A stretch of DNA of 64,000 nucleotides from a virus. The stretch spans positions 28,056 to 92,055 of IMG/VR virus record IMGVR_UViG_3300035698_019240. The stretch is one strand, 5' to 3'. The position numbers were made by a program, and so were the translations under genes. The notes beneath the pieces were generated by a model. That model searched no databases and was not told where the DNA came from. It worked only from the letters and a program-made list of their open reading frames with translations. This document shows, in pieces, positions 1 through 64,000 of this stretch; position 1 is the stretch's first letter, and the number at the start of each line of letters is the position of its first letter.

Positions 1-112
1 TCTTATTGATAAAATATCCGTTAACATGAATTCCGCTAAGGCCTTCGTCCCAAGGAAAAATTTCCTTTATCTTATCCAAACTCATTAGTTTTATCTTATC
101 TCCTGCTTTCAT
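1..112 (-). CDS. Partial small protein (MKAGDKIKLMSLDKIKEIF...), paralog of 330..635; runs off the window
   Basis: Manual translation; ATGA overlap with stop of 109..333. Confidence 0.7.
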   Translation of the reverse strand, partial: MKAGDKIKLMSLDKIKEIFPWDEGLSGIHVNGYFINK

Positions 113-333
113 ATCTCTATATCCTCAAACAATTCATCAACATCCATTATTGAGTCTTCTTTAGGTTTACAACCATCAAATTTTCGGTCTTCACCACCTA
201 TAGTTACAGTACAATCTATTGCACAATCATTTGTATATTTATGTTTACCTCTATGACTGCAATGCATCAATGGACAATTCCCTTCTATCCAACCATCACA
301 TTCCACAATTTCATGATATTCAATATCTCTCAT
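109..333 (-). CDS. Cys/His-rich small protein with conserved C-terminal tail
   Basis: Cys/His pattern; ends IMDVDELFEDIEI. Confidence 0.8.
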   Translation of the reverse strand: MRDIEYHEIVECDGWIEGNCPLMHCSHRGKHKYTNDCAIDCTVTIGGEDRKFDGCKPKEDSIMDVDELFEDIEI

Positions 334-635
334 ATGTCTATCTCCGAGAATAAGTCGTCTACATCCATTATGATTTCCTTATCTATCCACTTTTCACTAA
401 ATGCCCAAATACCCTCAGGACCTATTATATCAAAATCATAACCTCTCCCATTATTATTTTTCAATAAGTTGTTGATTCTCCATGACTTCCCGAACATATC
501 AAGCATAAAACCATTAATGTGTAGATTCCCAACATTAAAATTTCTACTATTAAGTATCTCTTTCAAACTGTATTGTAATTTTATTTGTCTAAGAGTTTTC
601 AGTTTTATCTTATCTCCTACTTTCATATCTTTCAT
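330..635 (-). CDS. Small protein with conserved C-terminal tail
   Basis: KVGDKIKL start; ends IIMDVDDLFSEIDI; body resembles 9049..9318. Confidence 0.8.
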   Translation of the reverse strand: MKDMKVGDKIKLKTLRQIKLQYSLKEILNSRNFNVGNLHINGFMLDMFGKSWRINNLLKNNNGRGYDFDIIGPEGIWAFSEKWIDKEIIMDVDDLFSEIDI

Positions 636-844
636 ATCTCTATATCCTCAAACAGTTTATCTACATCAATGATAGGACCATCATCTATTACTATCAATTC
701 TGACTCAGTGTATATAACCGTATTTGGTTGATAATCCCATCTAACATGTATAGGATAATGCAACTCATAGTCAACTATCTTAACAGTTCCATGCCTCTTA
801 AGGAGACCACTTTTTAACTTTACTCTATCATCGACTTTTATCAT
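632..844 (-). CDS. SH3/KOW-like small protein with conserved C-terminal tail
   Basis: KVDDRVKL...GTV...IHVRWD...ESEL; ends IIDVDKLFEDIEI. Confidence 0.8.
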   Translation of the reverse strand: MIKVDDRVKLKSGLLKRHGTVKIVDYELHYPIHVRWDYQPNTVIYTESELIVIDDGPIIDVDKLFEDIEI

Positions 845-1257
845 TATTCAATAGCCATGAGTACTTTTTTTACCAGGCTTCCATCTACTGTTCCTTTCAA
901 TTCTTTCATTATTGGTCCCATTGCTTTCATCTTATTATGAAATTTACTCAAGTCTACATTGGTCTTGATATACTCTTTTATGTCATCCTCGGATAGCAAA
1001 TTTTCTTCCGGCAAGTATCCTTCAACTATATCAAGATATGTAGAAGTTTTATATTTCTTAGCATCAAGTACCATCTTTTCGTTTTTCCTTAGACCTTTCA
1101 GGATGTATACCAATTCGGCATCTGTTACTACTTCACCTACCTTTTTGTTCAACCGTGGTACCTCACCAAGTATGACCCGTATAGCACTACTCCTCAATGG
1201 CGTCTCGGCCTTCATACTTTCTTTTAAGTCTTTTCGTAATCTTTCATATATAGTCAT
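844..1257 (-). CDS. GatB/YqeY domain protein
   Basis: DLKESMKA, YLPE..LSEDDI, MGPIMKELKGTVDG motifs typical of YqeY. Confidence 0.8.
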   Translation of the reverse strand: MTIYERLRKDLKESMKAETPLRSSAIRVILGEVPRLNKKVGEVVTDAELVYILKGLRKNEKMVLDAKKYKTSTYLDIVEGYLPEENLLSEDDIKEYIKTNVDLSKFHNKMKAMGPIMKELKGTVDGSLVKKVLMAIE

Positions 1258-1442
1258 TTACTAACTCCTTTCTTATTACAGTTTAATTGTTATAATTTCA
1301 CGATCCTCATCACTAGGTACCTCATGTTCAGCACACCATTCGTTGAACATACCTGTTGTTATATCAAATCCATCCTCCCAGTCTGTTACCTTTTTACAAA
1401 CAGTACAGTATTTTCTAAGTTGTTCATCATTGAAGTCCATAG

Positions 1443-1850
1443 TTATATCCTTTCTACAAAAAATGGTAAACAGAAATTGAATGTATGTTTACAGTCGGCA
1501 CACATTACATTTATTGACATTCCCCCTCTTGGTCCTCCACATATGTACTCACAACCACAATCAGGACAACACCTTTCTAATAGTATCCTTTTGAGTAGAG
1601 TGTCACTATCCATTTCAATTTTATCACATAAGGAGTCACATTCTTTCTCGCAGGGTTTACATGGGTATTTTACCTCAAGTATATCACCTCTAAGGGCTTC
1701 AGGAACTCTAACAAATCCCATCGACTTCCATCTTGGGTCTCCTGGCTGTATATCTTCATTAACCTTTTCTTTATTTTTAAGTATTGCTTCGACAAATACA
1801 AACACAAAAAATAATATCAAACCTATCAAACCTATTGTTGTCCATTCCAT
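1443..1850 (-). CDS. Membrane-anchored Cys-rich (Zn-ribbon) protein
   Basis: N-terminal TM; YPCKxC, CCPDCG, CxDCxH; paralog of 4444..4851. Confidence 0.7.
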   Translation of the reverse strand: MEWTTIGLIGLILFFVFVFVEAILKNKEKVNEDIQPGDPRWKSMGFVRVPEALRGDILEVKYPCKPCEKECDSLCDKIEMDSDTLLKRILLERCCPDCGCEYICGGPRGGMSINVMCADCKHTFNFCLPFFVERI

Positions 1851-2191
1851 TCCATTACTCTCCTTTATTCAATTTATTCTTAGCACGTTCATAGTTGTTC
1901 GTCCTATTAAGTAGTTCAGTATACTTATCCTTTTCTATACTATTGTAAAGTCCTAAAGCAATCAATATTAATACCATTAAAATATATTCCATTATCAGTT
2001 ACTCCTTTATTATATATTGTCTTTCACATTGATAACATTTCAAACCTTCAGGCAGTGTAACACCACAACTGGGACAATCAATATCATTTTCACTAATGAA
2101 GTGATCATTTTTCCTCAGGTTTTCAAGTCGTGTGATACCACCTATGCAATACTTTATCGTATCTAATATGTCTATCAAAAATCGTTTCATA

Positions 2192-2485
2192 TTATACCCT
2201 CGTATGACATTTATGTTCCCTACGTGCTTTGAAACTTCCCCTTAATTCCTCAACCAAAGACTCACACTCTTTACAAATGTATATTTCTATACCCTCTTCC
2301 TTCTTATCATACCATACAAATCGACTCTCTACCAGTTCACATTCCAATCGTTCCAGTTCACGTTCATAATTTTTGACTCGGTGCATTTGAGTCTTTGACA
2401 TCTGTTTCCTTTCTAAGATAATAATACCTTTAGAAATAAATACACCCAGTAAACAAAACACTATTGCAATTAAAATTATTTCCAT
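2192..2485 (-). CDS. Membrane-anchored Zn-finger-like protein
   Basis: N-terminal TM, YxCxxC...HxC; paralog of 2476..2790. Confidence 0.7.
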   Translation of the reverse strand: MEIILIAIVFCLLGVFISKGIIILERKQMSKTQMHRVKNYERELERLECELVESRFVWYDKKEEGIEIYICKECESLVEELRGSFKARREHKCHTRV

Positions 2486-2790
2486 TTTGTATCCTCATCT
2501 TCATCCTCTTCTCCATTATATTTTGCACATTCATGAATACTTCGTTGATACATGCTACCTATTTCCTCCTCAACCACTGTGCCACATACCAAACACATGT
2601 ATCGGTAATTACCCTTTTCATCTGTCCTAACAAAATGGAACATATTCTTTAACCGTTCACGTTCCAGCCGTGCCTTTATAGCTTCATAACTATCGGTTCG
2701 GGAATACAGTATCTTTCTCCACCTTTTTCTCTCCTTTTCGCTATAAACTATAATACATAAACATACAATTACAAACAATATCCATTCCAT
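2476..2790 (-). CDS. Membrane-anchored Zn-finger-like protein
   Basis: N-terminal TM, YMCLVCG...HEC. Confidence 0.7.
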   Translation of the reverse strand: MEWILFVIVCLCIIVYSEKERKRWRKILYSRTDSYEAIKARLERERLKNMFHFVRTDEKGNYRYMCLVCGTVVEEEIGSMYQRSIHECAKYNGEEDEDEDTKWK

Positions 2791-3006
2791 TATATTATCT
2801 CCTTTATCATTTAAGTCCTAACCGTAATACTATCCACCATACGATGAAAAATATTACAAAATATATCCATTCACTCATTGTCTATTCCCTTTATATTAGG
2901 TACATCACTCCTATCTTGATGGCTCCTATTAGCCACATGATTATCTTCACTACGCCTATTAGCCACGGGGCTATCAGGCATATAATACAACCAGGTACAT
3001 CCAGTT

Positions 3007-3261
3007 TTAATTTTTCTTCTGAAGGTTTTTTCCTTCATCCTCAACAGCCTTACTTTTGTATATTGGATGTCTCTGTCCACATGAAAGGCACATATATGTG
3101 TCCTTTTCAACGGCCTTACCCTTCTCTATCATACGAATTTTTAATATCATATCATACAATTCCTTATACTCTCTTACATGTTCTCCCTTATGACTTCTAT
3201 TATGATATATATCCTTCACCCATAGAAATACTAACACGATTACCAATACCATATACTCCAT
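3007..3261 (-). CDS. Membrane-anchored Zn-finger-like protein
   Basis: N-terminal TM, YMCLSCG..H. Confidence 0.65.
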   Translation of the reverse strand: MEYMVLVIVLVFLWVKDIYHNRSHKGEHVREYKELYDMILKIRMIEKGKAVEKDTYMCLSCGQRHPIYKSKAVEDEGKNLQKKN

Positions 3262-3533
3262 TATATCACATCCTTTATATACTTATCCGGCTCGTCAAAC
3301 GCCCACTCTGGTATGGTTATATTGTTGACCAATGTCCAAGCGTCATCCAGTCTAACACCACTCTTGTATAAATCAATGTGCCCTATCCATTTTTCATTCA
3401 ACACAAACTGGTCTGAATCAATCTTATACTTTTTACAGTAATACTTAACTATTATTTCGGCCGCCTTATTCATTTCCCATAAGGCATCTTTCCCTTTCCC
3501 TTGTGCTACCAGTAAATCTGTCACTAATCCCAT
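3261..3533 (-). CDS. Hypothetical protein
   Basis: Tightly packed ORF with GGAG SD. Confidence 0.6.
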   Translation of the reverse strand: MGLVTDLLVAQGKGKDALWEMNKAAEIIVKYYCKKYKIDSDQFVLNEKWIGHIDLYKSGVRLDDAWTLVNNITIPEWAFDEPDKYIKDVI

Positions 3534-3535
3534 TT

Positions 3536-3859
3536 TTATATCTCCTTTTTTCTTAAATGTTTATAGTAAGCTTTTATTAATTTATTTATTTTTTTCCATA
3601 CCGAATCAGGTCTTGGCATATTAACATATTCAAATGTAGGCGGTTTCTCCAAATACCTTTTCAATTCAAAGTACTTGCATTTACCATCTGAGTTTAGATC
3701 AGTACATTTCAATCTAACAATATTTCCAGTAATAGGACAGATGTTACTCTTATCATGCTTACACCTGTAACCAGATGCCCCAAATTCAACAGAAGGATTA
3801 TACAAACTATGTTTACATTCTTGACATATTATCATTTTATCTTTTGTTCTTTTACCCAT
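3536..3859 (-). CDS. Cys-rich hypothetical protein
   Basis: CxxCxH..C..C pattern; AGGA SD. Confidence 0.6.
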   Translation of the reverse strand: MGKRTKDKMIICQECKHSLYNPSVEFGASGYRCKHDKSNICPITGNIVRLKCTDLNSDGKCKYFELKRYLEKPPTFEYVNMPRPDSVWKKINKLIKAYYKHLRKKEI

Positions 3860-3896
3860 AATACATTTCCTTTACTGTTAAAGTTTTTATATACTT

Positions 3897-4184
3897 CTAC
3901 CATTTCCATCCGATAGTAATTTTATCGTACTGTTCAACCAAACCACCACTGTCCACTGGATGCCAACACATATGAGACATTTCAAAATACATACCCTGTT
4001 TGAAGATATCTACAGTTAATCCCAGGTCATATTTCACACTTGCTGGATGGAATCGTGTACTCTCACCCTCACCAACCGAGTCATCCATTAAGGTACTGAT
4101 ATTAGCCCATGGACGAAACATAAAATTCTTAGTATTAAACTTTCACCCTACCTCAATCTCCGCTATATACTCCGCCACATTCAT
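3897..4184 (-). pseudogene. Beta-strand-rich protein interrupted by an in-frame TGA at 4143-4145
   Basis: ATG at 4184 is ATGA-coupled to the upstream stop and in frame with 3897..4121: EIEVG*KFNTKNFMFRPW...TIGWKW. Confidence 0.5.
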
Positions 4185-4390
4185 ACTTTCAATTCTTTAA
4201 CTATCATCATACTTTCATATAACGGACACTTCTCTAATTTCTCCAGTGATATATTCTGATCCTCACCACACTCGTAAACACCTGCATCCGTATCGGCAGG
4301 GGTAAGCAACATTTCACATCCGTTTTCTTTACAATATTCTACATCCATTTTATATTCCTTTCTCTCATTTATGTATCCATTATAACACAC
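4181..4390 (-). CDS. Small Cys-containing early protein (probable start at MDVEY)
   Basis: First gene after the early promoter at 4379-4407. Confidence 0.6.
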   Translation of the reverse strand: MCYNGYINERKEYKMDVEYCKENGCEMLLTPADTDAGVYECGEDQNISLEKLEKCPLYESMMIVKELKV

Positions 4391-4407
4391 GATGACCTAT
4401 TTGTAAA
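4379..4407 (-). promoter_or_regulatory. Early sigma70-type promoter
   Basis: TTTACA-17-TATAAT with extended -10 TG. Confidence 0.8.
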
Positions 4408-4443
4408 TCCACCATTTTACACTGTCCTTTCAGTCACTTACTG

Positions 4444-4851
4444 CTACAGGCTCATCTTACTACACTTTAATCCTAAGAACATCCTCTCCACACGTGTAGG
4501 TTGTTCAAATCTGAAGCCATTAATATGAAAATAATGGCCGCAATCCTCACATTTCACATCTATTGTCCCTGGTCCACGACGCATCACAGGAACGAACAAT
4601 GACCCACAATCCGGACAGCACATGTGATTTGTTATCTTTTCCCTCAAGACATATTCATCCCTCTCCAGCAAGGAGCATAACTTTTCACACCCTGAATTGT
4701 ACATAAGACAACTCTTACATGGATATAACAAATCCTCCTTCATTTTCCGTTCATCCTTACATATATCCACCTTCAACTTTCTTATCATCCTCAACTTCTG
4801 AATGATCATCACTATCAATATCATTATTAAACTTATCGTAATTAATTCCAT
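4444..4851 (-). CDS. Membrane-anchored Cys-rich protein
   Basis: TM plus YPCKSC...CCPDCG...CEDCGH; paralog of 1443..1850. Confidence 0.7.
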   Translation of the reverse strand: MELITISLIMILIVMIIQKLRMIRKLKVDICKDERKMKEDLLYPCKSCLMYNSGCEKLCSLLERDEYVLREKITNHMCCPDCGSLFVPVMRRGPGTIDVKCEDCGHYFHINGFRFEQPTRVERMFLGLKCSKMSL

Positions 4852-5009
4852 ATCTCTATCTCCTTAAATAGTTCATCCACATCCATTATTGGTACTTCTT
4901 TAGGTATAAACATATCAAAAACAAAATCAGGAGTAGTCTTACATTCCTTACAGGGAGACAATCTCCAATTACGTCCTGAATAATAACATGTTGTACAATT
5001 CCTTTCCAT
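4842..5009 (-). CDS. 55-aa Cys-rich protein with conserved C-terminal tail (not in ORF track)
   Basis: Manual translation MERNCTTC...CKEC...[16 protein letters not shown]. Confidence 0.75.
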   Translation of the reverse strand: MERNCTTCYYSGRNWRLSPCKECKTTPDFVFDMFIPKEVPIMDVDELFKEIEIWN

Positions 5010-5147
5010 AATCCCTTACTTTCGTCTCCGTATACCTTTCTTATTTCTCTTATTCATATAACAATCCACAACTATCACTATCAAAGCTATACCCCACATC
5101 ACCAGGACAGCAACTCTTAGTTTTAGTATTATCGTAATTAATTCCAT

Positions 5148-5795
5148 TTAATTCACCAACCTTATGATAGGACCACACACATCCTTTGCTAAGTTACCAT
5201 AACTGATATCCTTACCGGCGGCATGTTTCCTTTTATGACATGGTACACACAAGCACTGTCCGTTCGGTGGGTCAAGAGCTAAATACTTCTTTCTCTTTAC
5301 AGGCTCTATATGGTGTACTTCCTCCGCCTGTCGTCCACACTCCTCACAGGTGGGATAATTCTTTTTATACTTCGCCATATTCCGTCGTCCAACTTCTTTC
5401 CTCCACGCCGCCCTTTCCGAACTTATGGTAACTACACCTATCCACTCTTCCGTCTCAACACCCAGTCTACTCCTCTCGCCCGCTTTCTCCAGGTAATCAA
5501 GACCTTTACCAAATACAGGACAGGAATGTTTACATCCATCACTGCAATAGAAATTATTACTCCCCGGCAGCCTCCCCTTTAAGACACCACTTCTATGTAG
5601 TACCTGATTCATCGTAGGTCGGAACACCTTCTCACACCCACTATAGTAACATCTAACATTCAGGACATCACTATCCTCAGGGTCCCGGAAACATTCATTA
5701 GCAGGATACAACTGTGGCTGATACAATTTATAACTCGGTAACTTATCACCATACTTCCATCCCATATCGTTATCTCCTCCACGGTAGGAAATCAC
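5148..5795 (-). CDS. HNH endonuclease with Cys-rich N-terminal domain
   Basis: CEECG...VHHI...NGQCLCVPCH; RDPED..LNVxCYYSGC domain shared with 5944 and 8028. Confidence 0.8.
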   Translation of the reverse strand: MISYRGGDNDMGWKYGDKLPSYKLYQPQLYPANECFRDPEDSDVLNVRCYYSGCEKVFRPTMNQVLHRSGVLKGRLPGSNNFYCSDGCKHSCPVFGKGLDYLEKAGERSRLGVETEEWIGVVTISSERAAWRKEVGRRNMAKYKKNYPTCEECGRQAEEVHHIEPVKRKKYLALDPPNGQCLCVPCHKRKHAAGKDISYGNLAKDVCGPIIRLVN

Positions 5796-5943
5796 AAATA
5801 CAAACCAACACTACATCCATAATAGTCACTAAGACCAACGCTATATTCATCACCATTTCCACTAACACATCAACCACTCTCACCAAGACCGTTATACAGT
5901 CCATCAATATATAAGCTATCACTTCAAGTACCGCCATCATACC

Positions 5944-6852
5944 CTACACCTTTCTTTTACATATTTTATTTGCTAACATTCCCGTACTACAGTCCTTATC
6001 TCCGGCAGGATGTCCTATTTTGTAGTGACACCTTTTACATAAGCACATACCGTTATTTGGATCCATTGCCTGTTCAGGATGTGTCTTAACCGGATGTATA
6101 TGGTGCACAACTTCTGCCGGCTCCTCACATTTCTCACAGGTAGGATGGAAATTATCGTATATCACTATGTTCCGTTCAATAACCTCAGTTCTCCATATGA
6201 CCCTCTCCGAAGCCGTGTATATAGTACCTTCCCATTCGTTATCTTCATCATGACCATTGTGTATCTTTATCAACGCTTCTTCCGCTCCCTTCACCGATTT
6301 ACCATATATAGGACACATATCCTTACAACCATCACTACAATAAAGATCACCACTTTTCCCACATGTTTTCATCGCATTAATCCTACGCCACACTTGACCT
6401 CTTGTAGGTCTGAACACCTTCCCACAACCACTATAGTAACATTTCACATTCAAAATATTACCATCCTCCGGGTCACGGGAACACTCATATCCAAGCAACT
6501 GTTCCGCATATAAATCATATCTCGGTATATCTCTTGTACCATACCCACCCTTCCAAGTAGGATTATTCACTCCACTAACTTTCCCCTTCGTCTCCTCAGT
6601 ATGTTTTTTTCCATACATAGGATGATTTTTTCCTCCACTCACAACACATTTATTATCACAATAATGAAATTTAGATTTACTACCTTTACTATAAAACATT
6701 TTTCCACCACAATTCCGACATATTCCTTCAAGATATAAATTAAAATCTATTTTACCACCCTTACCAACACCCTTTTTCCTCCATACTCCTTTCAATTTCA
6801 GGTGAGGTATCAAGATTTCTATACCAGTTTTATATTTCATTATTTTATCCAC
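5944..6852 (-). CDS. HNH homing-type endonuclease with NUMOD3-like motif
   Basis: GKKHTEETK, NNPTWKGG, CEKC...VHHI...NGMCLCKRCH. Confidence 0.85.
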   Translation of the reverse strand: MDKIMKYKTGIEILIPHLKLKGVWRKKGVGKGGKIDFNLYLEGICRNCGGKMFYSKGSKSKFHYCDNKCVVSGGKNHPMYGKKHTEETKGKVSGVNNPTWKGGYGTRDIPRYDLYAEQLLGYECSRDPEDGNILNVKCYYSGCGKVFRPTRGQVWRRINAMKTCGKSGDLYCSDGCKDMCPIYGKSVKGAEEALIKIHNGHDEDNEWEGTIYTASERVIWRTEVIERNIVIYDNFHPTCEKCEEPAEVVHHIHPVKTHPEQAMDPNNGMCLCKRCHYKIGHPAGDKDCSTGMLANKICKRKV

Positions 6853-6875
6853 TTTCCTTTCACTTTTACACTATA

Positions 6876-6904
6876 AGGATAACACATTTTTTACCCATTG
6901 TAAA
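6876..6904 (-). promoter_or_regulatory. Early promoter for left arm
   Basis: TTTACA-17-TATCCT with TG extension. Confidence 0.65.
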
Positions 6905-6911
6905 TCTATTA

Positions 6912-7950
6912 CATCTAAAATTTTGTGCGGACGGAAGTTGAATGTCCTAAGGTTTAACAGGTGTATTTGTAGTGTAGTCAAACGCACCTTCATATCCGTC
7001 ATCGCAAAAATTAGAAAATTTAGTGGCCTAAAGGTTTGGAGCAAAGGAGCACGCTCTCCGGTATAATCACAACCGCCTCAGACGCACGGGATTTCTTTTT
7101 CCTGTTCCAATCTTGCTCCAATCTCCCGTTAGTCACTATCACATCACGGCTACTGGGTTACTGTTCTCCTTTCTCACATCCCATACCACGGGATACACAT
7201 TACTCATGCACTTATTGATCAGGAGCACAGAGGCCTCGATCCTCTACACACCCAATACCATATTCCCGCAGGATAACATTTTTCCTGTGGGAAATGAGGA
7301 AATGTGTGGGATATTGAGATAATAAGACCCACGGCGCACAGGACTCGTTGGATATCGTTGGGATGGTGCGCGGTCTTCCACATGTGAAAGGAGGTCAATG
7401 GGTGTCAGAGTGTATGATCACTCGGACTCGCGTCAGCATATACAGAATCACGATGAAATCTGCTCCAGAATCCGGGAGGGGCCCGGAATTCAATCCTCAC
7501 TACATCTTGCGCAAACCTCTCAAAAACCACTAAACCGCCCTTTACTCACCCATATAATATAAGCAAAAACACACATTTTCCTGCTCCCGGAATCCTGGAG
7601 GGGAGGATTTGCGGTAAAGCCATGGTGTCAAAAGTTCCGACGATCTTTACCTGTCTCACTATCCGTCATTTTGCGCAGTTTATACTTTTCAATCCGGATT
7701 CCGGGAAAATCCACGATTCCCATCGGAGAATGCGTTTTTAGTGTCCAGACCCCTGGATATCTATAGTACATAACTTCTTTAATACTTGGAAAGTATATAA
7801 ATATTGCTTTTCCTTTATATTTGCTTATTTTTCACTGGATTCACGAAATCCTTAGATTAACACAAATGTCCTGATACTCTTTTCCTACTTTTCAATGGTA
7901 TTTGCGTAAATTGTCAAAATAGTCCCGGGCCAGCTCAATTTCAAAACGCC
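6912..7950 (+). ncRNA. Putative large structured non-coding element (RNA or folded ssDNA), family unknown
   Basis: No credible ORF; GC-richer than flanks; more than 10 hand-found stems whose G-T pairs work only on the + strand. Confidence 0.45.
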
Positions 7951-7974
7951 GGAAATGAAGGTTACAATATTATG

Positions 7975-8003
7975 TTTACATTTTATCAAAAATAATGTAT
8001 AAT
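7975..8003 (+). promoter_or_regulatory. Early promoter for right arm
   Basis: TTTACA-17-TATAAT. Confidence 0.8.
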
Positions 8004-8027
8004 AGGTATATGAAATAAAGGAATAAA

Positions 8028-8765
8028 GTGCAAATGAAATATAGTGGGAAAAAATCTAAACCATTTACTTTCTTACATAGTGGTGTCAAGCTTTTAAAAA
8101 ACACACCTGCAAAAATAAGAGAAAGTAAAAATAAAAGTACTAAGAATAGGTGCTATGGAGAAAATCATCCTGGATGGAAAGGTGGTTATAGTATAAAAGG
8201 TATACCAACATATGATACTTACGCTCCTAAACTCTTTGCGGATGAGTGTTCCCGTGACCCGGAGGATGGTAATATCTTGAATGTGAAATGTTACTATAGT
8301 GGTTGTAAAGAATGTTTTAGGCCAAGTATAGGACAAGTCAGTGCACGACTAACTGTTATAAAAATAGGAAATGATGGTAGAAATTTCTACTGCTCGGAAG
8401 AGTGTAAAAAATCTTGTTCTGTGTATCACATGAGAGTTGAATGGATTATGAACCAGAATGATGGTAGAAATTTTTCAGATAATGAGGATAGATGGTATAG
8501 AGACACCCAACCAGAATTACGGGCCATGTGCTTGGAAAGAGATGGTTATATTTGTCAAACATGTGGAAAGCATGAGAGTGATCTTGATGTTTCATTACAC
8601 TGTCATCATAGAGAAGGTGTATTTTGGGAACCATTGATGTCTGCTGATTTAGATATGGTTTTGACCGAGTGTGAAACATGTCATTATGATATACATAGAA
8701 AAGAAGGATGTAGGTCAGTGGATATGCAATGTCCATTTCTTGGAGCAGAAGGAGCGGATATATAG
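8028..8765 (+). CDS. HNH endonuclease, paralog of 5148/5944
   Basis: NHPGWKGG; ERDGYICQTCG..LHCHH...LTECETCH; shared CSRDPEDGNILNVKCYYSGC. Confidence 0.85.
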   Translation: MQMKYSGKKSKPFTFLHSGVKLLKNTPAKIRESKNKSTKNRCYGENHPGWKGGYSIKGIPTYDTYAPKLFADECSRDPEDGNILNVKCYYSGCKECFRPSIGQVSARLTVIKIGNDGRNFYCSEECKKSCSVYHMRVEWIMNQNDGRNFSDNEDRWYRDTQPELRAMCLERDGYICQTCGKHESDLDVSLHCHHREGVFWEPLMSADLDMVLTECETCHYDIHRKEGCRSVDMQCPFLGAEGADI

Positions 8766-8839
8766 GTGTGAATAATGGGGGTCCGTTAGGAATCGAAACA
8801 ACGATGTCCGAGGAATCGGAAAAGGAAAGGGCGTGAGTT

Positions 8840-9052
8840 ATGAAAAAAATAACAGTATGGAATCGGTTAGGAGAAAATGGTTGGAATCACAATCATATTG
8901 AGGACGGATGGGTTGAAGGATCTAAACCAAAGGCGAAAAAAGCTGAATTCAAAAGGCAGATTAGTGGTTGGAAAAATAATTTGTGGAGAAAGTCATATGA
9001 GTATTTGACTGTTGATAATAAAGTAATATGGTGGAATGGTGAAAATAAATGA
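8840..9052 (+). CDS. Trp-rich hypothetical protein
   Basis: ORF in early operon. Confidence 0.55.
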   Translation: MKKITVWNRLGENGWNHNHIEDGWVEGSKPKAKKAEFKRQISGWKNNLWRKSYEYLTVDNKVIWWNGENK

Positions 9053-9318
9053 AGAGAAAGATCATGAAAAAAGGAAGCATTATAGTATTAAAAACTTTGG
9101 AAGAATTAAAGAAGGGAAAAACATGTGTTGCTGATAGAGGTGGTATTTCAATAGATGGAAAATATATACGTCCGGATATGTACAACATGTTTGGGAAAAA
9201 GCATGTGATAGAAGACATATATTATGTATGGAATGGTAGTATTATTGAAATAAAACATGAACGAAGTAATTGGTATATAAGAGAAGAATGGATTGAAAAG
9301 GTATTGAAAGGAAAATAG
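9049..9318 (+). CDS. Hypothetical protein related to 330..635 but lacking the acidic tail
   Basis: LKTL, MFGK and W..xExWI motifs shared. Confidence 0.65.
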   Translation: MKRKIMKKGSIIVLKTLEELKKGKTCVADRGGISIDGKYIRPDMYNMFGKKHVIEDIYYVWNGSIIEIKHERSNWYIREEWIEKVLKGK

Positions 9319-9496
9319 TATGGAAAAGTATTCAAGAAAGTGGAAGTATGTTAGTAATGACAATGGTATAATTACCAAGAGATTGAAGGTTCCTAACGGT
9401 TGGATAGTTAAGTCCTGGATGGATGGTAGTCCTGATTCGTTGAATATGTTATTTGTTCCAGAAGATCAGGCACATTACTGGGAGTTAGAAAAATAA

Positions 9497-9748
9497 ATGA
9501 GTGCCATTCAAATAGGAGATAGAGTAATATTAACAACTGATAGGTACGATAGTAGTGCTATGAATCCTCGTTATGATAAAACAGGAATTAAAGGAAATGT
9601 AACGAGGATAGTATATATGGACAGAAAAACAAGGATATATGTTAAATGGGATACTGGAAGGAATAATGGATATGATGTGTCGGACTTAGAAGTTGCTGAT
9701 AACATCATCATTGATGTGGATGACCTGTTCTCGGAGATTGATATATGA
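9497..9748 (+). CDS. SH3-like protein with conserved C-terminal tail
   Basis: IGDRV..NP..G.V..YVKWDTG.NN.Y..SDL; IIDVDDLFSEIDI. Confidence 0.85.
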   Translation: MSAIQIGDRVILTTDRYDSSAMNPRYDKTGIKGNVTRIVYMDRKTRIYVKWDTGRNNGYDVSDLEVADNIIIDVDDLFSEIDI

Positions 9749-9972
9749 TAGTTGGAGATACAGTAAGGTTAACGACCGACAGGTATGGTAATTGTGATGT
9801 AAATCCTTGTTATGATAAAACAGGAGTTGAAGGAGAAGTAACTGATATAGAAGAAGGTACTATATATGTTAAATGGGATAATGGAAGGAATAATGTATAT
9901 GTTAAGTCGGACTTAGGAGTTATTCTTCCTATTATAGATGTGGACGACCTGTTCTCGGAGATTGAGATATGA
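9745..9972 (+). CDS. SH3-like protein with conserved C-terminal tail
   Basis: Close paralog of 9497; IIDVDDLFSEIEI. Confidence 0.85.
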   Translation: MIVGDTVRLTTDRYGNCDVNPCYDKTGVEGEVTDIEEGTIYVKWDNGRNNVYVKSDLGVILPIIDVDDLFSEIEI

Positions 9973-10211
9973 AGTTTAAAGTTGGAGATAGAGTAAAACT
10001 AATAACAAAAAGACATGGTGTAGGTTATTCTAATCCTTATTGGCCAAAATATGGAATAGAAGGTGTTATAACGGAAACATGGCAGGACATAACTTTTTAT
10101 GTCAAATGGGATAATACGGGGAAAAATAGTTATAGTTCTAATGATTTGGAATTAGTAGATGTTAAACCTCTTATAGATGTGGATGAACTGTTTGAAGGGA
10201 TAGAGATATGA
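9969..10211 (+). CDS. SH3-like protein with conserved C-terminal tail
   Basis: KVGDRVKL..NPYW..VKWDN; LIDVDELFEGIEI. Confidence 0.85.
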   Translation: MKFKVGDRVKLITKRHGVGYSNPYWPKYGIEGVITETWQDITFYVKWDNTGKNSYSSNDLELVDVKPLIDVDELFEGIEI

Positions 10212-10453
10212 AAGTCGGAGATAGAGTAAGGTTAACAAAGGATCGTTTTACATTGTGTGAGGAAAATCCAAAATGGCCTGAGTATGATGTTCTTGGTGTT
10301 ATTGCTTATATCGGAAATTCAAATATGGAAATGAATATAAGGGTAGATTGGGATAATGGACATAATAATATTTATGATAACTTTGATTTAAGAATTATAG
10401 AAGATAAACCTATTATAGATGTAGATGAACTATTTAAGGAGATAGAGATATGA
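10208..10453 (+). CDS. SH3-like protein with conserved C-terminal tail
   Basis: KVGDRV..NPKW..VDWDNG.NN.Y..DL; [13 protein letters not shown]. Confidence 0.85.
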   Translation: MKVGDRVRLTKDRFTLCEENPKWPEYDVLGVIAYIGNSNMEMNIRVDWDNGHNNIYDNFDLRIIEDKPIIDVDELFKEIEI

Positions 10454-11562
10454 TAGTTGGAATTTTAAAAGAGATTATGGATAGTGAAAATCGTGTTTCA
10501 ATGACTCCGGCAGGAGTCGAGGTAATTAAAAAGAATGGTCATACTGTTCTAATAGAAAAGGATGCCGGTAAAAAAAGTGGTTTTGAAAACAGTGAATATG
10601 TTAAGGCAGGAGGCAACATTGTATTAAAACCTGATGATATCTATAAATGCGCTGATATGGTAATGCATGTTAAAGAACCTCTACCTGTTGAATATGGATA
10701 TTTCAGAAAAGATCAGATTATCTTTACATTTTTACACTTGGCTGCAAAAAAAGAACTCACTAATACCCTTATAAGAAAACGTTCTGTTGCTATTGCATAT
10801 GAAACCATTCAAAAAAAGGATGGCTCTTTACCATTGCTTATACCCATGAGTGAGGTGGCTGGAAGGATGTCTATTCAGGCGGGAGCGAAGTGTCTTGAAA
10901 TGACCTATGGTGGTCAGGGCATACTACTCGGTGGAGTTCCCGGTGTACAGCCCGGCATGGTTGTAATTTTAGGCGGTGGTGTAGCCGGTGTAAATGCGGC
11001 GAAGATAGCATCAGGTTTTGGTGCAAGGGTTTACCTATTGGATATTAATCAGGAACGCCTACGATATTTGAGTGATGTTATGCCGAAAAATTGTTTTCCT
11101 ATAATGTCAAGTCCTTCAAAAATTCGTGAGTTATTAAAGGAAGCCGATCTTGTTGTAGGTGCTGTTCTAATACCAGGAGCCAAGGCCCCTAAACTTGTAA
11201 CAAGAGAAATATTAAAGACCATGAAAAAAGGTTCCGTTATAGTTGATATTGCTATAGACCAGGGAGGGTGTTTTGAAACATCCAAACCCACTACACATTC
11301 AAACCCGACTTACATTGTAGACGGTGTTATTCATTATTGTGTTGCAAATATGCCCGGAGCTGTGGCAAAAACTTCAACCCTTGCCCTTACTAATGTTACA
11401 TTACCTTATGCTGTTGATATAGCAAATAAGGGATGGGAAAAAGCGGCCAGGGAAAATCCTGAAATCATGATGGGATTGAATGTGGTAAAAGGAAAGGTAA
11501 CATGTAAAGGTGTGGCAGATGCTTTTAAACTTGAATATGCTCCTATTGAAAGTTGGGGATAG
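10450..11562 (+). CDS. ald: Alanine dehydrogenase
   Basis: [36 protein letters not shown] Rossmann motif, [22 protein letters not shown]. Confidence 0.97.
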
Positions 11563-11740
11563 AGTATATAACCAGAATCATGAGGGAATCGTTGTACGGA
11601 TTGATTATAATTTACGTCATCCAATATATGTTGAATGGGATGGTTCTTGTTTTCATTATTGCTACTATGCTAACGAATTGGGATTGTTGATTGAAAACAT
11701 CATAGATGTTGATGAGTTGTTTGAGGATATAGAGATATGA
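11546..11740 (+). CDS. SH3-like protein with conserved tail; start displaced by ald insertion (TTG)
   Basis: TTG AAA GTT GGG GAT AGA GTA = (M)KVGDRV overlapping the ald stop; IIDVDELFEDIEI. Confidence 0.7.
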   Translation: MKVGDRVYNQNHEGIVVRIDYNLRHPIYVEWDGSCFHYCYYANELGLLIENIIDVDELFEDIEI

Positions 11741-12009
11741 ATGCAATAACTGTTGAAATATTGATGAGTATATTTGGGGTTCTTACTTCTTTTCAAATAA
11801 TACCTCAATGTGTTAGGATACATCGTAGAAGAAAAAGTGACGATCTTAGCCTTTGGACTATGTATATTAGTATAATACAACAGGTTTTATGGTTAGGATA
11901 TGCTATTTGGAAACCTGTTATATGTCTAGTTGTAACAGAAGGTGTTTGGTTAACACTTTTAATAGTCTTGTTATGTTTTATATTTAAATATAGAGGAAAA
12001 AGAGATTGA
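11737..12009 (+). CDS. PQ-loop / SemiSWEET-family 3-TM transporter subunit
   Basis: IIPQ..RI.R.KSDDLS, LWLGYA; three hydrophobic helices in 90 aa. Confidence 0.85.
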   Translation: MNAITVEILMSIFGVLTSFQIIPQCVRIHRRRKSDDLSLWTMYISIIQQVLWLGYAIWKPVICLVVTEGVWLTLLIVLLCFIFKYRGKRD

Positions 12010-12012
12010 TAT

Positions 12013-12285
12013 ATGAGTACATTTATTGTTGAACTATTTATGACTATATTAGGCACAATTGGTGCTTGTCAAATAATACCTCAATGTGTTAGGATACATC
12101 GTAGAGAAAAAAGTGATGATATTAGCTTTTGGACTATTGGTATTAATATAATGTCCCAGTCAGTGTGGTTAGTGTATTCCTTTTGGAAATTTGTACCATG
12201 TATGATTATATCCGGTTCCGTTTGGTTAACACTTTTACTGATAATGTTAGGATTGGTAGTGAAGCATAGAGGGGAAAATAAATGA
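12013..12285 (+). CDS. PQ-loop / SemiSWEET-family subunit (tandem paralog)
   Basis: IIPQCVRIHRREKSDDIS, VWLVYS. Confidence 0.85.
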   Translation: MSTFIVELFMTILGTIGACQIIPQCVRIHRREKSDDISFWTIGINIMSQSVWLVYSFWKFVPCMIISGSVWLTLLLIMLGLVVKHRGENK

Positions 12286-12530
12286 AAAAATGGAAAGTAG
12301 GAGATAGGGTAGTACTGAATAACAACATTTATGGTGATAGTCCTAGTAACCCTTTTATAGACCAAACAGAAGGTACAATTAGAGAGGTTGATGATCCTTC
12401 TTTTTATGGTCAAAATATAGTAGTGGACTGGTTGAATGGTAGTCATAATTGTTATTATTCTAGTGATTTAAAGGAAGTTGAAGAAAATATAATAGATGTT
12501 GATGAACTATTTTCGGAGATAGATATATGA
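12282..12530 (+). CDS. SH3-like protein with conserved C-terminal tail
   Basis: KVGDRV..SNP..VDWLNG.HN.Y..SDL; IIDVDELFSEIDI. Confidence 0.85.
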   Translation: MKKWKVGDRVVLNNNIYGDSPSNPFIDQTEGTIREVDDPSFYGQNIVVDWLNGSHNCYYSSDLKEVEENIIDVDELFSEIDI

Positions 12531-12742
12531 AGTTAAAAATTGGAAACAGAGTGGCATGGTATGGAGATCAAAGTTTTACTCGTAAAGGAACAGTAAAGAA
12601 TATATCAAATATTTCCAAGTTTCCTTATTTAATACTATGGGATGATGGAAGTCGTGGATGGTACAGTGAATCATTTATAGTATTAATGGATGATGATAAA
12701 ATTATGGATGTTGAAGAATTATTTAAGGAGATTGAGATATGA
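12527..12742 (+). CDS. SH3-like protein with conserved C-terminal tail
   Basis: KIGNRV..GTV..WDDG; [13 protein letters not shown]. Confidence 0.85.
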   Translation: MKLKIGNRVAWYGDQSFTRKGTVKNISNISKFPYLILWDDGSRGWYSESFIVLMDDDKIMDVEELFKEIEI

Positions 12743-12990
12743 AGTTAAAAATTGGAGATGAGGTAAAATTAATAACCAAAAAGCATGGTATTAGTAATAA
12801 TAATCCTTACTGGCCCGATTATAAAAAAATAGGAACTATTGATCGTATACATAATACAGGGGGTCTGAATATTAGAGTTGTGTGGGAATTAGGAGGTATG
12901 TGTCATAATGTTTATAGTAGTTCAGATTTAGAATTGGTAGATGAACCTATTATGGATGTTGAAGAATTATTTGGAGATATAGATATATAA
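12739..12990 (+). CDS. SH3-like protein with conserved C-terminal tail
   Basis: KIGDEVKL..NPYW..HNVYSSSDL; IMDVEELFGDIDI. Confidence 0.85.
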   Translation: MKLKIGDEVKLITKKHGISNNNPYWPDYKKIGTIDRIHNTGGLNIRVVWELGGMCHNVYSSSDLELVDEPIMDVEELFGDIDI

Positions 12991-13223
12991 TGCGGAAAGT
13001 AGGAGATAGAGTAAAATTAACAAGTATAGTTCACGGTATATCTGATAGTAATCCATATTTTCTAAAATACAAAATCTTGGGAACCGTTTATAAAGTTTTA
13101 GGTTTAGAATGGACTTGTCCATTTAAAGTTAAATGGGATAATGGTATAAAGAATGGATATAATTCATGGGATCTAGAAGACTCGGAATATATTATTGGTC
13201 TTGATGAGTTGTTTGAATTATGA
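12990..13223 (+). CDS. SH3-like protein with degenerate tail
   Basis: KVGDRVKL..VKWDNG; IIGLDELFEL. Confidence 0.8.
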   Translation: MRKVGDRVKLTSIVHGISDSNPYFLKYKILGTVYKVLGLEWTCPFKVKWDNGIKNGYNSWDLEDSEYIIGLDELFEL

Positions 13224-13393
13224 TGATTTGTCCCATGGCTGATAAATGTATATGTTATACATGTACTCATAGAATACCTCATAAACACTGTGACGGTCTA
13301 TCATGTTTAAGACATGTTGATAATAAATGGCCTCATGTTTGTATACCACTTATCATTGATATAGATGATTTATTTTCTGATGTTGAAGTATAA
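13220..13393 (+). CDS. 57-aa Cys/His-rich protein with conserved tail (not in ORF track)
   Basis: Manual translation MMICPMADKC..CTHRIPHKHC...IIDIDDLFSDVEV*. Confidence 0.75.
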   Translation: MMICPMADKCICYTCTHRIPHKHCDGLSCLRHVDNKWPHVCIPLIIDIDDLFSDVEV

Positions 13394-13417
13394 ACCATAT
13401 TTGAAATAAATGCTTTA

Positions 13418-13446
13418 TTTACATTTTGTTTATTTTATGTTAAACT
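13418..13446 (+). promoter_or_regulatory. Early promoter
   Basis: TTTACA-17-TAAACT with TG extension. Confidence 0.7.
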
Positions 13447-13472
13447 AGATATAGAATTTAAAGGAGAATATA

Positions 13473-13685
13473 ATGGGTGAAAAGTTATTAGATAATGGAG
13501 ATCAATATTTACCAGAGCAGTATATTAAATACTGTGACAATTTACAGGAAGACAGTGAGGTCACATGGGACGATTTTTTTGATCATGTTAATCTTTCAAG
13601 TGATAAGAGGTCAGACTTTCTTATAGCTGCTATATATAAACAAGCACTGGAGACATTAAGTGTGGAAGTAGACTATCAAATATAA
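13473..13685 (+). CDS. Acidic hypothetical protein
   Basis: AAGGAG SD; follows early promoter. Confidence 0.65.
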   Translation: MGEKLLDNGDQYLPEQYIKYCDNLQEDSEVTWDDFFDHVNLSSDKRSDFLIAAIYKQALETLSVEVDYQI

Positions 13686-13921
13686 TGAGAAAAGGATTAA
13701 ATATAAATTGTATTCATTTTAAAGGTCCTTCAAGTTGTCCACGAAAACCTAAAAGACTTGGATTTTTAATGGCTAAATGTCATTTGGCTAACGATCTTAC
13801 AAAAACTTGTGCTATTCAGGAAAAATACCCAAGACCATCCCATCCACCTCCACCTCCACCACCAAAGAGAGTTATCAGTGAAGATGTAGGTTGGAAATAT
13901 ATAAAGAGAAGGAAAGGATAA
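13685..13921 (+). CDS. Cys-rich protein with poly-Pro tract
   Basis: Four Cys; HPPPPPPPK. Confidence 0.6.
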   Translation: MRKGLNINCIHFKGPSSCPRKPKRLGFLMAKCHLANDLTKTCAIQEKYPRPSHPPPPPPPKRVISEDVGWKYIKRRKG

Positions 13922-14092
13922 ATGTGGATAGATGATAAAAGTGATGGCTGTGTTTACGATACGGTAGACTGTGACCATAATTGTCTTGGATGTAACCATG
14001 GCTCTATGCAATGTACATCATGTGGACTTATTGTATATTATCCCGATAATAAATGTGACTGTGGTCATGTTTTGGAAGACAGAGATTTCTAA

Positions 14093-14299
14093 ATGGAAGA
14101 TTATGTAATATGTGATGCGTATGTAATTTGTGATTGGCATGGTAAATGTCATCATAAAAAACCTCATATTAAAGATTCTATGTGTGATATCAATGGATGT
14201 AATTGTGTAGATGGAAATGTTAGTTGTTCTCCTGTAAACACTGTTGATATATTGGATAAAAATGAAGTGGATGAATGGTTCAGAGAAATAGAATTGTAA
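14093..14299 (+). CDS. Cys/His-rich protein with divergent conserved tail
   Basis: CD..C.H.KPH..C..C..C.P as in 109..333; ends EVDEWFREIEL. Confidence 0.75.
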   Translation: MEDYVICDAYVICDWHGKCHHKKPHIKDSMCDINGCNCVDGNVSCSPVNTVDILDKNEVDEWFREIEL

Positions 14300-14328
14300 T
14301 TTACATAATTACATTTATATGATATAAT
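14300..14328 (+). promoter_or_regulatory. Early promoter
   Basis: TTTACA-17-TATAAT. Confidence 0.8.
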
Positions 14329-14354
14329 AAAAGGTGATAAAAAAAGGAGATTAA

Positions 14355-15287
14355 ATGAAGACAGCTGAAATTTTTAATAAGGCAATAGCAACAGGAATGG
14401 AGTTTGATCCTAGAGGTTTTAAAGAAGTAAGGAAGATTCTTGTAGATACAAAAAAACAATGGGATAAACTTAAAGAAAAGGATAAGGAATATTTTGATAC
14501 AGATAAATTATTGAATCCATATCCTGATTCAAGAATTCTATTTAACTTAGAAGATGGTGTTTCAAATGTGAAGAAGATACTTGTTGGTATTGATCTTGAA
14601 GGTCCTGAATTACTTCTCGCAAGTCATATAGGTGTTGATTTGGCTATAGCTCATCATCCAGAAGGTATGGGTTATGCAGGGCTTCCTGATGTTATGAGTA
14701 TGCAAGCCGATGTTCATCATCAATTAGGTGTTCCTATCAGTACCGCAACAGGACTTATACGGCATAGACAAAACGAGGTAAGAAAAAGTATAATGGGGTC
14801 AAACTTTTCAAGACCTATTGATTTTGCAAGAATTCTAGGAATACCATATATTTGTCTACACACTCCAGCAGATAATATGGTTCAGGCAAATGTACAGAGT
14901 ACGATTGATAAAGCTTCTCCTGAAACCCTTGGAGATATAATTGATATTCTTCTTGAGTATCCTGAATATAAAAAAGGTAAGAAAATGGGAGAGGGTCCTG
15001 TTATTCATGTTGGTTCAAAATCTAATAAAGCCGGTAAAGTATTTGTTGAATTCACAGGAGGTACAAGTGGAAACAAAAACATTTATCAGAGGTTGTCTTA
15101 TGCAGGTGTTGATACAATAGTTGGAATGCATATGGGTACTGAACATGAAAAAGAAGTTAAAAAATATAACATGAATGTTATTATTGCAGGACATTATTCA
15201 AGTGATTCAATTGGTATTACAAAACTTCTTGAGCAGATTTTACCAAAAGATGTTGAGATAATAAAATGTTCAGGTTACATAAGATAA
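14355..15287 (+). CDS. NIF3 (NGG1p-interacting factor / DUF34) family metal-binding protein
   Basis: KKILVGID, AHHP, HTPADN, AGHYSSD. Confidence 0.8.
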   Translation: MKTAEIFNKAIATGMEFDPRGFKEVRKILVDTKKQWDKLKEKDKEYFDTDKLLNPYPDSRILFNLEDGVSNVKKILVGIDLEGPELLLASHIGVDLAIAHHPEGMGYAGLPDVMSMQADVHHQLGVPISTATGLIRHRQNEVRKSIMGSNFSRPIDFARILGIPYICLHTPADNMVQANVQSTIDKASPETLGDIIDILLEYPEYKKGKKMGEGPVIHVGSKSNKAGKVFVEFTGGTSGNKNIYQRLSYAGVDTIVGMHMGTEHEKEVKKYNMNVIIAGHYSSDSIGITKLLEQILPKDVEIIKCSGYIR

Positions 15288-15288
15288 G

Positions 15289-16716
15289 ATGTCAAGGAGA
15301 AGGAAGAAACAAAAGCGTAATAAAGTAAGATGTGATAATCACGAGCTTTGTTTAATAAAAGATTGTTTTCACAGATTTTTTCATAAAGGATTTAAAGGCT
15401 GTAAAGAAAAGTGTCCATATTATGGTGGTGGATATAAATGTATGACTGAGGAGGAAATGAATGGGAAAGTATGATGATAAAAAAATGACATATAGAAGTG
15501 AGGATCTTAGTAATACTCGTAAAATAAAGGTACAGAATATACTATGTGACATTGCAAGTGAGATAACGGAACTCAAAGAAGTGGTGGATAGTTTTTCGAA
15601 AGCATGTGAACAACCACGACCAAAGCGTGAGAGTTGGTTTAAAAGATTAATAAAATGGGGTGAAAGATAATGGATATTGAAAGAAAAATAGAATTGGAAA
15701 ATGTTAACACCGCAAAGCAGTTAGGAATGATAAGTACCGAAAAGGCTATTAAAATGAGAAAGAAAATTTATAAAAAAATATTTGAAGATGATATAAAAGA
15801 AGGAGAGAAAAATGGTAGATGATTTTGAAGACTTAGAAACTATTCTAAGTAGAAACATGGAAGAGGAACTTAAAGATGCCATGGATGCTGGAATAATTGA
15901 TATTAAAATCAATGGTAAAAAGGCTACAGATGTTGATATAGCTGTTGATGAGGATACAGGAGCAATCGTTATTACTAACGGTGATGGTGATACAACTGAA
16001 ATTATAATTAATGGAACAGGAGAGCATATAATATAATCATGAGTGTTAATAAAACTCTTTGTAGTAAATGCGATAATTTATTTTTTGTACGATTACAAGT
16101 ACAATGGAGTAATGGTGGTAAAGGTAAGGTATCAGGATCATGTTTATTACAACCAAATTTTTTTGAGAAAACTAAAAAAATTAAGGGTGTAATGTTCGAT
16201 GGAAATGGATTACCAGTTATATTAAAATGTGGTAAGTTTAGAATTAAAAAAGGAGTAGTAAATGTTTAATGATATAATAGATGGTTCAACGGGACCATGG
16301 AAAAGAAATGGTAATAATGAATGGTATCATATTGATAATATGATTATTAGATTATGTAAGAGATCATTGGTGATATATGACCTGTACTATAATGTTAATA
16401 AAACAAAAGTAGTTATAAGTAAAGTGATTGTAGGAAGAACGGAAGACGAGGCTAAGGATAAAGCGGAAAGTTATTTAAAGAAAAGAAAAATAATATAAGA
16501 AAGGAAAATACAATGGATTGGAAGTTAGATACAGAATTAATAAAAATGTTTCTTGAAGAATGTGGAACAGATGGTGATAAATGGGAAAGTAAGTTCAATA
16601 AAATTCCCAATGAAGAAAGACAAATAAGTTTTGATTTTATATGTCCTGTAGAGAGGAAAAAAATAAATCTCAAATTTGGTATAACCGTTAACAATGTTAC
16701 ACTTACGGAGGTTTAA
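15289..16716 (+). CDS. Run of small hypothetical early genes (15289, 15461, 15812, 16039, 16262, 16513)
   Basis: Contiguous + strand ORFs with SDs/overlaps; no recognisable family. Confidence 0.55.
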
Positions 16717-17026
16717 ATGTTTTACATTCACGTAAAGAATTTTCCACTATTAACACTTGATGAAATAAAAGAACAGATAAATATGAGAATAAATGGACTC
16801 AAGAATCAAAGAGGTACAGGTATACCAAGAAAAGATGTACTGATTTCTGAAATTACAACTTTAAAAAAATTATGGAGGAAAAAGAAATGACAACTATACT
16901 TATTATACTTATTATAATTACTATAGGTTCATCTATACACTTTTACTATAAAGGACTAAAAAGGGGATATGATGACGGATGGAAAGACGCTGGTGGTGAT
17001 AATATTCCAGAAGAGGAAAAGAATTA

Positions 17027-17857
17027 CTAACCAACAGTTTTTCCATTTTCATCAACAACCCTTATAATACCACCTTTTTTAATTGTAGTTCTATAAAGAG
17101 GTGACATGTCAGAGAAACTTAAAGTTAATTCACATCTTGTTGGCAGTCCATTTATATATGGTTGTTGCCATGTAGGTTGTACAGAAGTCAGAGCCGCAAA
17201 TTGACATATTATGAGTTCATTCGGATGTGTTTTTAATTCAAAAATCCACGGAAGTTCAATACCTATATTCCAATCCCTAATTTCAGGTGAGGAATATTTC
17301 ATAAGGTCTTTTACTGGTTCCACTACATCTAGAGAAGGATTACTTTGTGATATCAAATTAAAAAGAAAATTCCATTCTCTTCTTCCAGAACCTGTAAATG
17401 TTAAAGGAGAATCAATCTTTTCTGTAGGTACTTTTGTTGCAAGTCCATTTGATATTTCATTAAATGCGGATCTTGCCCCAGAACCTAATTCTTTCCTTTT
17501 GGCTGAATCTCCAAGGGTATTTTTAATATTTTTTCCTATGGTTTTTACATCCCTAACAGTTTTTGAAGCTGTGATAGCTTTATTGGCAAGTGAGTTGACC
17601 GTTGAGTTTTCATAAGGAGACCAATCATTTCTAATTGTTTCCTGTATTACCTCAGGTGCTAAGAATTTAAAAGTTGGTCCTGTTTTACCTCTTGTTATTC
17701 CCCCACCTTTTGATAGAGTTGTTTGATATTTCAATTCTATTGCTTTCATTGTTATCCATAAAGCATTATCACCAAATGAACCTTGAGGAATTGTAGCACT
17801 TTCTTTTGGTCTTTGTATAGTTTGTGTTCCTGTATATGTAAAAGTATCCTTGGCCAT
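17027..17857 (-). CDS. Baseplate/tail-tube cap protein, T4 gp48-like
   Basis: RREWNFLFNL, ALTSVQP, P.RCELTLSFSD; downstream of tape measure. Confidence 0.65.
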   Translation of the reverse strand: MAKDTFTYTGTQTIQRPKESATIPQGSFGDNALWITMKAIELKYQTTLSKGGGITRGKTGPTFKFLAPEVIQETIRNDWSPYENSTVNSLANKAITASKTVRDVKTIGKNIKNTLGDSAKRKELGSGARSAFNEISNGLATKVPTEKIDSPLTFTGSGRREWNFLFNLISQSNPSLDVVEPVKDLMKYSSPEIRDWNIGIELPWIFELKTHPNELIICQFAALTSVQPTWQQPYINGLPTRCELTLSFSDMSPLYRTTIKKGGIIRVVDENGKTVG

Positions 17858-19743
17858 TAATAAGCTCCTTGTACAGCTAGTGATGTTATTATATTATCCA
17901 CTTCATCAGGTATTGGTCTTTCACTATCACCACCACCTTGTATATTACTTATAGCAGTTACAACTGAAACATTACCTTCTTGTGTCATTATTTCTGTTTT
18001 TTCCATAGCTTTTAATTGTTTTTCTTGTATCTTTCTATTCATATCTGATACATTTTTTTTATCAATTATACTGGATTGTATAACTACTTTTTTCATTTTA
18101 TTTATTTCGGTAAAATCTGATTTTCTTTTTACCGATTGTGGTAAATCAACAACATCTGCAGGTAAAACTCTTTCACCTCTATGTAGATTAACAAGTCCTG
18201 TTTTAACTATATCTCCACCTATTCTTCTACTTGGTATTTCTGTGACTTCAAGCTCTCCTTCCTTTTTTACTTTTCCACCAAATCCAAACATTCCTTTTAA
18301 TTTACCGAACATTTCTTTACCAGGAATAAGATCAGTAAAAAAATTAATAAGATTTTCAGTGGCGTCTTTGATAAGATCCAAGAATGAGAAGTCTTCCCAC
18401 ATAGTTTTTATTCCGTCTAAACCAGTTTTCAAACTATCAATAGGATGAAAAAATACATCTAAGATTCCATGTATAAAAGATTCAGCTTTTTCTGTAACCA
18501 AATTTATCTTTTCAATAATGTGTTCCATTCCAAAATCAAGTTTAACACCTTTTAAAAAATCTTCTCCAAATACTTTTCTTGAAAGCCATAGTAATCCATT
18601 ACCTATCATTTCAGGTATTGCTAATATAGGATCTAATAATCCAGCTGACATACCGAGTAATTTATCTCTAATAGTATCACCTTGAAAAATACCTGTAACG
18701 GCCTTTACTATCATTTCTACAGGTAATAATACCTTACCTATTATTTTACCTACTGAGAAAAACTTTCCCATTTTTCCAAAAATCCCTGTAAATTTGGTAA
18801 TGAATTTCATTGTAGATTCCACGAATTTACCTTTCATTAAATTACCAGCTTTAGAGAATGTACCACTAACGGTCTTTGTAAATTTTGTAAGTGATTTTCC
18901 TATACTACGAGCCTTGAACTTATTCAGTTTGCCTCTCAGTTCCGTTATTCTATCAAATTTCCAGCCATGAAATGCTTCTTGCATCTTAAAAATTTTAGAG
19001 CCTATAATACCGTTACCACCAAACATACTTGTTATTTTACCAAGTTTTGTACCTACACCTGTTCTAAATTTTATTAATATTTTTCCAAAAGATTTATTAA
19101 ACTTTGTCAGTGTTTTTCCAAAAACTTTGTTAAATTTAGTCATGGACTTAAAGAATGGAGGAAAAACATCTTTGAACTTTGAAATATAACCTACTATAAT
19201 ACCTGAAAGTAATGCGCCTGTAAAAAGAAGATATTTAAACACACCATCATCTTTAAATCCTTTATCACTTTGAAGATCCCATCTCTTTTGTTCCATTTTA
19301 AAATGATCTACAATTTGTCCAAGCATGGTATTTCTATTTTTATCAGTTTTAGATTCTTCCTCGTCATCCTCACCTTTACCAAACAATGCTTTTCCAATAC
19401 CAACAGTCGATTTAAGTGAACCTATAGCAACACTACTAACTTTAGTTAATTCTGGACCTAATACATCAGATGTTTGAGAGGCGACCTCTCCAACAACTTT
19501 ATCCATATCTCCCTTTATTATATTAGATATTGCTGAGGCTGTTGCTGACATTTCTTTACCAGCAACCTCTGCTACTTGTTTTCCAACTTCATCACCAGCC
19601 TTTTTAACATCATTTTTTATTACATCAGAAGTGTTGGAGAATTTTTTTAATATTCCACTAAAAAATCCTCTTGTTTGTTTCTGTGATGTCTCATTAGCTT
19701 GTTTTTGATTTTGTAGAATTTTTTCTAATTCTTCGTTAGCCAT
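17857..19743 (-). CDS. Tape-measure protein (gp29 equivalent)
   Basis: Long helical Lys/Phe/Gly-rich protein with hydrophobic segments, downstream of tube and chaperone. Confidence 0.7.
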   Translation of the reverse strand: MANEELEKILQNQKQANETSQKQTRGFFSGILKKFSNTSDVIKNDVKKAGDEVGKQVAEVAGKEMSATASAISNIIKGDMDKVVGEVASQTSDVLGPELTKVSSVAIGSLKSTVGIGKALFGKGEDDEEESKTDKNRNTMLGQIVDHFKMEQKRWDLQSDKGFKDDGVFKYLLFTGALLSGIIVGYISKFKDVFPPFFKSMTKFNKVFGKTLTKFNKSFGKILIKFRTGVGTKLGKITSMFGGNGIIGSKIFKMQEAFHGWKFDRITELRGKLNKFKARSIGKSLTKFTKTVSGTFSKAGNLMKGKFVESTMKFITKFTGIFGKMGKFFSVGKIIGKVLLPVEMIVKAVTGIFQGDTIRDKLLGMSAGLLDPILAIPEMIGNGLLWLSRKVFGEDFLKGVKLDFGMEHIIEKINLVTEKAESFIHGILDVFFHPIDSLKTGLDGIKTMWEDFSFLDLIKDATENLINFFTDLIPGKEMFGKLKGMFGFGGKVKKEGELEVTEIPSRRIGGDIVKTGLVNLHRGERVLPADVVDLPQSVKRKSDFTEINKMKKVVIQSSIIDKKNVSDMNRKIQEKQLKAMEKTEIMTQEGNVSVVTAISNIQGGGDSERPIPDEVDNIITSLAVQGAY

Positions 19744-19753
19744 ATACTCTCCA

Positions 19754-19793
19754 TAAAAAAAGGTCTAAAGAACTGTACGCCCTTTAGACCTTT
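19754..19793 (-). terminator. Intrinsic terminator-like hairpin abutting the tape-measure SD
   Basis: AAAGGTCTAAAG-N11-CTTTAGACCTTT then T-run then GGAG. Confidence 0.65.
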
Positions 19794-19829
19794 AAAGTCC
19801 GTTGAGTTGCCTCAAGTGTGGCTTATTTA

Positions 19830-20009
19830 CTATAATTCAGATTCCTCTTTCAAGTCATTTTTTAACATATTAATGTAAGCTTCTCTTTCAAAGTCTGGTA
19901 AATAACTACTTTCAGTAATACTTATACCCGCTTTTCGCGATAGATAGTATTGTTCTTCCACAATAGTTTCAAGACTTACATTAGTAAACAGATTAACTAG
20001 ACGAAAAAA
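19830..20009 (-). CDS. -1 frameshift extension of tail chaperone (gp51-like C-terminal domain)
   Basis: ~57-codon open -1 frame begins at T TTT TTC (20003-20009): ...EEQYYLSRKAGISITESSYLPDFEREAYINMLK. Confidence 0.65.
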   Translation of the reverse strand, partial: FFRLVNLFTNVSLETIVEEQYYLSRKAGISITESSYLPDFEREAYINMLKNDLKEESEL

Positions 20010-20746
20010 CCTTCAGTAGGTACATTCACCGTTTCCTTTCTCTTACAATGGACACATTTAAAAATAAATTTAAATTCCATTCCAAAGTCATTATCTTTAT
20101 GCCATTTTTTAACTTTATCATAACCGTCTGTTGGACAATTTTCTAAAAGAAATTGTTTGTCCAATAACTCTGGTGCTTCTTTACCTTTAGGTGTTTTTAC
20201 AGATTCAATAGAAGCGGCATGTGTTAATATGGTCATTTCTGTATCTTTTTGTGTTTTAGTCATTTCATTATAACTTTCAATATTTTTAAGGGTTTCAAAT
20301 GCTTCAATATTATGTTTCCTTTTTATATATACAAGTTTTACAGAAATGTCTTTATCCACTTTTACCCATTGATCTACTTTTGTAGGTTTCTTAACCTTCA
20401 TTTTACCTATATCAATAGATTGAAGTGTGTCAGATTTACACTTTTTATTATTACATGTATGTGTAAATGTATATTTACTTCCTTTTGTTCTTTTTCTTAT
20501 TTCTACAAGAAGTTGAAATCTATCTTGTAAGTATAAATCCGTTATATCAAAATCTTCCGTTATGATAGCTGAGGACATTAGTTTATCTAATGCTTCCTCT
20601 ATTACCATAGGATCGGTTTCACCTTCATATGTCAAAAGAGTTTTCAATTGACCGGTAGTGATGGGTTTAAATTTAACCTTTTTACCACTACCTGGTAAAA
20701 CACAATCAAATTCATACACATTTAAAAATTCACGAAAATCACTCAT
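19997..20746 (-). CDS. T4 gp26/gp51-type baseplate hub / tail assembly chaperone
   Basis: LPGSGKKVKFKP, DLYLQD..LLVEIR, CxxC pairs, C-terminal EGFFV. Confidence 0.75.
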   Translation of the reverse strand: MSDFREFLNVYEFDCVLPGSGKKVKFKPITTGQLKTLLTYEGETDPMVIEEALDKLMSSAIITEDFDITDLYLQDRFQLLVEIRKRTKGSKYTFTHTCNNKKCKSDTLQSIDIGKMKVKKPTKVDQWVKVDKDISVKLVYIKRKHNIEAFETLKNIESYNEMTKTQKDTEMTILTHAASIESVKTPKGKEAPELLDKQFLLENCPTDGYDKVKKWHKDNDFGMEFKFIFKCVHCKRKETVNVPTEGFFV

Positions 20747-20777
20747 TATTATCTCCTACAATTTTTTTTTATTTTTT

Positions 20778-21296
20778 TTATTCTATAGTATGATATTGAT
20801 AACCAAATGTTATATCAAACTGTGCTGTATCATTTGAAGAATAATCTAATGTAACAGCACCCAAAGTTTTTGGATAACTGTGATGAAGTTTATAATCTAT
20901 TAATGATGCTCCATCCATGGATAAAAGCTGTAATCTTTGTACGGGTACCATATAATCATCTATACTACCATGTACATTTGTAACAGGATTATGTATTAGT
21001 GTTAACCAATTATTATATTTTTTTAAAATAGCAGCATCTTTATCAACATTAAATGTAACTGTAAAATCTGCAAAAGTATGTTTACCTGCCATCTTGAAAT
21101 CATATCCTTGCCAGTTCGTTGTTATATCTTCCAACGACATTTCTGGTAAAGTAGTACTTCGTACAAGATATGTAACTTTCTCACTTGTTAACCCTCCTGA
21201 AATAGCTCCAGGAAATGTAGGTAAGAAGTAGAAAAGGTACGCTCTTGCTCCGCCTTCAAAATTAGCTTTAAAACTTTCTATGTCAAAATTAGGCAT
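20778..21296 (-). CDS. Tail tube protein (gp19-like)
   Basis: GGARAYLF, KMAG..TFADFTVTF, YP..LGAVTLDY...FDITF.Y. Confidence 0.88.
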   Translation of the reverse strand: MPNFDIESFKANFEGGARAYLFYFLPTFPGAISGGLTSEKVTYLVRSTTLPEMSLEDITTNWQGYDFKMAGKHTFADFTVTFNVDKDAAILKKYNNWLTLIHNPVTNVHGSIDDYMVPVQRLQLLSMDGASLIDYKLHHSYPKTLGAVTLDYSSNDTAQFDITFGYQYHTIE

Positions 21297-21314
21297 GTTT
21301 TTCCTCCTTAATTA

Positions 21315-23078
21315 TTACGGTGTAACCGCCGTTACTAATTCTGTAAACGACGCACCTGTTTTAGTTGCGATAAAATTCAATACGATGAACTCAGAAGACC
21401 TGGTAGGCTTAACATAAATATCTAACCAAAGTTCATTACGATCAACTCTTTCTGGTGTATTATTTCTTTCATCACATACAACTAAGAAATCATAAACACC
21501 TCTTCTTGCTTTAACATCTCTCAAAAAAGGTTCTACCATATCAATTAAAAGAAGTCTTGTATAGTCATCATTAGGCTCAAATAAGAAATACTTAGCGGCT
21601 GTTGCTATAGCCTTCTCAAGAACTATAAATAATCTACGAACATTAATTCTATTGAATGCTGATGATTTATCTAATAGGTTCTTTTGACCCCATATAACTT
21701 TACCTTGACCAGAAAACGATACAACTGGGTTGATACCGTTCTTATAGAGAATGTCTCTATGTCCTTGGGTTGGATTCCATGCAAGTTTTCTAATGCCTGT
21801 TAGAATTGCTCTATTGAGTCCTGCTGGAGCGAACCAAGGATCACTAACATCATCCGTATTAGCAAAAATTCCTGCAGCATGTCCTGACATTGGAATCCAT
21901 CTATATTGTGCATTCCATTTATCATAAACATTCAACCAATTACCATAGAGAACAGCGTAACTTGTATTCTCATTAAGAGTTGTTGTTCTATAATCTCTAA
22001 GGTCAGTTGTTTCAGAACCTTTGTTATTTATTACTGATGTACTAAGACAATCAAGTATTGCAACTGAATCTAATCTAGCTTCACAAATCTCTATGAGGCT
22101 TGATTTTACTGTAGTTGATTTATTAGAGTCAATGAAAATATTAACATCAATTTCCTCAGGACTTTCATATAATTCAAATGCTTCAATAATGTTTGCATCT
22201 GATACAACATCAGCTACATGACTATCATCACTATTCTGACCACCGGCAAAACTTTGATAATCAAGATGACCCATAACGGATACATCAGTATTATTTGTTG
22301 CTGCCGATATAGCAACTCTTATATAATTAGATTCTTGATTGATTACATTTTCTATAAAAATATTTCTACCTTCATCATCTTTTTTATTTGGATCAACAGA
22401 TGTGTAAAATGTTTCTTTAACAGAATATGTAGTTTTCCCTTGACTCATAACACTTACAAGTATCATAAGATCAGTTGTTTCATCAAGTGTCATATCAACA
22501 TCAATTACATCATTGTAAAGTGTTGTTGAAAGACCTGTTGTGTTTAATGTATCGCCTGCGTTTGCTTTAACTTCATCAAATTTTGTTTTACCAAGAACAG
22601 CTACTCTTATGTTATTACCCCATGCACCTCTTGAAGAGGCAATGAATGCAATATTTGAAGTTAGTTCAGGAGAAGCTGCTCCGAACGCTTCATCAGCGAA
22701 TTCATCTGGATCTGTACTATCAAAATCACCTAAGATATAGGCGTTTGCTGTAGAGTATGATGTTGCTGTAGTACCAGATGCCGCAGATGTGTACATTCCG
22801 GAAAATGTTGAATCATCTGACATACATCTTGTACAATATAATGTGTTACCAAATTTTAAATATCCTGTCGCAGTAAGAATATCAACATATGATCTTGTTT
22901 CTGGTTCACCAAATATATCTATAAGTTCATCAACCGTGGTTATTAATTGTCTTTTTAACTCAGGACCTTTATAAGTGTCACGGAGTACAGTTACAGCAAT
23001 TGATGTTGCTACTGCTGGAATTGTTGTGGATAAGTCAATCTCGTTTACATCTACTAATGGGCTTAAATATAGTGCCAT
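21315..23078 (-). CDS. Contractile tail sheath (gp18-like)
   Basis: SP.V...EIDL, PWFAPAG.NR, RINVRRLF, FEPND, KP.RS.EFI.LNF. Confidence 0.95.
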   Translation of the reverse strand: MALYLSPLVDVNEIDLSTTIPAVATSIAVTVLRDTYKGPELKRQLITTVDELIDIFGEPETRSYVDILTATGYLKFGNTLYCTRCMSDDSTFSGMYTSAASGTTATSYSTANAYILGDFDSTDPDEFADEAFGAASPELTSNIAFIASSRGAWGNNIRVAVLGKTKFDEVKANAGDTLNTTGLSTTLYNDVIDVDMTLDETTDLMILVSVMSQGKTTYSVKETFYTSVDPNKKDDEGRNIFIENVINQESNYIRVAISAATNNTDVSVMGHLDYQSFAGGQNSDDSHVADVVSDANIIEAFELYESPEEIDVNIFIDSNKSTTVKSSLIEICEARLDSVAILDCLSTSVINNKGSETTDLRDYRTTTLNENTSYAVLYGNWLNVYDKWNAQYRWIPMSGHAAGIFANTDDVSDPWFAPAGLNRAILTGIRKLAWNPTQGHRDILYKNGINPVVSFSGQGKVIWGQKNLLDKSSAFNRINVRRLFIVLEKAIATAAKYFLFEPNDDYTRLLLIDMVEPFLRDVKARRGVYDFLVVCDERNNTPERVDRNELWLDIYVKPTRSSEFIVLNFIATKTGASFTELVTAVTP

Positions 23079-23133
23079 ATTATTTTTCTCCTTTTCATTA
23101 TGCAGTAATCTGCATAAGCATATTCATTACTAT

Positions 23134-23165
23134 TATTTATACTATTATTTATAAAATTATTTATA
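23134..23165 (-). promoter_or_regulatory. Three tandem T4-type late promoters
   Basis: TATAAATA x3 at 12-nt period upstream of sheath gene. Confidence 0.75.
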
Positions 23166-23173
23166 AAATTATC

Positions 23174-23683
23174 TTATTCAATAGCACGAATTTCAAATCT
23201 ATTATATACAAATGACGCCTGACATTCTAAAAGACTTTCACCTTCTCTTTGGGATAATGATACCTCGCCTAACATATTAGGCCAAACATCTACAAAAAAG
23301 ATTTTTAAAGTTTCATTGTGAAAATTATCAATAATTCTTAATGTTGCGTCTACTGTATAATTTTTATAATCTTCTGAAAATTTATCTTTAGAATTATTGA
23401 TGTACATTATCCATTTAAATAGTAACTGCCAGTTTTTAAATTCCGAATCAACAAGGAAATTTACATTCCATTGTTCCCATTCTGCTTTACCTGTAGCCTT
23501 TGTTCTTTTTGTTCCCATCCAATCATCAATACCTGTTTCTAATGTTAAACTAGGAATGATTGTTGAAAATATATTTAAAGTGAGTTCATCATTATCTTTA
23601 AAACCAGCAGCTCTTGGTATAAGAGGAAATACTAATTCAAAATTTGTTGGCGAACTTTTATTTACTTGTGTAGCGAGAGCCAT
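23174..23683 (-). CDS. Tail tube terminator/completion protein (gp3-like)
   Basis: PTNFEL, IPSLTL, VNFLVDSEFKNW..L.KWI. Confidence 0.75.
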   Translation of the reverse strand: MALATQVNKSSPTNFELVFPLIPRAAGFKDNDELTLNIFSTIIPSLTLETGIDDWMGTKRTKATGKAEWEQWNVNFLVDSEFKNWQLLFKWIMYINNSKDKFSEDYKNYTVDATLRIIDNFHNETLKIFFVDVWPNMLGEVSLSQREGESLLECQASFVYNRFEIRAIE

Positions 23684-23691
23684 TTATACTC

Positions 23692-24558
23692 CTATTGGTA
23701 GATGCTATCTAAAAATCCATCGTCACCAAATTCGGCAAGATGTGTATTTCCATGATTTTCATTACCATCAAATATTTCATAATCTAACATTTTACCTGCT
23801 TCTGTTTCCCATGGTGTGGAACCTTCTATTACTAATGATTCAGCTTCATGACCACTAGCACCAGATGTAAACATACTTGTAGGATCTTCATATCTATGTT
23901 CTTCCCAAGTATCTTTGTCCGTATAAAATCTTGTTATCATTTTCTCAACAACCCCACCATTAGTGCCTCCAAGAATTTCAAGAGGTTTAAACATGTATGT
24001 ATGAACCATAAAATCAATATTCCATTTTATAACTCTTGGTTCATCATCAGCCATGATATCGTTAACTTCAGGAGAGCAAGCCAGAAATATTACTTTGGTA
24101 TCAATAGATGCATCATATTCTGGAATATTAACTCTCATCATTATTTCAGGTGCAAAATAAGGAAGTATTTGCTCAAGTATTTGATCTACATCAACCATAT
24201 GAAGAGACCATAGACTTATTGTAAATGATATATTGTATGGTGTTGTATTAGGAAATCTTTCCAATCTACCAGCACTTGGTGTTGAACTCTTTAAAATAGT
24301 GCTTAATCTATTACCAAGTCTATCAGCTGCAAATTCAATAGAAGTTATTGATGCTGACATTATAGGAAGAACTTCTTCACTCTTTCTCTCATTTACCCAA
24401 TACCATATCTTCTCTTTAGGTCCATATTTTAATGGAACCTTTATTCTTGATCGTCTGCTTCCATCTCTGTTATATCTTACAATTTTGATATCATTGAAAA
24501 GATCCAAAAATTGGATTATATTTTTTCTTAGAATGTTATTATAATAGTATTTTTTCAT
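23692..24558 (-). CDS. Tail sheath stabiliser/completion (gp15-like)
   Basis: RK.II.F..LFNDI, KVPLKYGPKEK, DQILEQILPYF.P. Confidence 0.88.
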   Translation of the reverse strand: MKKYYYNNILRKNIIQFLDLFNDIKIVRYNRDGSRRSRIKVPLKYGPKEKIWYWVNERKSEEVLPIMSASITSIEFAADRLGNRLSTILKSSTPSAGRLERFPNTTPYNISFTISLWSLHMVDVDQILEQILPYFAPEIMMRVNIPEYDASIDTKVIFLACSPEVNDIMADDEPRVIKWNIDFMVHTYMFKPLEILGGTNGGVVEKMITRFYTDKDTWEEHRYEDPTSMFTSGASGHEAESLVIEGSTPWETEAGKMLDYEIFDGNENHGNTHLAEFGDDGFLDSIYQ

Positions 24559-24568
24559 TTATTAATTC

Positions 24569-25174
24569 CTAATAGCCGTAAGTCTCGGTATCTACATCTG
24601 AATAATCATCAATGACATCGGAAGCATCTTCTATAAATTCATTGTCTCCCCATGCTGAAATAGGAGCAGATTCGGTTATGTCTGCTGAATCTGATTGATC
24701 TGAGAATCTGAAAGGCTTTAAAATAAATTCCCATATTAATTTTTCCAATTGAAATATTTGTGATTCTTCATGAACATCTACAACCTCATATACTTGATTG
24801 TTCCAAAGAGTTTTCAATACATCTCCTGGTTTTGGACTGTAAGAACCAGATACATCTCTTGAGAAAGTAAATTTTGGTATTGAGGCAAATTGCACCATGT
24901 CCTCTGATGTTATACCAAATCCTGTGGTAGATGTTACTTCCTCTGTAGGTTCATATATAATTTTTGTTCTTAATGCATCCAAGTATTCTGTGTTTGTGGA
25001 CTCTCCATAGAGTTGGTCCATAGCAATACTTTCATCTCTGATATAATAATCTATAGCAATACCACTGATGTCCGTAAATTCTGTGATATAGCCTACGAAT
25101 AACTTATGCTCTGGATTGTCTTCCAGATCGTACATATTCCATTCAGGTTTACTACTTTCGAAAGGGTTAGCCAT
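24569..25174 (-). CDS. Neck/head completion protein (gp14-like)
   Basis: I.G..IDYY.R, D.LYGE, PKPGDVL, YEV..V.E. Confidence 0.8.
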   Translation of the reverse strand: MANPFESSKPEWNMYDLEDNPEHKLFVGYITEFTDISGIAIDYYIRDESIAMDQLYGESTNTEYLDALRTKIIYEPTEEVTSTTGFGITSEDMVQFASIPKFTFSRDVSGSYSPKPGDVLKTLWNNQVYEVVDVHEESQIFQLEKLIWEFILKPFRFSDQSDSADITESAPISAWGDNEFIEDASDVIDDYSDVDTETYGY

Positions 25175-25177
25175 TAA

Positions 25178-25875
25178 TTATACCTCTACTCCAGCATTTC
25201 TTAAAAAATCACGAAGGTCATTTCCTGCTTTAACAAACTTTTTTCTTAAAGTGTGAAACTTAGAATTTTTTATTTCTGAGAAATTACTATAATCCATAAA
25301 TCCATAACCAAATCCTTCATTATCCATAATACCTGATAAATCTTCAACATCCTCATCACTCAATTCTTTTTTTATAACTTCATTTATATACTCATCTATT
25401 TTTTCAGTTATCATTGTTGCTCCTTAATAAATATAACCTTTTAATTCATTTGTAGCTTTAATAAACTTTTTTCTTAAAGCGTGAAATTTTTTATCTTGTA
25501 TATTTTTAAAACTTGATCCAAAATCAAGAAATGCTTGTTCAAATCCTTCCTTCTCTATAATCGTATCTATATATTCAAAATCATCTTCACTCAATCCTTC
25601 GTTTAAATACTCATCTATTTTTTCTGTTATCATATTAATTTCCTTTTCTATAAAAAATCTATCATTGACTTTAGATGTTTAATTTCATTATCCATATTAT
25701 AAATTAAATCAAAAGCTTCCGCTTCCTTTCCACTTTTTATTTTCTTCTTTACATTATTTAACTGTTTAATAATATCATCTATCATATTAATTTTTCTTTT
25801 TTGACCGGTTTTCACTTCATCAACCTTTTTATCGTTAGCTTCATTTAAATATTCATCTATTTTTTCTGTTATCAT
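25178..25875 (-). CDS. Three small tandem genes (25178, 25424, 25648) starting MITEKIDEY(I/L)NE; putative internal head proteins
   Basis: Near-identical N-terminal leaders; the first two share KFHxLRKKF. Confidence 0.7.
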
Positions 25876-25876
25876 A

Positions 25877-26080
25877 TTAGTCAGCCTGTCTTTTCATCAA
25901 TTTTAGTAAAGATTCTATCTTATCCATTCTTTGTTCAAGTTTTTTAACTCTTTGTTCAAGGTTTGTACCTGGCGATCCACCATCTCTTCCAAACTCATCA
26001 ACCTTTTGTTCAGGTTTAATTATTTGTTTAATTGTTCCTTCACTCATCATTTTTTCATATGCTGATTGTACTTTATTCAT
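25877..26080 (-). CDS. Small late protein with C-terminal coiled coil
   Basis: LEQRVKKLEQRM; TATAAATA at 26091-26098. Confidence 0.6.
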   Translation of the reverse strand: MNKVQSAYEKMMSEGTIKQIIKPEQKVDEFGRDGGSPGTNLEQRVKKLEQRMDKIESLLKLMKRQAD

Positions 26081-26125
26081 TTTAAACTCCTATTTATATT
26101 TTCATCAATCTCATTATCCTTTATA

Positions 26126-26944
26126 TTACCCAAAAAGTATACCATATCCATCAAATGCCTCTTCCAGGTGTAATTTTTCCTCAAGAGCAAGAACTTTCTC
26201 ATTACCCTCGGAGATTAGAGAATCACCATCAAGTGATATTCCAACATTACCAATTGACGCAAAATTGGCAAATTTATTTCTGATGCGTCCAATAATTACC
26301 ATACTCTGTGCAAATGCATAATCTAATATCCAATCCTCACCATAAAAATCAGTATTACTGTCGCCAGTTTCCCAATCAGAATATGTAGATCCTTCAATCA
26401 TGTAACCCTTCAACAAAATAAATCCCGGTGAGTCAATCACTATTGTTCCACCTGATGCGTTTAATACCTCTAATGATGACCCAGAAGATGGTGCCGGATG
26501 AATTTCTAATTGATTTGAATATCGGTGATACTTCCAGTTATACGAATCAGGAGTATATTTTCTTAGCGTCTCCAAAAAGTCCAAAGCTATATGATAATCA
26601 ATCATAGAATATGGATTACCAGATGTTGTTCGCATACCATCATATAGTCCCTGATTATACATGTAATTGTCTATAGTAAACAGCGTATTAATCCCACCTG
26701 TAGAAAAGTCCGATAGATAGGCTACTATTTCAGTAACACCTATAGGTAGATCGTAAAAATTTTGACCACCAGAGAGTGCAATTGTGAAGAAAACCTCGTG
26801 TGTACTTTGTCCTACTGCCCATTTTATCCACTTTTGACGAGCAAAATCAATCGAATCAAAAATTTGTGAGTTATCTAACTCCACTTTTACCATGGGGTGT
26901 CCAAATCTTCTTCTTATTTTTTCCGCAAGTTCTATTTTTGTCAT
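26126..26944 (-). CDS. Neck/head-tail adaptor (gp13-like)
   Basis: RRFGHPMVKVELD..QI.D.I, WILDYA.A, G..R.KF, LDGD.L..EG. Confidence 0.88.
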   Translation of the reverse strand: MTKIELAEKIRRRFGHPMVKVELDNSQIFDSIDFARQKWIKWAVGQSTHEVFFTIALSGGQNFYDLPIGVTEIVAYLSDFSTGGINTLFTIDNYMYNQGLYDGMRTTSGNPYSMIDYHIALDFLETLRKYTPDSYNWKYHRYSNQLEIHPAPSSGSSLEVLNASGGTIVIDSPGFILLKGYMIEGSTYSDWETGDSNTDFYGEDWILDYAFAQSMVIIGRIRNKFANFASIGNVGISLDGDSLISEGNEKVLALEEKLHLEEAFDGYGILFG

Positions 26945-27208
26945 ATTATTTCCTTTATATTTTTATAAATAATTTTACCCGTTTTTTTACTGGATTTTTT
27001 AAAAATCCTCAAAAAAAGTAAACCTACCACTCATTATATTTATATAAAAAAATCTGAATATAAAAAAGTGTTTAAGTATTTTTAGTAAGTTTACTACCTG
27101 TCGTGGTAGTATATAATGGAGGTGGAATAAAAATAAATGGGTGTGAAAGTCCAAGTTTTATCATTTTAATTGGACTTACCACCACCTTACTAATATAAAG
27201 GATAATAA

Positions 27209-28000
27209 GTGAAATATAAAGATGGAATAGCAAAAGGATTAACGAAACATCCAACGATTGAAGGGATGTGGAGGGATAAAAATAGGAAACACTACCTTAT
27301 AGGTGTATGCCATCGTTGTGGCTCCAAAATGTTTTATTATAAGGGAAATAAGGGAAGTAAGGTGAAGAATAACTATTGTGATAAGAAATGTATCAGTAAA
27401 GACCGTGAGTTATCCGAAGAACATAAAAGAAATATAGGTAAAGCAAGGAAAGGTCGGAAACATTCAGAAGAAACTAAAAGGAAAATGAGTGAGGTAAAGA
27501 AAGGTTGTAAAGGTCGGAAACAGTCAGAAGAAACCAAAAAGAAGTTGAGTTCTTATATGCAAGGAAGGTATGTCGGAGATAAACATCCTTTTTATGGGAA
27601 GAAACACTCGGAGGAAAGTAAAAGGAAAATGAGTGTTTCTACTAGTGGTAAGAGTCATCCTTTGTATATAGACGGACAAGGTAATTACCCATACACATCC
27701 GACTTTACGAAGGAATTGAAGGTAAAAATAAAAGTAAGGGATGGTGGTGTTTGTCAAGGTCGTAAGTGTAGCAGTAAAAGTAAAAATTATTGCGTCCACC
27801 ACGTAGATAGAAACCATATAAATTGTAATGAGTGGAACCTGATTTATATTTGTTTATCGTGTAATATGAAGGCGGCCCATAATTTAATAAAGGATTATAT
27901 ATACTATACTTCTATAATGGGACATTTTGACCCAGGAGTGGTAGAAGCATTTGAAAGGATTGAATTGGAGAGGAAGCAAAGGAAGGTAAATAGAAATTAA
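27209..28000 (+). CDS. Freestanding HNH homing endonuclease with NUMOD3 repeats
   Basis: Repeated GRKHSEETKRKMS; RDG..CQ..C..VHHVD.N..N....NL..CxSC; antisense to late operon. Confidence 0.88.
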   Translation: MKYKDGIAKGLTKHPTIEGMWRDKNRKHYLIGVCHRCGSKMFYYKGNKGSKVKNNYCDKKCISKDRELSEEHKRNIGKARKGRKHSEETKRKMSEVKKGCKGRKQSEETKKKLSSYMQGRYVGDKHPFYGKKHSEESKRKMSVSTSGKSHPLYIDGQGNYPYTSDFTKELKVKIKVRDGGVCQGRKCSSKSKNYCVHHVDRNHINCNEWNLIYICLSCNMKAAHNLIKDYIYYTSIMGHFDPGVVEAFERIELERKQRKVNRN

Positions 28001-29544
28001 TCGTATAATGAACTATCGGTAACCCACGACCAATCTTCTACTTCACTTTCTATATCTGATAATATACCCCATATTTCTTCTTCACTATCTTTCTTTTCTT
28101 CAAAAGAAAAAGATTCATCAAAAATATTCATTTCTAAGATATAAGATCCCCAATATAAAGCACTTACACAGTCATCAGGTTTATCTTTACCAAAGAATTT
28201 ACCCTTTTCTTCAATGAATGATCCTAATTCCTCTATAGTTTCTTTATCTATAAGTTCAATACTTCCATCTTCTATAAGTTTTTTCATGAGTAGAACAGCC
28301 TTAGGTTTAGTTGTTTTTGTTGCACGAATTCCAAGATTAGCTGTTTTCATTCCAGTATTAACAAGATTTTCATTTTCATGTTCCCACCAAATTCTTTGTA
28401 TAACAGCAGAACCTTCTCCATTATTTTCACACATAATATGTGCGTTGTTATAATAATATGATATACGATTTATAATATCAGAAAAATCATACACATCTGT
28501 TTGGTTATGTCTGAAAACGGCAACCTGTTTCATTTTAATAGGTGTCATTCTTATAAGTTTTAAAACTTGTATAACTGACCAGTTTTCACCAGTACCCTTT
28601 GCAGGATCAACACCAAGAACATATTTTGCATCTTTTTCAGGTTTTTCATAAATTGATAATCTATCTTGTAAATCCATTATCTCTGGTTCTTTACTAATAG
28701 AAAGTAATACTTTCAAAACTTCAGGAGATATAACGGTATTTGTAGAACCTACAAATTCAACATTAAACTCTTGAGCAAACTTAATTTTACCAAGATTTTT
28801 TACTTGCTCCTCAGCCCATTCTATATCTCTTCCTGGGACATCACTCCATGTAACCTTCTTATGTTTGAATGTATTGAGGCCTGCTTCGGATTGACTATAG
28901 ATTCTATGGAATATATTGAATAGACCGTTAGGTGTGGATATAATTATAATTTTGGCTTTCTTTGATGCGGAAATTGTTGGATAATTTGCTGCCCAGAATT
29001 CTTCTGCTTGACTACCAGGTACGAAAGCAAACTCGTCACAAATTAATAGATTCATGGATTCACCACGAAAAGCGTCAGCAGATGTAGCTGATATAAAAAT
29101 TCGCGTCCCGTTATCAAAGGTCACGAACATTTTGGAATATTCGGATGCTCCTGGTTTTAGCCATAGTGGAAGTCCCTCCCACATTCTTTTCAATCTGGCC
29201 AATATCATTTTTGCTGAGGATTCTTTATTGGAAACGATACCTATATTCTTATCCTTATTGAAAAGGGCGTACCATAAAGCGTATACACATACTGTCGTGG
29301 TTTTACCACTTTGACGTGAGCATAAAGATACAGAGAATCTATTATTCTTATAAAGTTTCAGGAGGTCTCTTTGATAGTCGTAAGGCTCGTAAAGCATTTC
29401 TCCTTCATCAGGATTGATGATTTTGACATATTTCATAAAATAGAATAAACTATCACGGCATTTGCCTAATTCTACTATATCTTCTGGTGAATATTCTATC
29501 TCCTCTCCAGGTCTTTTAACAAATTGATCATATTTCACCGGCAT
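27997..29544 (-). CDS. Terminase large subunit (gp17-like)
   Basis: RQSGKTT Walker A, ICDEFAF, IISTPNG, GVDPAKG, KPDDCV. Confidence 0.96.
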   Translation of the reverse strand: MPVKYDQFVKRPGEEIEYSPEDIVELGKCRDSLFYFMKYVKIINPDEGEMLYEPYDYQRDLLKLYKNNRFSVSLCSRQSGKTTTVCVYALWYALFNKDKNIGIVSNKESSAKMILARLKRMWEGLPLWLKPGASEYSKMFVTFDNGTRIFISATSADAFRGESMNLLICDEFAFVPGSQAEEFWAANYPTISASKKAKIIIISTPNGLFNIFHRIYSQSEAGLNTFKHKKVTWSDVPGRDIEWAEEQVKNLGKIKFAQEFNVEFVGSTNTVISPEVLKVLLSISKEPEIMDLQDRLSIYEKPEKDAKYVLGVDPAKGTGENWSVIQVLKLIRMTPIKMKQVAVFRHNQTDVYDFSDIINRISYYYNNAHIMCENNGEGSAVIQRIWWEHENENLVNTGMKTANLGIRATKTTKPKAVLLMKKLIEDGSIELIDKETIEELGSFIEEKGKFFGKDKPDDCVSALYWGSYILEMNIFDESFSFEEKKDSEEEIWGILSDIESEVEDWSWVTDSSLYD

Positions 29545-29576
29545 CTAAATCACCCCCTACGTTTCAACACATCTTC

Positions 29577-30104
29577 TTATTTTATATATATATTTCCTTT
29601 AACTTTACTTACCTTTCTTACATCTTCTTCTGTAAATTCTTTTGTGTTACCACTACACCTAAAATTACCATCAACTATCTTTGGTGCTCCGTCCAATGAT
29701 GTAAGTTTATTCTCAGTACAGTCAAAAAATCCACCAACACTCTTTGGTGATCCTTTAAGTGAAGTTAGTCTATTATTACTACACCAAAAAATTCCATCAA
29801 CATTCTTTGGTGATCCTTCTAATGAGGTTAGTTTATTACCACGACACCAAAAATCTCCACCAACATTCTTTGGTGATCCTTTAAGTGAGATTAATTTGTT
29901 ACCATTACATTTAAAATTACCTTTTACACTATATTCCCCTAAATCTTTAAGTTCTTGTGGTAATTCTTTAAGATTGAGATTACTAATATCTATCTTATTA
30001 AATACACTTACATTTCCTTTAATATTATATTTTAAAGATTTACCATTAATTTTTAAATATTCTTCACAAATAAAATATATATTTATTCTTTCTATTATAT
30101 CCAT
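29577..30104 (-). CDS. LRR-like repeat protein (22-aa LTSLxGxPxxVxGxFxC repeats)
   Basis: Repeats visible; start moved to the ATG after GAGGAG. Confidence 0.8.
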   Translation of the reverse strand: MDIIERINIYFICEEYLKINGKSLKYNIKGNVSVFNKIDISNLNLKELPQELKDLGEYSVKGNFKCNGNKLISLKGSPKNVGGDFWCRGNKLTSLEGSPKNVDGIFWCSNNRLTSLKGSPKSVGGFFDCTENKLTSLDGAPKIVDGNFRCSGNTKEFTEEDVRKVSKVKGNIYIK

Positions 30105-30105
30105 A

Positions 30106-30191
30106 TTACATCTCCTCACATTAAATTCTAAGCATAAAAAAACCTTCTATCATTCCTTATTTAGAACAAGTAGAAGGCTTTTTACTTAATT
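30106..30191. repeat. Copy 1 of ~85-bp leader repeat (hairpin + SD)
   Basis: Near-identical to 31430-31513. Confidence 0.85.
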
Positions 30192-30204
30192 TATCTATAT
30201 ATCC

Positions 30205-31428
30205 TTACCACTTTATTGTTACTTTTCTCTTTACCTTACTTATCTTTCTTACTTCCTTTCTTGTAAATTGTTTTGTATTATTAGAACAGTCGAAGTTCCC
30301 ACCGACAATCTTTGGTGCACCTTTCAATGTTGTAAGTTTATTATCATTACAATGAAAATTCTTACCAACATTCTCTGGTGCACCTTTCAATGTTGTAAGT
30401 TTATTATTATCACAATGAAAATCACCACCAACACTCTTTGGTGCACCTTCTAATGAAGTTAAATTATTACTATTACAATAAAAATCACTATTCATAATCT
30501 TTGGTGCATATTTCAATGATGTAAGTTTATTTTGGCCACACCTAAAAAGTCCACCTATACTTGTTGGTATTCCTTCTAATGATGTAAGTTTATTAATGCT
30601 ACAATCAAAGTATCCTCTCACATGATATTCACCAAGATCCTTCAATTCTTGTGGTATTTCTTTAAGGTTTGCATCATCAATGTTCATCTCAGCAAACACA
30701 TAAACACCATTTTTTATTTCATAGTGAAATCTCCTACCAAGTACTCTGAATGTGTCTAATATCTTTAATCCTATTTTATCCACAAAGAACTTTCCTAACT
30801 TTTCATTTTCCTTAAAGAAATCTTCCAAATCCATTGTATCATCGTTTCTTCTGTCTTGTATTTCAGTATCTATATTGTTTTTATTAATAAACAATTGATA
30901 CAACTCCTTATTAGGTTTATTCTTATTCCTTATAACATATAATTTTCCTTTTTTGTTATAACTTTTCCAATGTGTAGGACCTCTACTTTTACTGGCCGTA
31001 CACCATGATGTTATTTTTCCATAAGCACCACAAGAGCTTTCAAAGTCTTTAGGTATTTCCACAATCCATTGTGAATCTGAATATATAACCTCATTAGATT
31101 CGTTACTTGATAGTTCCGCCAATTCGTCAAAAGATTTTAACCTACTTATATCTCCTTTAAAGTTTATAAGTTTTTTTCTTAGACTATCTAAATTTTTAAT
31201 TTCCAGTTTTCCTTTTTTATACCAATTCAATATAGTATTGGAAAATTTTCCAAGTTTTTTAATCACCTTTCCTTTTATTTTTGAGGTTGGATCTGCACTT
31301 ACAATTGCCATAAAAGTATTTATAGGCATGTAGTTATAGAATTTATCATATGCTATTTCTCCTGATATTTCGGTTAGCATATATTCTTCACCGATAAGAT
31401 ATATATCTATAGTTTTTATTATATCCAA
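30205..31428 (-). CDS. Protein with WCTA domain and C-terminal LRR-like repeats
   Basis: YG..TSWCTA..Y..KG.LY; about six 22-aa repeats; TTG start after GAGGAG. Confidence 0.8.
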   Translation of the reverse strand: MDIIKTIDIYLIGEEYMLTEISGEIAYDKFYNYMPINTFMAIVSADPTSKIKGKVIKKLGKFSNTILNWYKKGKLEIKNLDSLRKKLINFKGDISRLKSFDELAELSSNESNEVIYSDSQWIVEIPKDFESSCGAYGKITSWCTASKSRGPTHWKSYNKKGKLYVIRNKNKPNKELYQLFINKNNIDTEIQDRRNDDTMDLEDFFKENEKLGKFFVDKIGLKILDTFRVLGRRFHYEIKNGVYVFAEMNIDDANLKEIPQELKDLGEYHVRGYFDCSINKLTSLEGIPTSIGGLFRCGQNKLTSLKYAPKIMNSDFYCNSNNLTSLEGAPKSVGGDFHCDNNKLTTLKGAPENVGKNFHCNDNKLTTLKGAPKIVGGNFDCSNNTKQFTRKEVRKISKVKRKVTIKW

Positions 31429-31429
31429 G

Positions 31430-31513
31430 TTACATCTCCTCATATTAAGTTCAAAGCATAAAAAAGCCTTCTATTATCCTTATTTAGAACAAGTAGAAGG
31501 CTTTTTACCTAAT
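31430..31513. repeat. Copy 2 of ~85-bp leader repeat; terminator-like hairpin after SpoVR
   Basis: AAAAAGCCTTCTA...TAGAAGGCTTTTT. Confidence 0.85.
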
Positions 31514-31532
31514 TAATGTGAGAATTATATGT

Positions 31533-33167
31533 CTATTTTTCTATCATCACATATGTTGTGTCCACTTCCATGGGATTATATCCCTTGTTGTTTGGTTTGT
31601 TCAGTGTATTGCCAGGTATATCAGTCAAACCTTGTGACATTTGAACTAATGGTTTTCCACTCATATTCAAGCTTGGAGCTTGATCTTTTGAACATACTTT
31701 GTATGATACAACCTTTTTATCAATCTGAGTGGTCAGCGTTACAGGTCTACCCCATAATCTCCATATATGTTTCAAAGTTTCCTCTGAATATACCTTATCA
31801 AGGTTTGCTCCACTCCATTTATGTTCAAGTAACATTTCACCTGTATTATTAAAGTTACCGTTGGTAACCTCGATCTTTGGTATGTTACTATGGGCAAAGC
31901 TATTGATTATAATCTGGGCAACCTCTTTTGCTTGGTGGCCTGTGATGACAAAATCCGTATGTGAATATTCTTCTTTTGCCATATAGATATAAAGCTTGAG
32001 TTTATCCACAACTTCTTGTGTCAAGAAACTTTGCATGAAGAACCAGTCAGTCTGAGTTCTCATTGACTCAAACAATTTTTCAGTACCTTTATCTTCTTTT
32101 GTATCCCAGTTCTTTTTTTCTTCTCTGTTATCACAGTTTTCATACTCACGACCGTGACGACCTTTATCCCATCTTTCTTTAATGTCTTCCCACATACCAC
32201 TACCTATATGGTAAGGATTCATACCACCAGGATTCATGGCTTTAACAAGTGAGTTGGAATAATTGTACTGAGCATGATCAGAAACACTCAAAAGTTCCTC
32301 TTTGAATAATGTACCCATCATTTTTTCATGCCAATATGTAGCCCAACCTTCATTCATATACTTTGTTTTCATCTGAGGCCAGTAATACTGACCTTCAATT
32401 CTCAAAACTTCAAGTATATCTTTATGCCAGTCTTCAAGTTGAGGAGAATTATCAATAACATATCTCAAAATATCCTCAGTAGGCTCAACAGGCGTTTGAA
32501 GTTTAAGATATCTGTAAAGTTTCTGGTTATAAAGATGTACTTCTTCACCAGGATCAGGCTTATTACTTTCTACCAAATCTCCAAATTGCTCTCCGGGGCC
32601 TTTTTTATTTGTAAGTTTTTTCTGTCTAAAACACCTTTCAAGCTTTTCTTTTTCCGTTTCCGTATCAAATGGACTTGAGTGTAACTGTAACGCATGTCCT
32701 GCGTCAATCACTGCTTCAACTTCATCAATACCGTACATAATTTCAAATTTGTTAAAACGCTTACTGGCTTCTGACATAATTTCCACAATGTCTCGCCTTG
32801 TCTCACAAAAATGTTTATTTTCAGTGAAAAAATTAACATGTCCTATAACATGAGCCATAACCAGAGCTTGTACTGCGAAGGTATTTTCCTTCATGAGATA
32901 AGCTCTTGAAGGATTAGAGTTAATAACAACTTCATATGGTAAACCACCTGAACCGTTTTCATATATAGTTCTTTGTCTTTCATAATCTCTACCATATTTC
33001 CAGTTTGATACGTTGGTAGGCATGTGGTACGCCATTATTTCTAACATTTTCTGAGGAGGTATAATATCAAATTCTATTGGACAATATTTCATTCCAAGAT
33101 CATCTGTTGCAATTTGATTTAATCTATCCTCAATTTTTATCAGTCTTCCAAGTTCACTTTTCTGCAT
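31533..33167 (-). CDS. spoVR: SpoVR/YcgB family protein
   Basis: W.YG..YE, YEVVINSNP..AYL, MAHVIGH..FF, TK.MNEGWATYWH, NPY..G. Confidence 0.93.
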   Translation of the reverse strand: MQKSELGRLIKIEDRLNQIATDDLGMKYCPIEFDIIPPQKMLEIMAYHMPTNVSNWKYGRDYERQRTIYENGSGGLPYEVVINSNPSRAYLMKENTFAVQALVMAHVIGHVNFFTENKHFCETRRDIVEIMSEASKRFNKFEIMYGIDEVEAVIDAGHALQLHSSPFDTETEKEKLERCFRQKKLTNKKGPGEQFGDLVESNKPDPGEEVHLYNQKLYRYLKLQTPVEPTEDILRYVIDNSPQLEDWHKDILEVLRIEGQYYWPQMKTKYMNEGWATYWHEKMMGTLFKEELLSVSDHAQYNYSNSLVKAMNPGGMNPYHIGSGMWEDIKERWDKGRHGREYENCDNREEKKNWDTKEDKGTEKLFESMRTQTDWFFMQSFLTQEVVDKLKLYIYMAKEEYSHTDFVITGHQAKEVAQIIINSFAHSNIPKIEVTNGNFNNTGEMLLEHKWSGANLDKVYSEETLKHIWRLWGRPVTLTTQIDKKVVSYKVCSKDQAPSLNMSGKPLVQMSQGLTDIPGNTLNKPNNKGYNPMEVDTTYVMIEK

Positions 33168-34487
33168 TTATTTTGCTCCTTTCTTCTCAAATAAGAAGTG
33201 TTTTAATGTCTCCCATATATGTTCTTTTTTCTTTATTACGGCTAACAGTAATCTATGTTCGTCATTTTTATAAAAATTCGTTCCCTGTCTTGATGTTACT
33301 TTGAAGGGCCATTTATTCTTTATGGTTGTTAACAGTCCGTTAGTTGATGAGTAGTAACCCCCACCAGTTTGTATCTCTGCATATGCTAACATGTTTATGT
33401 TCTTACTTACCATTTCTTCAATCTTTGGAATTGTTTCCTGTGGACTCCAATCTTCTCCGTCTCCAAGATATACACAATATACATTCCACGAGTCTAATGG
33501 GAACTCTGTATCTATCATGTAGTTGGCTTTTTCAAATGCTGAACCACACATTGTGCCACCACTTTCTCCCTTGTGGAAGAATGTGTCTTCATCAACAACT
33601 TGGGCTGTCGTGGTATGAGTAATGAACTTAATTTGAACATTATCATAACATTTCTTTAAGAATTCTACAAGCCAGAATAACATTGAACGAGCCAGATATT
33701 TTTTATCACTGGTCATTGAACCAGATACATCCATCATTGCTATAACAACAGCGTTAGAACAATACTCCTCATCGTGTTCAATTTGTTTGTACCTCATATC
33801 ATCATCTTCAATCATGATATTACTTCTAGTTTCAGTGAGCTTGCCTTCTTTCATAATATCAATTGCATCATTGATATCACCTTTTGACTGCATCAAAGCT
33901 CTACGAGCCTCATCCTCAGTACATCCAGTTTCATCTACAATCTCTGCTTCATAAGAGACCATTCTTTTGATTGCTTCCATTATGGTTCTCTTTTTATGAA
34001 CTCTTGGCATAATACCTGTTTTTGAAATTGACTCAAATTTCCACCCTTTAGGTACAAGGGTTTCCTTTCTTGTTTTTTCCTCGATATAAGGAAGACCAAG
34101 ATCGTCAAACATTATCTTGATAAGGTAATCAATATCAACTTCGGTTTCCATGTAATCATTACCCTGTTTGTTTCCTGCTTTATCGCCTTCACCCTGACCC
34201 TGGCCATCTTTTTTTTGTCTACCTATGATATCACCACCTTCTCCATCACCTTGGCCGACACCAGAACCACCGCCTTCTCCATCATTACCATAAACAAAAC
34301 GATAATCTTTAAGACCTTTTACAGGAATACGAACTTTCTTACCTTTTCGTTTGGTGATAATGGATTCTTCACCGATAACATCCTTTACACTCTTCCTGAT
34401 TGCATCATCAATTTTTTCTTGATGTCTTTCTGCGTCTTTTTTACCTTTTTCACTTAGCTCCCAATCATCATGATGTACGATACCCAT
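33168..34487 (-). CDS. yeaH: YeaH/YhbH (DUF444) vWA-like protein
   Basis: KG..DAERH..K, Gly-rich linker, AV..AMMDVSGSM, F.KGESGGT. Confidence 0.92.
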   Translation of the reverse strand: MGIVHHDDWELSEKGKKDAERHQEKIDDAIRKSVKDVIGEESIITKRKGKKVRIPVKGLKDYRFVYGNDGEGGGSGVGQGDGEGGDIIGRQKKDGQGQGEGDKAGNKQGNDYMETEVDIDYLIKIMFDDLGLPYIEEKTRKETLVPKGWKFESISKTGIMPRVHKKRTIMEAIKRMVSYEAEIVDETGCTEDEARRALMQSKGDINDAIDIMKEGKLTETRSNIMIEDDDMRYKQIEHDEEYCSNAVVIAMMDVSGSMTSDKKYLARSMLFWLVEFLKKCYDNVQIKFITHTTTAQVVDEDTFFHKGESGGTMCGSAFEKANYMIDTEFPLDSWNVYCVYLGDGEDWSPQETIPKIEEMVSKNINMLAYAEIQTGGGYYSSTNGLLTTIKNKWPFKVTSRQGTNFYKNDEHRLLLAVIKKKEHIWETLKHFLFEKKGAK

Positions 34488-34489
34488 TC

Positions 34490-35227
34490 TTAATCTCCTT
34501 CCTTTATCTCTATTTCAAGCCAATCGGCTTTTAAACCACTATTATTTAAAATTGCAAACCATTCACACTTACAATCATCACAAAACATTTTTTGTCTAAA
34601 AGAAGTTCTGGACATAAATTTTCCACCATTGAATCTTATATTGGTAGACCCACATAATAGACATGTAGAAGGCGAATTGTTATAAGAACTTGTGTCCTTT
34701 ATAATCTTTAACCTCTTACCCTTTTTAGTCTTTTTTTCCTCTTTTGTTATTACTATTAAATCATCGTTTATCATTCTATTACCTTATAGGTACAAGTGAG
34801 TTACATGTTACATACCATTTTAAACCACATGTACTGCAGACCATTTTTTTATTAAAGAACTGATTTACCATTCCTCTGGGTTCTTCCTGTATATTTTTTG
34901 AACCACAATCTATACATTTTGGATCTTTAAGATATCCCTTTATATCCCATATAATTCCTGTGGTTCTTTTTTCCTTCTTCACCAAATCCTCAAACATATA
35001 CTCTCTCCTCATTATACTGGTAATACAACCCAAGAAAAATTACAATTCAAACATCTCATTACTTTCATATTGAAATATGGTGGAATATTTTCATATCCTG
35101 TTGATATAACATTAACCGACTTACATTTAGGACATTGTTTATCATTATATGTATCTTTCCTGTCTTTTATATTTTCTGGTTTCTTACCAGTTTTATTTTT
35201 TCCTTCACTTATCATATCATCAAACAT
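34490..35227 (-). CDS. Three tandem paralogous Zn-ribbon proteins (34490, 34779, 35012)
   Basis: Each CxxCxSxN(I/V)...MxCxxC...W. Confidence 0.75.
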
Positions 35228-35254
35228 TCTTAATCCTCACTCAATCGTATGTCC

Positions 35255-35283
35255 ATTATAACACATTACTAACACAAAGTAAA
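35255..35283 (-). promoter_or_regulatory. Early promoter for Zn-ribbon-yeaH-spoVR unit
   Basis: TTTACT-17-TATAAT with TG extension. Confidence 0.75.
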
Positions 35284-35286
35284 CGC

Positions 35287-35325
35287 AAAAAAAAGGTGCG
35301 GCCTATAAAAGGCCGCACCTTTTTT
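35287..35325. terminator. Intrinsic (bidirectional-type) terminator after prkA
   Basis: A8-GGTGCGGCCT-ATAAA-AGGCCGCACC-T6. Confidence 0.9.
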
Positions 35326-35341
35326 GTTGAATTATGGAAAA

Positions 35342-37303
35342 CTAGTTTTCCTTTCTTATTACTTCTCCAACAAACTGTAGTAAAACGCTGGCACAGTGAT
35401 CACAATATCCCTTAGCTATAAGCCTGTTCATCGCCTCACTTCTCCGTTTTACACCCTTTGGATCAGTGTTTGTTGTATCTGATATTGAAAGTGAAACAAC
35501 AGACTTGAGGTCGTTCATGAGTTTCTTTTCAATCGCCTCACGAACAGGATCGTAATCCTTGAATGTGAACTTTTTACCTTCGCTGAGATATTCTGCCTTA
35601 TAGACAAAGATGCCATTTCTGAAGGTCTCTTTTGAGTTCACTGGGATACTTATAAGTTCTTCGATTGACCTCATAAGTTTTTCATCGGCATCAGAATATT
35701 CACCGGTGATCTTATCTTGAACCTTATCTTTCTTACAGAAAGCTGTTACATTGGTCATGTAGTTATCAAAAAGGTTCTGTGCTTGATCTTCATAAGCCGC
35801 CAAGAATGACATATTAACCTCTTTTTTGGCGATCTCTTTATACTCGTCTGCAACAGAGTTTTTATCACCTGCGAGGATGTTCAAATATGTTGCTGTATCC
35901 TCTTCGGTTATACCGATGTGATGGTTGAAGTTCTCACGAAGGGCTCTAATGATATCAATTGGATTGATACATTTTCTCTCTTCTTTCTGGCCAAGGGCAA
36001 CATTCAGGGCATTTATGATAAATCTTGGAGAAATACCGTTCATACCTTCACCCTTTTTCCGACCTTCTTCTCTGAGTGCTTTCACATCAACATCTGTCTT
36101 TTTAAATTCCTCTGTGATCTCACCGTTGTAAAGTTTCATTTTTGTTACGGCATTTGAAACTTTGTTTGATGGCACAAGCCTTGAAAGTACTGCGAACTGA
36201 GCGGCAACCTTCAAAGTATTCGGTGATATATGTATATCCTTAAAATCAGATTCATCAATCATCTTTTTATAGATTTTAATCTCATCGTCTACTTTAACAT
36301 TCCATGGTACGAAAACTGGGTACATTCTATCATGTAATGCTTCGTTCTTTTTATCAGATTTGAAAGAATCAAACTCTGTCTGATTTGTATGTGATAAGAT
36401 CAACTCATCAATATAAATCTGTGGAAAACCAGGTGATTTGATTAACTGCTCTTGAGCGGCAGTAATAAGGATGTAATGGAATTTTACATCTGCTTTCAAA
36501 ATCTCGATGTACTCAATAACACCACCGTTGGCAACTTGAAGCTCACCGTCAAACTGGTATGCTCTTGGGTCTGTTTCACCGTAACGGGCGATCTTACTCA
36601 TATTGACACGACCGATAAGCTCTGATACATCCTGTGATTTTGGATCACTTGGCTGGAATGTACCTATACCTAATCGTCTCTGCTCAGAGAATTTCATCTG
36701 AACAACAGGAACATCTTCCCATCTTACAACACCTTTTTCATCGGTAAACTCACTATCAATTACTTGCTGACATGTAGGACATAAATGTCCTTCAATTTTG
36801 ATGCCGAGTTCTTTTTCCCAGTTATCACGATCTTCAAGAGGCACAACATGAAGTGGTTCCTCATGTAAAGGACAACCCTTAATAACGTACTTTTGGGTAT
36901 CGTCCATTTCGAGTCCCTTTTTTATAAGGGCTGAAATTGTACTCTTACCGGAAGATACTGGTCCTACCATAATAAGAATTCTCTTGCCAGTCTCAGTTCT
37001 ACGGGCTGAAGCTTTGAGAAACTTCATAAGGTCATGGATTGGCTCAAGTGTTCCAAAAATCTTATCTTTGAAAAAGTTGTACCTTACCAAATCCTCATAG
37101 CCCATTGTTTTTTCACTGAGTGCAACATCCTCAGTACCATGTTTCATAATCATATTATAAATACGGCCTGGGGCAAACTGGGCGATCTCCGGTTTATCTT
37201 TGACCATATAAAGATAGTCAAGTGCTGATCCTGTCCAGTTTTGAACTCCTTTCTCTTTTCTCTGTGCTACAATTACTTCACGAAAATCTACGTTATCTTG
37301 CAT
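35342..37303 (-). CDS. prkA: PrkA/YeaG family AAA+ ATPase / Ser kinase
   Basis: GPVSSGKS Walker A, CPLHEEPL, PSDPKSQD, DPRAY.FDGEL..AN.G, GISPRF. Confidence 0.95.
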   Translation of the reverse strand: MQDNVDFREVIVAQRKEKGVQNWTGSALDYLYMVKDKPEIAQFAPGRIYNMIMKHGTEDVALSEKTMGYEDLVRYNFFKDKIFGTLEPIHDLMKFLKASARRTETGKRILIMVGPVSSGKSTISALIKKGLEMDDTQKYVIKGCPLHEEPLHVVPLEDRDNWEKELGIKIEGHLCPTCQQVIDSEFTDEKGVVRWEDVPVVQMKFSEQRRLGIGTFQPSDPKSQDVSELIGRVNMSKIARYGETDPRAYQFDGELQVANGGVIEYIEILKADVKFHYILITAAQEQLIKSPGFPQIYIDELILSHTNQTEFDSFKSDKKNEALHDRMYPVFVPWNVKVDDEIKIYKKMIDESDFKDIHISPNTLKVAAQFAVLSRLVPSNKVSNAVTKMKLYNGEITEEFKKTDVDVKALREEGRKKGEGMNGISPRFIINALNVALGQKEERKCINPIDIIRALRENFNHHIGITEEDTATYLNILAGDKNSVADEYKEIAKKEVNMSFLAAYEDQAQNLFDNYMTNVTAFCKKDKVQDKITGEYSDADEKLMRSIEELISIPVNSKETFRNGIFVYKAEYLSEGKKFTFKDYDPVREAIEKKLMNDLKSVVSLSISDTTNTDPKGVKRRSEAMNRLIAKGYCDHCASVLLQFVGEVIRKEN

Positions 37304-37357
37304 GTTTTTAATTATCCTTTCATCAGTTTTTTGTTCATTTTCTCAATCAATACATTA

Positions 37358-37386
37358 ATTATACTACATTTTTTCATCTATGTAAA
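37358..37386 (-). promoter_or_regulatory. Early promoter for prkA
   Basis: TTTACA-17-TATAAT. Confidence 0.8.
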
Positions 37387-37854
37387 TTACTTTTCTTCCT
37401 TTTTTTCTTCTTTCTTCTTAGAGTCTTCTAAGAGCTTTAGTACGGCTTCTCTATCAGCAATAATAAGATTTTGATTTGTGGGTGTTTTTCCCTGCTTTGA
37501 CTTCATTTCAAGTTCATATTTTTTTAAATCAGTCATCCGTGCTTTTAATAATAGAAAACTTTTTCCATACTGTCCTTGCTGTATTTCTTTTACAGAAGTA
37601 GATATAGAATTTAAAATCTGTCCAGAAACCTCAACGAGTCTTGCTGAGAAATTACCACGAGTCATTTCTTCCTCTATCTGGTCAAGAATTCCATTTGCTC
37701 TGTCAATATTATCTCTAAGTAACTTTTCGGTGGAATTATCATCGTTAAATTCTACCTCGAATGGATCTGGTCCTTCTGGTTCTATTGTTTCAGTGTTATC
37801 ATCAGTAACCAAACCAAATTCATCTTCCAAATTTTGTCTATCTAATTCAGGCAT
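37387..37854 (-). CDS. Terminase small subunit (gp16-like)
   Basis: ARLVEVSGQILNS and NQNLIIADREAVLKLL resemble T4-type TerS. Confidence 0.65.
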   Translation of the reverse strand: MPELDRQNLEDEFGLVTDDNTETIEPEGPDPFEVEFNDDNSTEKLLRDNIDRANGILDQIEEEMTRGNFSARLVEVSGQILNSISTSVKEIQQGQYGKSFLLLKARMTDLKKYELEMKSKQGKTPTNQNLIIADREAVLKLLEDSKKKEEKKEEK

Positions 37855-38055
37855 TATGCCTCCTCATTCATTAAAATGGAGATTGCTTTCTCAGCGTCTT
37901 TCATCGTAAGACCATGGTTTTTACTTGATAATAACAAAATTTTTTGTGATATACCAAGCAACGACGAGCACCAAAACCCCATAAACATTTCTTGATACTT
38001 TTATTCTTACACCAGGCTACATTATCATTATATGTACAGTTTATTTTTTTAAACA

Positions 38056-38610
38056 TTAGTCCCACCAACCCCTTATATGTTTTTTCATTATACCAAAAAG
38101 CATTGTTAAATCCTGTTCTTGAAGATAGTCAGCGTGTGTCGAACATCTCCTAAACCCTTTTCGTTCCTCCTCTTTTTCTTCAGGAGTGTTTGCTCCAGGT
38201 CGTATGATATCCAGACTTGACGTATCAGTACCTTCAATATCAGTGAATATAAAATCACCTTGTCCCCACTTTCTATCGTGGAATTTAAGGGAGTTGGTAA
38301 TATATTCGTCCTCTATTAGTCTGTCAAGAAGGTTCATACATATTTTTATTTTGTCTGCATCCTGTTTTGCTCGAATATGCATACCCCTATGTCTTATATT
38401 TTTTTCCATATCAGTTAATTTGAACCTAAGAATCTCATACAAAAAAGTATGGTCCCAGTATCTATCTTTCCAGATAACAGGAAACCATTTGACAAGGTTT
38501 TTTATACCTATCTTAATGTCCCGAAGGAAAGTTTGTTTATTTTCAAACCAATATATCAAATTATCTACCTGGAACCAGTAATCCTCTATGTCTTTTTTAT
38601 TAAATCTCAT
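38056..38610 (-). CDS. Phage hypothetical protein (WKDRYWD motif)
   Basis: ORF under its own early promoter. Confidence 0.65.
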   Translation of the reverse strand: MRFNKKDIEDYWFQVDNLIYWFENKQTFLRDIKIGIKNLVKWFPVIWKDRYWDHTFLYEILRFKLTDMEKNIRHRGMHIRAKQDADKIKICMNLLDRLIEDEYITNSLKFHDRKWGQGDFIFTDIEGTDTSSLDIIRPGANTPEEKEEERKGFRRCSTHADYLQEQDLTMLFGIMKKHIRGWWD

Positions 38611-38618
38611 ATATTATT

Positions 38619-38647
38619 ATTATACTACAAGAGAGGTCAAATGTAAA
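38619..38647 (-). promoter_or_regulatory. Early promoter
   Basis: GTTTACA-17-TATAAT. Confidence 0.8.
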
Positions 38648-38659
38648 CTAATTTTCCGC

Positions 38660-38695
38660 AAAAAAAAGGCCTGAGTAACGAATTACTCAGGCCTT
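38660..38695 (-). terminator. Intrinsic terminator after major capsid gene
   Basis: AAGGCCTGAGTAA-TTCG-TTACTCAGGCC-T8; UUCG loop. Confidence 0.92.
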
Positions 38696-38716
38696 CTAAT
38701 TATATTAAATTATCAA

Positions 38717-39955
38717 TTATGGCAGATTACTTACTGAACATTTTTGATAATAATTTGCGGCTCCAAATATATGACTATGGATGGCATATCTACTCATCAA
38801 TCCGATTGCTGGATTGAAAGAATCTTCAAACGTAGCTCTTGAAACAAGAAGCTGAATGTAAGGTAGATAAATGATACCAGTATCATACTCACTTGGTCCC
38901 TTATAACCTACGATGAATTGGTTACTTGTTTGGAAAGTATCACGATATACTGTCATTCTTCCGTCAAGGCTACCGATTCTTGCAACGCCAGTTACAGCTG
39001 TGTTAACATCTGCATTTACTGGTGCTACTGTAAAAGCTGAAAGAGTTTCAAATGCTGCACAAACTACAGGTGAACATACAGCCCAGTTACCTGCTCCACG
39101 TCTTGTGTTAATTGCGATTTGATTTGATAATCTTATAAGCTTGTTATAAAGATTTCTGTATTTTTCAATTTCCCAACGACCATCTGCGTCAGCTGGATTA
39201 TTGAAATCCCATGTACTTGTTGTTGCAATAGTGTCAATATTATATACGAGTTCACGATCAATTTCTGCGGTGATTTCGTATGCCAATATATCCATCATTT
39301 CTTCTTCAAGATCAAGTCCGTGCATAGCCTTTAAATCTTGAGCAACTTCTAATGACCAACGACTTCTAAGTTTACGGGTTTTAGCCTCAACTTGAGCCTT
39401 TTCAACAGTCATGTTTACTTCTTTTATATGATTACCAGCTCCAACGCCGATACCCATATCAATACCAACACCAGTACCTGCGGCTGAACCGAGTGCTTCT
39501 GCGGTTGCTACTGCTGTACCTGTACCAGAAGGTACAGAACTATCATAAGTACCTGTACCAGAGTATGTGTTATCTATTGTGTTATATCCTACTTCGGTGT
39601 TTGCGGCATCTGCATAGTTACCAGATGATGCTGCATCGCCCGCTGTAAATCTAAGTGCGAATGCCAGACCAACAGGGCCGGTCATTGGCTGTACACCTAC
39701 GATTTGATGAGCAATAAGCTCAGGGAATGTTCTACGAACCATTGGTACTGCGATCTTATGGAACATTGCGTCTCCAGAATATCCAGTTGAATCCGGATCC
39801 ATAGTTCCTCCACCATAAGAACTTGATGTCTCTGTCAAATATGCATGTTGATTCTCTAACATAAGTGCAGTAGATTTTCTAACTTTATCACTGGAAATTT
39901 CTCTTCCTTCTTCAAGAACGTCTTTCCATTTTTTTACTAAATTACTTAAATCCAT
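38717..39955 (-). CDS. Major capsid protein (gp23-like)
   Basis: MVRR..P.LIA..IVGVQPMTGP, AKTRKL...WSLE.AQDL.A.HGLD, RRGAGN. Confidence 0.97.
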   Translation of the reverse strand: MDLSNLVKKWKDVLEEGREISSDKVRKSTALMLENQHAYLTETSSSYGGGTMDPDSTGYSGDAMFHKIAVPMVRRTFPELIAHQIVGVQPMTGPVGLAFALRFTAGDAASSGNYADAANTEVGYNTIDNTYSGTGTYDSSVPSGTGTAVATAEALGSAAGTGVGIDMGIGVGAGNHIKEVNMTVEKAQVEAKTRKLRSRWSLEVAQDLKAMHGLDLEEEMMDILAYEITAEIDRELVYNIDTIATTSTWDFNNPADADGRWEIEKYRNLYNKLIRLSNQIAINTRRGAGNWAVCSPVVCAAFETLSAFTVAPVNADVNTAVTGVARIGSLDGRMTVYRDTFQTSNQFIVGYKGPSEYDTGIIYLPYIQLLVSRATFEDSFNPAIGLMSRYAIHSHIFGAANYYQKCSVSNLP

Positions 39956-39987
39956 TTTTCTTTTTTCCTCCTAAGATTATAATTTAC

Positions 39988-40842
39988 TTATATCTTGTTT
40001 GCTTTTAATGTACTTACATACTTTTTAACGTATGCTGCGAATGGACCTGATTCGTCCACTTTTTTCTTCTTGTCGTCGTCGTCGTCGTCGTCTTTAACTT
40101 CTGATTTACCCTTTCCTTTCTTATCATCATCGTCGTCGTCTTCTTCGTCGTCTTCTTTTATATCTTTTTTCTTCTTTTCATCGTCTTCGTCATCGTCTTT
40201 TTTCTTCTTTTCATCGTCTTCGTCGTCGTCGTCGTCTTTTGCTTTTTCTTCGGCCTTTTCAACAACTAGGTCAAACTTGCGATCAATTTCCTCAATGTCA
40301 ATAATGTCTTCCAACATATTAAAAACATGAGATTTTTGAGCCTCAGTTAAACCATCTGTTTTCTTTCTAAGATGAAGTTCCGCAGCCATTCTTTGATTGT
40401 CAAGTTCTGTATCAAGTTCTTTAGCAGTTTTTTCATCTAAACTACCACGTAGTTGCATGATCTCATCTTTTGCTTCTTTAAGAAGTCCTTTAACTTCCGC
40501 GTCAAGCATGCCCTCGTCAAGAGCTAAACGAACTTTAAACTGTTCAATAAGTTCGTGGTAGAGTTCGCCTTTCTTAGCGTACTCAAGAATTTTGTCAGGA
40601 ATTACCATTTCTTCGTCAATTACTGAGTCTACAAAGTTTGAAAATTTTGATGTTATTTCATCTTTATATTCATTAAACTTGCTTTCATAATCTTCAACAA
40701 GTTGGTCCTTTGCTTCAGTGATTTTAGATTCTGACATTTCTTTTGCCTTCAAGTCAATAATGTCTTGAAGTTTTGTCTTTATTTCCCCTTGTGCTGACTC
40801 GTCTAATTTATCAGCTCCGAGAAGTTTAAGAAGTTTGTCCAT
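39988..40842 (-). CDS. Prohead core scaffold (gp22-like) with D/K low-complexity tail
   Basis: Helical acidic protein between protease and capsid; TATAAATA at 40886-40893. Confidence 0.8.
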   Translation of the reverse strand: MDKLLKLLGADKLDESAQGEIKTKLQDIIDLKAKEMSESKITEAKDQLVEDYESKFNEYKDEITSKFSNFVDSVIDEEMVIPDKILEYAKKGELYHELIEQFKVRLALDEGMLDAEVKGLLKEAKDEIMQLRGSLDEKTAKELDTELDNQRMAAELHLRKKTDGLTEAQKSHVFNMLEDIIDIEEIDRKFDLVVEKAEEKAKDDDDDEDDEKKKKDDDEDDEKKKKDIKEDDEEDDDDDDKKGKGKSEVKDDDDDDDKKKKVDESGPFAAYVKKYVSTLKANKI

Positions 40843-40924
40843 ATAATTTCTCCTCCTCTTTATATTACTATATATAATTCATTATTATTTATAGTATTTA
40901 ATAAAATCCCAAAAACCTTTGGAA

Positions 40925-41457
40925 TTATTTAACCAGTTTACTTATTCGGTTCAAGTCACTCATCATTTCTCTTAATACTTTTTTAATTACTAAAGTATTA
41001 TTATTCTTTACAGCTAATGAAAGTTTGTCCATATATCTTTTTATACTTGGCATTTCCGAACTAATGGCACCTGATACACCCTTTTTACGGACCCGCATTT
41101 TAAGAATTTTATCAGATAAACCTATGCTATCAGGTGTAGTAGTCTCTAAGACCATTTTTATTTTATCTAATGTATCCATTTATAACCCTTTTATTCTATT
41201 TCATCTATAAACATATCCATATTACCACCAAATTCATCCCATAAATCTGTAAACTCATCAATAATACTATCAATAGCGATTTCTATGTCTTCACTTTTTG
41301 CCTTACCTTTAATACTTCTCAATCTTCCAAACATACTCTTCAATTTTTTTTCTTCTTTATCTAACATACCCATTATAGATTTTTTATCCACTTTACCTTT
41401 AGCTTCATTAACTCTTTTATTTTCATCCGCTCTTTTTAAATATTGTTTCATTATCAT
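40925..41457 (-). CDS. Two small head-region proteins (40925..41179, 41191..41457)
   Basis: Between gp21 and gp22; leader-like N-termini. Confidence 0.6.
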
Positions 41458-41469
41458 TTTAGTTACCTC

Positions 41470-42069
41470 CTACAAACTCTTTTCAATTTTTTCTATCACT
41501 TGCCAGATTTGTTTCTTATGGGCTTCTTTTGCATCTTCAAGAGTAAACTGTTTTTGTTCTTCTTTTTTAGCAAAACCTTTCCAACTTTTACCTTCATAAA
41601 TTCCATCAACCCATGATGGATGATTTGAAGGATCTGTAACAAGGTCCCAAGTTAAAAGATTATAATCTTCATTTACATAACCATCTTCATCAACAGTTCC
41701 AAGACCTCTACTTGATATACCCATTTTACCTTCTTTAACGAGTGTTTTTGCAATACTACCCATAGGCGTATCAAGAAGCTTTGCTTTACCATACACATCA
41801 TTGTTTTTCCATTCAAGTTGTGTAGTAAGTATAGCAATTTTATCAGGATTTACTTCTGGGTTAGGTGGATGTCCCAATTCACCCCAAAGAGATTTTCCTT
41901 TGACCTTTTCATTTACTTTTTCCACTTCTCTTTCAAGTATGGGTTTTTTGTAAACTCTATTGTTATTATTTTTGAGTTCCGCACTGCTGAAAATTCCAAC
42001 AATGTTAAGTCCTTTATTCTTAGATTCTGTTAGTTCAAAATCATAAGACATTTCAGTTATTAATAGCAT
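41470..42069 (-). CDS. Prohead protease (gp21-like)
   Basis: N.N.RVY, GELGHP, GISSRGLG, DLVTDPS. Confidence 0.95.
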   Translation of the reverse strand: MLLITEMSYDFELTESKNKGLNIVGIFSSAELKNNNNRVYKKPILEREVEKVNEKVKGKSLWGELGHPPNPEVNPDKIAILTTQLEWKNNDVYGKAKLLDTPMGSIAKTLVKEGKMGISSRGLGTVDEDGYVNEDYNLLTWDLVTDPSNHPSWVDGIYEGKSWKGFAKKEEQKQFTLEDAKEAHKKQIWQVIEKIEKSL

Positions 42070-42071
42070 AA

Positions 42072-42365
42072 TTAATCCTCTTCTTTTTTACCTTTGTATT
42101 CTGCATCTACTTCATCAAAGAATTTTTTCTTTTGATCTCCTTTGAGGTCTGCTGGAGAACTAACATCAAATTCTTTTAATTTCTTCTTAAAAAATATTTG
42201 ATACTCTGTTTCCTCGTTTACATCCTTTTTAAGTTCTAATTTATCTTTAAGAAATTCATCTCTTGATGTTGATATTTCCTTTGATAAAATTTCTTTAGCA
42301 TCTGTAAACTCATCATTCTCAAAATGGTCCAACGCTTTTCTTATTTTTTCTTTATTTATTGCCAT
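42072..42365 (-). CDS. Small prohead core protein (gp67/68 position)
   Basis: Between portal and protease; three overlapping TATAAATA at 42394-42413. Confidence 0.6.
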   Translation of the reverse strand: MAINKEKIRKALDHFENDEFTDAKEILSKEISTSRDEFLKDKLELKKDVNEETEYQIFFKKKLKEFDVSSPADLKGDQKKKFFDEVDAEYKGKKEED

Positions 42366-42408
42366 GTTTACATATTCTCCTTATACTAGTTTATATTTAT
42401 ATTTATAT

Positions 42409-43971
42409 TTATAAATTCTCTACTTCTTTAAGTCCTAATTTTTCATCTTTTGCCATTCCATCTACATTTGCTTTAATTTCATCATCACTATACTTCAAAT
42501 ATTTTTTCATTAACCAAGATTTACTAAATTCACTTCTATCTGCTAACATAGTATAGTTGCTAAACCTTGATTCCATAAAATTTTGTTCCATTTGCTCTCT
42601 ATAATTTGATGGAGGATTCATTCTTAGTTTTATTTTCTTATCATTTAAACCATATTGTTCCTTGATACCTTTAAATTCTAAATGTAAAAGAAATAGTTTT
42701 GTAAATTCTTTACAGAAGTTATTTTGTTGTCTTTCAAGAAACTTAGCCCACTTTACCTCATCTCTTGTTATTTCTGCTGTTTGACTACCACCAAACATTA
42801 TATCTCCGGATCTATTTTCTTCACCTGCGGTTACTCTTGACATAGGATATTTTAAGGCTCTATACATTTTTCTTGCAAAATAATAAACATCATCTAATTC
42901 TGTAAAACCTTTAGCGTCTCCACCAACAGTATCTATCTGACTACCACGACCTTCAGCGGATTGAGGCATATAATAGTTCTCTAATAAACTCATAATCTCT
43001 GGTGAATGTGATAATCTTCCAGAAGCCGGATCATAAGTTTGTTTTTTAGTCATTTTCTGTTTAATCTTTTCAACATATTTCAGGGCTTTATCTCTTGGCA
43101 TATTACCAGTATCTATTCTAAAAACAAGTCTTTCAGGAGCCCTTACAATTCTGTAAATTACAACAGAAGTTTCTAATAATTTTAATGTATTATGAGGTAT
43201 CTTTACCTTTTCAAGATATCCTAATATTTGTTGTTTATTTTTACCATAAATACCATAATTTATAAAACCTATTTGTTCAGGATTAAATATTACAACATCT
43301 TCTCTTTGTTGAGCTTCTTCTAATGTTTTAGGTTTTGCTGGACGACTTGAGAGGTATTGGAAAAAATATGTAATTTTACCACTTATAAGATTATAAAAAT
43401 AATCCATTGTTTCAGAAGGCAATTTTTTAATACTTATGATACCTCTTTTTGGTTTTCTTACATCAATTATTCTTTCATAATATAATCTACCATCTATCAT
43501 GTAAGTTCTAAAAAAGTCCCATATCTTATCTTCAATATGTAATTTCTCATAAAATAAATCATTAAACTCATTATTAATATTTCTAACCATATTATCATTT
43601 TTCTTGAGTTCTGGATCTAGTATGTCTAATTGAAAGGTTTTACCTTCATCGTTTTCCATTGTAGATTCATTTGTAGCATCCTCTATGACATCTCCGATTT
43701 CTGTCTGTTCTGCCATTTGTCTATAGCCGTATATTCTTGCTACTTCATTTTCAAAATCTTTGTTTATATACCTATCATAAAAACTATGAAAAGATTGAAT
43801 ACCTACATTTCCAAATCCTTGGACATTATAGATGTCTTCTATACCCTCACCTTTTTGAGCCATCAAAGCTCTTTGTTTAGTAGGCGAACTATTACCCTTA
43901 TTTTCAAAAGGTTTTATAGCTTCATCTATCTTTTCTTCTTTTTTAGAAAACCAATCACTGTAAAATGCCAT
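42409..43971 (-). CDS. Portal protein (gp20-like)
   Basis: IYRIVRAPER.VF.ID.GNMP..KA, ENYYMP..EG.G..I.T, ITRDEVKW.KF. Confidence 0.96.
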   Translation of the reverse strand: MAFYSDWFSKKEEKIDEAIKPFENKGNSSPTKQRALMAQKGEGIEDIYNVQGFGNVGIQSFHSFYDRYINKDFENEVARIYGYRQMAEQTEIGDVIEDATNESTMENDEGKTFQLDILDPELKKNDNMVRNINNEFNDLFYEKLHIEDKIWDFFRTYMIDGRLYYERIIDVRKPKRGIISIKKLPSETMDYFYNLISGKITYFFQYLSSRPAKPKTLEEAQQREDVVIFNPEQIGFINYGIYGKNKQQILGYLEKVKIPHNTLKLLETSVVIYRIVRAPERLVFRIDTGNMPRDKALKYVEKIKQKMTKKQTYDPASGRLSHSPEIMSLLENYYMPQSAEGRGSQIDTVGGDAKGFTELDDVYYFARKMYRALKYPMSRVTAGEENRSGDIMFGGSQTAEITRDEVKWAKFLERQQNNFCKEFTKLFLLHLEFKGIKEQYGLNDKKIKLRMNPPSNYREQMEQNFMESRFSNYTMLADRSEFSKSWLMKKYLKYSDDEIKANVDGMAKDEKLGLKEVENL

Positions 43972-43973
43972 AT

Positions 43974-44144
43974 TTAATAATCCTCAATATACGTTTTAAT
44001 TTTAAAGTTTAAAATTTCAGATGTATTTTTAAACCCTAAATGTTCACTTATTTTTTCAAAATTTAAAGTCTCGGAAGATTCTATAAATTTTAATTCTATG
44101 GATGTTATTTCAAAGTTTAAAGTTTCGGAAGTTATTACATCCAT
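43974..44144 (-). CDS. 56-aa protein of five 9-aa SETLNF-type repeats (not in ORF track)
   Basis: Manual translation; TAATG-coupled upstream, ends at the portal SD. Confidence 0.6.
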   Translation of the reverse strand: MDVITSETLNFEITSIELKFIESSETLNFEKISEHLGFKNTSEILNFKIKTYIEDY

Positions 44145-44431
44145 TATAACTCCACAACGGTCAATTCTGTAGTATGATAATATGTATAAGTATCTTTAAG
44201 AAGTCTCCATTTTATACTATACACGCCTATAGTTGATGTTACAACAGTATTTATAGTTATATATACCCTATTAACACTTATTGTTGCTGTTTGTTCAGCT
44301 ACCACCGAAACACCATCTTTTAAAATTTCAGCATATGCACCAGAAGGAGTAAAGCTTTGTCCGTCTTTGTCTCTTATAGTGAGTTCAACAGCTCTAACTT
44401 CATTCTTATTTAATGCCTGATAAGTTCTCAT
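44144..44431 (-). CDS. Small beta-sandwich-like virion protein
   Basis: Alternating beta pattern; late operon. Confidence 0.45.
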   Translation of the reverse strand: MRTYQALNKNEVRAVELTIRDKDGQSFTPSGAYAEILKDGVSVVAEQTATISVNRVYITINTVVTSTIGVYSIKWRLLKDTYTYYHTTELTVVEL

Positions 44432-44432
44432 G

Positions 44433-44918
44433 TTATATTTTTCTCCTTCCCATTACCTTTCTATATTTACTTATCAAAGATGAGATAACTTTTTTGCTAA
44501 AATCTTTTGACCAAGTTGATACAATTACATTTTCCATTTGATCAATAGGCACTTCTCGTAACTTTGTAATATAATAATTAGGTGAGAAAAAATATCTCCT
44601 TGTAGCTACCTTTAATTGTGGATATTTTCTCTTTACAGTTTCCCATGTAAATTTTGGATTACCGTTAGTTCTTTCAAATTCTCTAACCCATGATCTTGCA
44701 AATTGTTTTCTTATAGCTCTTGGAACATAAGAAAAATTTATACATTGAAATAGTCTCCATTGATGTCCAGTTCTTGCATGTATTCCTTCTATGGCATACA
44801 TTAAAATTACAGTAGGTTTTGGATCGTTTTCAAAGGCTTGATAATTAAAAGTATAAATGTGTCCTGTTTTCATTACTACACCTTTAAATCTTTTTTTAAA
44901 AACCCTTCTAAGTCCCAT
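44433..44918 (-). CDS. DNA end protector (gp2-like)
   Basis: G.IYTFNY..DPKP, F..INF.Y.P..R, RRY; adjacent to gp4. Confidence 0.6.
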   Translation of the reverse strand: MGLRRVFKKRFKGVVMKTGHIYTFNYQAFENDPKPTVILMYAIEGIHARTGHQWRLFQCINFSYVPRAIRKQFARSWVREFERTNGNPKFTWETVKRKYPQLKVATRRYFFSPNYYITKLREVPIDQMENVIVSTWSKDFSKKVISSLISKYRKVMGRRKI

Positions 44919-45379
44919 TATTTTTTACCTTTTCTAAACATTTGCTTCTCTGTAAGTACCTTAAATTTATAACCCATTTTGTTACACCATTTTTCCGCAG
45001 CCTTAAACTTAGCCTGATTAGTAAGGTATGTTGCCTCTTGGTATAACTTTGTTTTCGCCGATTTCTTACCTCTTTTACTTGGAGGTTTAGTCTCTTTATG
45101 AGGTTTGACTTCTATAACATATTCGTCAATTCCTCTTGGAGTTTTCATTCTAGTGAAAAAATCAGGATAATATCTCCGTTTTTTCATTTGTACGGGATCA
45201 TAGTATTGTATAACTATGTTCTCACTTGACCACTCAAGCACACCATTATTACAATCTAACCATTGACACATTAATCTTTCCCAGTGAGACCTTACCACAA
45301 TAGGATAAGACCCCACATACTTTTTGGGAAATTTAGGTATAAACTGTCCTTGATTATGTTTTTGCCTTTTTATAGACAT
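44918..45379 (-). CDS. Head completion nuclease (gp4-like)
   Basis: F.PK.PKKY.G, RS.WE..C.W.D, W.SE, YYPDF, IEVKP, KF.AA..C..G..F..LTE. Confidence 0.92.
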   Translation of the reverse strand: MSIKRQKHNQGQFIPKFPKKYVGSYPIVVRSHWERLMCQWLDCNNGVLEWSSENIVIQYYDPVQMKKRRYYPDFFTRMKTPRGIDEYVIEVKPHKETKPPSKRGKKSAKTKLYQEATYLTNQAKFKAAEKWCNKMGYKFKVLTEKQMFRKGKK

Positions 45380-45388
45380 ATTTTATTA

Positions 45389-45592
45389 CTATGTTATAAC
45401 TGCGTCTGTATTAATTTGAAACCATTCTGCTGCAGCTGCGCCATTATCTATACAAATATAAAGTACGGCAGATGTAGTATCTAACCACATTGTTCCTATA
45501 CGATATGAAGAATCTGCGGCTGTTGGTGCTGAATTCATTATAACAGTTTTTACTATGTCCGTTTTATAATTTTGTTCTGTTTGTGTTGACAT
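45389..45592 (-). CDS. Small fibre/decoration-type domain protein
   Basis: APT..D..Y.IG..WLDT....YIC.D....A.W motif. Confidence 0.55.
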   Translation of the reverse strand: MSTQTEQNYKTDIVKTVIMNSAPTAADSSYRIGTMWLDTTSAVLYICIDNGAAAAEWFQINTDAVIT

Positions 45593-45646
45593 TAAATGTC
45601 CTCCTTTGTTTTTTTTATTCTCTAATTAGAGAATTCTTTATTTTAC

Positions 45647-46482
45647 TTATGTTCTTCTTGTAATTCTCTTACCTGTAGCTGTTTTACCAGACTTAGCTTT
45701 TCTCTTAGCTAATTTAAGATGTTTTCTACCTGCAGCACTTTTTCTATAAATCTTTGCAGTTCTTTTAATTTTAGCTTTATTTTTCTTATAAGCTACTTTA
45801 TGAGCTCTTTTTTCTGTAGGTTTTATTCTTTTCAATTTGGCCGCTGCGGCATCTCCTAAGAGTTCTCCTTCATTAAGATCATTTTCAAACTCTATTATAT
45901 CAAATATTTCTCCTACAATTTCTCCTTGTTCCTCTGTTAATGTTTCCATGTCCAGAGATTCTATGAGTTTTATTGCTACATCATCAAAGGATATTTCTTC
46001 ATTATCATTTTCAAATCCTTTCATATGGTTCTCACTCAAGGCTCTTTTCATATAGTCTGTCATTTTCATATTGTTACTCCCTTATAATTTTACTGATATT
46101 ATCCATGGTACTTTACTTTTCTTTTACCTGTCAAAGTTTTACTTGCTGTAGCCATTATTTTTCTTTTTGTTTTTTGTACAGTTGCTTTACCTGTTTTTCT
46201 CAACTTCTTCCTATTTATCAATATTTTAGCTTTATTTCTTCTATAGTTCTTTTTGGCTGCCTGTTTTCGTTGTGACGATGTTCTGCCTGACATTTTAAGT
46301 TCTTTTAGTAACCCACCTTCTTGCATCTTTTCAAGAAAATCAATTACTTCATCATCAAGGTCAGGTATTATGGATTCTAATATATCATTATCAAGTTTGA
46401 GAAGGTCTTCCATATCCAGTTCAACAACTTCCAAATCTTCATTATGTTTCATCTCATTTATTATTAAATCCAAATCAATCAT
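45647..46482 (-). CDS. Two paralogous acidic-N/basic-C proteins (45647..46069, 46099..46482)
   Basis: Sharp charge switch; shared YxxNKAKI and KTxTGKR. Confidence 0.7.
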
Positions 46483-46491
46483 TATTTTCCT

Positions 46492-47507
46492 TTAATCACC
46501 AAATTTCATATACAAGAATTCCATATAATCGTCTACATCCTTACGATTGAATGCAAATTTACTCTTAAATTTCTTTATTGTATCTTCTGAAGCTTCTTCC
46601 TCAGCTCTTTCCATATCCATTTTAGTAAGTTCAACATCTTCGTCTTTATCTCTATATTTATCTTGATAAAACTCTTTTCTTATGTACCAATACCTTCGTA
46701 CAATGTTCATATTCTTACTATAAAATTCCTCAAAAGTAGGCTTAGTTGTCTCTGTAAGATATGTGTCAATTTTTTCTATTATATTAGTCATATTTTTCCT
46801 TTTAGTTGTTTATGTTTCGAAAACAAACTCTCTTTTCTTTTGTCTTGCCTTCTCTTTTTTCATCTCTACTTTTGTTTTTTCTTTAATGCTTTTTTACCAA
46901 GTGCTTTTACAAACGGACTTTCTTCTCTTGAACCATATGTGCCTCTACTTTTAACAGCTTTTGCCACTTTTCCTTTCTTTTCTTTTTCTATTTTCTTTTT
47001 AAGTAAGTGTGGTCTCTCAGCCGCAAATTCTTCAGGGTTCTCTTTCTTCCATTTACGAAACTCTCCTACAAATTTACCACTGACAAGCATTAACCAAAAG
47101 AGTGCATATACAGAAAATTTTGTCCAGTTAACCGCTTGATCGGGTTCAAATAATTTACCTAATTCTATCCATGATGTAAGTGCTGGAAAAAAAGCTAATG
47201 TAGGAAATCCTTCAAATTTTAACATTTCCCAGTAATGTTTCCAGTCTTCATTTATATCAGTTGATTCTTTTATAGTATCTTTACCTATTTGTGTCAAACT
47301 TTTATATCTTGTTCCAAACTGTTTATTGATAATTGTTAGTGCTCTGTCTTCTTGATCAGGTCTAATCATCTTAGCAATTTTATCCCAGGCACCTTTAAAT
47401 ACTTTGAATGCGGTCTTTTCAGTTTTACTTTTTAATTTCTTTAGAGCGGCTATAAATATATTCTCACTCAATTCCATATTTTCATTAAGATACTCTTCTA
47501 ATCTCAT
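46492..47507 (-). CDS. Two leader-bearing late proteins (46492..46791; 46866..47507 with two hydrophobic segments)
   Basis: MTNIIEKIDTYLTE; MRLEEYLNE. Confidence 0.65.
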
Positions 47508-47661
47508 TAATAATCCTCCATAAATATACTAACAATAACACATGGCAGAAACAGTTAGTTTTATGCCTATCACTAACTTCATTTCTATCTGGGTCATATA
47601 AATATCTTGTAAAATTGTTGTCTACAAGACCAGTAACCAACGAATAGTTTTCATCTGTCAC

Positions 47662-48225
47662 TTAATTTTTCTCCAATAATTTCCATCCTTCCATATTATT
47701 TATATAGTGATCATCAATATCATCTGGTTCACATGAAAACCAATCAATATTATTAAATTTTATCTCTACAAAAGAATAGGACCAAGCAACAAGGCTTGAA
47801 CATACTTGATTTCTGAAACTCTTATCCATTCTACTAAATTTGTTTGTAAAAAAAATATGATCTAAAAATTGTAAAAATATTCTTTTCCAACTATAAGGTT
47901 TACCAACTACAGTATTGCACGCTTCTATAAGTATACTCTTATCTTTATTGGTTAATTTTTTATATCTTATTATCTTATATTTTTTTGATCTCTTTCTTTT
48001 AAACACTTCACTCAACGATACTAATCGTACACTATTCTTTGCTTCAAATGCACTACTAGAATTTTTAACTAAAAGGCAATGACCCCATCTTACAGGATCT
48101 TTTTGAAAAAGATCCATAAATTTAACAATTAGGGAATCTTTTGATGTAAATATTATATCACCTGTATCCAATTTCATTATAGTTGTTTCTCTCTGTTCAG
48201 TGTTAATGTTACAGCTGCACTCCAA
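47662..48225 (-). CDS. Permuted papain-like NlpC/P60 (YiiX/YaeF-type) enzyme
   Basis: GDIIF, WGH, GKPY, VCSSLVA, PDD; His precedes Cys. Confidence 0.8.
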   Translation of the reverse strand: MECSCNINTEQRETTIMKLDTGDIIFTSKDSLIVKFMDLFQKDPVRWGHCLLVKNSSSAFEAKNSVRLVSLSEVFKRKRSKKYKIIRYKKLTNKDKSILIEACNTVVGKPYSWKRIFLQFLDHIFFTNKFSRMDKSFRNQVCSSLVAWSYSFVEIKFNNIDWFSCEPDDIDDHYINNMEGWKLLEKN

Positions 48226-49070
48226 TCATGATCTGGTGTATTTGTGTAAGTTGTTATTTTAAATCTCATACCATGTCCTATTTCATCAACATCTGCTGAC
48301 TGCATTCTAACAAACCCAAAATTTAAGAAGTTCATTTTATTTACAAATCTTGATATAGGCACTTCAACACTAAACATATTATATTGGCCGTTGCCATACG
48401 GTGCTGCTGATATATGTTCAAATTGTTGTGTTGTTGTATTCCAGTCTGCATTCCAGTAAGCAGGTGGTTGGTTACCTTCATCATCAATAGGTATAAAAAT
48501 TAATCCACCTGTTGAAGGCATTGTACCAGTTTCGGATATGTTATCTATATTTATTGTACCATTTCCTGCAGCGGGTATAATAAGAAATCCACCATAAACA
48601 TTAAAGTATGTTCCTGACGAGACCGTTGTTGGGGTAACTCTTGGAACAATTTCAAAACTAACATTATCAAATTTTGTATTCTCCCAAGTTACATATCCTT
48701 CATGAATCCATGTTTCGTTTTCTATGATATTAAAATCAAAATAATGTGCTTCTACGGCTGGGCCTCCGGAAACATGAAAGAACTGAAATGGGTCTCCACC
48801 ACCAACATCTGTTGGATCACTTGGATCGTCTCCTGCTCCTGTCCAGTATATTTTTGTTCCTATTTTTCTTGACGTTTCATGAACTCTTTGTTTACCAGAC
48901 CTATCAACATGATTTACACTTAATTTTTTACTAACTATTGCTGTTTTATTAACATTAATAGAGTGTGTAATATTATCAGGACATACAGTAGGTTCTTCCT
49001 CTGACCATTTCATAACCCATTTACTATCTGTATTACACCAAATTCTATATTTATCTAAATCTTTACGCAT
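48177..49070 (-). CDS. Hypothetical virion protein
   Basis: Long beta-rich ORF in late cluster. Confidence 0.65.
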   Translation of the reverse strand: MRKDLDKYRIWCNTDSKWVMKWSEEEPTVCPDNITHSINVNKTAIVSKKLSVNHVDRSGKQRVHETSRKIGTKIYWTGAGDDPSDPTDVGGGDPFQFFHVSGGPAVEAHYFDFNIIENETWIHEGYVTWENTKFDNVSFEIVPRVTPTTVSSGTYFNVYGGFLIIPAAGNGTINIDNISETGTMPSTGGLIFIPIDDEGNQPPAYWNADWNTTTQQFEHISAAPYGNGQYNMFSVEVPISRFVNKMNFLNFGFVRMQSADVDEIGHGMRFKITTYTNTPDHDWSAAVTLTLNREKQL

Positions 49071-49084
49071 TATTTTTCACTCCA

Positions 49085-49708
49085 TTAATCAAAACCGAGC
49101 ATTACCGAAGTAATATATAATCCGGTATTGGTTTCATTTCTTTTACCTTGTATTTCTATAATAGCTTCACCGCTTGGCATCATAGATGTTGTTGTATTCC
49201 ATACAGTTTCAGATGTTTCGTTTATGTTATTCCAAGAAGCTATAATATTATCATTTGTAATATCATAAAGTCTCATTAATCCAGGATCACTTACATTATC
49301 AACCCATGCGGTTACTTTCGCCATAGTAGGCGAACCATTTATATCTGTACCTCTAAAAATAAATTGTCTAATAACTTGATATGTTGTTGATGTTACTTCA
49401 AAATAATATTGACCTGTTGCTTCTCCAGATGCTTCAAATTGCATATCAGTTGTGCTATAATCAAATGCATGTTTTTCAGTTATAGGTGTTAAATATTTTA
49501 AAGAATTTGCAATATTTAAATCATTTGATCCATCATTTATTACTATACCACCACTTGTAACATGGGATTTTAAATCTTCTGATTCTGTTATTTCTGTTAA
49601 AGTACATATTTCAAATAAATCCCTTGAACCACTTACAGCTATTGTTATACCACCTAAATCTGTAATTCTAATACTATGAGAAGTATCATTTTTTATAATA
49701 ACTTCCAT
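49085..49708 (-). CDS. Modular virion protein (shared N-domain only)
   Basis: I.ITDLG.IT...DLF...EI.ES.DL...SG.I.INDG. Confidence 0.7.
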   Translation of the reverse strand: MEVIIKNDTSHSIRITDLGGITIAVSGSRDLFEICTLTEITESEDLKSHVTSGGIVINDGSNDLNIANSLKYLTPITEKHAFDYSTTDMQFEASGEATGQYYFEVTSTTYQVIRQFIFRGTDINGSPTMAKVTAWVDNVSDPGLMRLYDITNDNIIASWNNINETSETVWNTTTSMMPSGEAIIEIQGKRNETNTGLYITSVMLGFD

Positions 49709-50424
49709 TAATTATACCTCCAAACTACTTCAACACAAACTATTGGGTTTCGTATCTTTTTACCATCTTTACCAACCATCATTGATAATTTAGAGTCTTC
49801 ATCTATATCAATATTAATATTTGCATTCTTATACTTATAATCTACCATTTCAAATTCAAATACATCATTGTTGTTAACTTCTATTGAAAAACCTTTTGAA
49901 TCTTCTCCATGTGTTGCTGATCCATATACAGAAACTATTGTTGCTTTTTTAGGTATTAGATATCCAATATCTCCATGATTCAAATTATCTATTTTCATTT
50001 TAACATTATCAGCGTTTTTATATGAAAAGGTAAATAACCTTCTTTCTACAGATAACCATTTACCTCTATTTCTATCAAATATGTATACTTGATTATCCAT
50101 AGTATCATACCAAATGATGCATGTTGCTGTTGGTGGAGGTGTAGATGTCGTTGAATTATAAATTGACGATTCATATCCAGTTTTTATATGTAAACATTTT
50201 AAACTATCATCTATACCGAGGCCATTTATAGAAACATCACCAGCTGACACTTTTTGTGATAATGTTATAGAATTTGATATTTCTAATATATCAAATAAAT
50301 CAGTAAGTTCATATGATTCACTTGCGGGTAATGTAATACCTTCAAGATCAGTAAGTTGTATATCTTCACTTGTAGTATTTGTTATTGTAATTGCTATATT
50401 ACTCATTATTCTACATATCTCCAA
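49708..50424 (-). CDS. Modular virion protein (N + C domains)
   Basis: Shared N-domain; R.KWLSV.R...EVVWR C-domain. Confidence 0.7.
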   Translation of the reverse strand: MEICRIMSNIAITITNTTSEDIQLTDLEGITLPASESYELTDLFDILEISNSITLSQKVSAGDVSINGLGIDDSLKCLHIKTGYESSIYNSTTSTPPPTATCIIWYDTMDNQVYIFDRNRGKWLSVERRLFTFSYKNADNVKMKIDNLNHGDIGYLIPKKATIVSVYGSATHGEDSKGFSIEVNNNDVFEFEMVDYKYKNANINIDIDEDSKLSMMVGKDGKKIRNPIVCVEVVWRYN

Positions 50425-51491
50425 GCTATTTCAATCTGACATACAGTGTCAGTAACCCTAGTACTTACATTAGAAACATAAACTTTTAATATTGATCCTG
50501 CATTTAAATCTATATTAATATTACTATTTACATAAGTAAAACTTGAATCACCAGGATATGCATATAATAAAAGAACCGCATCACCGTTACTTCCATCTCT
50601 TAGTTCAAATGCTTTATTATTCAGACCATCACTACTTCTTTGATATATTCCTGTTACTGTACAATCTCTATGCATATAAAATCCAGCTTCAGAATCATTA
50701 ACATTTGAAGGTCTTAAATATGTACCGTCTGCCCCACCATCTTTAGCTAATACAAATATAGTTTTTGAAGATGTTAACCACTTTTCTCTATTTGCATCCC
50801 AAAAATAAGGAAATCCTCCTATATGATCAAACCATGAATCACCAGATTCTACTTCACCAGAAGGTGGAGGTGTTGTCGCAACACTCATAGCTTTCTGACT
50901 ACCGAGTTTCCATTCACCTGCTGAGGCACTCCATGATAGAATTTGTCCTCCAGATGGAGAATCTATTGTAACATCTAAATGTGTTGATAAATTATGTGTA
51001 TTTGATGGTGATATCGGTTTATATTCTGACGCTGATGGAACCCATGTAAGAACTTGATATAAGTCCGGAACATTATCAGATACATCTGTATGATATCCTA
51101 TTTCATGTGGTGCTATACCACCTGTAGCAGATGGTGTTATTGGAAGCCATTTATTAGTAGTATTATTCCATGAAAGAGTGTTGCCATCTACTATACCTGC
51201 AGATATTACATCTGTATGTGATAATATAGAATGACTATTATCTACATCATCTTCATATTCAGTTTCATATTCAATATGTTTAAGAGCATTCATAATTGAA
51301 AGATCACTGGTACCGTCATTTAAAATGATATCACCACTTTGAATATTAGTTTCAAGTGTTTCACATTCAATTATATCGTTCAATTCAAACAAATCTGTAA
51401 GATTTAATTGATCGGAGCCGGGTACTGATATACCCAACTCCGTCAACATTATATCTATTACAGTATTATTTTTTGCTATTATTGTAGCCAC
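50406..51491 (-). CDS. Modular fibre-like virion protein (N + repeats + C)
   Basis: H..DV...L.W repeats; EIAWR end. Confidence 0.7.
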   Translation of the reverse strand: MATIIAKNNTVIDIMLTELGISVPGSDQLNLTDLFELNDIIECETLETNIQSGDIILNDGTSDLSIMNALKHIEYETEYEDDVDNSHSILSHTDVISAGIVDGNTLSWNNTTNKWLPITPSATGGIAPHEIGYHTDVSDNVPDLYQVLTWVPSASEYKPISPSNTHNLSTHLDVTIDSPSGGQILSWSASAGEWKLGSQKAMSVATTPPPSGEVESGDSWFDHIGGFPYFWDANREKWLTSSKTIFVLAKDGGADGTYLRPSNVNDSEAGFYMHRDCTVTGIYQRSSDGLNNKAFELRDGSNGDAVLLLYAYPGDSSFTYVNSNINIDLNAGSILKVYVSNVSTRVTDTVCQIEIAWRYVE

Positions 51492-51528
51492 AAATAAAAA
51501 AACCTCTATTATATTATTCTACTAAGTA

Positions 51529-53247
51529 TTACGCTCTCCAGGCAATTTCAATAACTACCATAGGAACAGATACTTTATTAGTAGCGGATAAAAATCCTTG
51601 TACATAATCACCTGCTGTAAAATCATAATCAATAGCAGTTGATGCATCTTGTGCCCCAAGAGATGCTGCAGGTACTGTTAATGATTCATGAACAGTTACG
51701 GAATCATTTTTTCTTACTTCAAACACACCGCCACCAGCAGGTGCTACATTTTCAAGTTGTGCCGCCATAGAAACTATGGTCGCATTTCTTGCTAAACGAT
51801 AACCTGATTGGTTAGATGTTGTGCCACCTGCTGAGAATTCAAGATATTGATCTATAGTAGAATTTGCTCTACCAAAAACCAAGAACATTCTTTGAACAGA
51901 TAACCATTTACTTCTACCAGAATCATATGCGTATAGAAGTCCGTCTATAACTGCTAATTGTCCTGATGCGGCTCCTGCAGTTGGTGCTGCTGATAAACTA
52001 GTTAATTCTAAAGGTGCAACAAAAGCACTTGAAGCGTCTAATTTTACAGCTCCTTCATCTACGGTTACTACTCTTCCACGATTATAAGCTTCGTCAAGAT
52101 CCAGACCATCAGCACTTACAGTTATTGACTCTAATTTAGTATCAATATCTTGGATTGCTGCTTCTAAATCACCTGTACCTATATGAGTATAAGTACCTTC
52201 TACGTCTATCTCATTAGCATCATGTTTATTAGTTTCACCATCAGTATGACTATCAATATCAGCTTGTGCTCCTGTTATGGCTAATGTATTGGTATCTGCT
52301 GTACTTTGTGCTGTAGCGGCATCGGAAACTGCTCCATCTGCTGTACTTTGTGCTGTAGCGGCATCGGAAACTGCTCCATCTGCTGTACTTTGTGCTGTAG
52401 ATGCGGCTGTTGTATTAGCCCCCATCTTAGTATCTATACCACTAATTACGGATTCAAGATCAGTTGGTGAACCTGCTATATTTGTATAGGTTCCTTCTAC
52501 ATCAATCTCATCAGCGTCATGTTTGTTACTTGTACCATCTAAATGGGTTTCAATGTTACCCCAATCAACATCGGCAATTTTCATCCAAGAAGTTGAGGAT
52601 GCTTGATAAACATATTGTGCGCCTTTACCATCACCATCATCACTAATCATAACAGCATCATCACCACTTGGTGTATAAGATGTTGTCCAGTCACCAGTAC
52701 CAACAGTATATTCAAAAATTGTTTCAACACCGTCAGATAAATCTATTACTCTATTACCTTCGATTGGTGTATTTGCTACAGCGTCCCATGTGACTCCATT
52801 ATATTTGTATAAGATATTATCATCTGTATCAACATAATGATCTCCCGTAGTAGCTCCAGTAGGCGCTTCTGATTGAAGTCCTAACACTATTGCTTTTACA
52901 GGGGCACTCCATGATGGTGCTCCGTATTCTGGAACACCTGTAAGACTATCATAACTAACTACAGCGGTTCCTGCTACGAGTTCTGCTTTTGTGTAATGAT
53001 CTTCTAATAAATGATATTGATCAGTGGTCTGTAAAAATTTCACACCGTTTACGGCTGATAAAGGACCAGAGCCATCATTTAATATAATAGTACCATCACT
53101 TACTTCTTTTCTTAAATCATCAGAGTTTTGTAATTCTTGAAATTTATATTGACTATAAAGATCAACCACTCCGTTTATTGTTATACCTAAATCTACTACA
53201 TCTACACTTGAACCACTAGCTGTTAATGTAATCATTTCATTTGCCAT
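51529..53247 (-). CDS. Modular fibre-like virion protein (N + stalk + C)
   Basis: Shared domains; AQSTADGAVSDAAT repeats; duplicated NKHDAxEIDVEGTY. Confidence 0.75.
   Translation of the reverse strand: MANEMITLTASGSSVDVVDLGITINGVVDLYSQYKFQELQNSDDLRKEVSDGTIILNDGSGPLSAVNGVKFLQTTDQYHLLEDHYTKAELVAGTAVVSYDSLTGVPEYGAPSWSAPVKAIVLGLQSEAPTGATTGDHYVDTDDNILYKYNGVTWDAVANTPIEGNRVIDLSDGVETIFEYTVGTGDWTTSYTPSGDDAVMISDDGDGKGAQYVYQASSTSWMKIADVDWGNIETHLDGTSNKHDADEIDVEGTYTNIAGSPTDLESVISGIDTKMGANTTAASTAQSTADGAVSDAATAQSTADGAVSDAATAQSTADTNTLAITGAQADIDSHTDGETNKHDANEIDVEGTYTHIGTGDLEAAIQDIDTKLESITVSADGLDLDEAYNRGRVVTVDEGAVKLDASSAFVAPLELTSLSAAPTAGAASGQLAVIDGLLYAYDSGRSKWLSVQRMFLVFGRANSTIDQYLEFSAGGTTSNQSGYRLARNATIVSMAAQLENVAPAGGGVFEVRKNDSVTVHESLTVPAASLGAQDASTAIDYDFTAGDYVQGFLSATNKVSVPMVVIEIAWRA
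52294..52400. repeat. 42-bp exact tandem repeat (~2.5 copies)
   Basis: ATCTGCTGTACTTTGTGCTGTAGCGGCATCGGAAACTGCTCC. Confidence 0.9.
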
Positions 53248-53250
53248 GTT

Positions 53251-53700
53251 TTATCTCCTCCATGCTATTTCCACGGTTAAAATTGGATAATTAATAGTAT
53301 CATCATCATCCACCGAAAGGAAAGCTTGTAACCAATCTTTTTTTTCTACATCCACATTTAAATTATCAATCACATCACCATTTGTTCCAGATACCTGTAA
53401 AGTTGTTATATTTGTATCAAGGTTATTTTTTCTTATATGAAAACTTGATACAGTGTTATTTTGAGATTGTGCTGTAAGGGAAATTATAGTGCCATTACGT
53501 GGTAATTTAATACCAGTTACCATTGCTCTAACTTTTCCTTCAACAGACATATATCTCTCTCCAAATATATTTTTATTATCTATACCGAATATAAAGGTCG
53601 CCCTATTAACACTTAGGTACTTTGACCTACTTGCGTCATGATAGTAAAGATTTCCATTTTCTGGAATAAATTTTTGTACACATCTTTGTGCTGTTCCCAT
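53251..53700 (-). CDS. Stand-alone copy of shared C-domain
   Basis: D.SRSKYLSVNR..F.FG...RNGTI.S...EIAWR. Confidence 0.7.
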   Translation of the reverse strand: MGTAQRCVQKFIPENGNLYYHDASRSKYLSVNRATFIFGIDNKNIFGERYMSVEGKVRAMVTGIKLPRNGTIISLTAQSQNNTVSSFHIRKNNLDTNITTLQVSGTNGDVIDNLNVDVEKKDWLQAFLSVDDDDTINYPILTVEIAWRR

Positions 53701-53846
53701 TTACAAATTAGTTCCTTTTTATTTAATATTGAACGGTTATCCGTTACACTTATATTAAAAGCGATAATACCGATCAATATAAATAATGTTTGTCCAAATT
53801 AAATATAAAAAGAACGGTTGTTAGGTTAATCAGTTTTTGTGTTACA

Positions 53847-53882
53847 CAGTTCATTTGTTCAGTTCATTTGTTCAGTTCATTT
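53847..53882. repeat. 13-bp tandem repeat in divergent intergenic region
   Basis: CAGTTCATTTGTT x2 plus a partial copy. Confidence 0.75.
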
Positions 53883-53968
53883 TTATTTGTCAAACGGATA
53901 CATATTTGAATTAGTATTATATAAAAATAGATTTTAAAAAAACTAACAATATAATACTAACTCAACTA

Positions 53969-53991
53969 TATTTATACTATTAATATAAATA
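53969..53991. promoter_or_regulatory. Back-to-back late promoters
   Basis: TATAAATA on minus (53969-76) and plus (53984-91) at the strand switch. Confidence 0.7.
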
Positions 53992-54032
53992 TATAATATA
54001 GATGTGAAATTAAATTTGAAAAGGAAACGAAA

Positions 54033-54707
54033 ATGCGACTTAAAAATTATATAAATGAATTAAGTTCAATCTACGGCAAGGGAATAACTTTTTGCGACAT
54101 CGACGAAACACTCTTTAAAACATTTGCTAAGATAGATGTTAAGAAGGATGGAAAAGTAATTCATTCGTTAAGTAATACAGAATTCAATGATTATAAACTT
54201 AAAGAGGATGAAAGTTATGATTTTGGACAGTTTAGAGATGCTGAACTTTTTGCCAAAACTTCAATACCTATTCCTAATACTATCAATAGAATTAAAAGAA
54301 TGTTTAAGAATATGGATAAAAGAGGCTCAAGAGTTATATTACTAACAGCAAGGGCAGATTTTGATAAAAAAGAAACATTCTTACAAGTATTTAGGGATGC
54401 CGGTTTACCAATAGATCAGATTTATGTTGAAAGAGCAGGTAATATGAGTACTGGAACTACAGAAGAAAGAAAAGAAAAAATTATTATGAAATATTTATCC
54501 ACAGGTAAATATAGACGGGTAAGATTAATTGATGATTTTAGAAAAAACATTACAAAATTTCTTAAAATGGAAAAGAAAATGCCTAAAAAGGTTATGGATA
54601 AGATAAAGGATATACATCATATTACAGATGAAGAAAGTATTCCGCCTCTTGAATTTTTTGGTCTTTTTGTAAAAGAAAACGGATCGTTACAAAGGATTAC
54701 AATATAA
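54033..54707 (+). CDS. HAD-superfamily phosphatase-like protein with leader
   Basis: DIDETL (motif I), LLTAR (II), K (III), IDD (IV). Confidence 0.75.
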   Translation: MRLKNYINELSSIYGKGITFCDIDETLFKTFAKIDVKKDGKVIHSLSNTEFNDYKLKEDESYDFGQFRDAELFAKTSIPIPNTINRIKRMFKNMDKRGSRVILLTARADFDKKETFLQVFRDAGLPIDQIYVERAGNMSTGTTEERKEKIIMKYLSTGKYRRVRLIDDFRKNITKFLKMEKKMPKKVMDKIKDIHHITDEESIPPLEFFGLFVKENGSLQRITI

Positions 54708-55234
54708 TGAAATCAATAAAAACATTAGTGATAGAAGATGACCCCAATTTTTTTAAATTTGTCAAAGAATTATTAAAAAAATCAGAATATACAAAATATA
54801 TACTTTCAAGATCCAAATCACTCAGAGAAGGATCAGTTACACTTAAAAAACATAAATATGATGTGATACTATTAGATTTGACGCTTCCAAATGGTCAAGG
54901 TTTAGATGTTTTTAAGAAAATTCAAAAAGTATCCAATTACACACCTATTGTTATATTATCAGCATACGAACAACTATCGTTAGAGTCTGTAAGAGAAGGA
55001 GCACAAGATTACATAGTAAAAAATAATGTTACAACTGATGCTTTGGATCGCTCTATAAGATATTCTATAGAAAGAAAAACAATACAAGATAGAAGATTTA
55101 AATTGATAAGAAAACAAGAACAATTCCAACAAGAAGTAGGTAAAATATTAGAAGATAAAATATCTGTTTGGAAAGTAGAACGAATAGCTAAGCAAAATAA
55201 AATTAATGATATGATTGATAATATAGTAATATAA
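54707..55234 (+). CDS. Response-regulator receiver domain protein
   Basis: VIEDD, ILLDL.LP..G, PIVILS, GAQDYIVK. Confidence 0.9.
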   Translation: MKSIKTLVIEDDPNFFKFVKELLKKSEYTKYILSRSKSLREGSVTLKKHKYDVILLDLTLPNGQGLDVFKKIQKVSNYTPIVILSAYEQLSLESVREGAQDYIVKNNVTTDALDRSIRYSIERKTIQDRRFKLIRKQEQFQQEVGKILEDKISVWKVERIAKQNKINDMIDNIVI

Positions 55235-55243
55235 GGATAATTC

Positions 55244-55618
55244 ATGAATGATGTTATACCAGAGAACATAGTAATAAAGCTGTTTGATCAAGTTGCTGAT
55301 TCAAGTGAAAAGAATTCGGACGCTACAGAAAAATTAACAACTGTTATTGGCGATCTTAATGATACTTTGAAGGATGTAGAAAGAGATAATAAACAAAAAT
55401 TAAGTGATATCCATAAAGAGATAACTACACAAAATTTAGAAATTGGAAAAATAAAGAAAGTTTCATATGACATTAAGAGTAGAGTAACAACAATGATAGC
55501 TGTAGTCCTAATTACATTCTCATTGATGTTGATATCATATTTTTTTGTCAGTAGTGGTATTGATAAAACAGTAGATATAAAAGTGAAACATGCAATAGAA
55601 CAGGTAATTAAGAAATAA
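55244..55618 (+). CDS. Coiled-coil protein with one TM (holin-like architecture)
   Basis: Heptads then IAVVLITFSLMLISYFFV. Confidence 0.5.
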   Translation: MNDVIPENIVIKLFDQVADSSEKNSDATEKLTTVIGDLNDTLKDVERDNKQKLSDIHKEITTQNLEIGKIKKVSYDIKSRVTTMIAVVLITFSLMLISYFFVSSGIDKTVDIKVKHAIEQVIKK

Positions 55619-55634
55619 GTGGAGCATAAAAACA

Positions 55635-56198
55635 ATGAGACTTAAAGAATATATAAAAGATAATAAATTTAGATACTTAGCTGAGTTGATATCACTCGGT
55701 GAAGTATTGGAACTTAATGAAACATCTGACCAAACTTTAAAAGCTTTGAGAAGTGTTGGTGATAAGTTAGGACTCAAAGTTGTAAGATCAGATAGTTTAT
55801 TTGACTATCTAAAGAGAGCTGGTAAAGCAACTGATGATTTAGTAAGACTTGCATCATTATATTTATTAACAGATATTTCTAATAGTAAATTTAAAAGTGA
55901 AATTGTCAGGGATGCTAAGAAGATATTAAAGAAGCTTGATAAAAGAGAAATTATGGCGTTTATAATGCAACTTGATAGATCAACATTAGGAATAACATCA
56001 CATTTAAGACATATAACAATGTCAGTATTTGGTGTTGAGATAACAACATATAATCATTGGTTGAAGAATGTTGATTATCTTAAAAATGAAATCAAAAACA
56101 TGAAAATTACACTAAAAGGAATGCAAGGCACAGAGGACGAGATAAAAGCTCTTAAATATTTTGAAAATTTAGTAAGAAGTTTAGAGATAGGGAAATAA
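55635..56198 (+). CDS. Hypothetical late protein with leader
   Basis: MRLKEYI...; GGAG SD. Confidence 0.65.
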   Translation: MRLKEYIKDNKFRYLAELISLGEVLELNETSDQTLKALRSVGDKLGLKVVRSDSLFDYLKRAGKATDDLVRLASLYLLTDISNSKFKSEIVRDAKKILKKLDKREIMAFIMQLDRSTLGITSHLRHITMSVFGVEITTYNHWLKNVDYLKNEIKNMKITLKGMQGTEDEIKALKYFENLVRSLEIGK

Positions 56199-56210
56199 GG
56201 AGTAAAGTAT

Positions 56211-56570
56211 ATGAGTAATATTATAAAAAAGCTTGATATGTTTATAGGTGAAGAAGGAATAGTTACAGGAGATGTAGAAGCGAATACAGCAAAAGGAAGT
56301 ATTGATGTAGTTGGCGAAGAATGTAAAAAAGGATATAAATGGTGTCCTAAAGAAAAAGCTTGTATACCTATAACAAATGAAGATACTAAAGTAGAAGAGT
56401 TGAAGAATGTTAAAAACAAATAAGATGCTGAAAGTATAATGAAAAGAAAAGGTTTGAAATGGAATAAAAAAGAAGTATCAGATCAAGGTGGAATTTTATA
56501 CACTAACAAAGGTAAAGATATTGCCATGTGGTTCAAACTTGATTCAATACTAAGAGTATACCCCTACTAA
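56211..56570 (+). pseudogene. Leader-bearing protein split by in-frame TAA at 56421-56423
   Basis: Frame stays open 48 codons past the stop (KNK*DAESIMKRKG...). Confidence 0.45.
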
Positions 56571-56597
56571 TAAAAAATAAATTAGGATTAAAAAAAT

Positions 56598-57239
56598 ATG
56601 AGCATAAGCACAACAATAGAAGTAGGCAATGAATGTCCAATTATTCTTAAATTATACGATGAAGCAAGTGATCAATACCCACAAGCGTCTGTAATAGATA
56701 ATGAAAGCAATACATTAATTACTATAGATTTAGTTCATGAAGCAAATGGTATGTATGTACCCTCTACTTCATATGTTATGCCTGATAAAGAATTTATTAA
56801 AGTTGTGTATTTTGTATATACTGATGCTATTCATACAACAAAATCTATTGATTATTTAGACGACTACGATGTTTTTAGAAGAATTATACCTACTAATTAT
56901 AAGGCAGATGTATCAGGTATACAAACAAGTTTAGACAATCAAGAAATTAAAATAGATAAAATTCTAGGTTTAGTACATCATAATATTCATATTGATGAAC
57001 CAGTATATGATATGTATGATAATTTAATTGGAGCTCGATTAAGAATATATTCAAATCCTGATTCAGTAGGAAGTAATGCAAATGTTATAGCAGATTATTC
57101 AATAACATCTGTTGGTACTGGTGTAGGCAAGTTCTCATATTGGCAACAAAAGGAATTAGTAGAAGTTGATTATTTAGAATTTGAAAATGATAGCGGAGTA
57201 TTAATTTATGAAGATGGAGATATATTAGAATTAGGATAA
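56598..57239 (+). CDS. Hypothetical virion protein
   Basis: Beta-rich ORF preceding tailspike. Confidence 0.6.
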   Translation: MSISTTIEVGNECPIILKLYDEASDQYPQASVIDNESNTLITIDLVHEANGMYVPSTSYVMPDKEFIKVVYFVYTDAIHTTKSIDYLDDYDVFRRIIPTNYKADVSGIQTSLDNQEIKIDKILGLVHHNIHIDEPVYDMYDNLIGARLRIYSNPDSVGSNANVIADYSITSVGTGVGKFSYWQQKELVEVDYLEFENDSGVLIYEDGDILELG

Positions 57240-57254
57240 TAAAAGGAAATAATT

Positions 57255-60200
57255 ATGGCAGATAAAAAGTTAAGTGAATTAACACAACATCACACAACAT
57301 TAGACACAGATTCAAGATTGTATACTGTATCTGACCCAACAGGGACCCCTACATATGGGTACACAGAATATCAAGATATAAGAGACCAAATAGATGGTTA
57401 TATTGGAGCTAATACGGTTCCATTAGACAGATGTGTATATGTTGCAAAAAATGGAATTGATGCTACCGCTAATGGTTCTGTAGGAAAACCATTTCTTACA
57501 ATACAAGTAGGTATTGATTATGCTTATACTAAATGGTATGGAAATATATCTTCTGCCAATCCTGTGGCGGTATTAATATGTCCTGGAACTTATACAGAAA
57601 ATATAGACCTAACAGGAAAACCATATATAGATTTATTATCAATTACAACCCGTGATTCTACAATTATTACAACCGCTTCAGGCACAACCTTAACATTAGG
57701 AAATGAAAAAACTAATGTTGAAAAGATAACGATAGAATCAACAGGTGGTAAAATATTAGAAGTTCCAAGTACTGGTATTGGAAAAGAATATACATTTAAG
57801 AATTGTAAATTTGATGCGATTGTTAGTAATACATATACAGAAGGTATTGAAATTAATAATGGAATTGTTCAATTTACAGGTTGTCTTATGGAGTATACCC
57901 AAACAGGAACTGGTGGCGGAACTCATAAATTAATGAATATAATAAACGCTCAGGCATTAATTTTTCTCAATAATGATATTTTAATGAATGTAGTAGATCC
58001 AGATGATGATGTAATTGGAATATATGAAGCAAATATAATAGTTCCTCTTGTAGAATCTACTTCAAGAATTGTAATATATAGAAATGGTGTAGTAACTGGT
58101 GAAACAATAGGATATTATGCGAACGGAACATCGGTCGGTAAACATCTATCAGCAGGACTTATCATACTTTTAAATAATGGTTCTGGTGGTGACGCATCTG
58201 CTGTAAAAACAGCAGGAAATGGTTGTACTATAATTCAGCAGTCAAATAAGTTTGATGTTTCAGGATTTACTAATAATTGGGCGGCAAATGTGGCATTAGG
58301 AGATACTATTAATTCTAACTTTGAAACTATATATGCCGATCAACACTATACAGGTGCTGGAACTTATAATTATGTAAATAGCCCAAAAGAAGGTGATTTA
58401 CAAATAAGTGGTTCCTATTTGAATATGTATGATCAGGCATTAACAGTTGGTGCAAGAGGTGGTGATTATACTGTTATTCAAGATGCTATTGATAGTATTA
58501 CTACCGCTACAATAGATAAAAAACATGTAATACTTATTTATCCGGGAACTTATACTGAAAATGTAGTAATGAAGCCATACATAGATTTAAAAGCGGTTTC
58601 AACTAGATCCGCCACAGTAATCACATCTCCTTCAGGAACAACTTTAACTTTATCAGATCAGACTACTCTTATTGATGATATAAAGATAATAACAACTGGT
58701 GGAAAGATTTTAGAAGTGCCCGCAGTTGCCAATACAATAAATTATAAATTTTCACGTAGTACACTTCACGCAATAATTAATAATTCTTTTACTGATGCTA
58801 TAGAAATTAAGGGTGGTACTGTTCAGTTTTCTAACTCTTTCATGCATTATGATCAAACAGGAACAGGCGGAGGAACTCATAGATTAATAAACATTACCGG
58901 TGCAGGATTAATTACTTTACTTACTACCGATATGAGAATGGATGTAGTAAGTACAACTGATGATGTAGTTGGTGTAAAAGAAGCAAATGAAGTTATTACT
59001 ACTATATTTGATTCTTCAAGACTTGTGGTAAGTAGAACAGGAATTGTAACAGGAGAAACAATAGGATATTATGCAAATGGTACGTCCGCTGATAAGTTAT
59101 TGAGTGCATGTTTCTTACAACTTTTAAATGAAGGTTCAGGCGGTAACGCTTCTATTGTAAAAACAGCGGGAAATGGTTGTGTTGTAACCAATCAGTCTAA
59201 TACTGTTAAGGTTTTAAATTTTACTAATAATTGGTCGTCAAATGTAGGAGTAGGAGATACTGTTTATTCTAATTTTGATACTATAACTGCTGCTCAAAGA
59301 TATACTGGTTCAGGAACTTTTAATGCTATACATGCCCACAGTAGTGGCGACCTTCATGTAGAAAGAGATATTGTATTGAAAAGAAATATGGAAATTGGTG
59401 GAACCTTAGCACTTGCAACAGGCACTACAGTAAATGAAATTACAACTTCTGTTACTTCTTCTGCTGCATCGGATAATAAATTACCTACTGAAAAAGCCTT
59501 AACAGATCATACTGATGGTTTAGCAAGTTTATATGTAAAGTTAGACGGTTCAACTCCATTTACTGGAACTGTTGGTGGTATAACTCCTACACTTAGCGAT
59601 CACTTATCAACTAAAGGGTATGTGGATGCTGTAGCTGCCGGTGGCGGTACAAATGATTTAGGTCCGTTTGTAACTAAAGATGCTGTAGCTCCTTCAGGTG
59701 GAGAAGCTGTTGGTGAAAAATGGATAGTTGCTGGATTAGGAGGCGCATGGTCTGGTTTTGATATAGATGATATTGCAGAAGTTGATAGCATTACCCCAAC
59801 TGTTTGGAGTAATGTAACTCCATCTGCAGGAAATCATGGTTGGGTTACTGATGAAGGAATAGATTATACATTTAATGGTTCTGATTGGGTAGTAACCGGG
59901 ACATTGATTGATCATACAGCTATACAACATATTGGAACAAATTCTCATGCAGTAATTGATACACATATTGCTAATGTTACAACTAATCCTCATGTTGTAA
60001 CTAAAACAAATGTAAGTTTAGGAAATGTAACCGATGATGCCCAGTTAAAAAGATCTGCAAATGATTTTAATGGGTTTGGTGAAGTTGCGATTCTCGCAGA
60101 TGAAGATAGGTATTTAATAGAGTATTATGATAGTGGTTCTTATACTAAGAAATATATAGTAGCATCCAATATGTATGATAGAAAAGTTAAGGTTTCTGCT

Positions 60201-60761
60201 ACTGATACAACTCAAGATTATTTAATGAGTAAGTTAACTGGTTCTGATAGTACAATAACTCTTACACAAGTTGGTGCCGGTGGAGATGAAGACCTTCAGA
60301 TTGGATATGGCACAGAACTCACAACATTAACAGACGGAAGTAATGCAGATGCCTTACATACTCATCTTAGTGGTTGGCATGGTTCTGATACAAGAATTAA
60401 AATTGCCCCAGCTGAGTTTTTACCAAATGATAGTAAGGAATGGAAACAAGTAATAGAAAATGATGGTGGATCAGTTACAGATAGTGAGGAAAAATTAACA
60501 GAATTTATTACTATTCCCATTTATATTCCAACAGGATATAAAGCAACTGCATATATGGTTTATGCAAGTGCTGCCATTACAGTTGAGATTTTTGAAAATG
60601 ACATTACAAATAATAGTAATACAAATAAGGTTAGCGGAAATGCTAACACTGAAATTAATATGACAGATGTAACATCTAGTTCAACTAATTACTTATCAAT
60701 TGTTGTAGTTGATGCTGGAGCAGATATTTATGGTGCATATGTAACTATAGAGGAAGTATAA
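57255..60761 (+). CDS. Tailspike/fibre with duplicated beta-helix-like domain
   Basis: MADKKLSEL start; PFLTIQ/IQDAI..PGTYTEN twice; long internal duplication. Confidence 0.75.
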   Translation: MADKKLSELTQHHTTLDTDSRLYTVSDPTGTPTYGYTEYQDIRDQIDGYIGANTVPLDRCVYVAKNGIDATANGSVGKPFLTIQVGIDYAYTKWYGNISSANPVAVLICPGTYTENIDLTGKPYIDLLSITTRDSTIITTASGTTLTLGNEKTNVEKITIESTGGKILEVPSTGIGKEYTFKNCKFDAIVSNTYTEGIEINNGIVQFTGCLMEYTQTGTGGGTHKLMNIINAQALIFLNNDILMNVVDPDDDVIGIYEANIIVPLVESTSRIVIYRNGVVTGETIGYYANGTSVGKHLSAGLIILLNNGSGGDASAVKTAGNGCTIIQQSNKFDVSGFTNNWAANVALGDTINSNFETIYADQHYTGAGTYNYVNSPKEGDLQISGSYLNMYDQALTVGARGGDYTVIQDAIDSITTATIDKKHVILIYPGTYTENVVMKPYIDLKAVSTRSATVITSPSGTTLTLSDQTTLIDDIKIITTGGKILEVPAVANTINYKFSRSTLHAIINNSFTDAIEIKGGTVQFSNSFMHYDQTGTGGGTHRLINITGAGLITLLTTDMRMDVVSTTDDVVGVKEANEVITTIFDSSRLVVSRTGIVTGETIGYYANGTSADKLLSACFLQLLNEGSGGNASIVKTAGNGCVVTNQSNTVKVLNFTNNWSSNVGVGDTVYSNFDTITAAQRYTGSGTFNAIHAHSSGDLHVERDIVLKRNMEIGGTLALATGTTVNEITTSVTSSAASDNKLPTEKALTDHTDGLASLYVKLDGSTPFTGTVGGITPTLSDHLSTKGYVDAVAAGGGTNDLGPFVTKDAVAPSGGEAVGEKWIVAGLGGAWSGFDIDDIAEVDSITPTVWSNVTPSAGNHGWVTDEGIDYTFNGSDWVVTGTLIDHTAIQHIGTNSHAVIDTHIANVTTNPHVVTKTNVSLGNVTDDAQLKRSANDFNGFGEVAILADEDRYLIEYYDSGSYTKKYIVASNMYDRKVKVSATDTTQDYLMSKLTGSDSTITLTQVGAGGDEDLQIGYGTELTTLTDGSNADALHTHLSGWHGSDTRIKIAPAEFLPNDSKEWKQVIENDGGSVTDSEEKLTEFITIPIYIPTGYKATAYMVYASAAITVEIFENDITNNSNTNKVSGNANTEINMTDVTSSSTNYLSIVVVDAGADIYGAYVTIEEV

Positions 60762-60762
60762 A

Positions 60763-61119
60763 ATGAAAAGTCCTTGTTGTAGATTAATAAATCTATTAGA
60801 TAAAAATAAAATAGAATTAATGAAAAAAGGTGTAGAATCTGATGGTATATTTAGAACCAATTCACAAAGAAGAATAAAAGATGGAACTAATTTTGGATGG
60901 AATATGAAAAATGAAGTGGAAGGATATCCATGTGAAAAGTTGGGTGCTGATGGTTGTAGTATCTATGAATATCGTCCCTTATGCTGTCGTAATTTTCCAA
61001 ACACACCAAAATTATTAATTAAACTTCCAACTTGTACAATAAGTTTTAATGATAAAGGTGAAAAAATAGGAACATGTAATGGTTGTAATAGTGAAACAAT
61101 AGGAGAGTTAATTGAATGA
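60763..61119 (+). CDS. YkgJ-family cysteine-cluster protein
   Basis: CC...C..L...CSIYE.RP..CR.FP. Confidence 0.8.
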   Translation: MKSPCCRLINLLDKNKIELMKKGVESDGIFRTNSQRRIKDGTNFGWNMKNEVEGYPCEKLGADGCSIYEYRPLCCRNFPNTPKLLIKLPTCTISFNDKGEKIGTCNGCNSETIGELIE

Positions 61120-61294
61120 TAAGCATAGCAACACTCGGTAAATTCGGAGGACCAAATAAAAAAGATGGAGGTGGTGGAGGCACTACTTACATTGAAAAAA
61201 GAAAACCATTTGTTCGTGTATCTGGAATAAAATATGATAAATATAAACAGGAAAAAATAAATATAAATGTAACATCTGTTCAAGAGGAGTAAAT

Positions 61295-61705
61295 ATGATT
61301 GACTTAAAAGTAAATGAAAAAAAGAAATTTAATTTTCAATTAGAAATAAGTGGTGTACAGGCACAAGATTTGAAAGGTTCAATGAAATTAATTATTGAAG
61401 GAGTAGAATATGGATTTCCTGTTAGTTTAATTGATGGGTCTGTTGTTGTTGAAGTGCCCGCAATTGAAAAAATTACTAAAGCTACATTAACTGAAGGACA
61501 ATCATTACCTGTAACTCTTGAAATTATTGCTAATGATACATTTATTATACCATGGAAAGATTCATTTACTGTTAGAAAACCAGTTAAAGTTGAGGCAAAA
61601 ATAGTTGATATAAAAGATGTCCTTGATGAAATAGATATAAAACCAAAAATTACAATAACAAATATTAAAGAAGAAAAGGTTGAAGAAAAGAAAAAAGTGT
61701 ATTAG
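61295..61705 (+). CDS. Hypothetical protein
   Basis: GAGGAG SD. Confidence 0.6.
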   Translation: MIDLKVNEKKKFNFQLEISGVQAQDLKGSMKLIIEGVEYGFPVSLIDGSVVVEVPAIEKITKATLTEGQSLPVTLEIIANDTFIIPWKDSFTVRKPVKVEAKIVDIKDVLDEIDIKPKITITNIKEEKVEEKKKVY

Positions 61706-61725
61706 GTATTGGCGATAATGTTAAA

Positions 61726-61959
61726 ATGCTGAGAGGAAATTATAAAGGTAAAATTGGAAAAGTTATTGATTTTAGTCTTGAAGATGATCAAGTAGATGTG
61801 AAATTTTCAGATGGTAAAACAAGGCATCCAGGATTTGATGATATAAAAATAGTAGAGGGAAAGAAGGCTGATGAAGATTGTGGAAAAGATCACGATAAGA
61901 AAAAGAAAGATAAGAAAAAACCAACTAAAATGAGTGAAAAGGTATTTGGTAATTTATAA
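61726..61959 (+). CDS. KOW-like domain ORF, possibly a frameshifted continuation of 61295
   Basis: IGDNVKMLRGNYKGKIGKV begins upstream of the ATG. Confidence 0.45.
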   Translation: MLRGNYKGKIGKVIDFSLEDDQVDVKFSDGKTRHPGFDDIKIVEGKKADEDCGKDHDKKKKDKKKPTKMSEKVFGNL

Positions 61960-61978
61960 TAAAAGGAAAGGAAATATA

Positions 61979-63403
61979 ATGAATATACTAGAAAAGTTAG
62001 AATTAATAAACGAGCAAGATAAGATAGTCAATGAAGCTGGTATTAGAAATATGAAAACCTTAGCAAAAGAATATAAAAAAGCTGAGATATATTTTCATAT
62101 TGATCTTGATGGAGTAATGTCTGCTGTAGGTATGAAAAAGTACCTTGAAAATTATGGTATTAAAACTGTTGACGCTCATCCAATACAGTATGGTGATATG
62201 GAATATAGAGCTCCAAAACCACAAAAAGAGACATTGGCTGTTATGGTTGACTTTGCACATGGTAAACCAACAATGAAAATACATACAGATCATCATGATG
62301 CTCAAGTTGGTGTTAGTAAAGGAACAAGTACTGCGTTCAGTCATGTTCCATCAAACGCTGCATATATTTCACAAGTATTAGCAGCTGGTGATTTATTTCC
62401 AACTAAGGATGCACATATGATTAATACTGTGGATTCAGCCGATTTTGCCGCACAAGGTTTAGAACCTGATGATATTATGAGAGCTGTTTTTGGAGTAAAT
62501 AAGAAACTCTCTCCAGGTAAGAATCATCAAATGATGGCACTCGCCTCTAATAAACTCTTGTTAGCTTATAAAAATAAACCAGATTTCTTAAAACAAATAG
62601 TATTGAAAGCTAAACCTTCATTGATATCTCTATATAATGAAGTTGTTAAGTTAGCTAAGAAAGCTGGATATAAAACACCTGCTGAGATTGAAGGTGGAAC
62701 TTTTGAATATGCCGATGCTCAATCAGAAAAAGGAAAGGGAACAGGTAAACCTTCGGATGTTAAAAATTTAAAGAATGGCCAATCAGTAATGGTAGGAACT
62801 ACTTTGTTACAATATGGTGGTGGTTCAATGATAAAGGGTTTTGATAGATATACACCTTTCAAAAATAACCCTGATGCGCATTTCTTTTCAATAGTATGGC
62901 CAATGGGTCTTGTACAGTTGTCAAAAAATCCTTTTATGAAGGCTAAGAATCCTTACCATTTAGGCGACTTAGTAATGAAAAAAGTAATGCCTAAATTTAA
63001 GAGTAAATTGAATAAAGATGTAACACTTGATACTATAAAATGGATGCTTGAAAGGGATAAGAATTTTAAACCTGGTAAGTCATTAGGTTTTACATTTGAT
63101 GACCTTGTAGCATTATTTGGTAAACAAATAAAGAACTTATCTCCAAAAGGTACATATAGAGATATGATTAAAGATATTACTAATAAGCCTCACAAGTTTT
63201 TATCTTTTAAACAAAAAAATATAATAAAGAAAGTAACTATATCATTATGGGACTTAATAATGGCTCAAAGTGGAGGACATCCCGACATCACAAATGTTAG
63301 TGGTTTCAACTTCTACGGTAAAGGATATGTTGATATAATGAAAGAGGTACAAGCAGAGATTGCTGATGTAATGAAAGATAAGAAGTTAAAGGGAGATGAA
63401 TAA
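61979..63403 (+). CDS. DHH-family phosphoesterase-like protein with leader
   Basis: HIDLDG, VMVDF, TDHH, SGGH; start moved to MNILEKLELINE after AGGA. Confidence 0.75.
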   Translation: MNILEKLELINEQDKIVNEAGIRNMKTLAKEYKKAEIYFHIDLDGVMSAVGMKKYLENYGIKTVDAHPIQYGDMEYRAPKPQKETLAVMVDFAHGKPTMKIHTDHHDAQVGVSKGTSTAFSHVPSNAAYISQVLAAGDLFPTKDAHMINTVDSADFAAQGLEPDDIMRAVFGVNKKLSPGKNHQMMALASNKLLLAYKNKPDFLKQIVLKAKPSLISLYNEVVKLAKKAGYKTPAEIEGGTFEYADAQSEKGKGTGKPSDVKNLKNGQSVMVGTTLLQYGGGSMIKGFDRYTPFKNNPDAHFFSIVWPMGLVQLSKNPFMKAKNPYHLGDLVMKKVMPKFKSKLNKDVTLDTIKWMLERDKNFKPGKSLGFTFDDLVALFGKQIKNLSPKGTYRDMIKDITNKPHKFLSFKQKNIIKKVTISLWDLIMAQSGGHPDITNVSGFNFYGKGYVDIMKEVQAEIADVMKDKKLKGDE

Positions 63404-63645
63404 TGGATACTATAAGTAAAATTAATAAGTATATAAATGAAGATAAAACATCAAGTGCTGTATTTGACGCTAAAAACGCATTGAACTTGGTTATGTCTTC
63501 TGTTCCAATGAATCGTGCGGATAAAAAAATACTGGGATATGCATATAGCCTTTTAACGACGATGAGTAAGGGACGATATGTAGCTGAAAAAATACCGGAA
63601 AGATTCCTGAAAAAAACCGGAAAAATAAAGGACAGTAAAGAATAA
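63403..63645 (+). CDS. Small late protein with leader
   Basis: MDTISKINKYINE. Confidence 0.65.
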   Translation: MDTISKINKYINEDKTSSAVFDAKNALNLVMSSVPMNRADKKILGYAYSLLTTMSKGRYVAEKIPERFLKKTGKIKDSKE

Positions 63646-64000
63646 TGGACACTATAAGTAAAATTAATAATTATTTAAATGAAGAAAAATCAGTAACTAA
63701 TGATATAATGGATTTTTTTGTTGAAAATCCATATCCTAATGATGATTTAGTTCATGGTCTTGCAGAAAAATTAGGCATGGATCCTGATGATTTTGAAGCC
63801 GAAATATATTCAATTTTGAGTTCATTCTTATCTTTTGGAAAATTTAATGATGAAAAGAAAAAGGAAGAAGATATTGATACGGAAGAATTGAAAGAAGGTA
63901 TCAAAATAGAAATGGAGCATACAGAAAATCCTGTTATATCTAAAAGAATAGCTTTGGATCATTTAACAGAAATTCCTGATTATTATACTCGTTTGATTAA
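63645..64000 (+). CDS. Partial DUF5661-like protein with leader
   Basis: Manual translation MDTISKINNYLNEE...GIKIEMEHT...IALDHL.E.PDYY. Confidence 0.7.
   Translation, partial: MDTISKINNYLNEEKSVTNDIMDFFVENPYPNDDLVHGLAEKLGMDPDDFEAEIYSILSSFLSFGKFNDEKKKEEDIDTEELKEGIKIEMEHTENPVISKRIALDHLTEIPDYYTRLI

Follow-up and report, generated by a model that had tools for sequence, protein, structure and literature searches.

The C-terminal tail of SSB is an acidic run that ends in I-P-F, and the beta-clamp motif is QL(S/D)LF. Both are short linear motifs of acidic and hydrophobic residues, often located at the extreme C-terminus, which bind a hub protein in a hydrophobic pocket. The poxvirus ankyrin/PRANC (F-box-like) proteins combine variable heads with a small element at the C-terminus by which all of them connect to one host machine. 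The capsid-targeting sequence of T4 is also a short peptide shared by unrelated T4-type cargo proteins. It is N-terminal, about 10 residues long, cleaved after (I/L)xE and found on late or packaged proteins. In the T4 family, the clamp-binding epitope is common to otherwise unrelated proteins and is interchangeable between its carriers (PMC2988020).

We analyzed a window of 64,000 nucleotides, bases 28056-92055 of a 92,055-base virus record that is 47% complete. The source is an uncultured T4-like phage, and its habitat is a salt lake. The original prediction was that at least 15 small early proteins with variable heads share one acidic C-terminal tail. Each of these open reading frames (ORFs) exists and ends in the tail or a close variant of it (ORFs at 109, 330, 632, 4842, 9497, 9745, 9969, 10208, 11546, 12282, 12527, 12739, 12990, 13220 and 14093). 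A scan of the whole record revealed nine further tail genes immediately left of the window, which together with the 15 in the window gives a total of 24. All of them form one cluster at genome positions 25410-42354, a 17-kb divergent early region with operons of the sigma-70 type. No tail genes were found in the remaining 75 kb of the record. The tag is about 13-14 residues long and amphipathic, with acidic and hydrophobic residues and the consensus aliphatic-(I/M)-D-V-D-E-L-F-x-x-I-(E/D)-I, and the net charge of each tail is -3 to -6.

Like the epitopes of T4 gp43, gp55 and gp33, the tag is located on unrelated proteins of a T4-family phage. By its composition and pLDDT it also has the build of a clamp epitope, in which a flexible connector leads to a short hydrophobic and acidic stretch at the very C-terminus. 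However, it is carried by 24 small early proteins and not by three replication and transcription proteins, it is longer, and it doubles as a gene junction. Judged from six relatives of the clade, the tag does not resemble the C-terminus of the DNA polymerase, gp43. The (D/E)-L-F of the tag corresponds to positions 3-5 of the beta-clamp pentapeptide, but positions 1-2 are V-D or two acidic residues (D/E-D/E), with no leading Q and no hydrophobic residue in the second position. An SSB-like P-F end is present in none of the 24 tails, nor in any of the 29 short tags of related phages described below. If the tag is a docking motif, many carriers would meet one partner, as is the case for clamp ligands, whereas in SSB one tail meets many partners. 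The likeness to the PRANC proteins lies in the concept of a large set of paralogous and non-paralogous viral proteins with a common C-terminal element. Those proteins belong to eukaryotic viruses, and their element is a folded domain of ~50 residues with a known partner, Skp1/cullin, while here a phage carries a linear tag of 6-14 residues. Unlike the capsid-targeting sequence, the tag is C-terminal and early, and it lacks a constant (I/L)xE site; no more than 8 of 23 tails contain L-F-E. A prior description of such a tag was not found in the open-access papers and preprints searched.

By their heads, the 24 proteins fall into an SH3-like family (A, 13 members), an "MFGK" family (B, four members), a Cys/His family (C, six members) and one CxxC protein. 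On the minus strand, positions 1..112 hold the N-terminal part of a family B gene whose tail (TIIDVDELFEGIDI, stop TAA) is outside the window, 184 bases to its left. Three genes with ATGA overlaps are located beside it on the same strand: a family C gene at 109..333 (74 aa, tail SIMDVDELFEDIEI), a family B gene at 330..635 (101 aa, tail IIMDVDDLFSEIDI) and a family A gene at 632..844 (70 aa, tail PIIDVDKLFEDIEI). The CxxC...CxxC protein (4842..5009, minus strand, 55 aa) is encoded farther on, and the ATG of the next gene lies within its tail DNA. On the plus strand, four SH3-like tail genes with ATGA joints stand in series at 9497..10453 (9497-9748, 9745-9972, 9969-10211 and 10208-10453), and the end of the last one provides the start of the alanine dehydrogenase gene. 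The short SH3-like tail gene at 11546..11740 (plus strand) contains within its tail the Shine-Dalgarno (SD) sequence and the ATG of the first of two SemiSWEET-like genes. Another four SH3-like tail genes occupy 12282..13223 of the plus strand (12282-12530, 12527-12742, 12739-12990 and 12990-13223). Two family C genes on this strand have stop TAA: 13220..13393 (57 aa, tail LIIDIDDLFSDVEV), with no coupled gene and no SD core, and 14093..14299 (68 aa), with the degenerate tail EVDEWFREIEL. Two of the ORFs listed in the original prediction need correction: 12990-13223, where the tail is truncated to IIGLDELFEL, which is the short clade-wide form, and 4842-5009, where WN follows the tag. Residues after the tag are also present in P0161 of a related phage. 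Because these two copies continue beyond the tag, a free C-terminus is not strictly kept.

The heads had been thought to represent three unrelated classes. Profile comparison supports this for the Cys/His family, which is unrelated to A and to B. Families A and B, however, have their first 14 residues in common (hhalign probability 36%); beyond these residues, no sequence similarity of their heads was found by profile comparison. The models of A and B both match SH3-like folds weakly, and family B is probably SH3-like as well. The tag carriers represent at least two unrelated folds and four sequence families. The family A heads match phrog_11307 and phrog_9469 (E-values 9e-11 and 3e-8), and their Pfam matches are below threshold only. 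The AlphaFold model of this family has five strands and a pLDDT of 85, and its top Foldseek hits are 2heq, PsaE and HERC2 (E about 1e-2). Judging by these matches and the model, the family A heads belong to the SH3-like small phage proteins (YorP of B. subtilis, PsaE, MIB/HERC2 fold). In the AlphaFold models, pLDDT is 85-95 for the heads and 54-57 for the tails, with a one-turn helix at DELF. The tail is therefore predicted to be a flexible appendix apart from the folded head.

The tail is a detachable module, as the original prediction held. A tail-less family B paralog at 9049..9318 (plus strand; 28-30% identity, 28% to 330..635) ends in ...EKVLKGK. In addition, the tail of a family B gene and the tail of a family A gene on the opposite arm are perfectly identical over 57 nt. 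Tails are exchanged between unrelated genes. Logan contigs also connect different tails on opposite strands, for example 1 with 11699 and 109 with 11690. Recombinational exchange of tails could inflate their apparent conservation; the observed excess of synonymous over non-synonymous differences would not be expected from this exchange. In relatives from other metagenomes, the tail is kept on all three families, while the heads are only 30-58% identical.

Codon comparison revealed two layers in the tail. In the DVDELF codons, pS is 0.757 and pN is 0.077 (pN/pS 0.10), and the synonymous sites are near saturation. Val is encoded by GTA, GTT or GTG, and Leu by CTA, CTG, TTA or TTG, with switches between CTN and TTR. 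Both codons are used for each of Asp, Glu and Phe, so the synonymous variation noted earlier is real. Thus, the front of the tail, I-(I/M)-D-V-D-E-L-F (its first eight residues), is maintained by selection at the peptide level, in agreement with the original prediction. The last five codons, which encode x-acid-I-acid-I, have a pS of 0.37 and a pN/pS of 0.59. At the two variable residues (K/E/S/G, then E/D/G) pN/pS reaches 0.93, and GGAG or GAGG is always kept. These five codons are doubly used: besides encoding the peptide, they contribute to the RNA an SD core, a spacer of 8 nt and the ATGA overlap with the following gene, so that the tagged gene carries the start of whatever follows. The SD/ATGA junction largely explains these five codons, a third of the tail, but not its front part; SD constraint had been named as an argument against a selected peptide.

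The junction is an ATGA overlap in 19 of the 24 tails, TAATG in one, and an ATG inside the tail in one. Every one of the 20 coupled tails of full length has an SD core (GGAG, GAGG or AAGG) at -15 to -12 from the stop, whereas the truncated tail at 13223 overlaps the next start by ATGA but contains no SD-like core. The same 15 nt also works as a junction between the two SemiSWEET genes: a 15-16-nt footprint of the tail 3' end (AGAGATTGATATATGA) at 12001..12016 of the plus strand, which is not in the reading frame of the SemiSWEET gene upstream, provides the start of the second. In translationally coupled ATGA junctions in general, stop and start likewise overlap, and the SD core is contained in the preceding gene, 8-10 nt upstream. 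Many ordinary coupled junctions of the same operons lack the tail peptide, whereas here the junction is a conserved, reusable module within a selected peptide. The uncoupled tails at 13393 and 14299, which have no SD core, retain the pattern x-acid-aliphatic-acid-aliphatic. Both had been described as followed by a promoter in place of a coupled gene. Both indeed lack a coupled gene, and a TTTACA-17-TATAAT site is located downstream of 14299, but only a weaker site is present downstream of 13393.

A search of related T4-like phages, also proposed with the original prediction, revealed a short core of the tag, (D/E)(D/E)-L-F-x-(I/L/V)-stop. The core was found at 11 sites in G004 (98% complete), seven in G008 (a 51-kb fragment), three in G007 and two in G003; none was found in G001, G002 and G005. 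As controls, the reversed pattern gave 0-1 matches, a T4-type coliphage none and a cyanophage one. In G007 all sites, and in G004 no fewer than six, lack an overlapping start and end in TAA or TAG followed by gaps or terminator hairpins. The last four or five residues of the short form are non-polar in G004 (ELFIL, ELFII, ELFLL). Together, the 24 tails and 29 short tags make 53 tagged proteins, which fall into 32 BLAST clusters. The core is carried by ~30 BLAST-unrelated heads, in the related phages by small orphan proteins, often without a coupled downstream gene. This recurrence of the core throughout the clade is the main new result, and it points to a common docking signal that has not been described.

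One may suppose that the tail is a mere by-product of the junction cassette (SD, ATGA and recombination homology) and that its peptide has no function of its own. The 3' end is indeed a working junction that is reused even out of frame, and recombination at the tails is shown by the 57-nt identical copies on unrelated genes and by the Logan contigs. However, the codon data at the front, with saturated synonymous sites, largely refute this reading. The peptide is kept on tails without coupled genes, in G004 and G007 the core motif is followed by TAA/TAG and terminators, and coupled junctions of the same operons often lack the tail. We consider this reading highly improbable. Equally improbable is an action inside the ribosome, where the nascent peptide would slow termination at a weak UGA and make re-initiation at the overlapping ATG efficient. 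Termination is reported to be weaker after acidic penultimate residues, and a nascent peptide can stall a ribosome that has reached a stop codon. UGA with the ATGA overlap ends 19 of the 24 tails, but the peptide is kept at uncoupled TAA/TAG ends here and in G004 and G007, and in 4842 and P0161 the tag is away from the stop.

Three other readings concern what the peptide would bind. The sliding clamp (gp45), on which the small proteins would ride as T4 gp43, gp33 and gp55 do, is very unlikely as the hub, although it was among the original candidates. The gp43 of one Tequatrovirus ends in ...ASLDFLFG and has D-x-L-F in common with the tag. However, the gp43 ends in six phages of the clade (QNQAFNFFFGG, QNQAFKAFFG, QNQSFNAFFGG, NEAFNAFFK, QNQAFNLFFGGSQQ and, in a 43%-identical outlier, EMALDIFFE) are mostly non-acidic, PIP-box-like and unlike the tag, and no other G004 ORF of at least 50 aa has a gp43-like end. 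The gp43, gp45, gp55 and gp33 of this phage are not on the 47% complete record, and PF09116 did not reveal gp45 in relatives either. Only slightly more probable is self-association. The tails, as amphipathic helices, would here come together in bundles (homo- or hetero-oligomers) and build one multi-protein assembly that needs no outside hub. In the 13-residue tail, residues 1, 4, 8 and 11 are hydrophobic, a spacing consistent with the a/d pattern of a helix, and the high salt of the habitat could screen acidic repulsion. On the other hand, the tails are strongly negative, a stable bundle would need more than the 6-8 residues of the short form, and computation gave this reading no positive support. 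The tag may also be a degron that hands early proteins over to an AAA+ protease of the host or the phage and thereby times the removal of host-takeover proteins. Such a role is unlikely, but less so than self-association. Non-polar C-termini destabilize proteins in E. coli, and the G004 short form has such ends; the C-terminal position, the flexible tail and the PrkA-type AAA+ protein encoded by the phage are also consistent with a degron. However, the long form ends in an alternation of charged and aliphatic residues (EDIEI). No tail has an ssrA-type L-A-A end or a basic MuA-type end such as RRKKAI; the ends are I-(E/D)-I or L-F-x-(I/L/V). PrkA, which had been a hub candidate, does not co-occur with the tag and is disfavored: it is absent from the tag-rich G004 and present in the tag-free G001, G002 and G005. 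A degron would be a special case of docking, with the tagged protein itself as the substrate.

Selection, portability, flexibility, persistence in relatives and ~30 unrelated carriers fit a shared docking motif. We estimate at roughly 55% the probability that the tag is a portable docking motif, short and linear, through which its carriers meet one common partner. The analysis gave no support to the original idea that the heads are adaptors for different targets. It is called docking by analogy with other C-terminal motifs because no binding partner was found. The hydrophobic face (aliphatic, V, L-F, I, I) and the acidic flank would bind this partner, which may be one of the core proteins of the phage or a conserved machine of the host. 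Many different small host-takeover proteins could thereby be brought to one place. A broader and more tentative proposal, to which we give somewhat less than even odds, is that the C-terminal address tag (D/E)(D/E)-L-F-x-(I/L/V)-COOH marks the accessory proteome throughout a clade of uncultured T4-like phages, directing dozens of unrelated orphan proteins per genome to a single candidate hub. In the phage of the window, the motif would have been lengthened to 14 residues and fused to the SD/ATGA junction as a plug-in cassette system. Recombination would then readily make new genes, and any ORF recombined between junctions would at once be both coupled and tagged. Most small early phage genes are orphans, and a tag shared by ~30 unrelated families gives experiments a common point of entry to the whole set. 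One pull-down with the peptide could be enough to identify the hub targeted or used by this clade, and each head would then be a candidate for binding a different component of the host or the phage. The tag DNA, which doubles as the ribosome-binding site and the next start, is a compact case of overlapping peptide and RNA constraints. This dual use suggests a possible mechanism for the fast, modular gain of accessory genes.

All 15 open reading frames of the original prediction are present in the window, and each ends in the shared acidic tail, with the consensus aliphatic-(I/M)-D-V-D-E-L-F-x-x-I-(E/D)-I. The virus record from which the window comes has 92,055 bases, of which the window makes up the right-hand 64 kb. 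A scan of the whole record revealed nine further tail genes just left of the window and none in the other 75 kb. The resulting 24 genes have 55–101 codons each and lie inside genome positions 25410–42354, in a divergent region with 13 of them on the minus arm and 11 on the plus arm. The centre of this region is an ORF-free kilobase between HNH/NUMOD3 endonuclease genes, where Rfam and tRNA scans gave no match. This stretch (6870–8027, some 1.1 kb between the early arms in which no ORF is credible) has a GC content of 0.40, above its surroundings, and is flanked by three endonuclease paralogs at 5148–5795, 5944–6852 and 8028–8765. Sigma-70-type promoter patterns (TTTACA-17-TATAAT) were found at 7975–8003 and 14300–14328 on the plus strand and at 4407–4379 on the minus strand, which fits early operons.

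The phage is a T4-like myovirus with a T4-type large terminase, and its record is 47% complete according to CheckV. The major capsid protein is 60–67% identical to those of uncultured IMG/VR phages and about 37% identical to those of Pelagibacter phage HTVC008M, cyanophages and Sinorhizobium phages. No domain of DNA polymerase B or of the gp45 clamp was found on the 92,055-base record. The identical sequence is present in at least six salt-lake metagenome runs, among those listed for the phage sequence there being none with RNA data. Contigs of four of these runs, placed on the tail region, showed zero differences from the window. Thus, the tail array cannot be put down to faulty assembly of a single sample, and these contigs cannot provide population-level substitution data. 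Logan contigs of three runs (X1–X3) join minus-arm tails (window 1 / 109) to the plus-arm tail at 11690–11699 in inverted orientation. This is either a collapse of the assembly graph at the repeat or a real inversion between inverted tail copies.

To assess selection, we aligned 23 full tails codon by codon. The DVDELF codons gave a pS of 0.757 and a pN of 0.077 (pN/pS 0.10). Leucine codons switch between CTN and TTR, and three valine codons are in use, which bears out the synonymous variation predicted for this part. The codon pattern of the front part is characteristic of selection at the peptide level, not at the DNA or RNA level. The last five codons (x-x-I-E/D-I) have a lower synonymous diversity (pS 0.37, pN 0.22, pN/pS 0.59), and the two variable residues alone gave a pS of 0.40 and a pN of 0.37 (pN/pS 0.93). 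The first of these residues is K, E, S or G and the second E, D or G, and their codons (AAG GAG, GAG GAT, TCG GAG, GAA GGG, GGA GAT) always keep a GGAG/GAGG Shine-Dalgarno core. The core is followed by an 8-nt spacer and by ATA TGA, whose internal ATG is the start codon of the following gene. Such an ATGA overlap is found in 19 of the 24 tail genes, with near variants in two more. The genes started in this way include unrelated ones, namely those for alanine dehydrogenase, a SemiSWEET-like carrier and a membrane peptide and a methyltransferase-like gene, and the same 15 nt of the tail 3' end are reused out of frame between two SemiSWEET genes. The tails at 13393 and 14299, for which persistence of the tag without a coupled gene had been claimed, have indeed lost the Shine-Dalgarno core and use other codons, and still keep the order x-acid-aliphatic-acid-aliphatic. 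The final tail codon is Ile, Val or Leu throughout. Since the overlap needs only the final A, some peptide-level pressure acts at the tail end as well. The tail 3' end is dual-coding, for the peptide and for the junction.

We also assessed whether the tag extends to related T4-like phages, using a DNA pattern for a short core, (D/E)(D/E)-L-F-x-aliphatic-stop, with the reversed pattern as the control for each record. There were 11 matches in the 98%-complete relative G004, seven in G008 (a 51-kb fragment), three in G007 and two in G003. The window-phage record gave one match, only in the short-tailed gene at 12990–13223. The control gave zero or one match per record; a T4-type coliphage (166 kb) gave none and a cyanophage (189 kb) one. 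The capsid protein of G004 is 61% identical to that of the window phage, and its two SH3-like homologs both end in EDLF-x-L. At the protein level, the consensus of the short tag is hydrophobic-x-(D/E)(D/E)-L-F-x-(I/L/V)-COOH, and its codons vary synonymously too. At least six G004 tags and all G007 tags are followed by TAA or TAG, and past these stops lie gaps of 44–110 nt or terminator-like hairpins, not an overlapping start. The presence of the core in relatives, often uncoupled, shows that the tag predates the junction of the window phage, is more widespread than it, and is under selection as a peptide independently of it. The 53 tagged proteins of five records form 32 BLAST clusters, most of them singletons. 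In PHROGs, no match was found for nine of ten tagged G004 proteins or for a 201-aa G004 protein ending in DLFEMFP.

The long tail was sought in databases as well. When 1.84 billion representative proteins were searched with a profile, 1126 relatives of the SH3-like head were obtained. Among the best 150, about 17, encoded on other metagenomic contigs, combine diverged heads with this long tail, which closes with IEI, IEL or IDV; many end in a shorter ELFEL/ELFEI/DLFII type, and others differ. Head families B and C of other samples carry the long tail at 30–45% head identity, one relative with an extension past it. All long-tail relatives are singletons on contigs of 0.5–5 kb. DNA-pattern and profile scans of IMG/VR found no long tail, and neither megablast nor tblastn matched any INPHARED phage. 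The long tail is absent from ten relatives picked by capsid or DNA-polymerase similarity, and the short tag was not seen in several of them, though these records are 13–60% complete fragments. Four matches in JGI metagenome contigs and 20 single matches in GTDB genome contigs were all judged to be chance. Among the latter are an internal motif of methylmalonyl-CoA mutase and the C-terminal helix of a LysR/CysB-type regulator of Pseudoalteromonas (both identified by eye). In gammaproteobacterial genomes (L091, L093, L098, L110), this 280-aa regulator carries DVDELF(K/T)DIELP near its end, a close likeness judged to be chance or a convergent helix.

The tail is borne by several head families. 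Family A (13 members, 33–58% mutual identity) is SH3-like, with a mean AlphaFold pLDDT of 84.9; its best fold matches are the B. subtilis prophage protein YorP, PsaE and HERC2/MIB domains, and it matches phrog_11307 and phrog_9469, neither with a known function. Family B, of the MFGK type (about 100 aa), has four members and a paralog at 9049–9318 that lacks the tail, as expected of a detachable module. Family C (six members) has the pattern C...C...C-x-H-(R/K)-x-P-H...C, and nothing usable was found for it in the ESM Atlas. One more protein is of the CxxC...CxxC type. Of the unrelated head classes originally proposed, family C stands, with no relation to A or B in profile comparison, but A and B share their first 14 residues, to which their sequence similarity is limited, and weak SH3-like matches were obtained for the model of B too. 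The tail of one family-A member is of the short form only, and the CxxC member has two residues added past the tag. A minus-arm gene of family B and a plus-arm gene of family A agree in every one of their final 57 nt; between tail regions, the longest shared run has a median of 10 nt. This identity on different families indicates that tails move between unrelated genes. The tail is modelled at low confidence in both AlphaFold structures (pLDDT 54–57), with one helical turn at DELF.

The tag is a flexible, acidic, amphipathic C-terminal peptide, portable between folds and under strong purifying selection, and its carriers are many unrelated small early proteins across one phage clade. This anatomy is most likely that of a short linear docking motif. 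The step from a selected, shared peptide to binding of one partner we infer, and we give a docking signal for a common partner a probability of about 0.55. We weighed this against a degron, self-association, an effect of the nascent peptide and a pure junction function. The last would explain the kept Shine-Dalgarno core and the ATGA overlaps, and it conflicts with the codon statistics and with the tags that have no coupled gene. A complex prediction for four copies of one SH3-like member, run without controls, scored 0.00 and gave no answer for or against self-association. The tail as a charge counterweight to basic heads was rejected, since head net charges span −7 to +5. Docking via shared C-terminal motifs is a known principle; the present case is set apart by its unusually large and diverse carrier set and by the dual-coded junction. 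Neither the motif nor a phage tag like it is mentioned in the open-access literature that was searched. The tag pattern is robust, extends to the clade and is open to direct experiment.

As for the partner, the T4-type clamp has as its ligands the hydrophobic/acidic C-termini of gp43, gp55 and gp33, which resemble the tag and can replace one another (PMC2988020). The gp43 of one Tequatrovirus phage ends in ASLDFLFG and that of a cyanophage in TITSFFG. In contrast to the acidic LDFLFG end of T4-type phages, gp43 of six clade members has non-acidic, QNQAFNFFFGG-like ends; in these sequences (L087, L112–L116) the form is Q-x-(A/S)-F-N-x-F-F-G(G), which is PIP-box-like. Judging by these ends, which are unlike the tag, the tag is probably not a clamp epitope. 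The window phage also encodes the AAA+ protein PrkA along with DUF444 and SpoVR. PrkA is found in G001, G002, G005 and G009 and not in G003 or the near-complete G004. PrkA as the hub was rejected: tag-rich G004 lacks it, and no tags were seen in G001, G002 and G005, which have it. The trio (31533–37303, minus strand; AAA_PrkA with the PrkA C-terminal domain, YeaH/YhbH-like DUF444, YcgB-like SpoVR) lies among late genes, with the terminase on one side and capsid genes on the other, and PrkA is complete.

Several auxiliary genes within the tagged arrays were identified by Pfam. These encode a YqeY-like protein (844–1257, minus strand) and, on the plus strand, alanine dehydrogenase (10450–11562), two tandem PQ-loop/SemiSWEET-like 90-aa proteins (11737–12285) and an NIF3/DUF34 protein (14355–15287). 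A 162-aa ORF (L085:3925–4413, minus strand) adjoins the last minus-arm tail gene downstream and starts at the ATGA of its tail. It has no Pfam match, and its DPPY motif is of the kind usual in N6-adenine/N4-cytosine DNA methyltransferases. Further small early genes, which form a second set and lack the tail, lie on the minus strand (1443–1850, 2192–2485, 2476–2790, 3007–3261, 4444–4851 and 5016–5147). Their products share an N-terminal hydrophobic segment starting ME(W/L/I)I; in most of them, Cys clusters of the CxxC type come after it. They are probably membrane-anchored zinc-ribbon proteins. There are also two proline-rich proteins (window 13685–13921, plus strand; L085:3343–3885, minus strand), one containing seven consecutive prolines and then K-R and the other with repeated PPPVPDKPTLPPP; both are encoded in the region with 13–17 SH3-like proteins.

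Follow-up and report, generated by a model that had tools for sequence, protein, structure and literature searches.

The junction between the two early gene arms of an uncultured phage is occupied by a GC-rich island devoid of genes, and the left ~400 nt of this island may encode, on the + strand, an orphan structured RNA or a few stable RNAs clustered together. We advance this reading tentatively. The locus has no coding capacity, stands out as a GC island, folds on the + strand in excess of shuffled sequence by means of G-U pairs and is absent from the known RNA families. Transcription itself, together with the strand, ends, processing and any function of a product, is an inference.

The phage and its relatives

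The DNA analysed here (the window) is the right 64 kb of the 92-kb IMG/VR contig IMGVR_UViG_3300035698_019240, which is estimated to be ~47% complete and has a G+C content of 32.7%. At least eight salt-lake metagenome runs, all of them DNA runs, carry near-identical sequence; the copies in public runs lie on low-coverage contigs, are identical to the window and show no sequence variation. The tail sheath protein is 56-57% identical to those of two uncultured phages, G1 (204 kb) and G2 (171 kb), and in GenBank it best matches T4-type myoviruses of Vibrio, Pelagibacter, Methylophilales, cyanobacteria and enterobacteria. Judged by these GenBank matches, the phage is a distant, uncultured member of the T4-like group. 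No closer phage relative was found in searches with five proteins, drawn from the HNH genes, alanine dehydrogenase, a 137-aa neighbour gene and the tail sheath; the best tail sheath match in these searches was 67% identical and came from short contigs.

Small genes arranged in two divergent arms fill the first part of the window (1-17000), with promoters of a single type, TTTACA-17-TATAAT. G1 and G2 do not share this early region as a whole; the sole orthologue is that of window 844-1257, which in G1 adjoins a tRNA array.

Three other features of these genomes were recorded. The alanine dehydrogenase gene of the window (10450-11562) has a cluster of 92%-identical relatives on short NCBI and JGI contigs. 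Its closest named relatives are found in Desulfobacterota (72-75% identity), and a search of genome contigs returned only bacterial genes, at 71% identity or less; these relatives may hint at the source of the gene or the lineage of the host. The hexamer TCCGGA occurs at 10 sites in the contig of the window and at none in G1 (204 kb) and G2 (171 kb). By our own estimate ~15 sites would be expected in G1, and the absence suggests restriction-site avoidance, in the relatives only. Outside the window, the minus strand of contig positions 2-5368 contains an open-ended ORF of 1789 aa with tandem repeats of 126, 138, 258 and 396 nt, all of them multiples of 3. It probably encodes a repetitive fibre or adhesin-like protein that is cut by the contig end.

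Layout and composition of the locus

The genes, promoters and repeats that define the locus are as follows (window coordinates):

5148-5795, - strand: HNH gene, 215 aa (Pfam HNH, 5e-8; PHROG HNH families), outside the element
5944-6852, - strand: HNH gene, 302 aa, with NUMOD3 and HNH domains (Pfam and PHROG), first gene of the left early arm
6424-6488 and 8242-8306, no strand: inverted repeat of 65 nt, 98% identical, within the 302-aa and 245-aa HNH genes and bracketing the whole element
6876-6904, - strand: left-arm early promoter, TTTACA-17-TATCCT after TG, firing away from the element
7761-8027, + strand: AT-rich spacer with the right-arm promoter (7975-8003, TTTACA-17-TATAAT)
7940-7968, + strand: weaker promoter in the AT-rich spacer
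8028-8765, + strand: HNH gene, 245 aa (PHROG HNH families), first gene of the right early arm

Between two outward-facing early promoters, the left of which resembles the other early promoters of the window, lies a gene-free stretch of ~1.1 kb (6853-8027). Its core (~6920-7760) is a discrete GC island: G+C is 0.41-0.505 in 200-nt windows over 6900-7799, against 0.327 for the contig, and the flanking edges are AT-rich on both sides (0.29-0.35). An earlier note on this DNA, made from the sequence alone, had placed the element between divergent early arms, and the core does sit between promoters that fire outward from 6904-6876 (-) and 7975-8003 (+). Neither a sigma-70-type promoter nor an intrinsic terminator was found for the core on either strand; the author of the same note, too, saw no clear + strand promoter. 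Since the core is upstream of both flanking early promoters, read-through from them cannot supply a core transcript. The element also marks the switch point of gene orientation and a local minimum of the cumulative GC skew. The skew is uninformative on replication, because it tracks gene orientation and the contig represents only ~47% of the genome.

Coding capacity

The description of the element as free of ORFs was borne out: none of the frames and codes tested gave a credible ORF in 6853-8027. Stop-to-stop frames reach at most 96 aa, and ten frames of the element gave no Pfam match. Longer frames do open under alternative codes (TGA=W, TAG=Q), but the peptides are junk-like and were rejected. 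A pseudogene was likewise rejected, as tblastn with all ORFs of three related phage genomes (this phage, G1 and G2) and with the HNH family produced no alignment.

One stretch of the right half has a ribosome-binding signal:

7386-7562, + strand: Shine-Dalgarno match GAAAGGAGGT (7386-7395, perfect over 10 nt) followed by small ORFs

An ATG 3 nt past the match opens an ORF of 54 aa (7398-7562) and a GTG 7 nt past it one of 44 aa (7402-7533). AAGGAGG has only four copies in the window, and two of the other three precede real genes. No true homologue of these 44-54 aa ORFs was found by an exhaustive HMMER search of 1.8 billion representatives or in a word-indexed collection; the HMMER matches to their peptides were repetitive long proteins only.

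Folding statistics and strand bias

The folding of the island was compared with that of shuffled sequence. An unconstrained fold of the whole 869 nt gave z -2.45 on the + strand and -0.46 on the minus strand (20 shuffles). With the pair span limited to at most 150 nt and 80 dinucleotide shuffles, 6905-7800 gave -3.5 on + and -2.0 on minus. The signal is confined to the left half (6905-7320), with z -5.8 on + and -2.7 on minus, against -0.4 and 0.0 for the right half (7321-7800). In a background of 64 grid windows of 416 nt, folded on both strands, the mean z was ~-0.5 (sd ~1.2) and the minimum about -3.4; none of the 128 values reached -4. Single z values are noisy, as one control window gave -5.8 in an earlier, smaller run and -3.4 in the full grid. 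Arbitrary 150-nt tiles of the element average ~-0.9 on +, and the grid window 7001-7416 has a z of -2.1. The claim that the element is extensively base-paired thus holds for its left 415 nt (6905-7320), which fold beyond shuffles and with a + strand bias, and fails for the right half (7321-7800), where there is no excess.

The strand bias has a simple source. If G-U pairs are disallowed, z is similar for both strands of the left half (-3.1 and -3.7), indicating true inverted-repeat content at the DNA level. Permitting them improves z to -5.5 on + and worsens it to -2.3 on minus. The + strand bias of left-half folding therefore comes from G-U pairs. The earlier note had concluded from recurrent G-T mismatches that the + strand folds; for the left half this stands, the strand difference being gone once G-U is forbidden. 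The case for the + strand rests on the comparison with shuffles, since the absolute energies of the second and third domains (D2 and D3, below) are no better on + than on minus.

Stem-closed domains

All of the stems listed in the earlier note are present where it had placed them, in the sequence as well as in the folds. They belong to the following structures:

6914-7016, + strand: domain D1, 35 pairs, a long closing stem that forks into two hairpins, MFE -31.1 kcal/mol
7019-7140, + strand: domain D2, a closing stem (7021-31/7129-38) and a perfect 9-bp stem (7036-44/7113-21) around a multiloop
7172-7320, + strand: domain D3, which includes an 11-bp hairpin (7263-7293)
7321-7760, no strand: GC-rich right half, folding no better than shuffles
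7741-7760, + strand: short hairpin at the right edge of the GC island, z -4.0 on + and -1.2 on minus, without a U tail

D1 has a z of -5.0 on + and -4.0 on minus (200 shuffles), and its centroid structure equals the MFE structure. The corresponding values are -3.0 and -2.2 for D2 and -3.5 and -2.6 for D3. An RNALfold scan of the whole window with SVM z-scores returned 163 loci at z <= -3. D1 (-4.2 on +, -3.2 on minus) is mid-table among them and D2 (-3.2, on + only) is ordinary; a locus within D3, 7235-7319 (-6.2 on +, -3.7 on minus), is among the ten best of the window. By both z measures, which are independent, + is the better strand for each of the three domains. What sets the left half apart is the combination of three adjacent stem-closed domains and not the uniqueness of any one hairpin.

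The strongest hairpins of the window (RNALfold z -6.5 to -8.3) are at 38656-38761, 16961-17064, 51386-51471, 30314-30385, 35277-35365 and 31453-31510. They are mostly at or near gene boundaries and are probably terminators or processing sites; the best of them, at -7 to -8, are intergenic and terminator-like.

Motifs of the right half

The right half is distinguished by short motifs. All four copies of AWTCCGGG in the 92-kb contig are found here (7469, 7482, 7586 and 7698), within 237 bp and in both orientations, and they sit in TCCGGA-type quasi-palindromes at 7464-7489, 7585-7599 and 7692-7706. The repeats of this half are irregularly spaced (122, 107 and 51 bp). As significant repeats, AWTCCGGG and TTTTCCTG were rejected: when all k-mers are compared with shuffles, the repeat statistics are not significant (39/400 and 90/400).

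Search for RNA families and homologues

Rfam 15 at gathering thresholds had no match anywhere in the window, and permissive searching of 6700-8100 yielded two chance-level matches only (E 5.6 and 7.8). The models included GOLLD, ROOL, HEARO/omega RNA, group I and II introns, 6S, RNase P, tmRNA and riboswitches; the element, which the earlier note had suspected of being undescribed, matches no known Rfam family. ARAGORN and the Rfam tRNA model detected no tRNA or tmRNA anywhere in the contig, window included. Relaxed ARAGORN runs found nothing at 85% thresholds without introns, and noise only at 70%.

The element appears to be an orphan. It has no match among GenBank phages and plasmids, none in IMG/VR by exact hairpin pattern, no homologue in the JGI metagenome collections and no match in 78 loci carrying the same HNH family. 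BLAST and nhmmer found no match in G1 and G2. There is no paralogue in its own contig, and a single-sequence covariance model of D1 detected nothing in 516 kb of related DNA. In G1 and G2, GC-rich ORF-poor stretches are tRNA arrays or unrelated sequence and are not at junctions of divergent arms; tRNA arrays are among the GC-richer ORF-poor stretches of G1.

Two regions of G1 (130790-131984 and 136848-138153) are ORF-poor over more than 1 kb inside the tRNA array, without a tRNA or Rfam match. Dissimilar to the element and to G2, they are further candidates for uncharacterised RNAs.

Flanking HNH genes and an inverted repeat

The three HNH genes are paralogues that bracket the element; compared with the 245-aa copy, the 215-aa protein is 31% identical and the 302-aa protein 40%. 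The nearest homologues of the 245-aa protein elsewhere are at most 45% identical. Two of the three genes are GC-richer than the phage. Genes of this family are common in large uncultured phages and occur there in multiple copies; we regard them as the same kind of gene as the free-standing mob genes of T4.

In one Logan contig, 6455 (minus) is joined to 8276 (plus) across the inverted repeat. Inversion of the 1.75 kb between the two repeat arms, a segment that contains the element and both promoters, would produce such a joint. Either the segment really inverts, or the joint arose during assembly at a 34-nt exact repeat. If real, inversion would exchange the N- and C-terminal halves between the two HNH nucleases in frame.

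Comparison with known systems

In T4, free-standing homing endonuclease genes occupy intergenic regions, with segB in the tRNA cluster (PMC2988022). The locus described here resembles the T4 tRNA and stable-RNA cluster in being a GC-richer non-coding island of a T4-like phage, flanked by free-standing endonuclease genes and made of consecutive units with paired 5' and 3' ends; in its relative G1, the only conserved neighbour gene abuts a tRNA array. Unlike the T4 cluster, the element contains no tRNA at relaxed thresholds, its units are 100-150 nt long and are not cloverleaves, it has no upstream promoter, and the endonucleases are HNH (Mob-like), not GIY-YIG.

The Staphylococcus myovirus vB_SauM-515A1 (Kayvirus) produces two highly transcribed, uncharacterised RNAs of 525-570 nt, lncRNA1 and lncRNA2 (PMC7698491). 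They are likewise large uncharacterised non-coding regions of a large myovirus and demonstrate that abundant expression of long non-coding RNA is possible in such a phage. They differ from the element in lying beside tRNA genes, in having identified promoters and RNA-seq support, and in belonging to another phage lineage; the two share no sequence similarity. With GOLLD and ROOL, which are often phage-borne, the element shares its size range (0.4-0.9 kb), phage context, multi-domain fold and a G+C content above the surroundings. However, their Rfam models have no match to it even at E values up to 10, it has no adjacent tRNA genes, and it bears no sign of conservation or of an ornate covarying structure.

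Iteron-type phage origins such as lambda ori and T4 oriE form another comparison. The element is like them in being non-coding, with short palindromic repeats beside an AT-rich tract at a point of divergent transcription. It is unlike them in that its repeats are few, irregular and statistically weak, its core is GC-rich and 800 bp long, and no initiator gene was identified.

Interpretation of the element

If the GC-rich core specifies a non-coding RNA, the left part (6914-7320) would be transcribed into + strand RNA. This would be a single structured molecule of at least 400 nt, or else a precursor that is cut into three stem-closed stable RNAs of 100-150 nt, in the way that T4-type phages process their tRNA and stable-RNA clusters. 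The right 450 nt would then be an unstructured tail or spacer of the RNA, or regulatory DNA. By analogy with other phage-borne large RNAs, the product would act during infection as a stable RNA and not as an mRNA leader. The earlier suggestion of an undescribed large non-coding RNA or a single-stranded DNA structure is plausible for the left 415 nt, where G-U-driven + strand folding is found without any Rfam family, and is not supported by the right half, which has no excess structure; left-half folding with a G-U bias fits either an undescribed RNA or a single-stranded + strand structure.

A structured RNA is consistent with the lack of an ORF, protein family or pseudogene trace in any frame and with a GC island that has AT-rich edges in a contig of 32.7% G+C, such islands in AT-rich genomes being typical of structured RNA genes. 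It is also consistent with the left-half z of -5.5 to -5.8 on +, against -2.3 to -2.7 on minus, when 0 of 128 grid strands fall below -4, and with the preference of D1-D3 for + in two z measures. The strand difference vanishes without G-U, as expected if selection has acted on the pairing of one strand and not just on duplex DNA. The T4-like affiliation of the phage, the precedent of long RNAs in a large myovirus and the position of the G1 orthologue of 844-1257 beside a tRNA array point in the same direction. Against it, the core lacks a sigma-70-type promoter or terminator and is upstream of both flanking promoters, and its right half has no excess structure. The signal is modest on arbitrary grids (~-0.9 for 150-nt tiles, -2.1 for 7001-7416), many other loci of the phage have equally strong local hairpins, D2 and D3 gain nothing in absolute energy on +, and no homologue was found, hence no covariation.

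The same locus could act as DNA, as a replication origin or regulatory region between the early arms, which we consider rather unlikely. The inverted repeats and TCCGGA-type palindromes would be sites of protein binding or extrusion, AT-rich 7761-8027 an unwinding or promoter region, and any single-strand folding would take place in DNA and not in RNA. The location at the gene-orientation switch and at a local minimum of cumulative GC skew, upstream of both promoters, would suit such a function, as would the AT-rich flanks, the excess of Watson-Crick-only pairing on both strands (z -3.1 and -3.7) and the confinement of all four contig copies of AWTCCGGG, in both orientations, to 237 bp. Yet the skew just follows gene orientation in a contig that is ~47% of the genome, and the repeats are irregular (122, 107 and 51 bp) and not significant against shuffles over all k-mers. 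A GC-rich core of 800 bp would be unusual for an origin, no initiator gene was identified nearby, and sites in duplex DNA leave the G-U (G-T) asymmetry unexplained. Another doubtful possibility is that the island is inert, a piece of foreign non-coding or decayed sequence left by homing-endonuclease traffic and kept as harmless between two promoters, its hairpins being incidental. Three paralogous free-standing HNH genes bracket it, two of them GC-richer than the phage; the phage has other recently acquired GC-richer DNA, such as the alanine dehydrogenase gene with its relatives in Desulfobacterota; and conservation of the early region does not extend to the nearest relatives, which lack a counterpart of the element, itself without relatives. 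But foreign fragments are usually coding, and here no frame gives a protein signal. Functionless sequence in a phage of 33% G+C should drift towards AT, the island edges are at 29-35% G+C, and the aggregate + strand folding excess with its G-U bias would be unexpected for junk. Least of all do we favour one or more small protein genes, for instance the 44-54 aa ORF behind GAAAGGAGGT at 7386-7395, with the core as their mRNA, an explanation we regard as highly improbable. A Shine-Dalgarno match of 10 nt is rare in the window and marks real genes elsewhere, and the GTG has the ideal 7-nt spacing. The peptides nevertheless have no true homologue in 1.8 billion representatives or the word-indexed collection and no Pfam match, they look random in composition, and their codon composition is unlike that of phage genes; such a gene would explain less than 20% of the element and would have no promoter.

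The structured RNA that we tentatively favour could, in a bolder form, represent a new class of large phage RNA. Such a + strand RNA of ~400-850 nt would be made at the hub of early transcription from a non-canonical promoter, would act early as a decoy, scaffold, replication primer or R-loop former, and would lie in a segment made invertible by recombination between HNH paralogues; we think this unlikely in its entirety. For now there is one orphan sequence, from a phage that is uncultured, and its value is that of a candidate and not of an established finding. To our knowledge, only a few large structured RNAs are phage-borne (GOLLD, ROOL and the Kayvirus lncRNAs), and a function is known for almost none of them. 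If the RNA is real, it would add a further, unrelated large phage RNA and offer a tractable case at the centre of an early-gene region, and it might tie RNA structure to the control of early transcription or replication.
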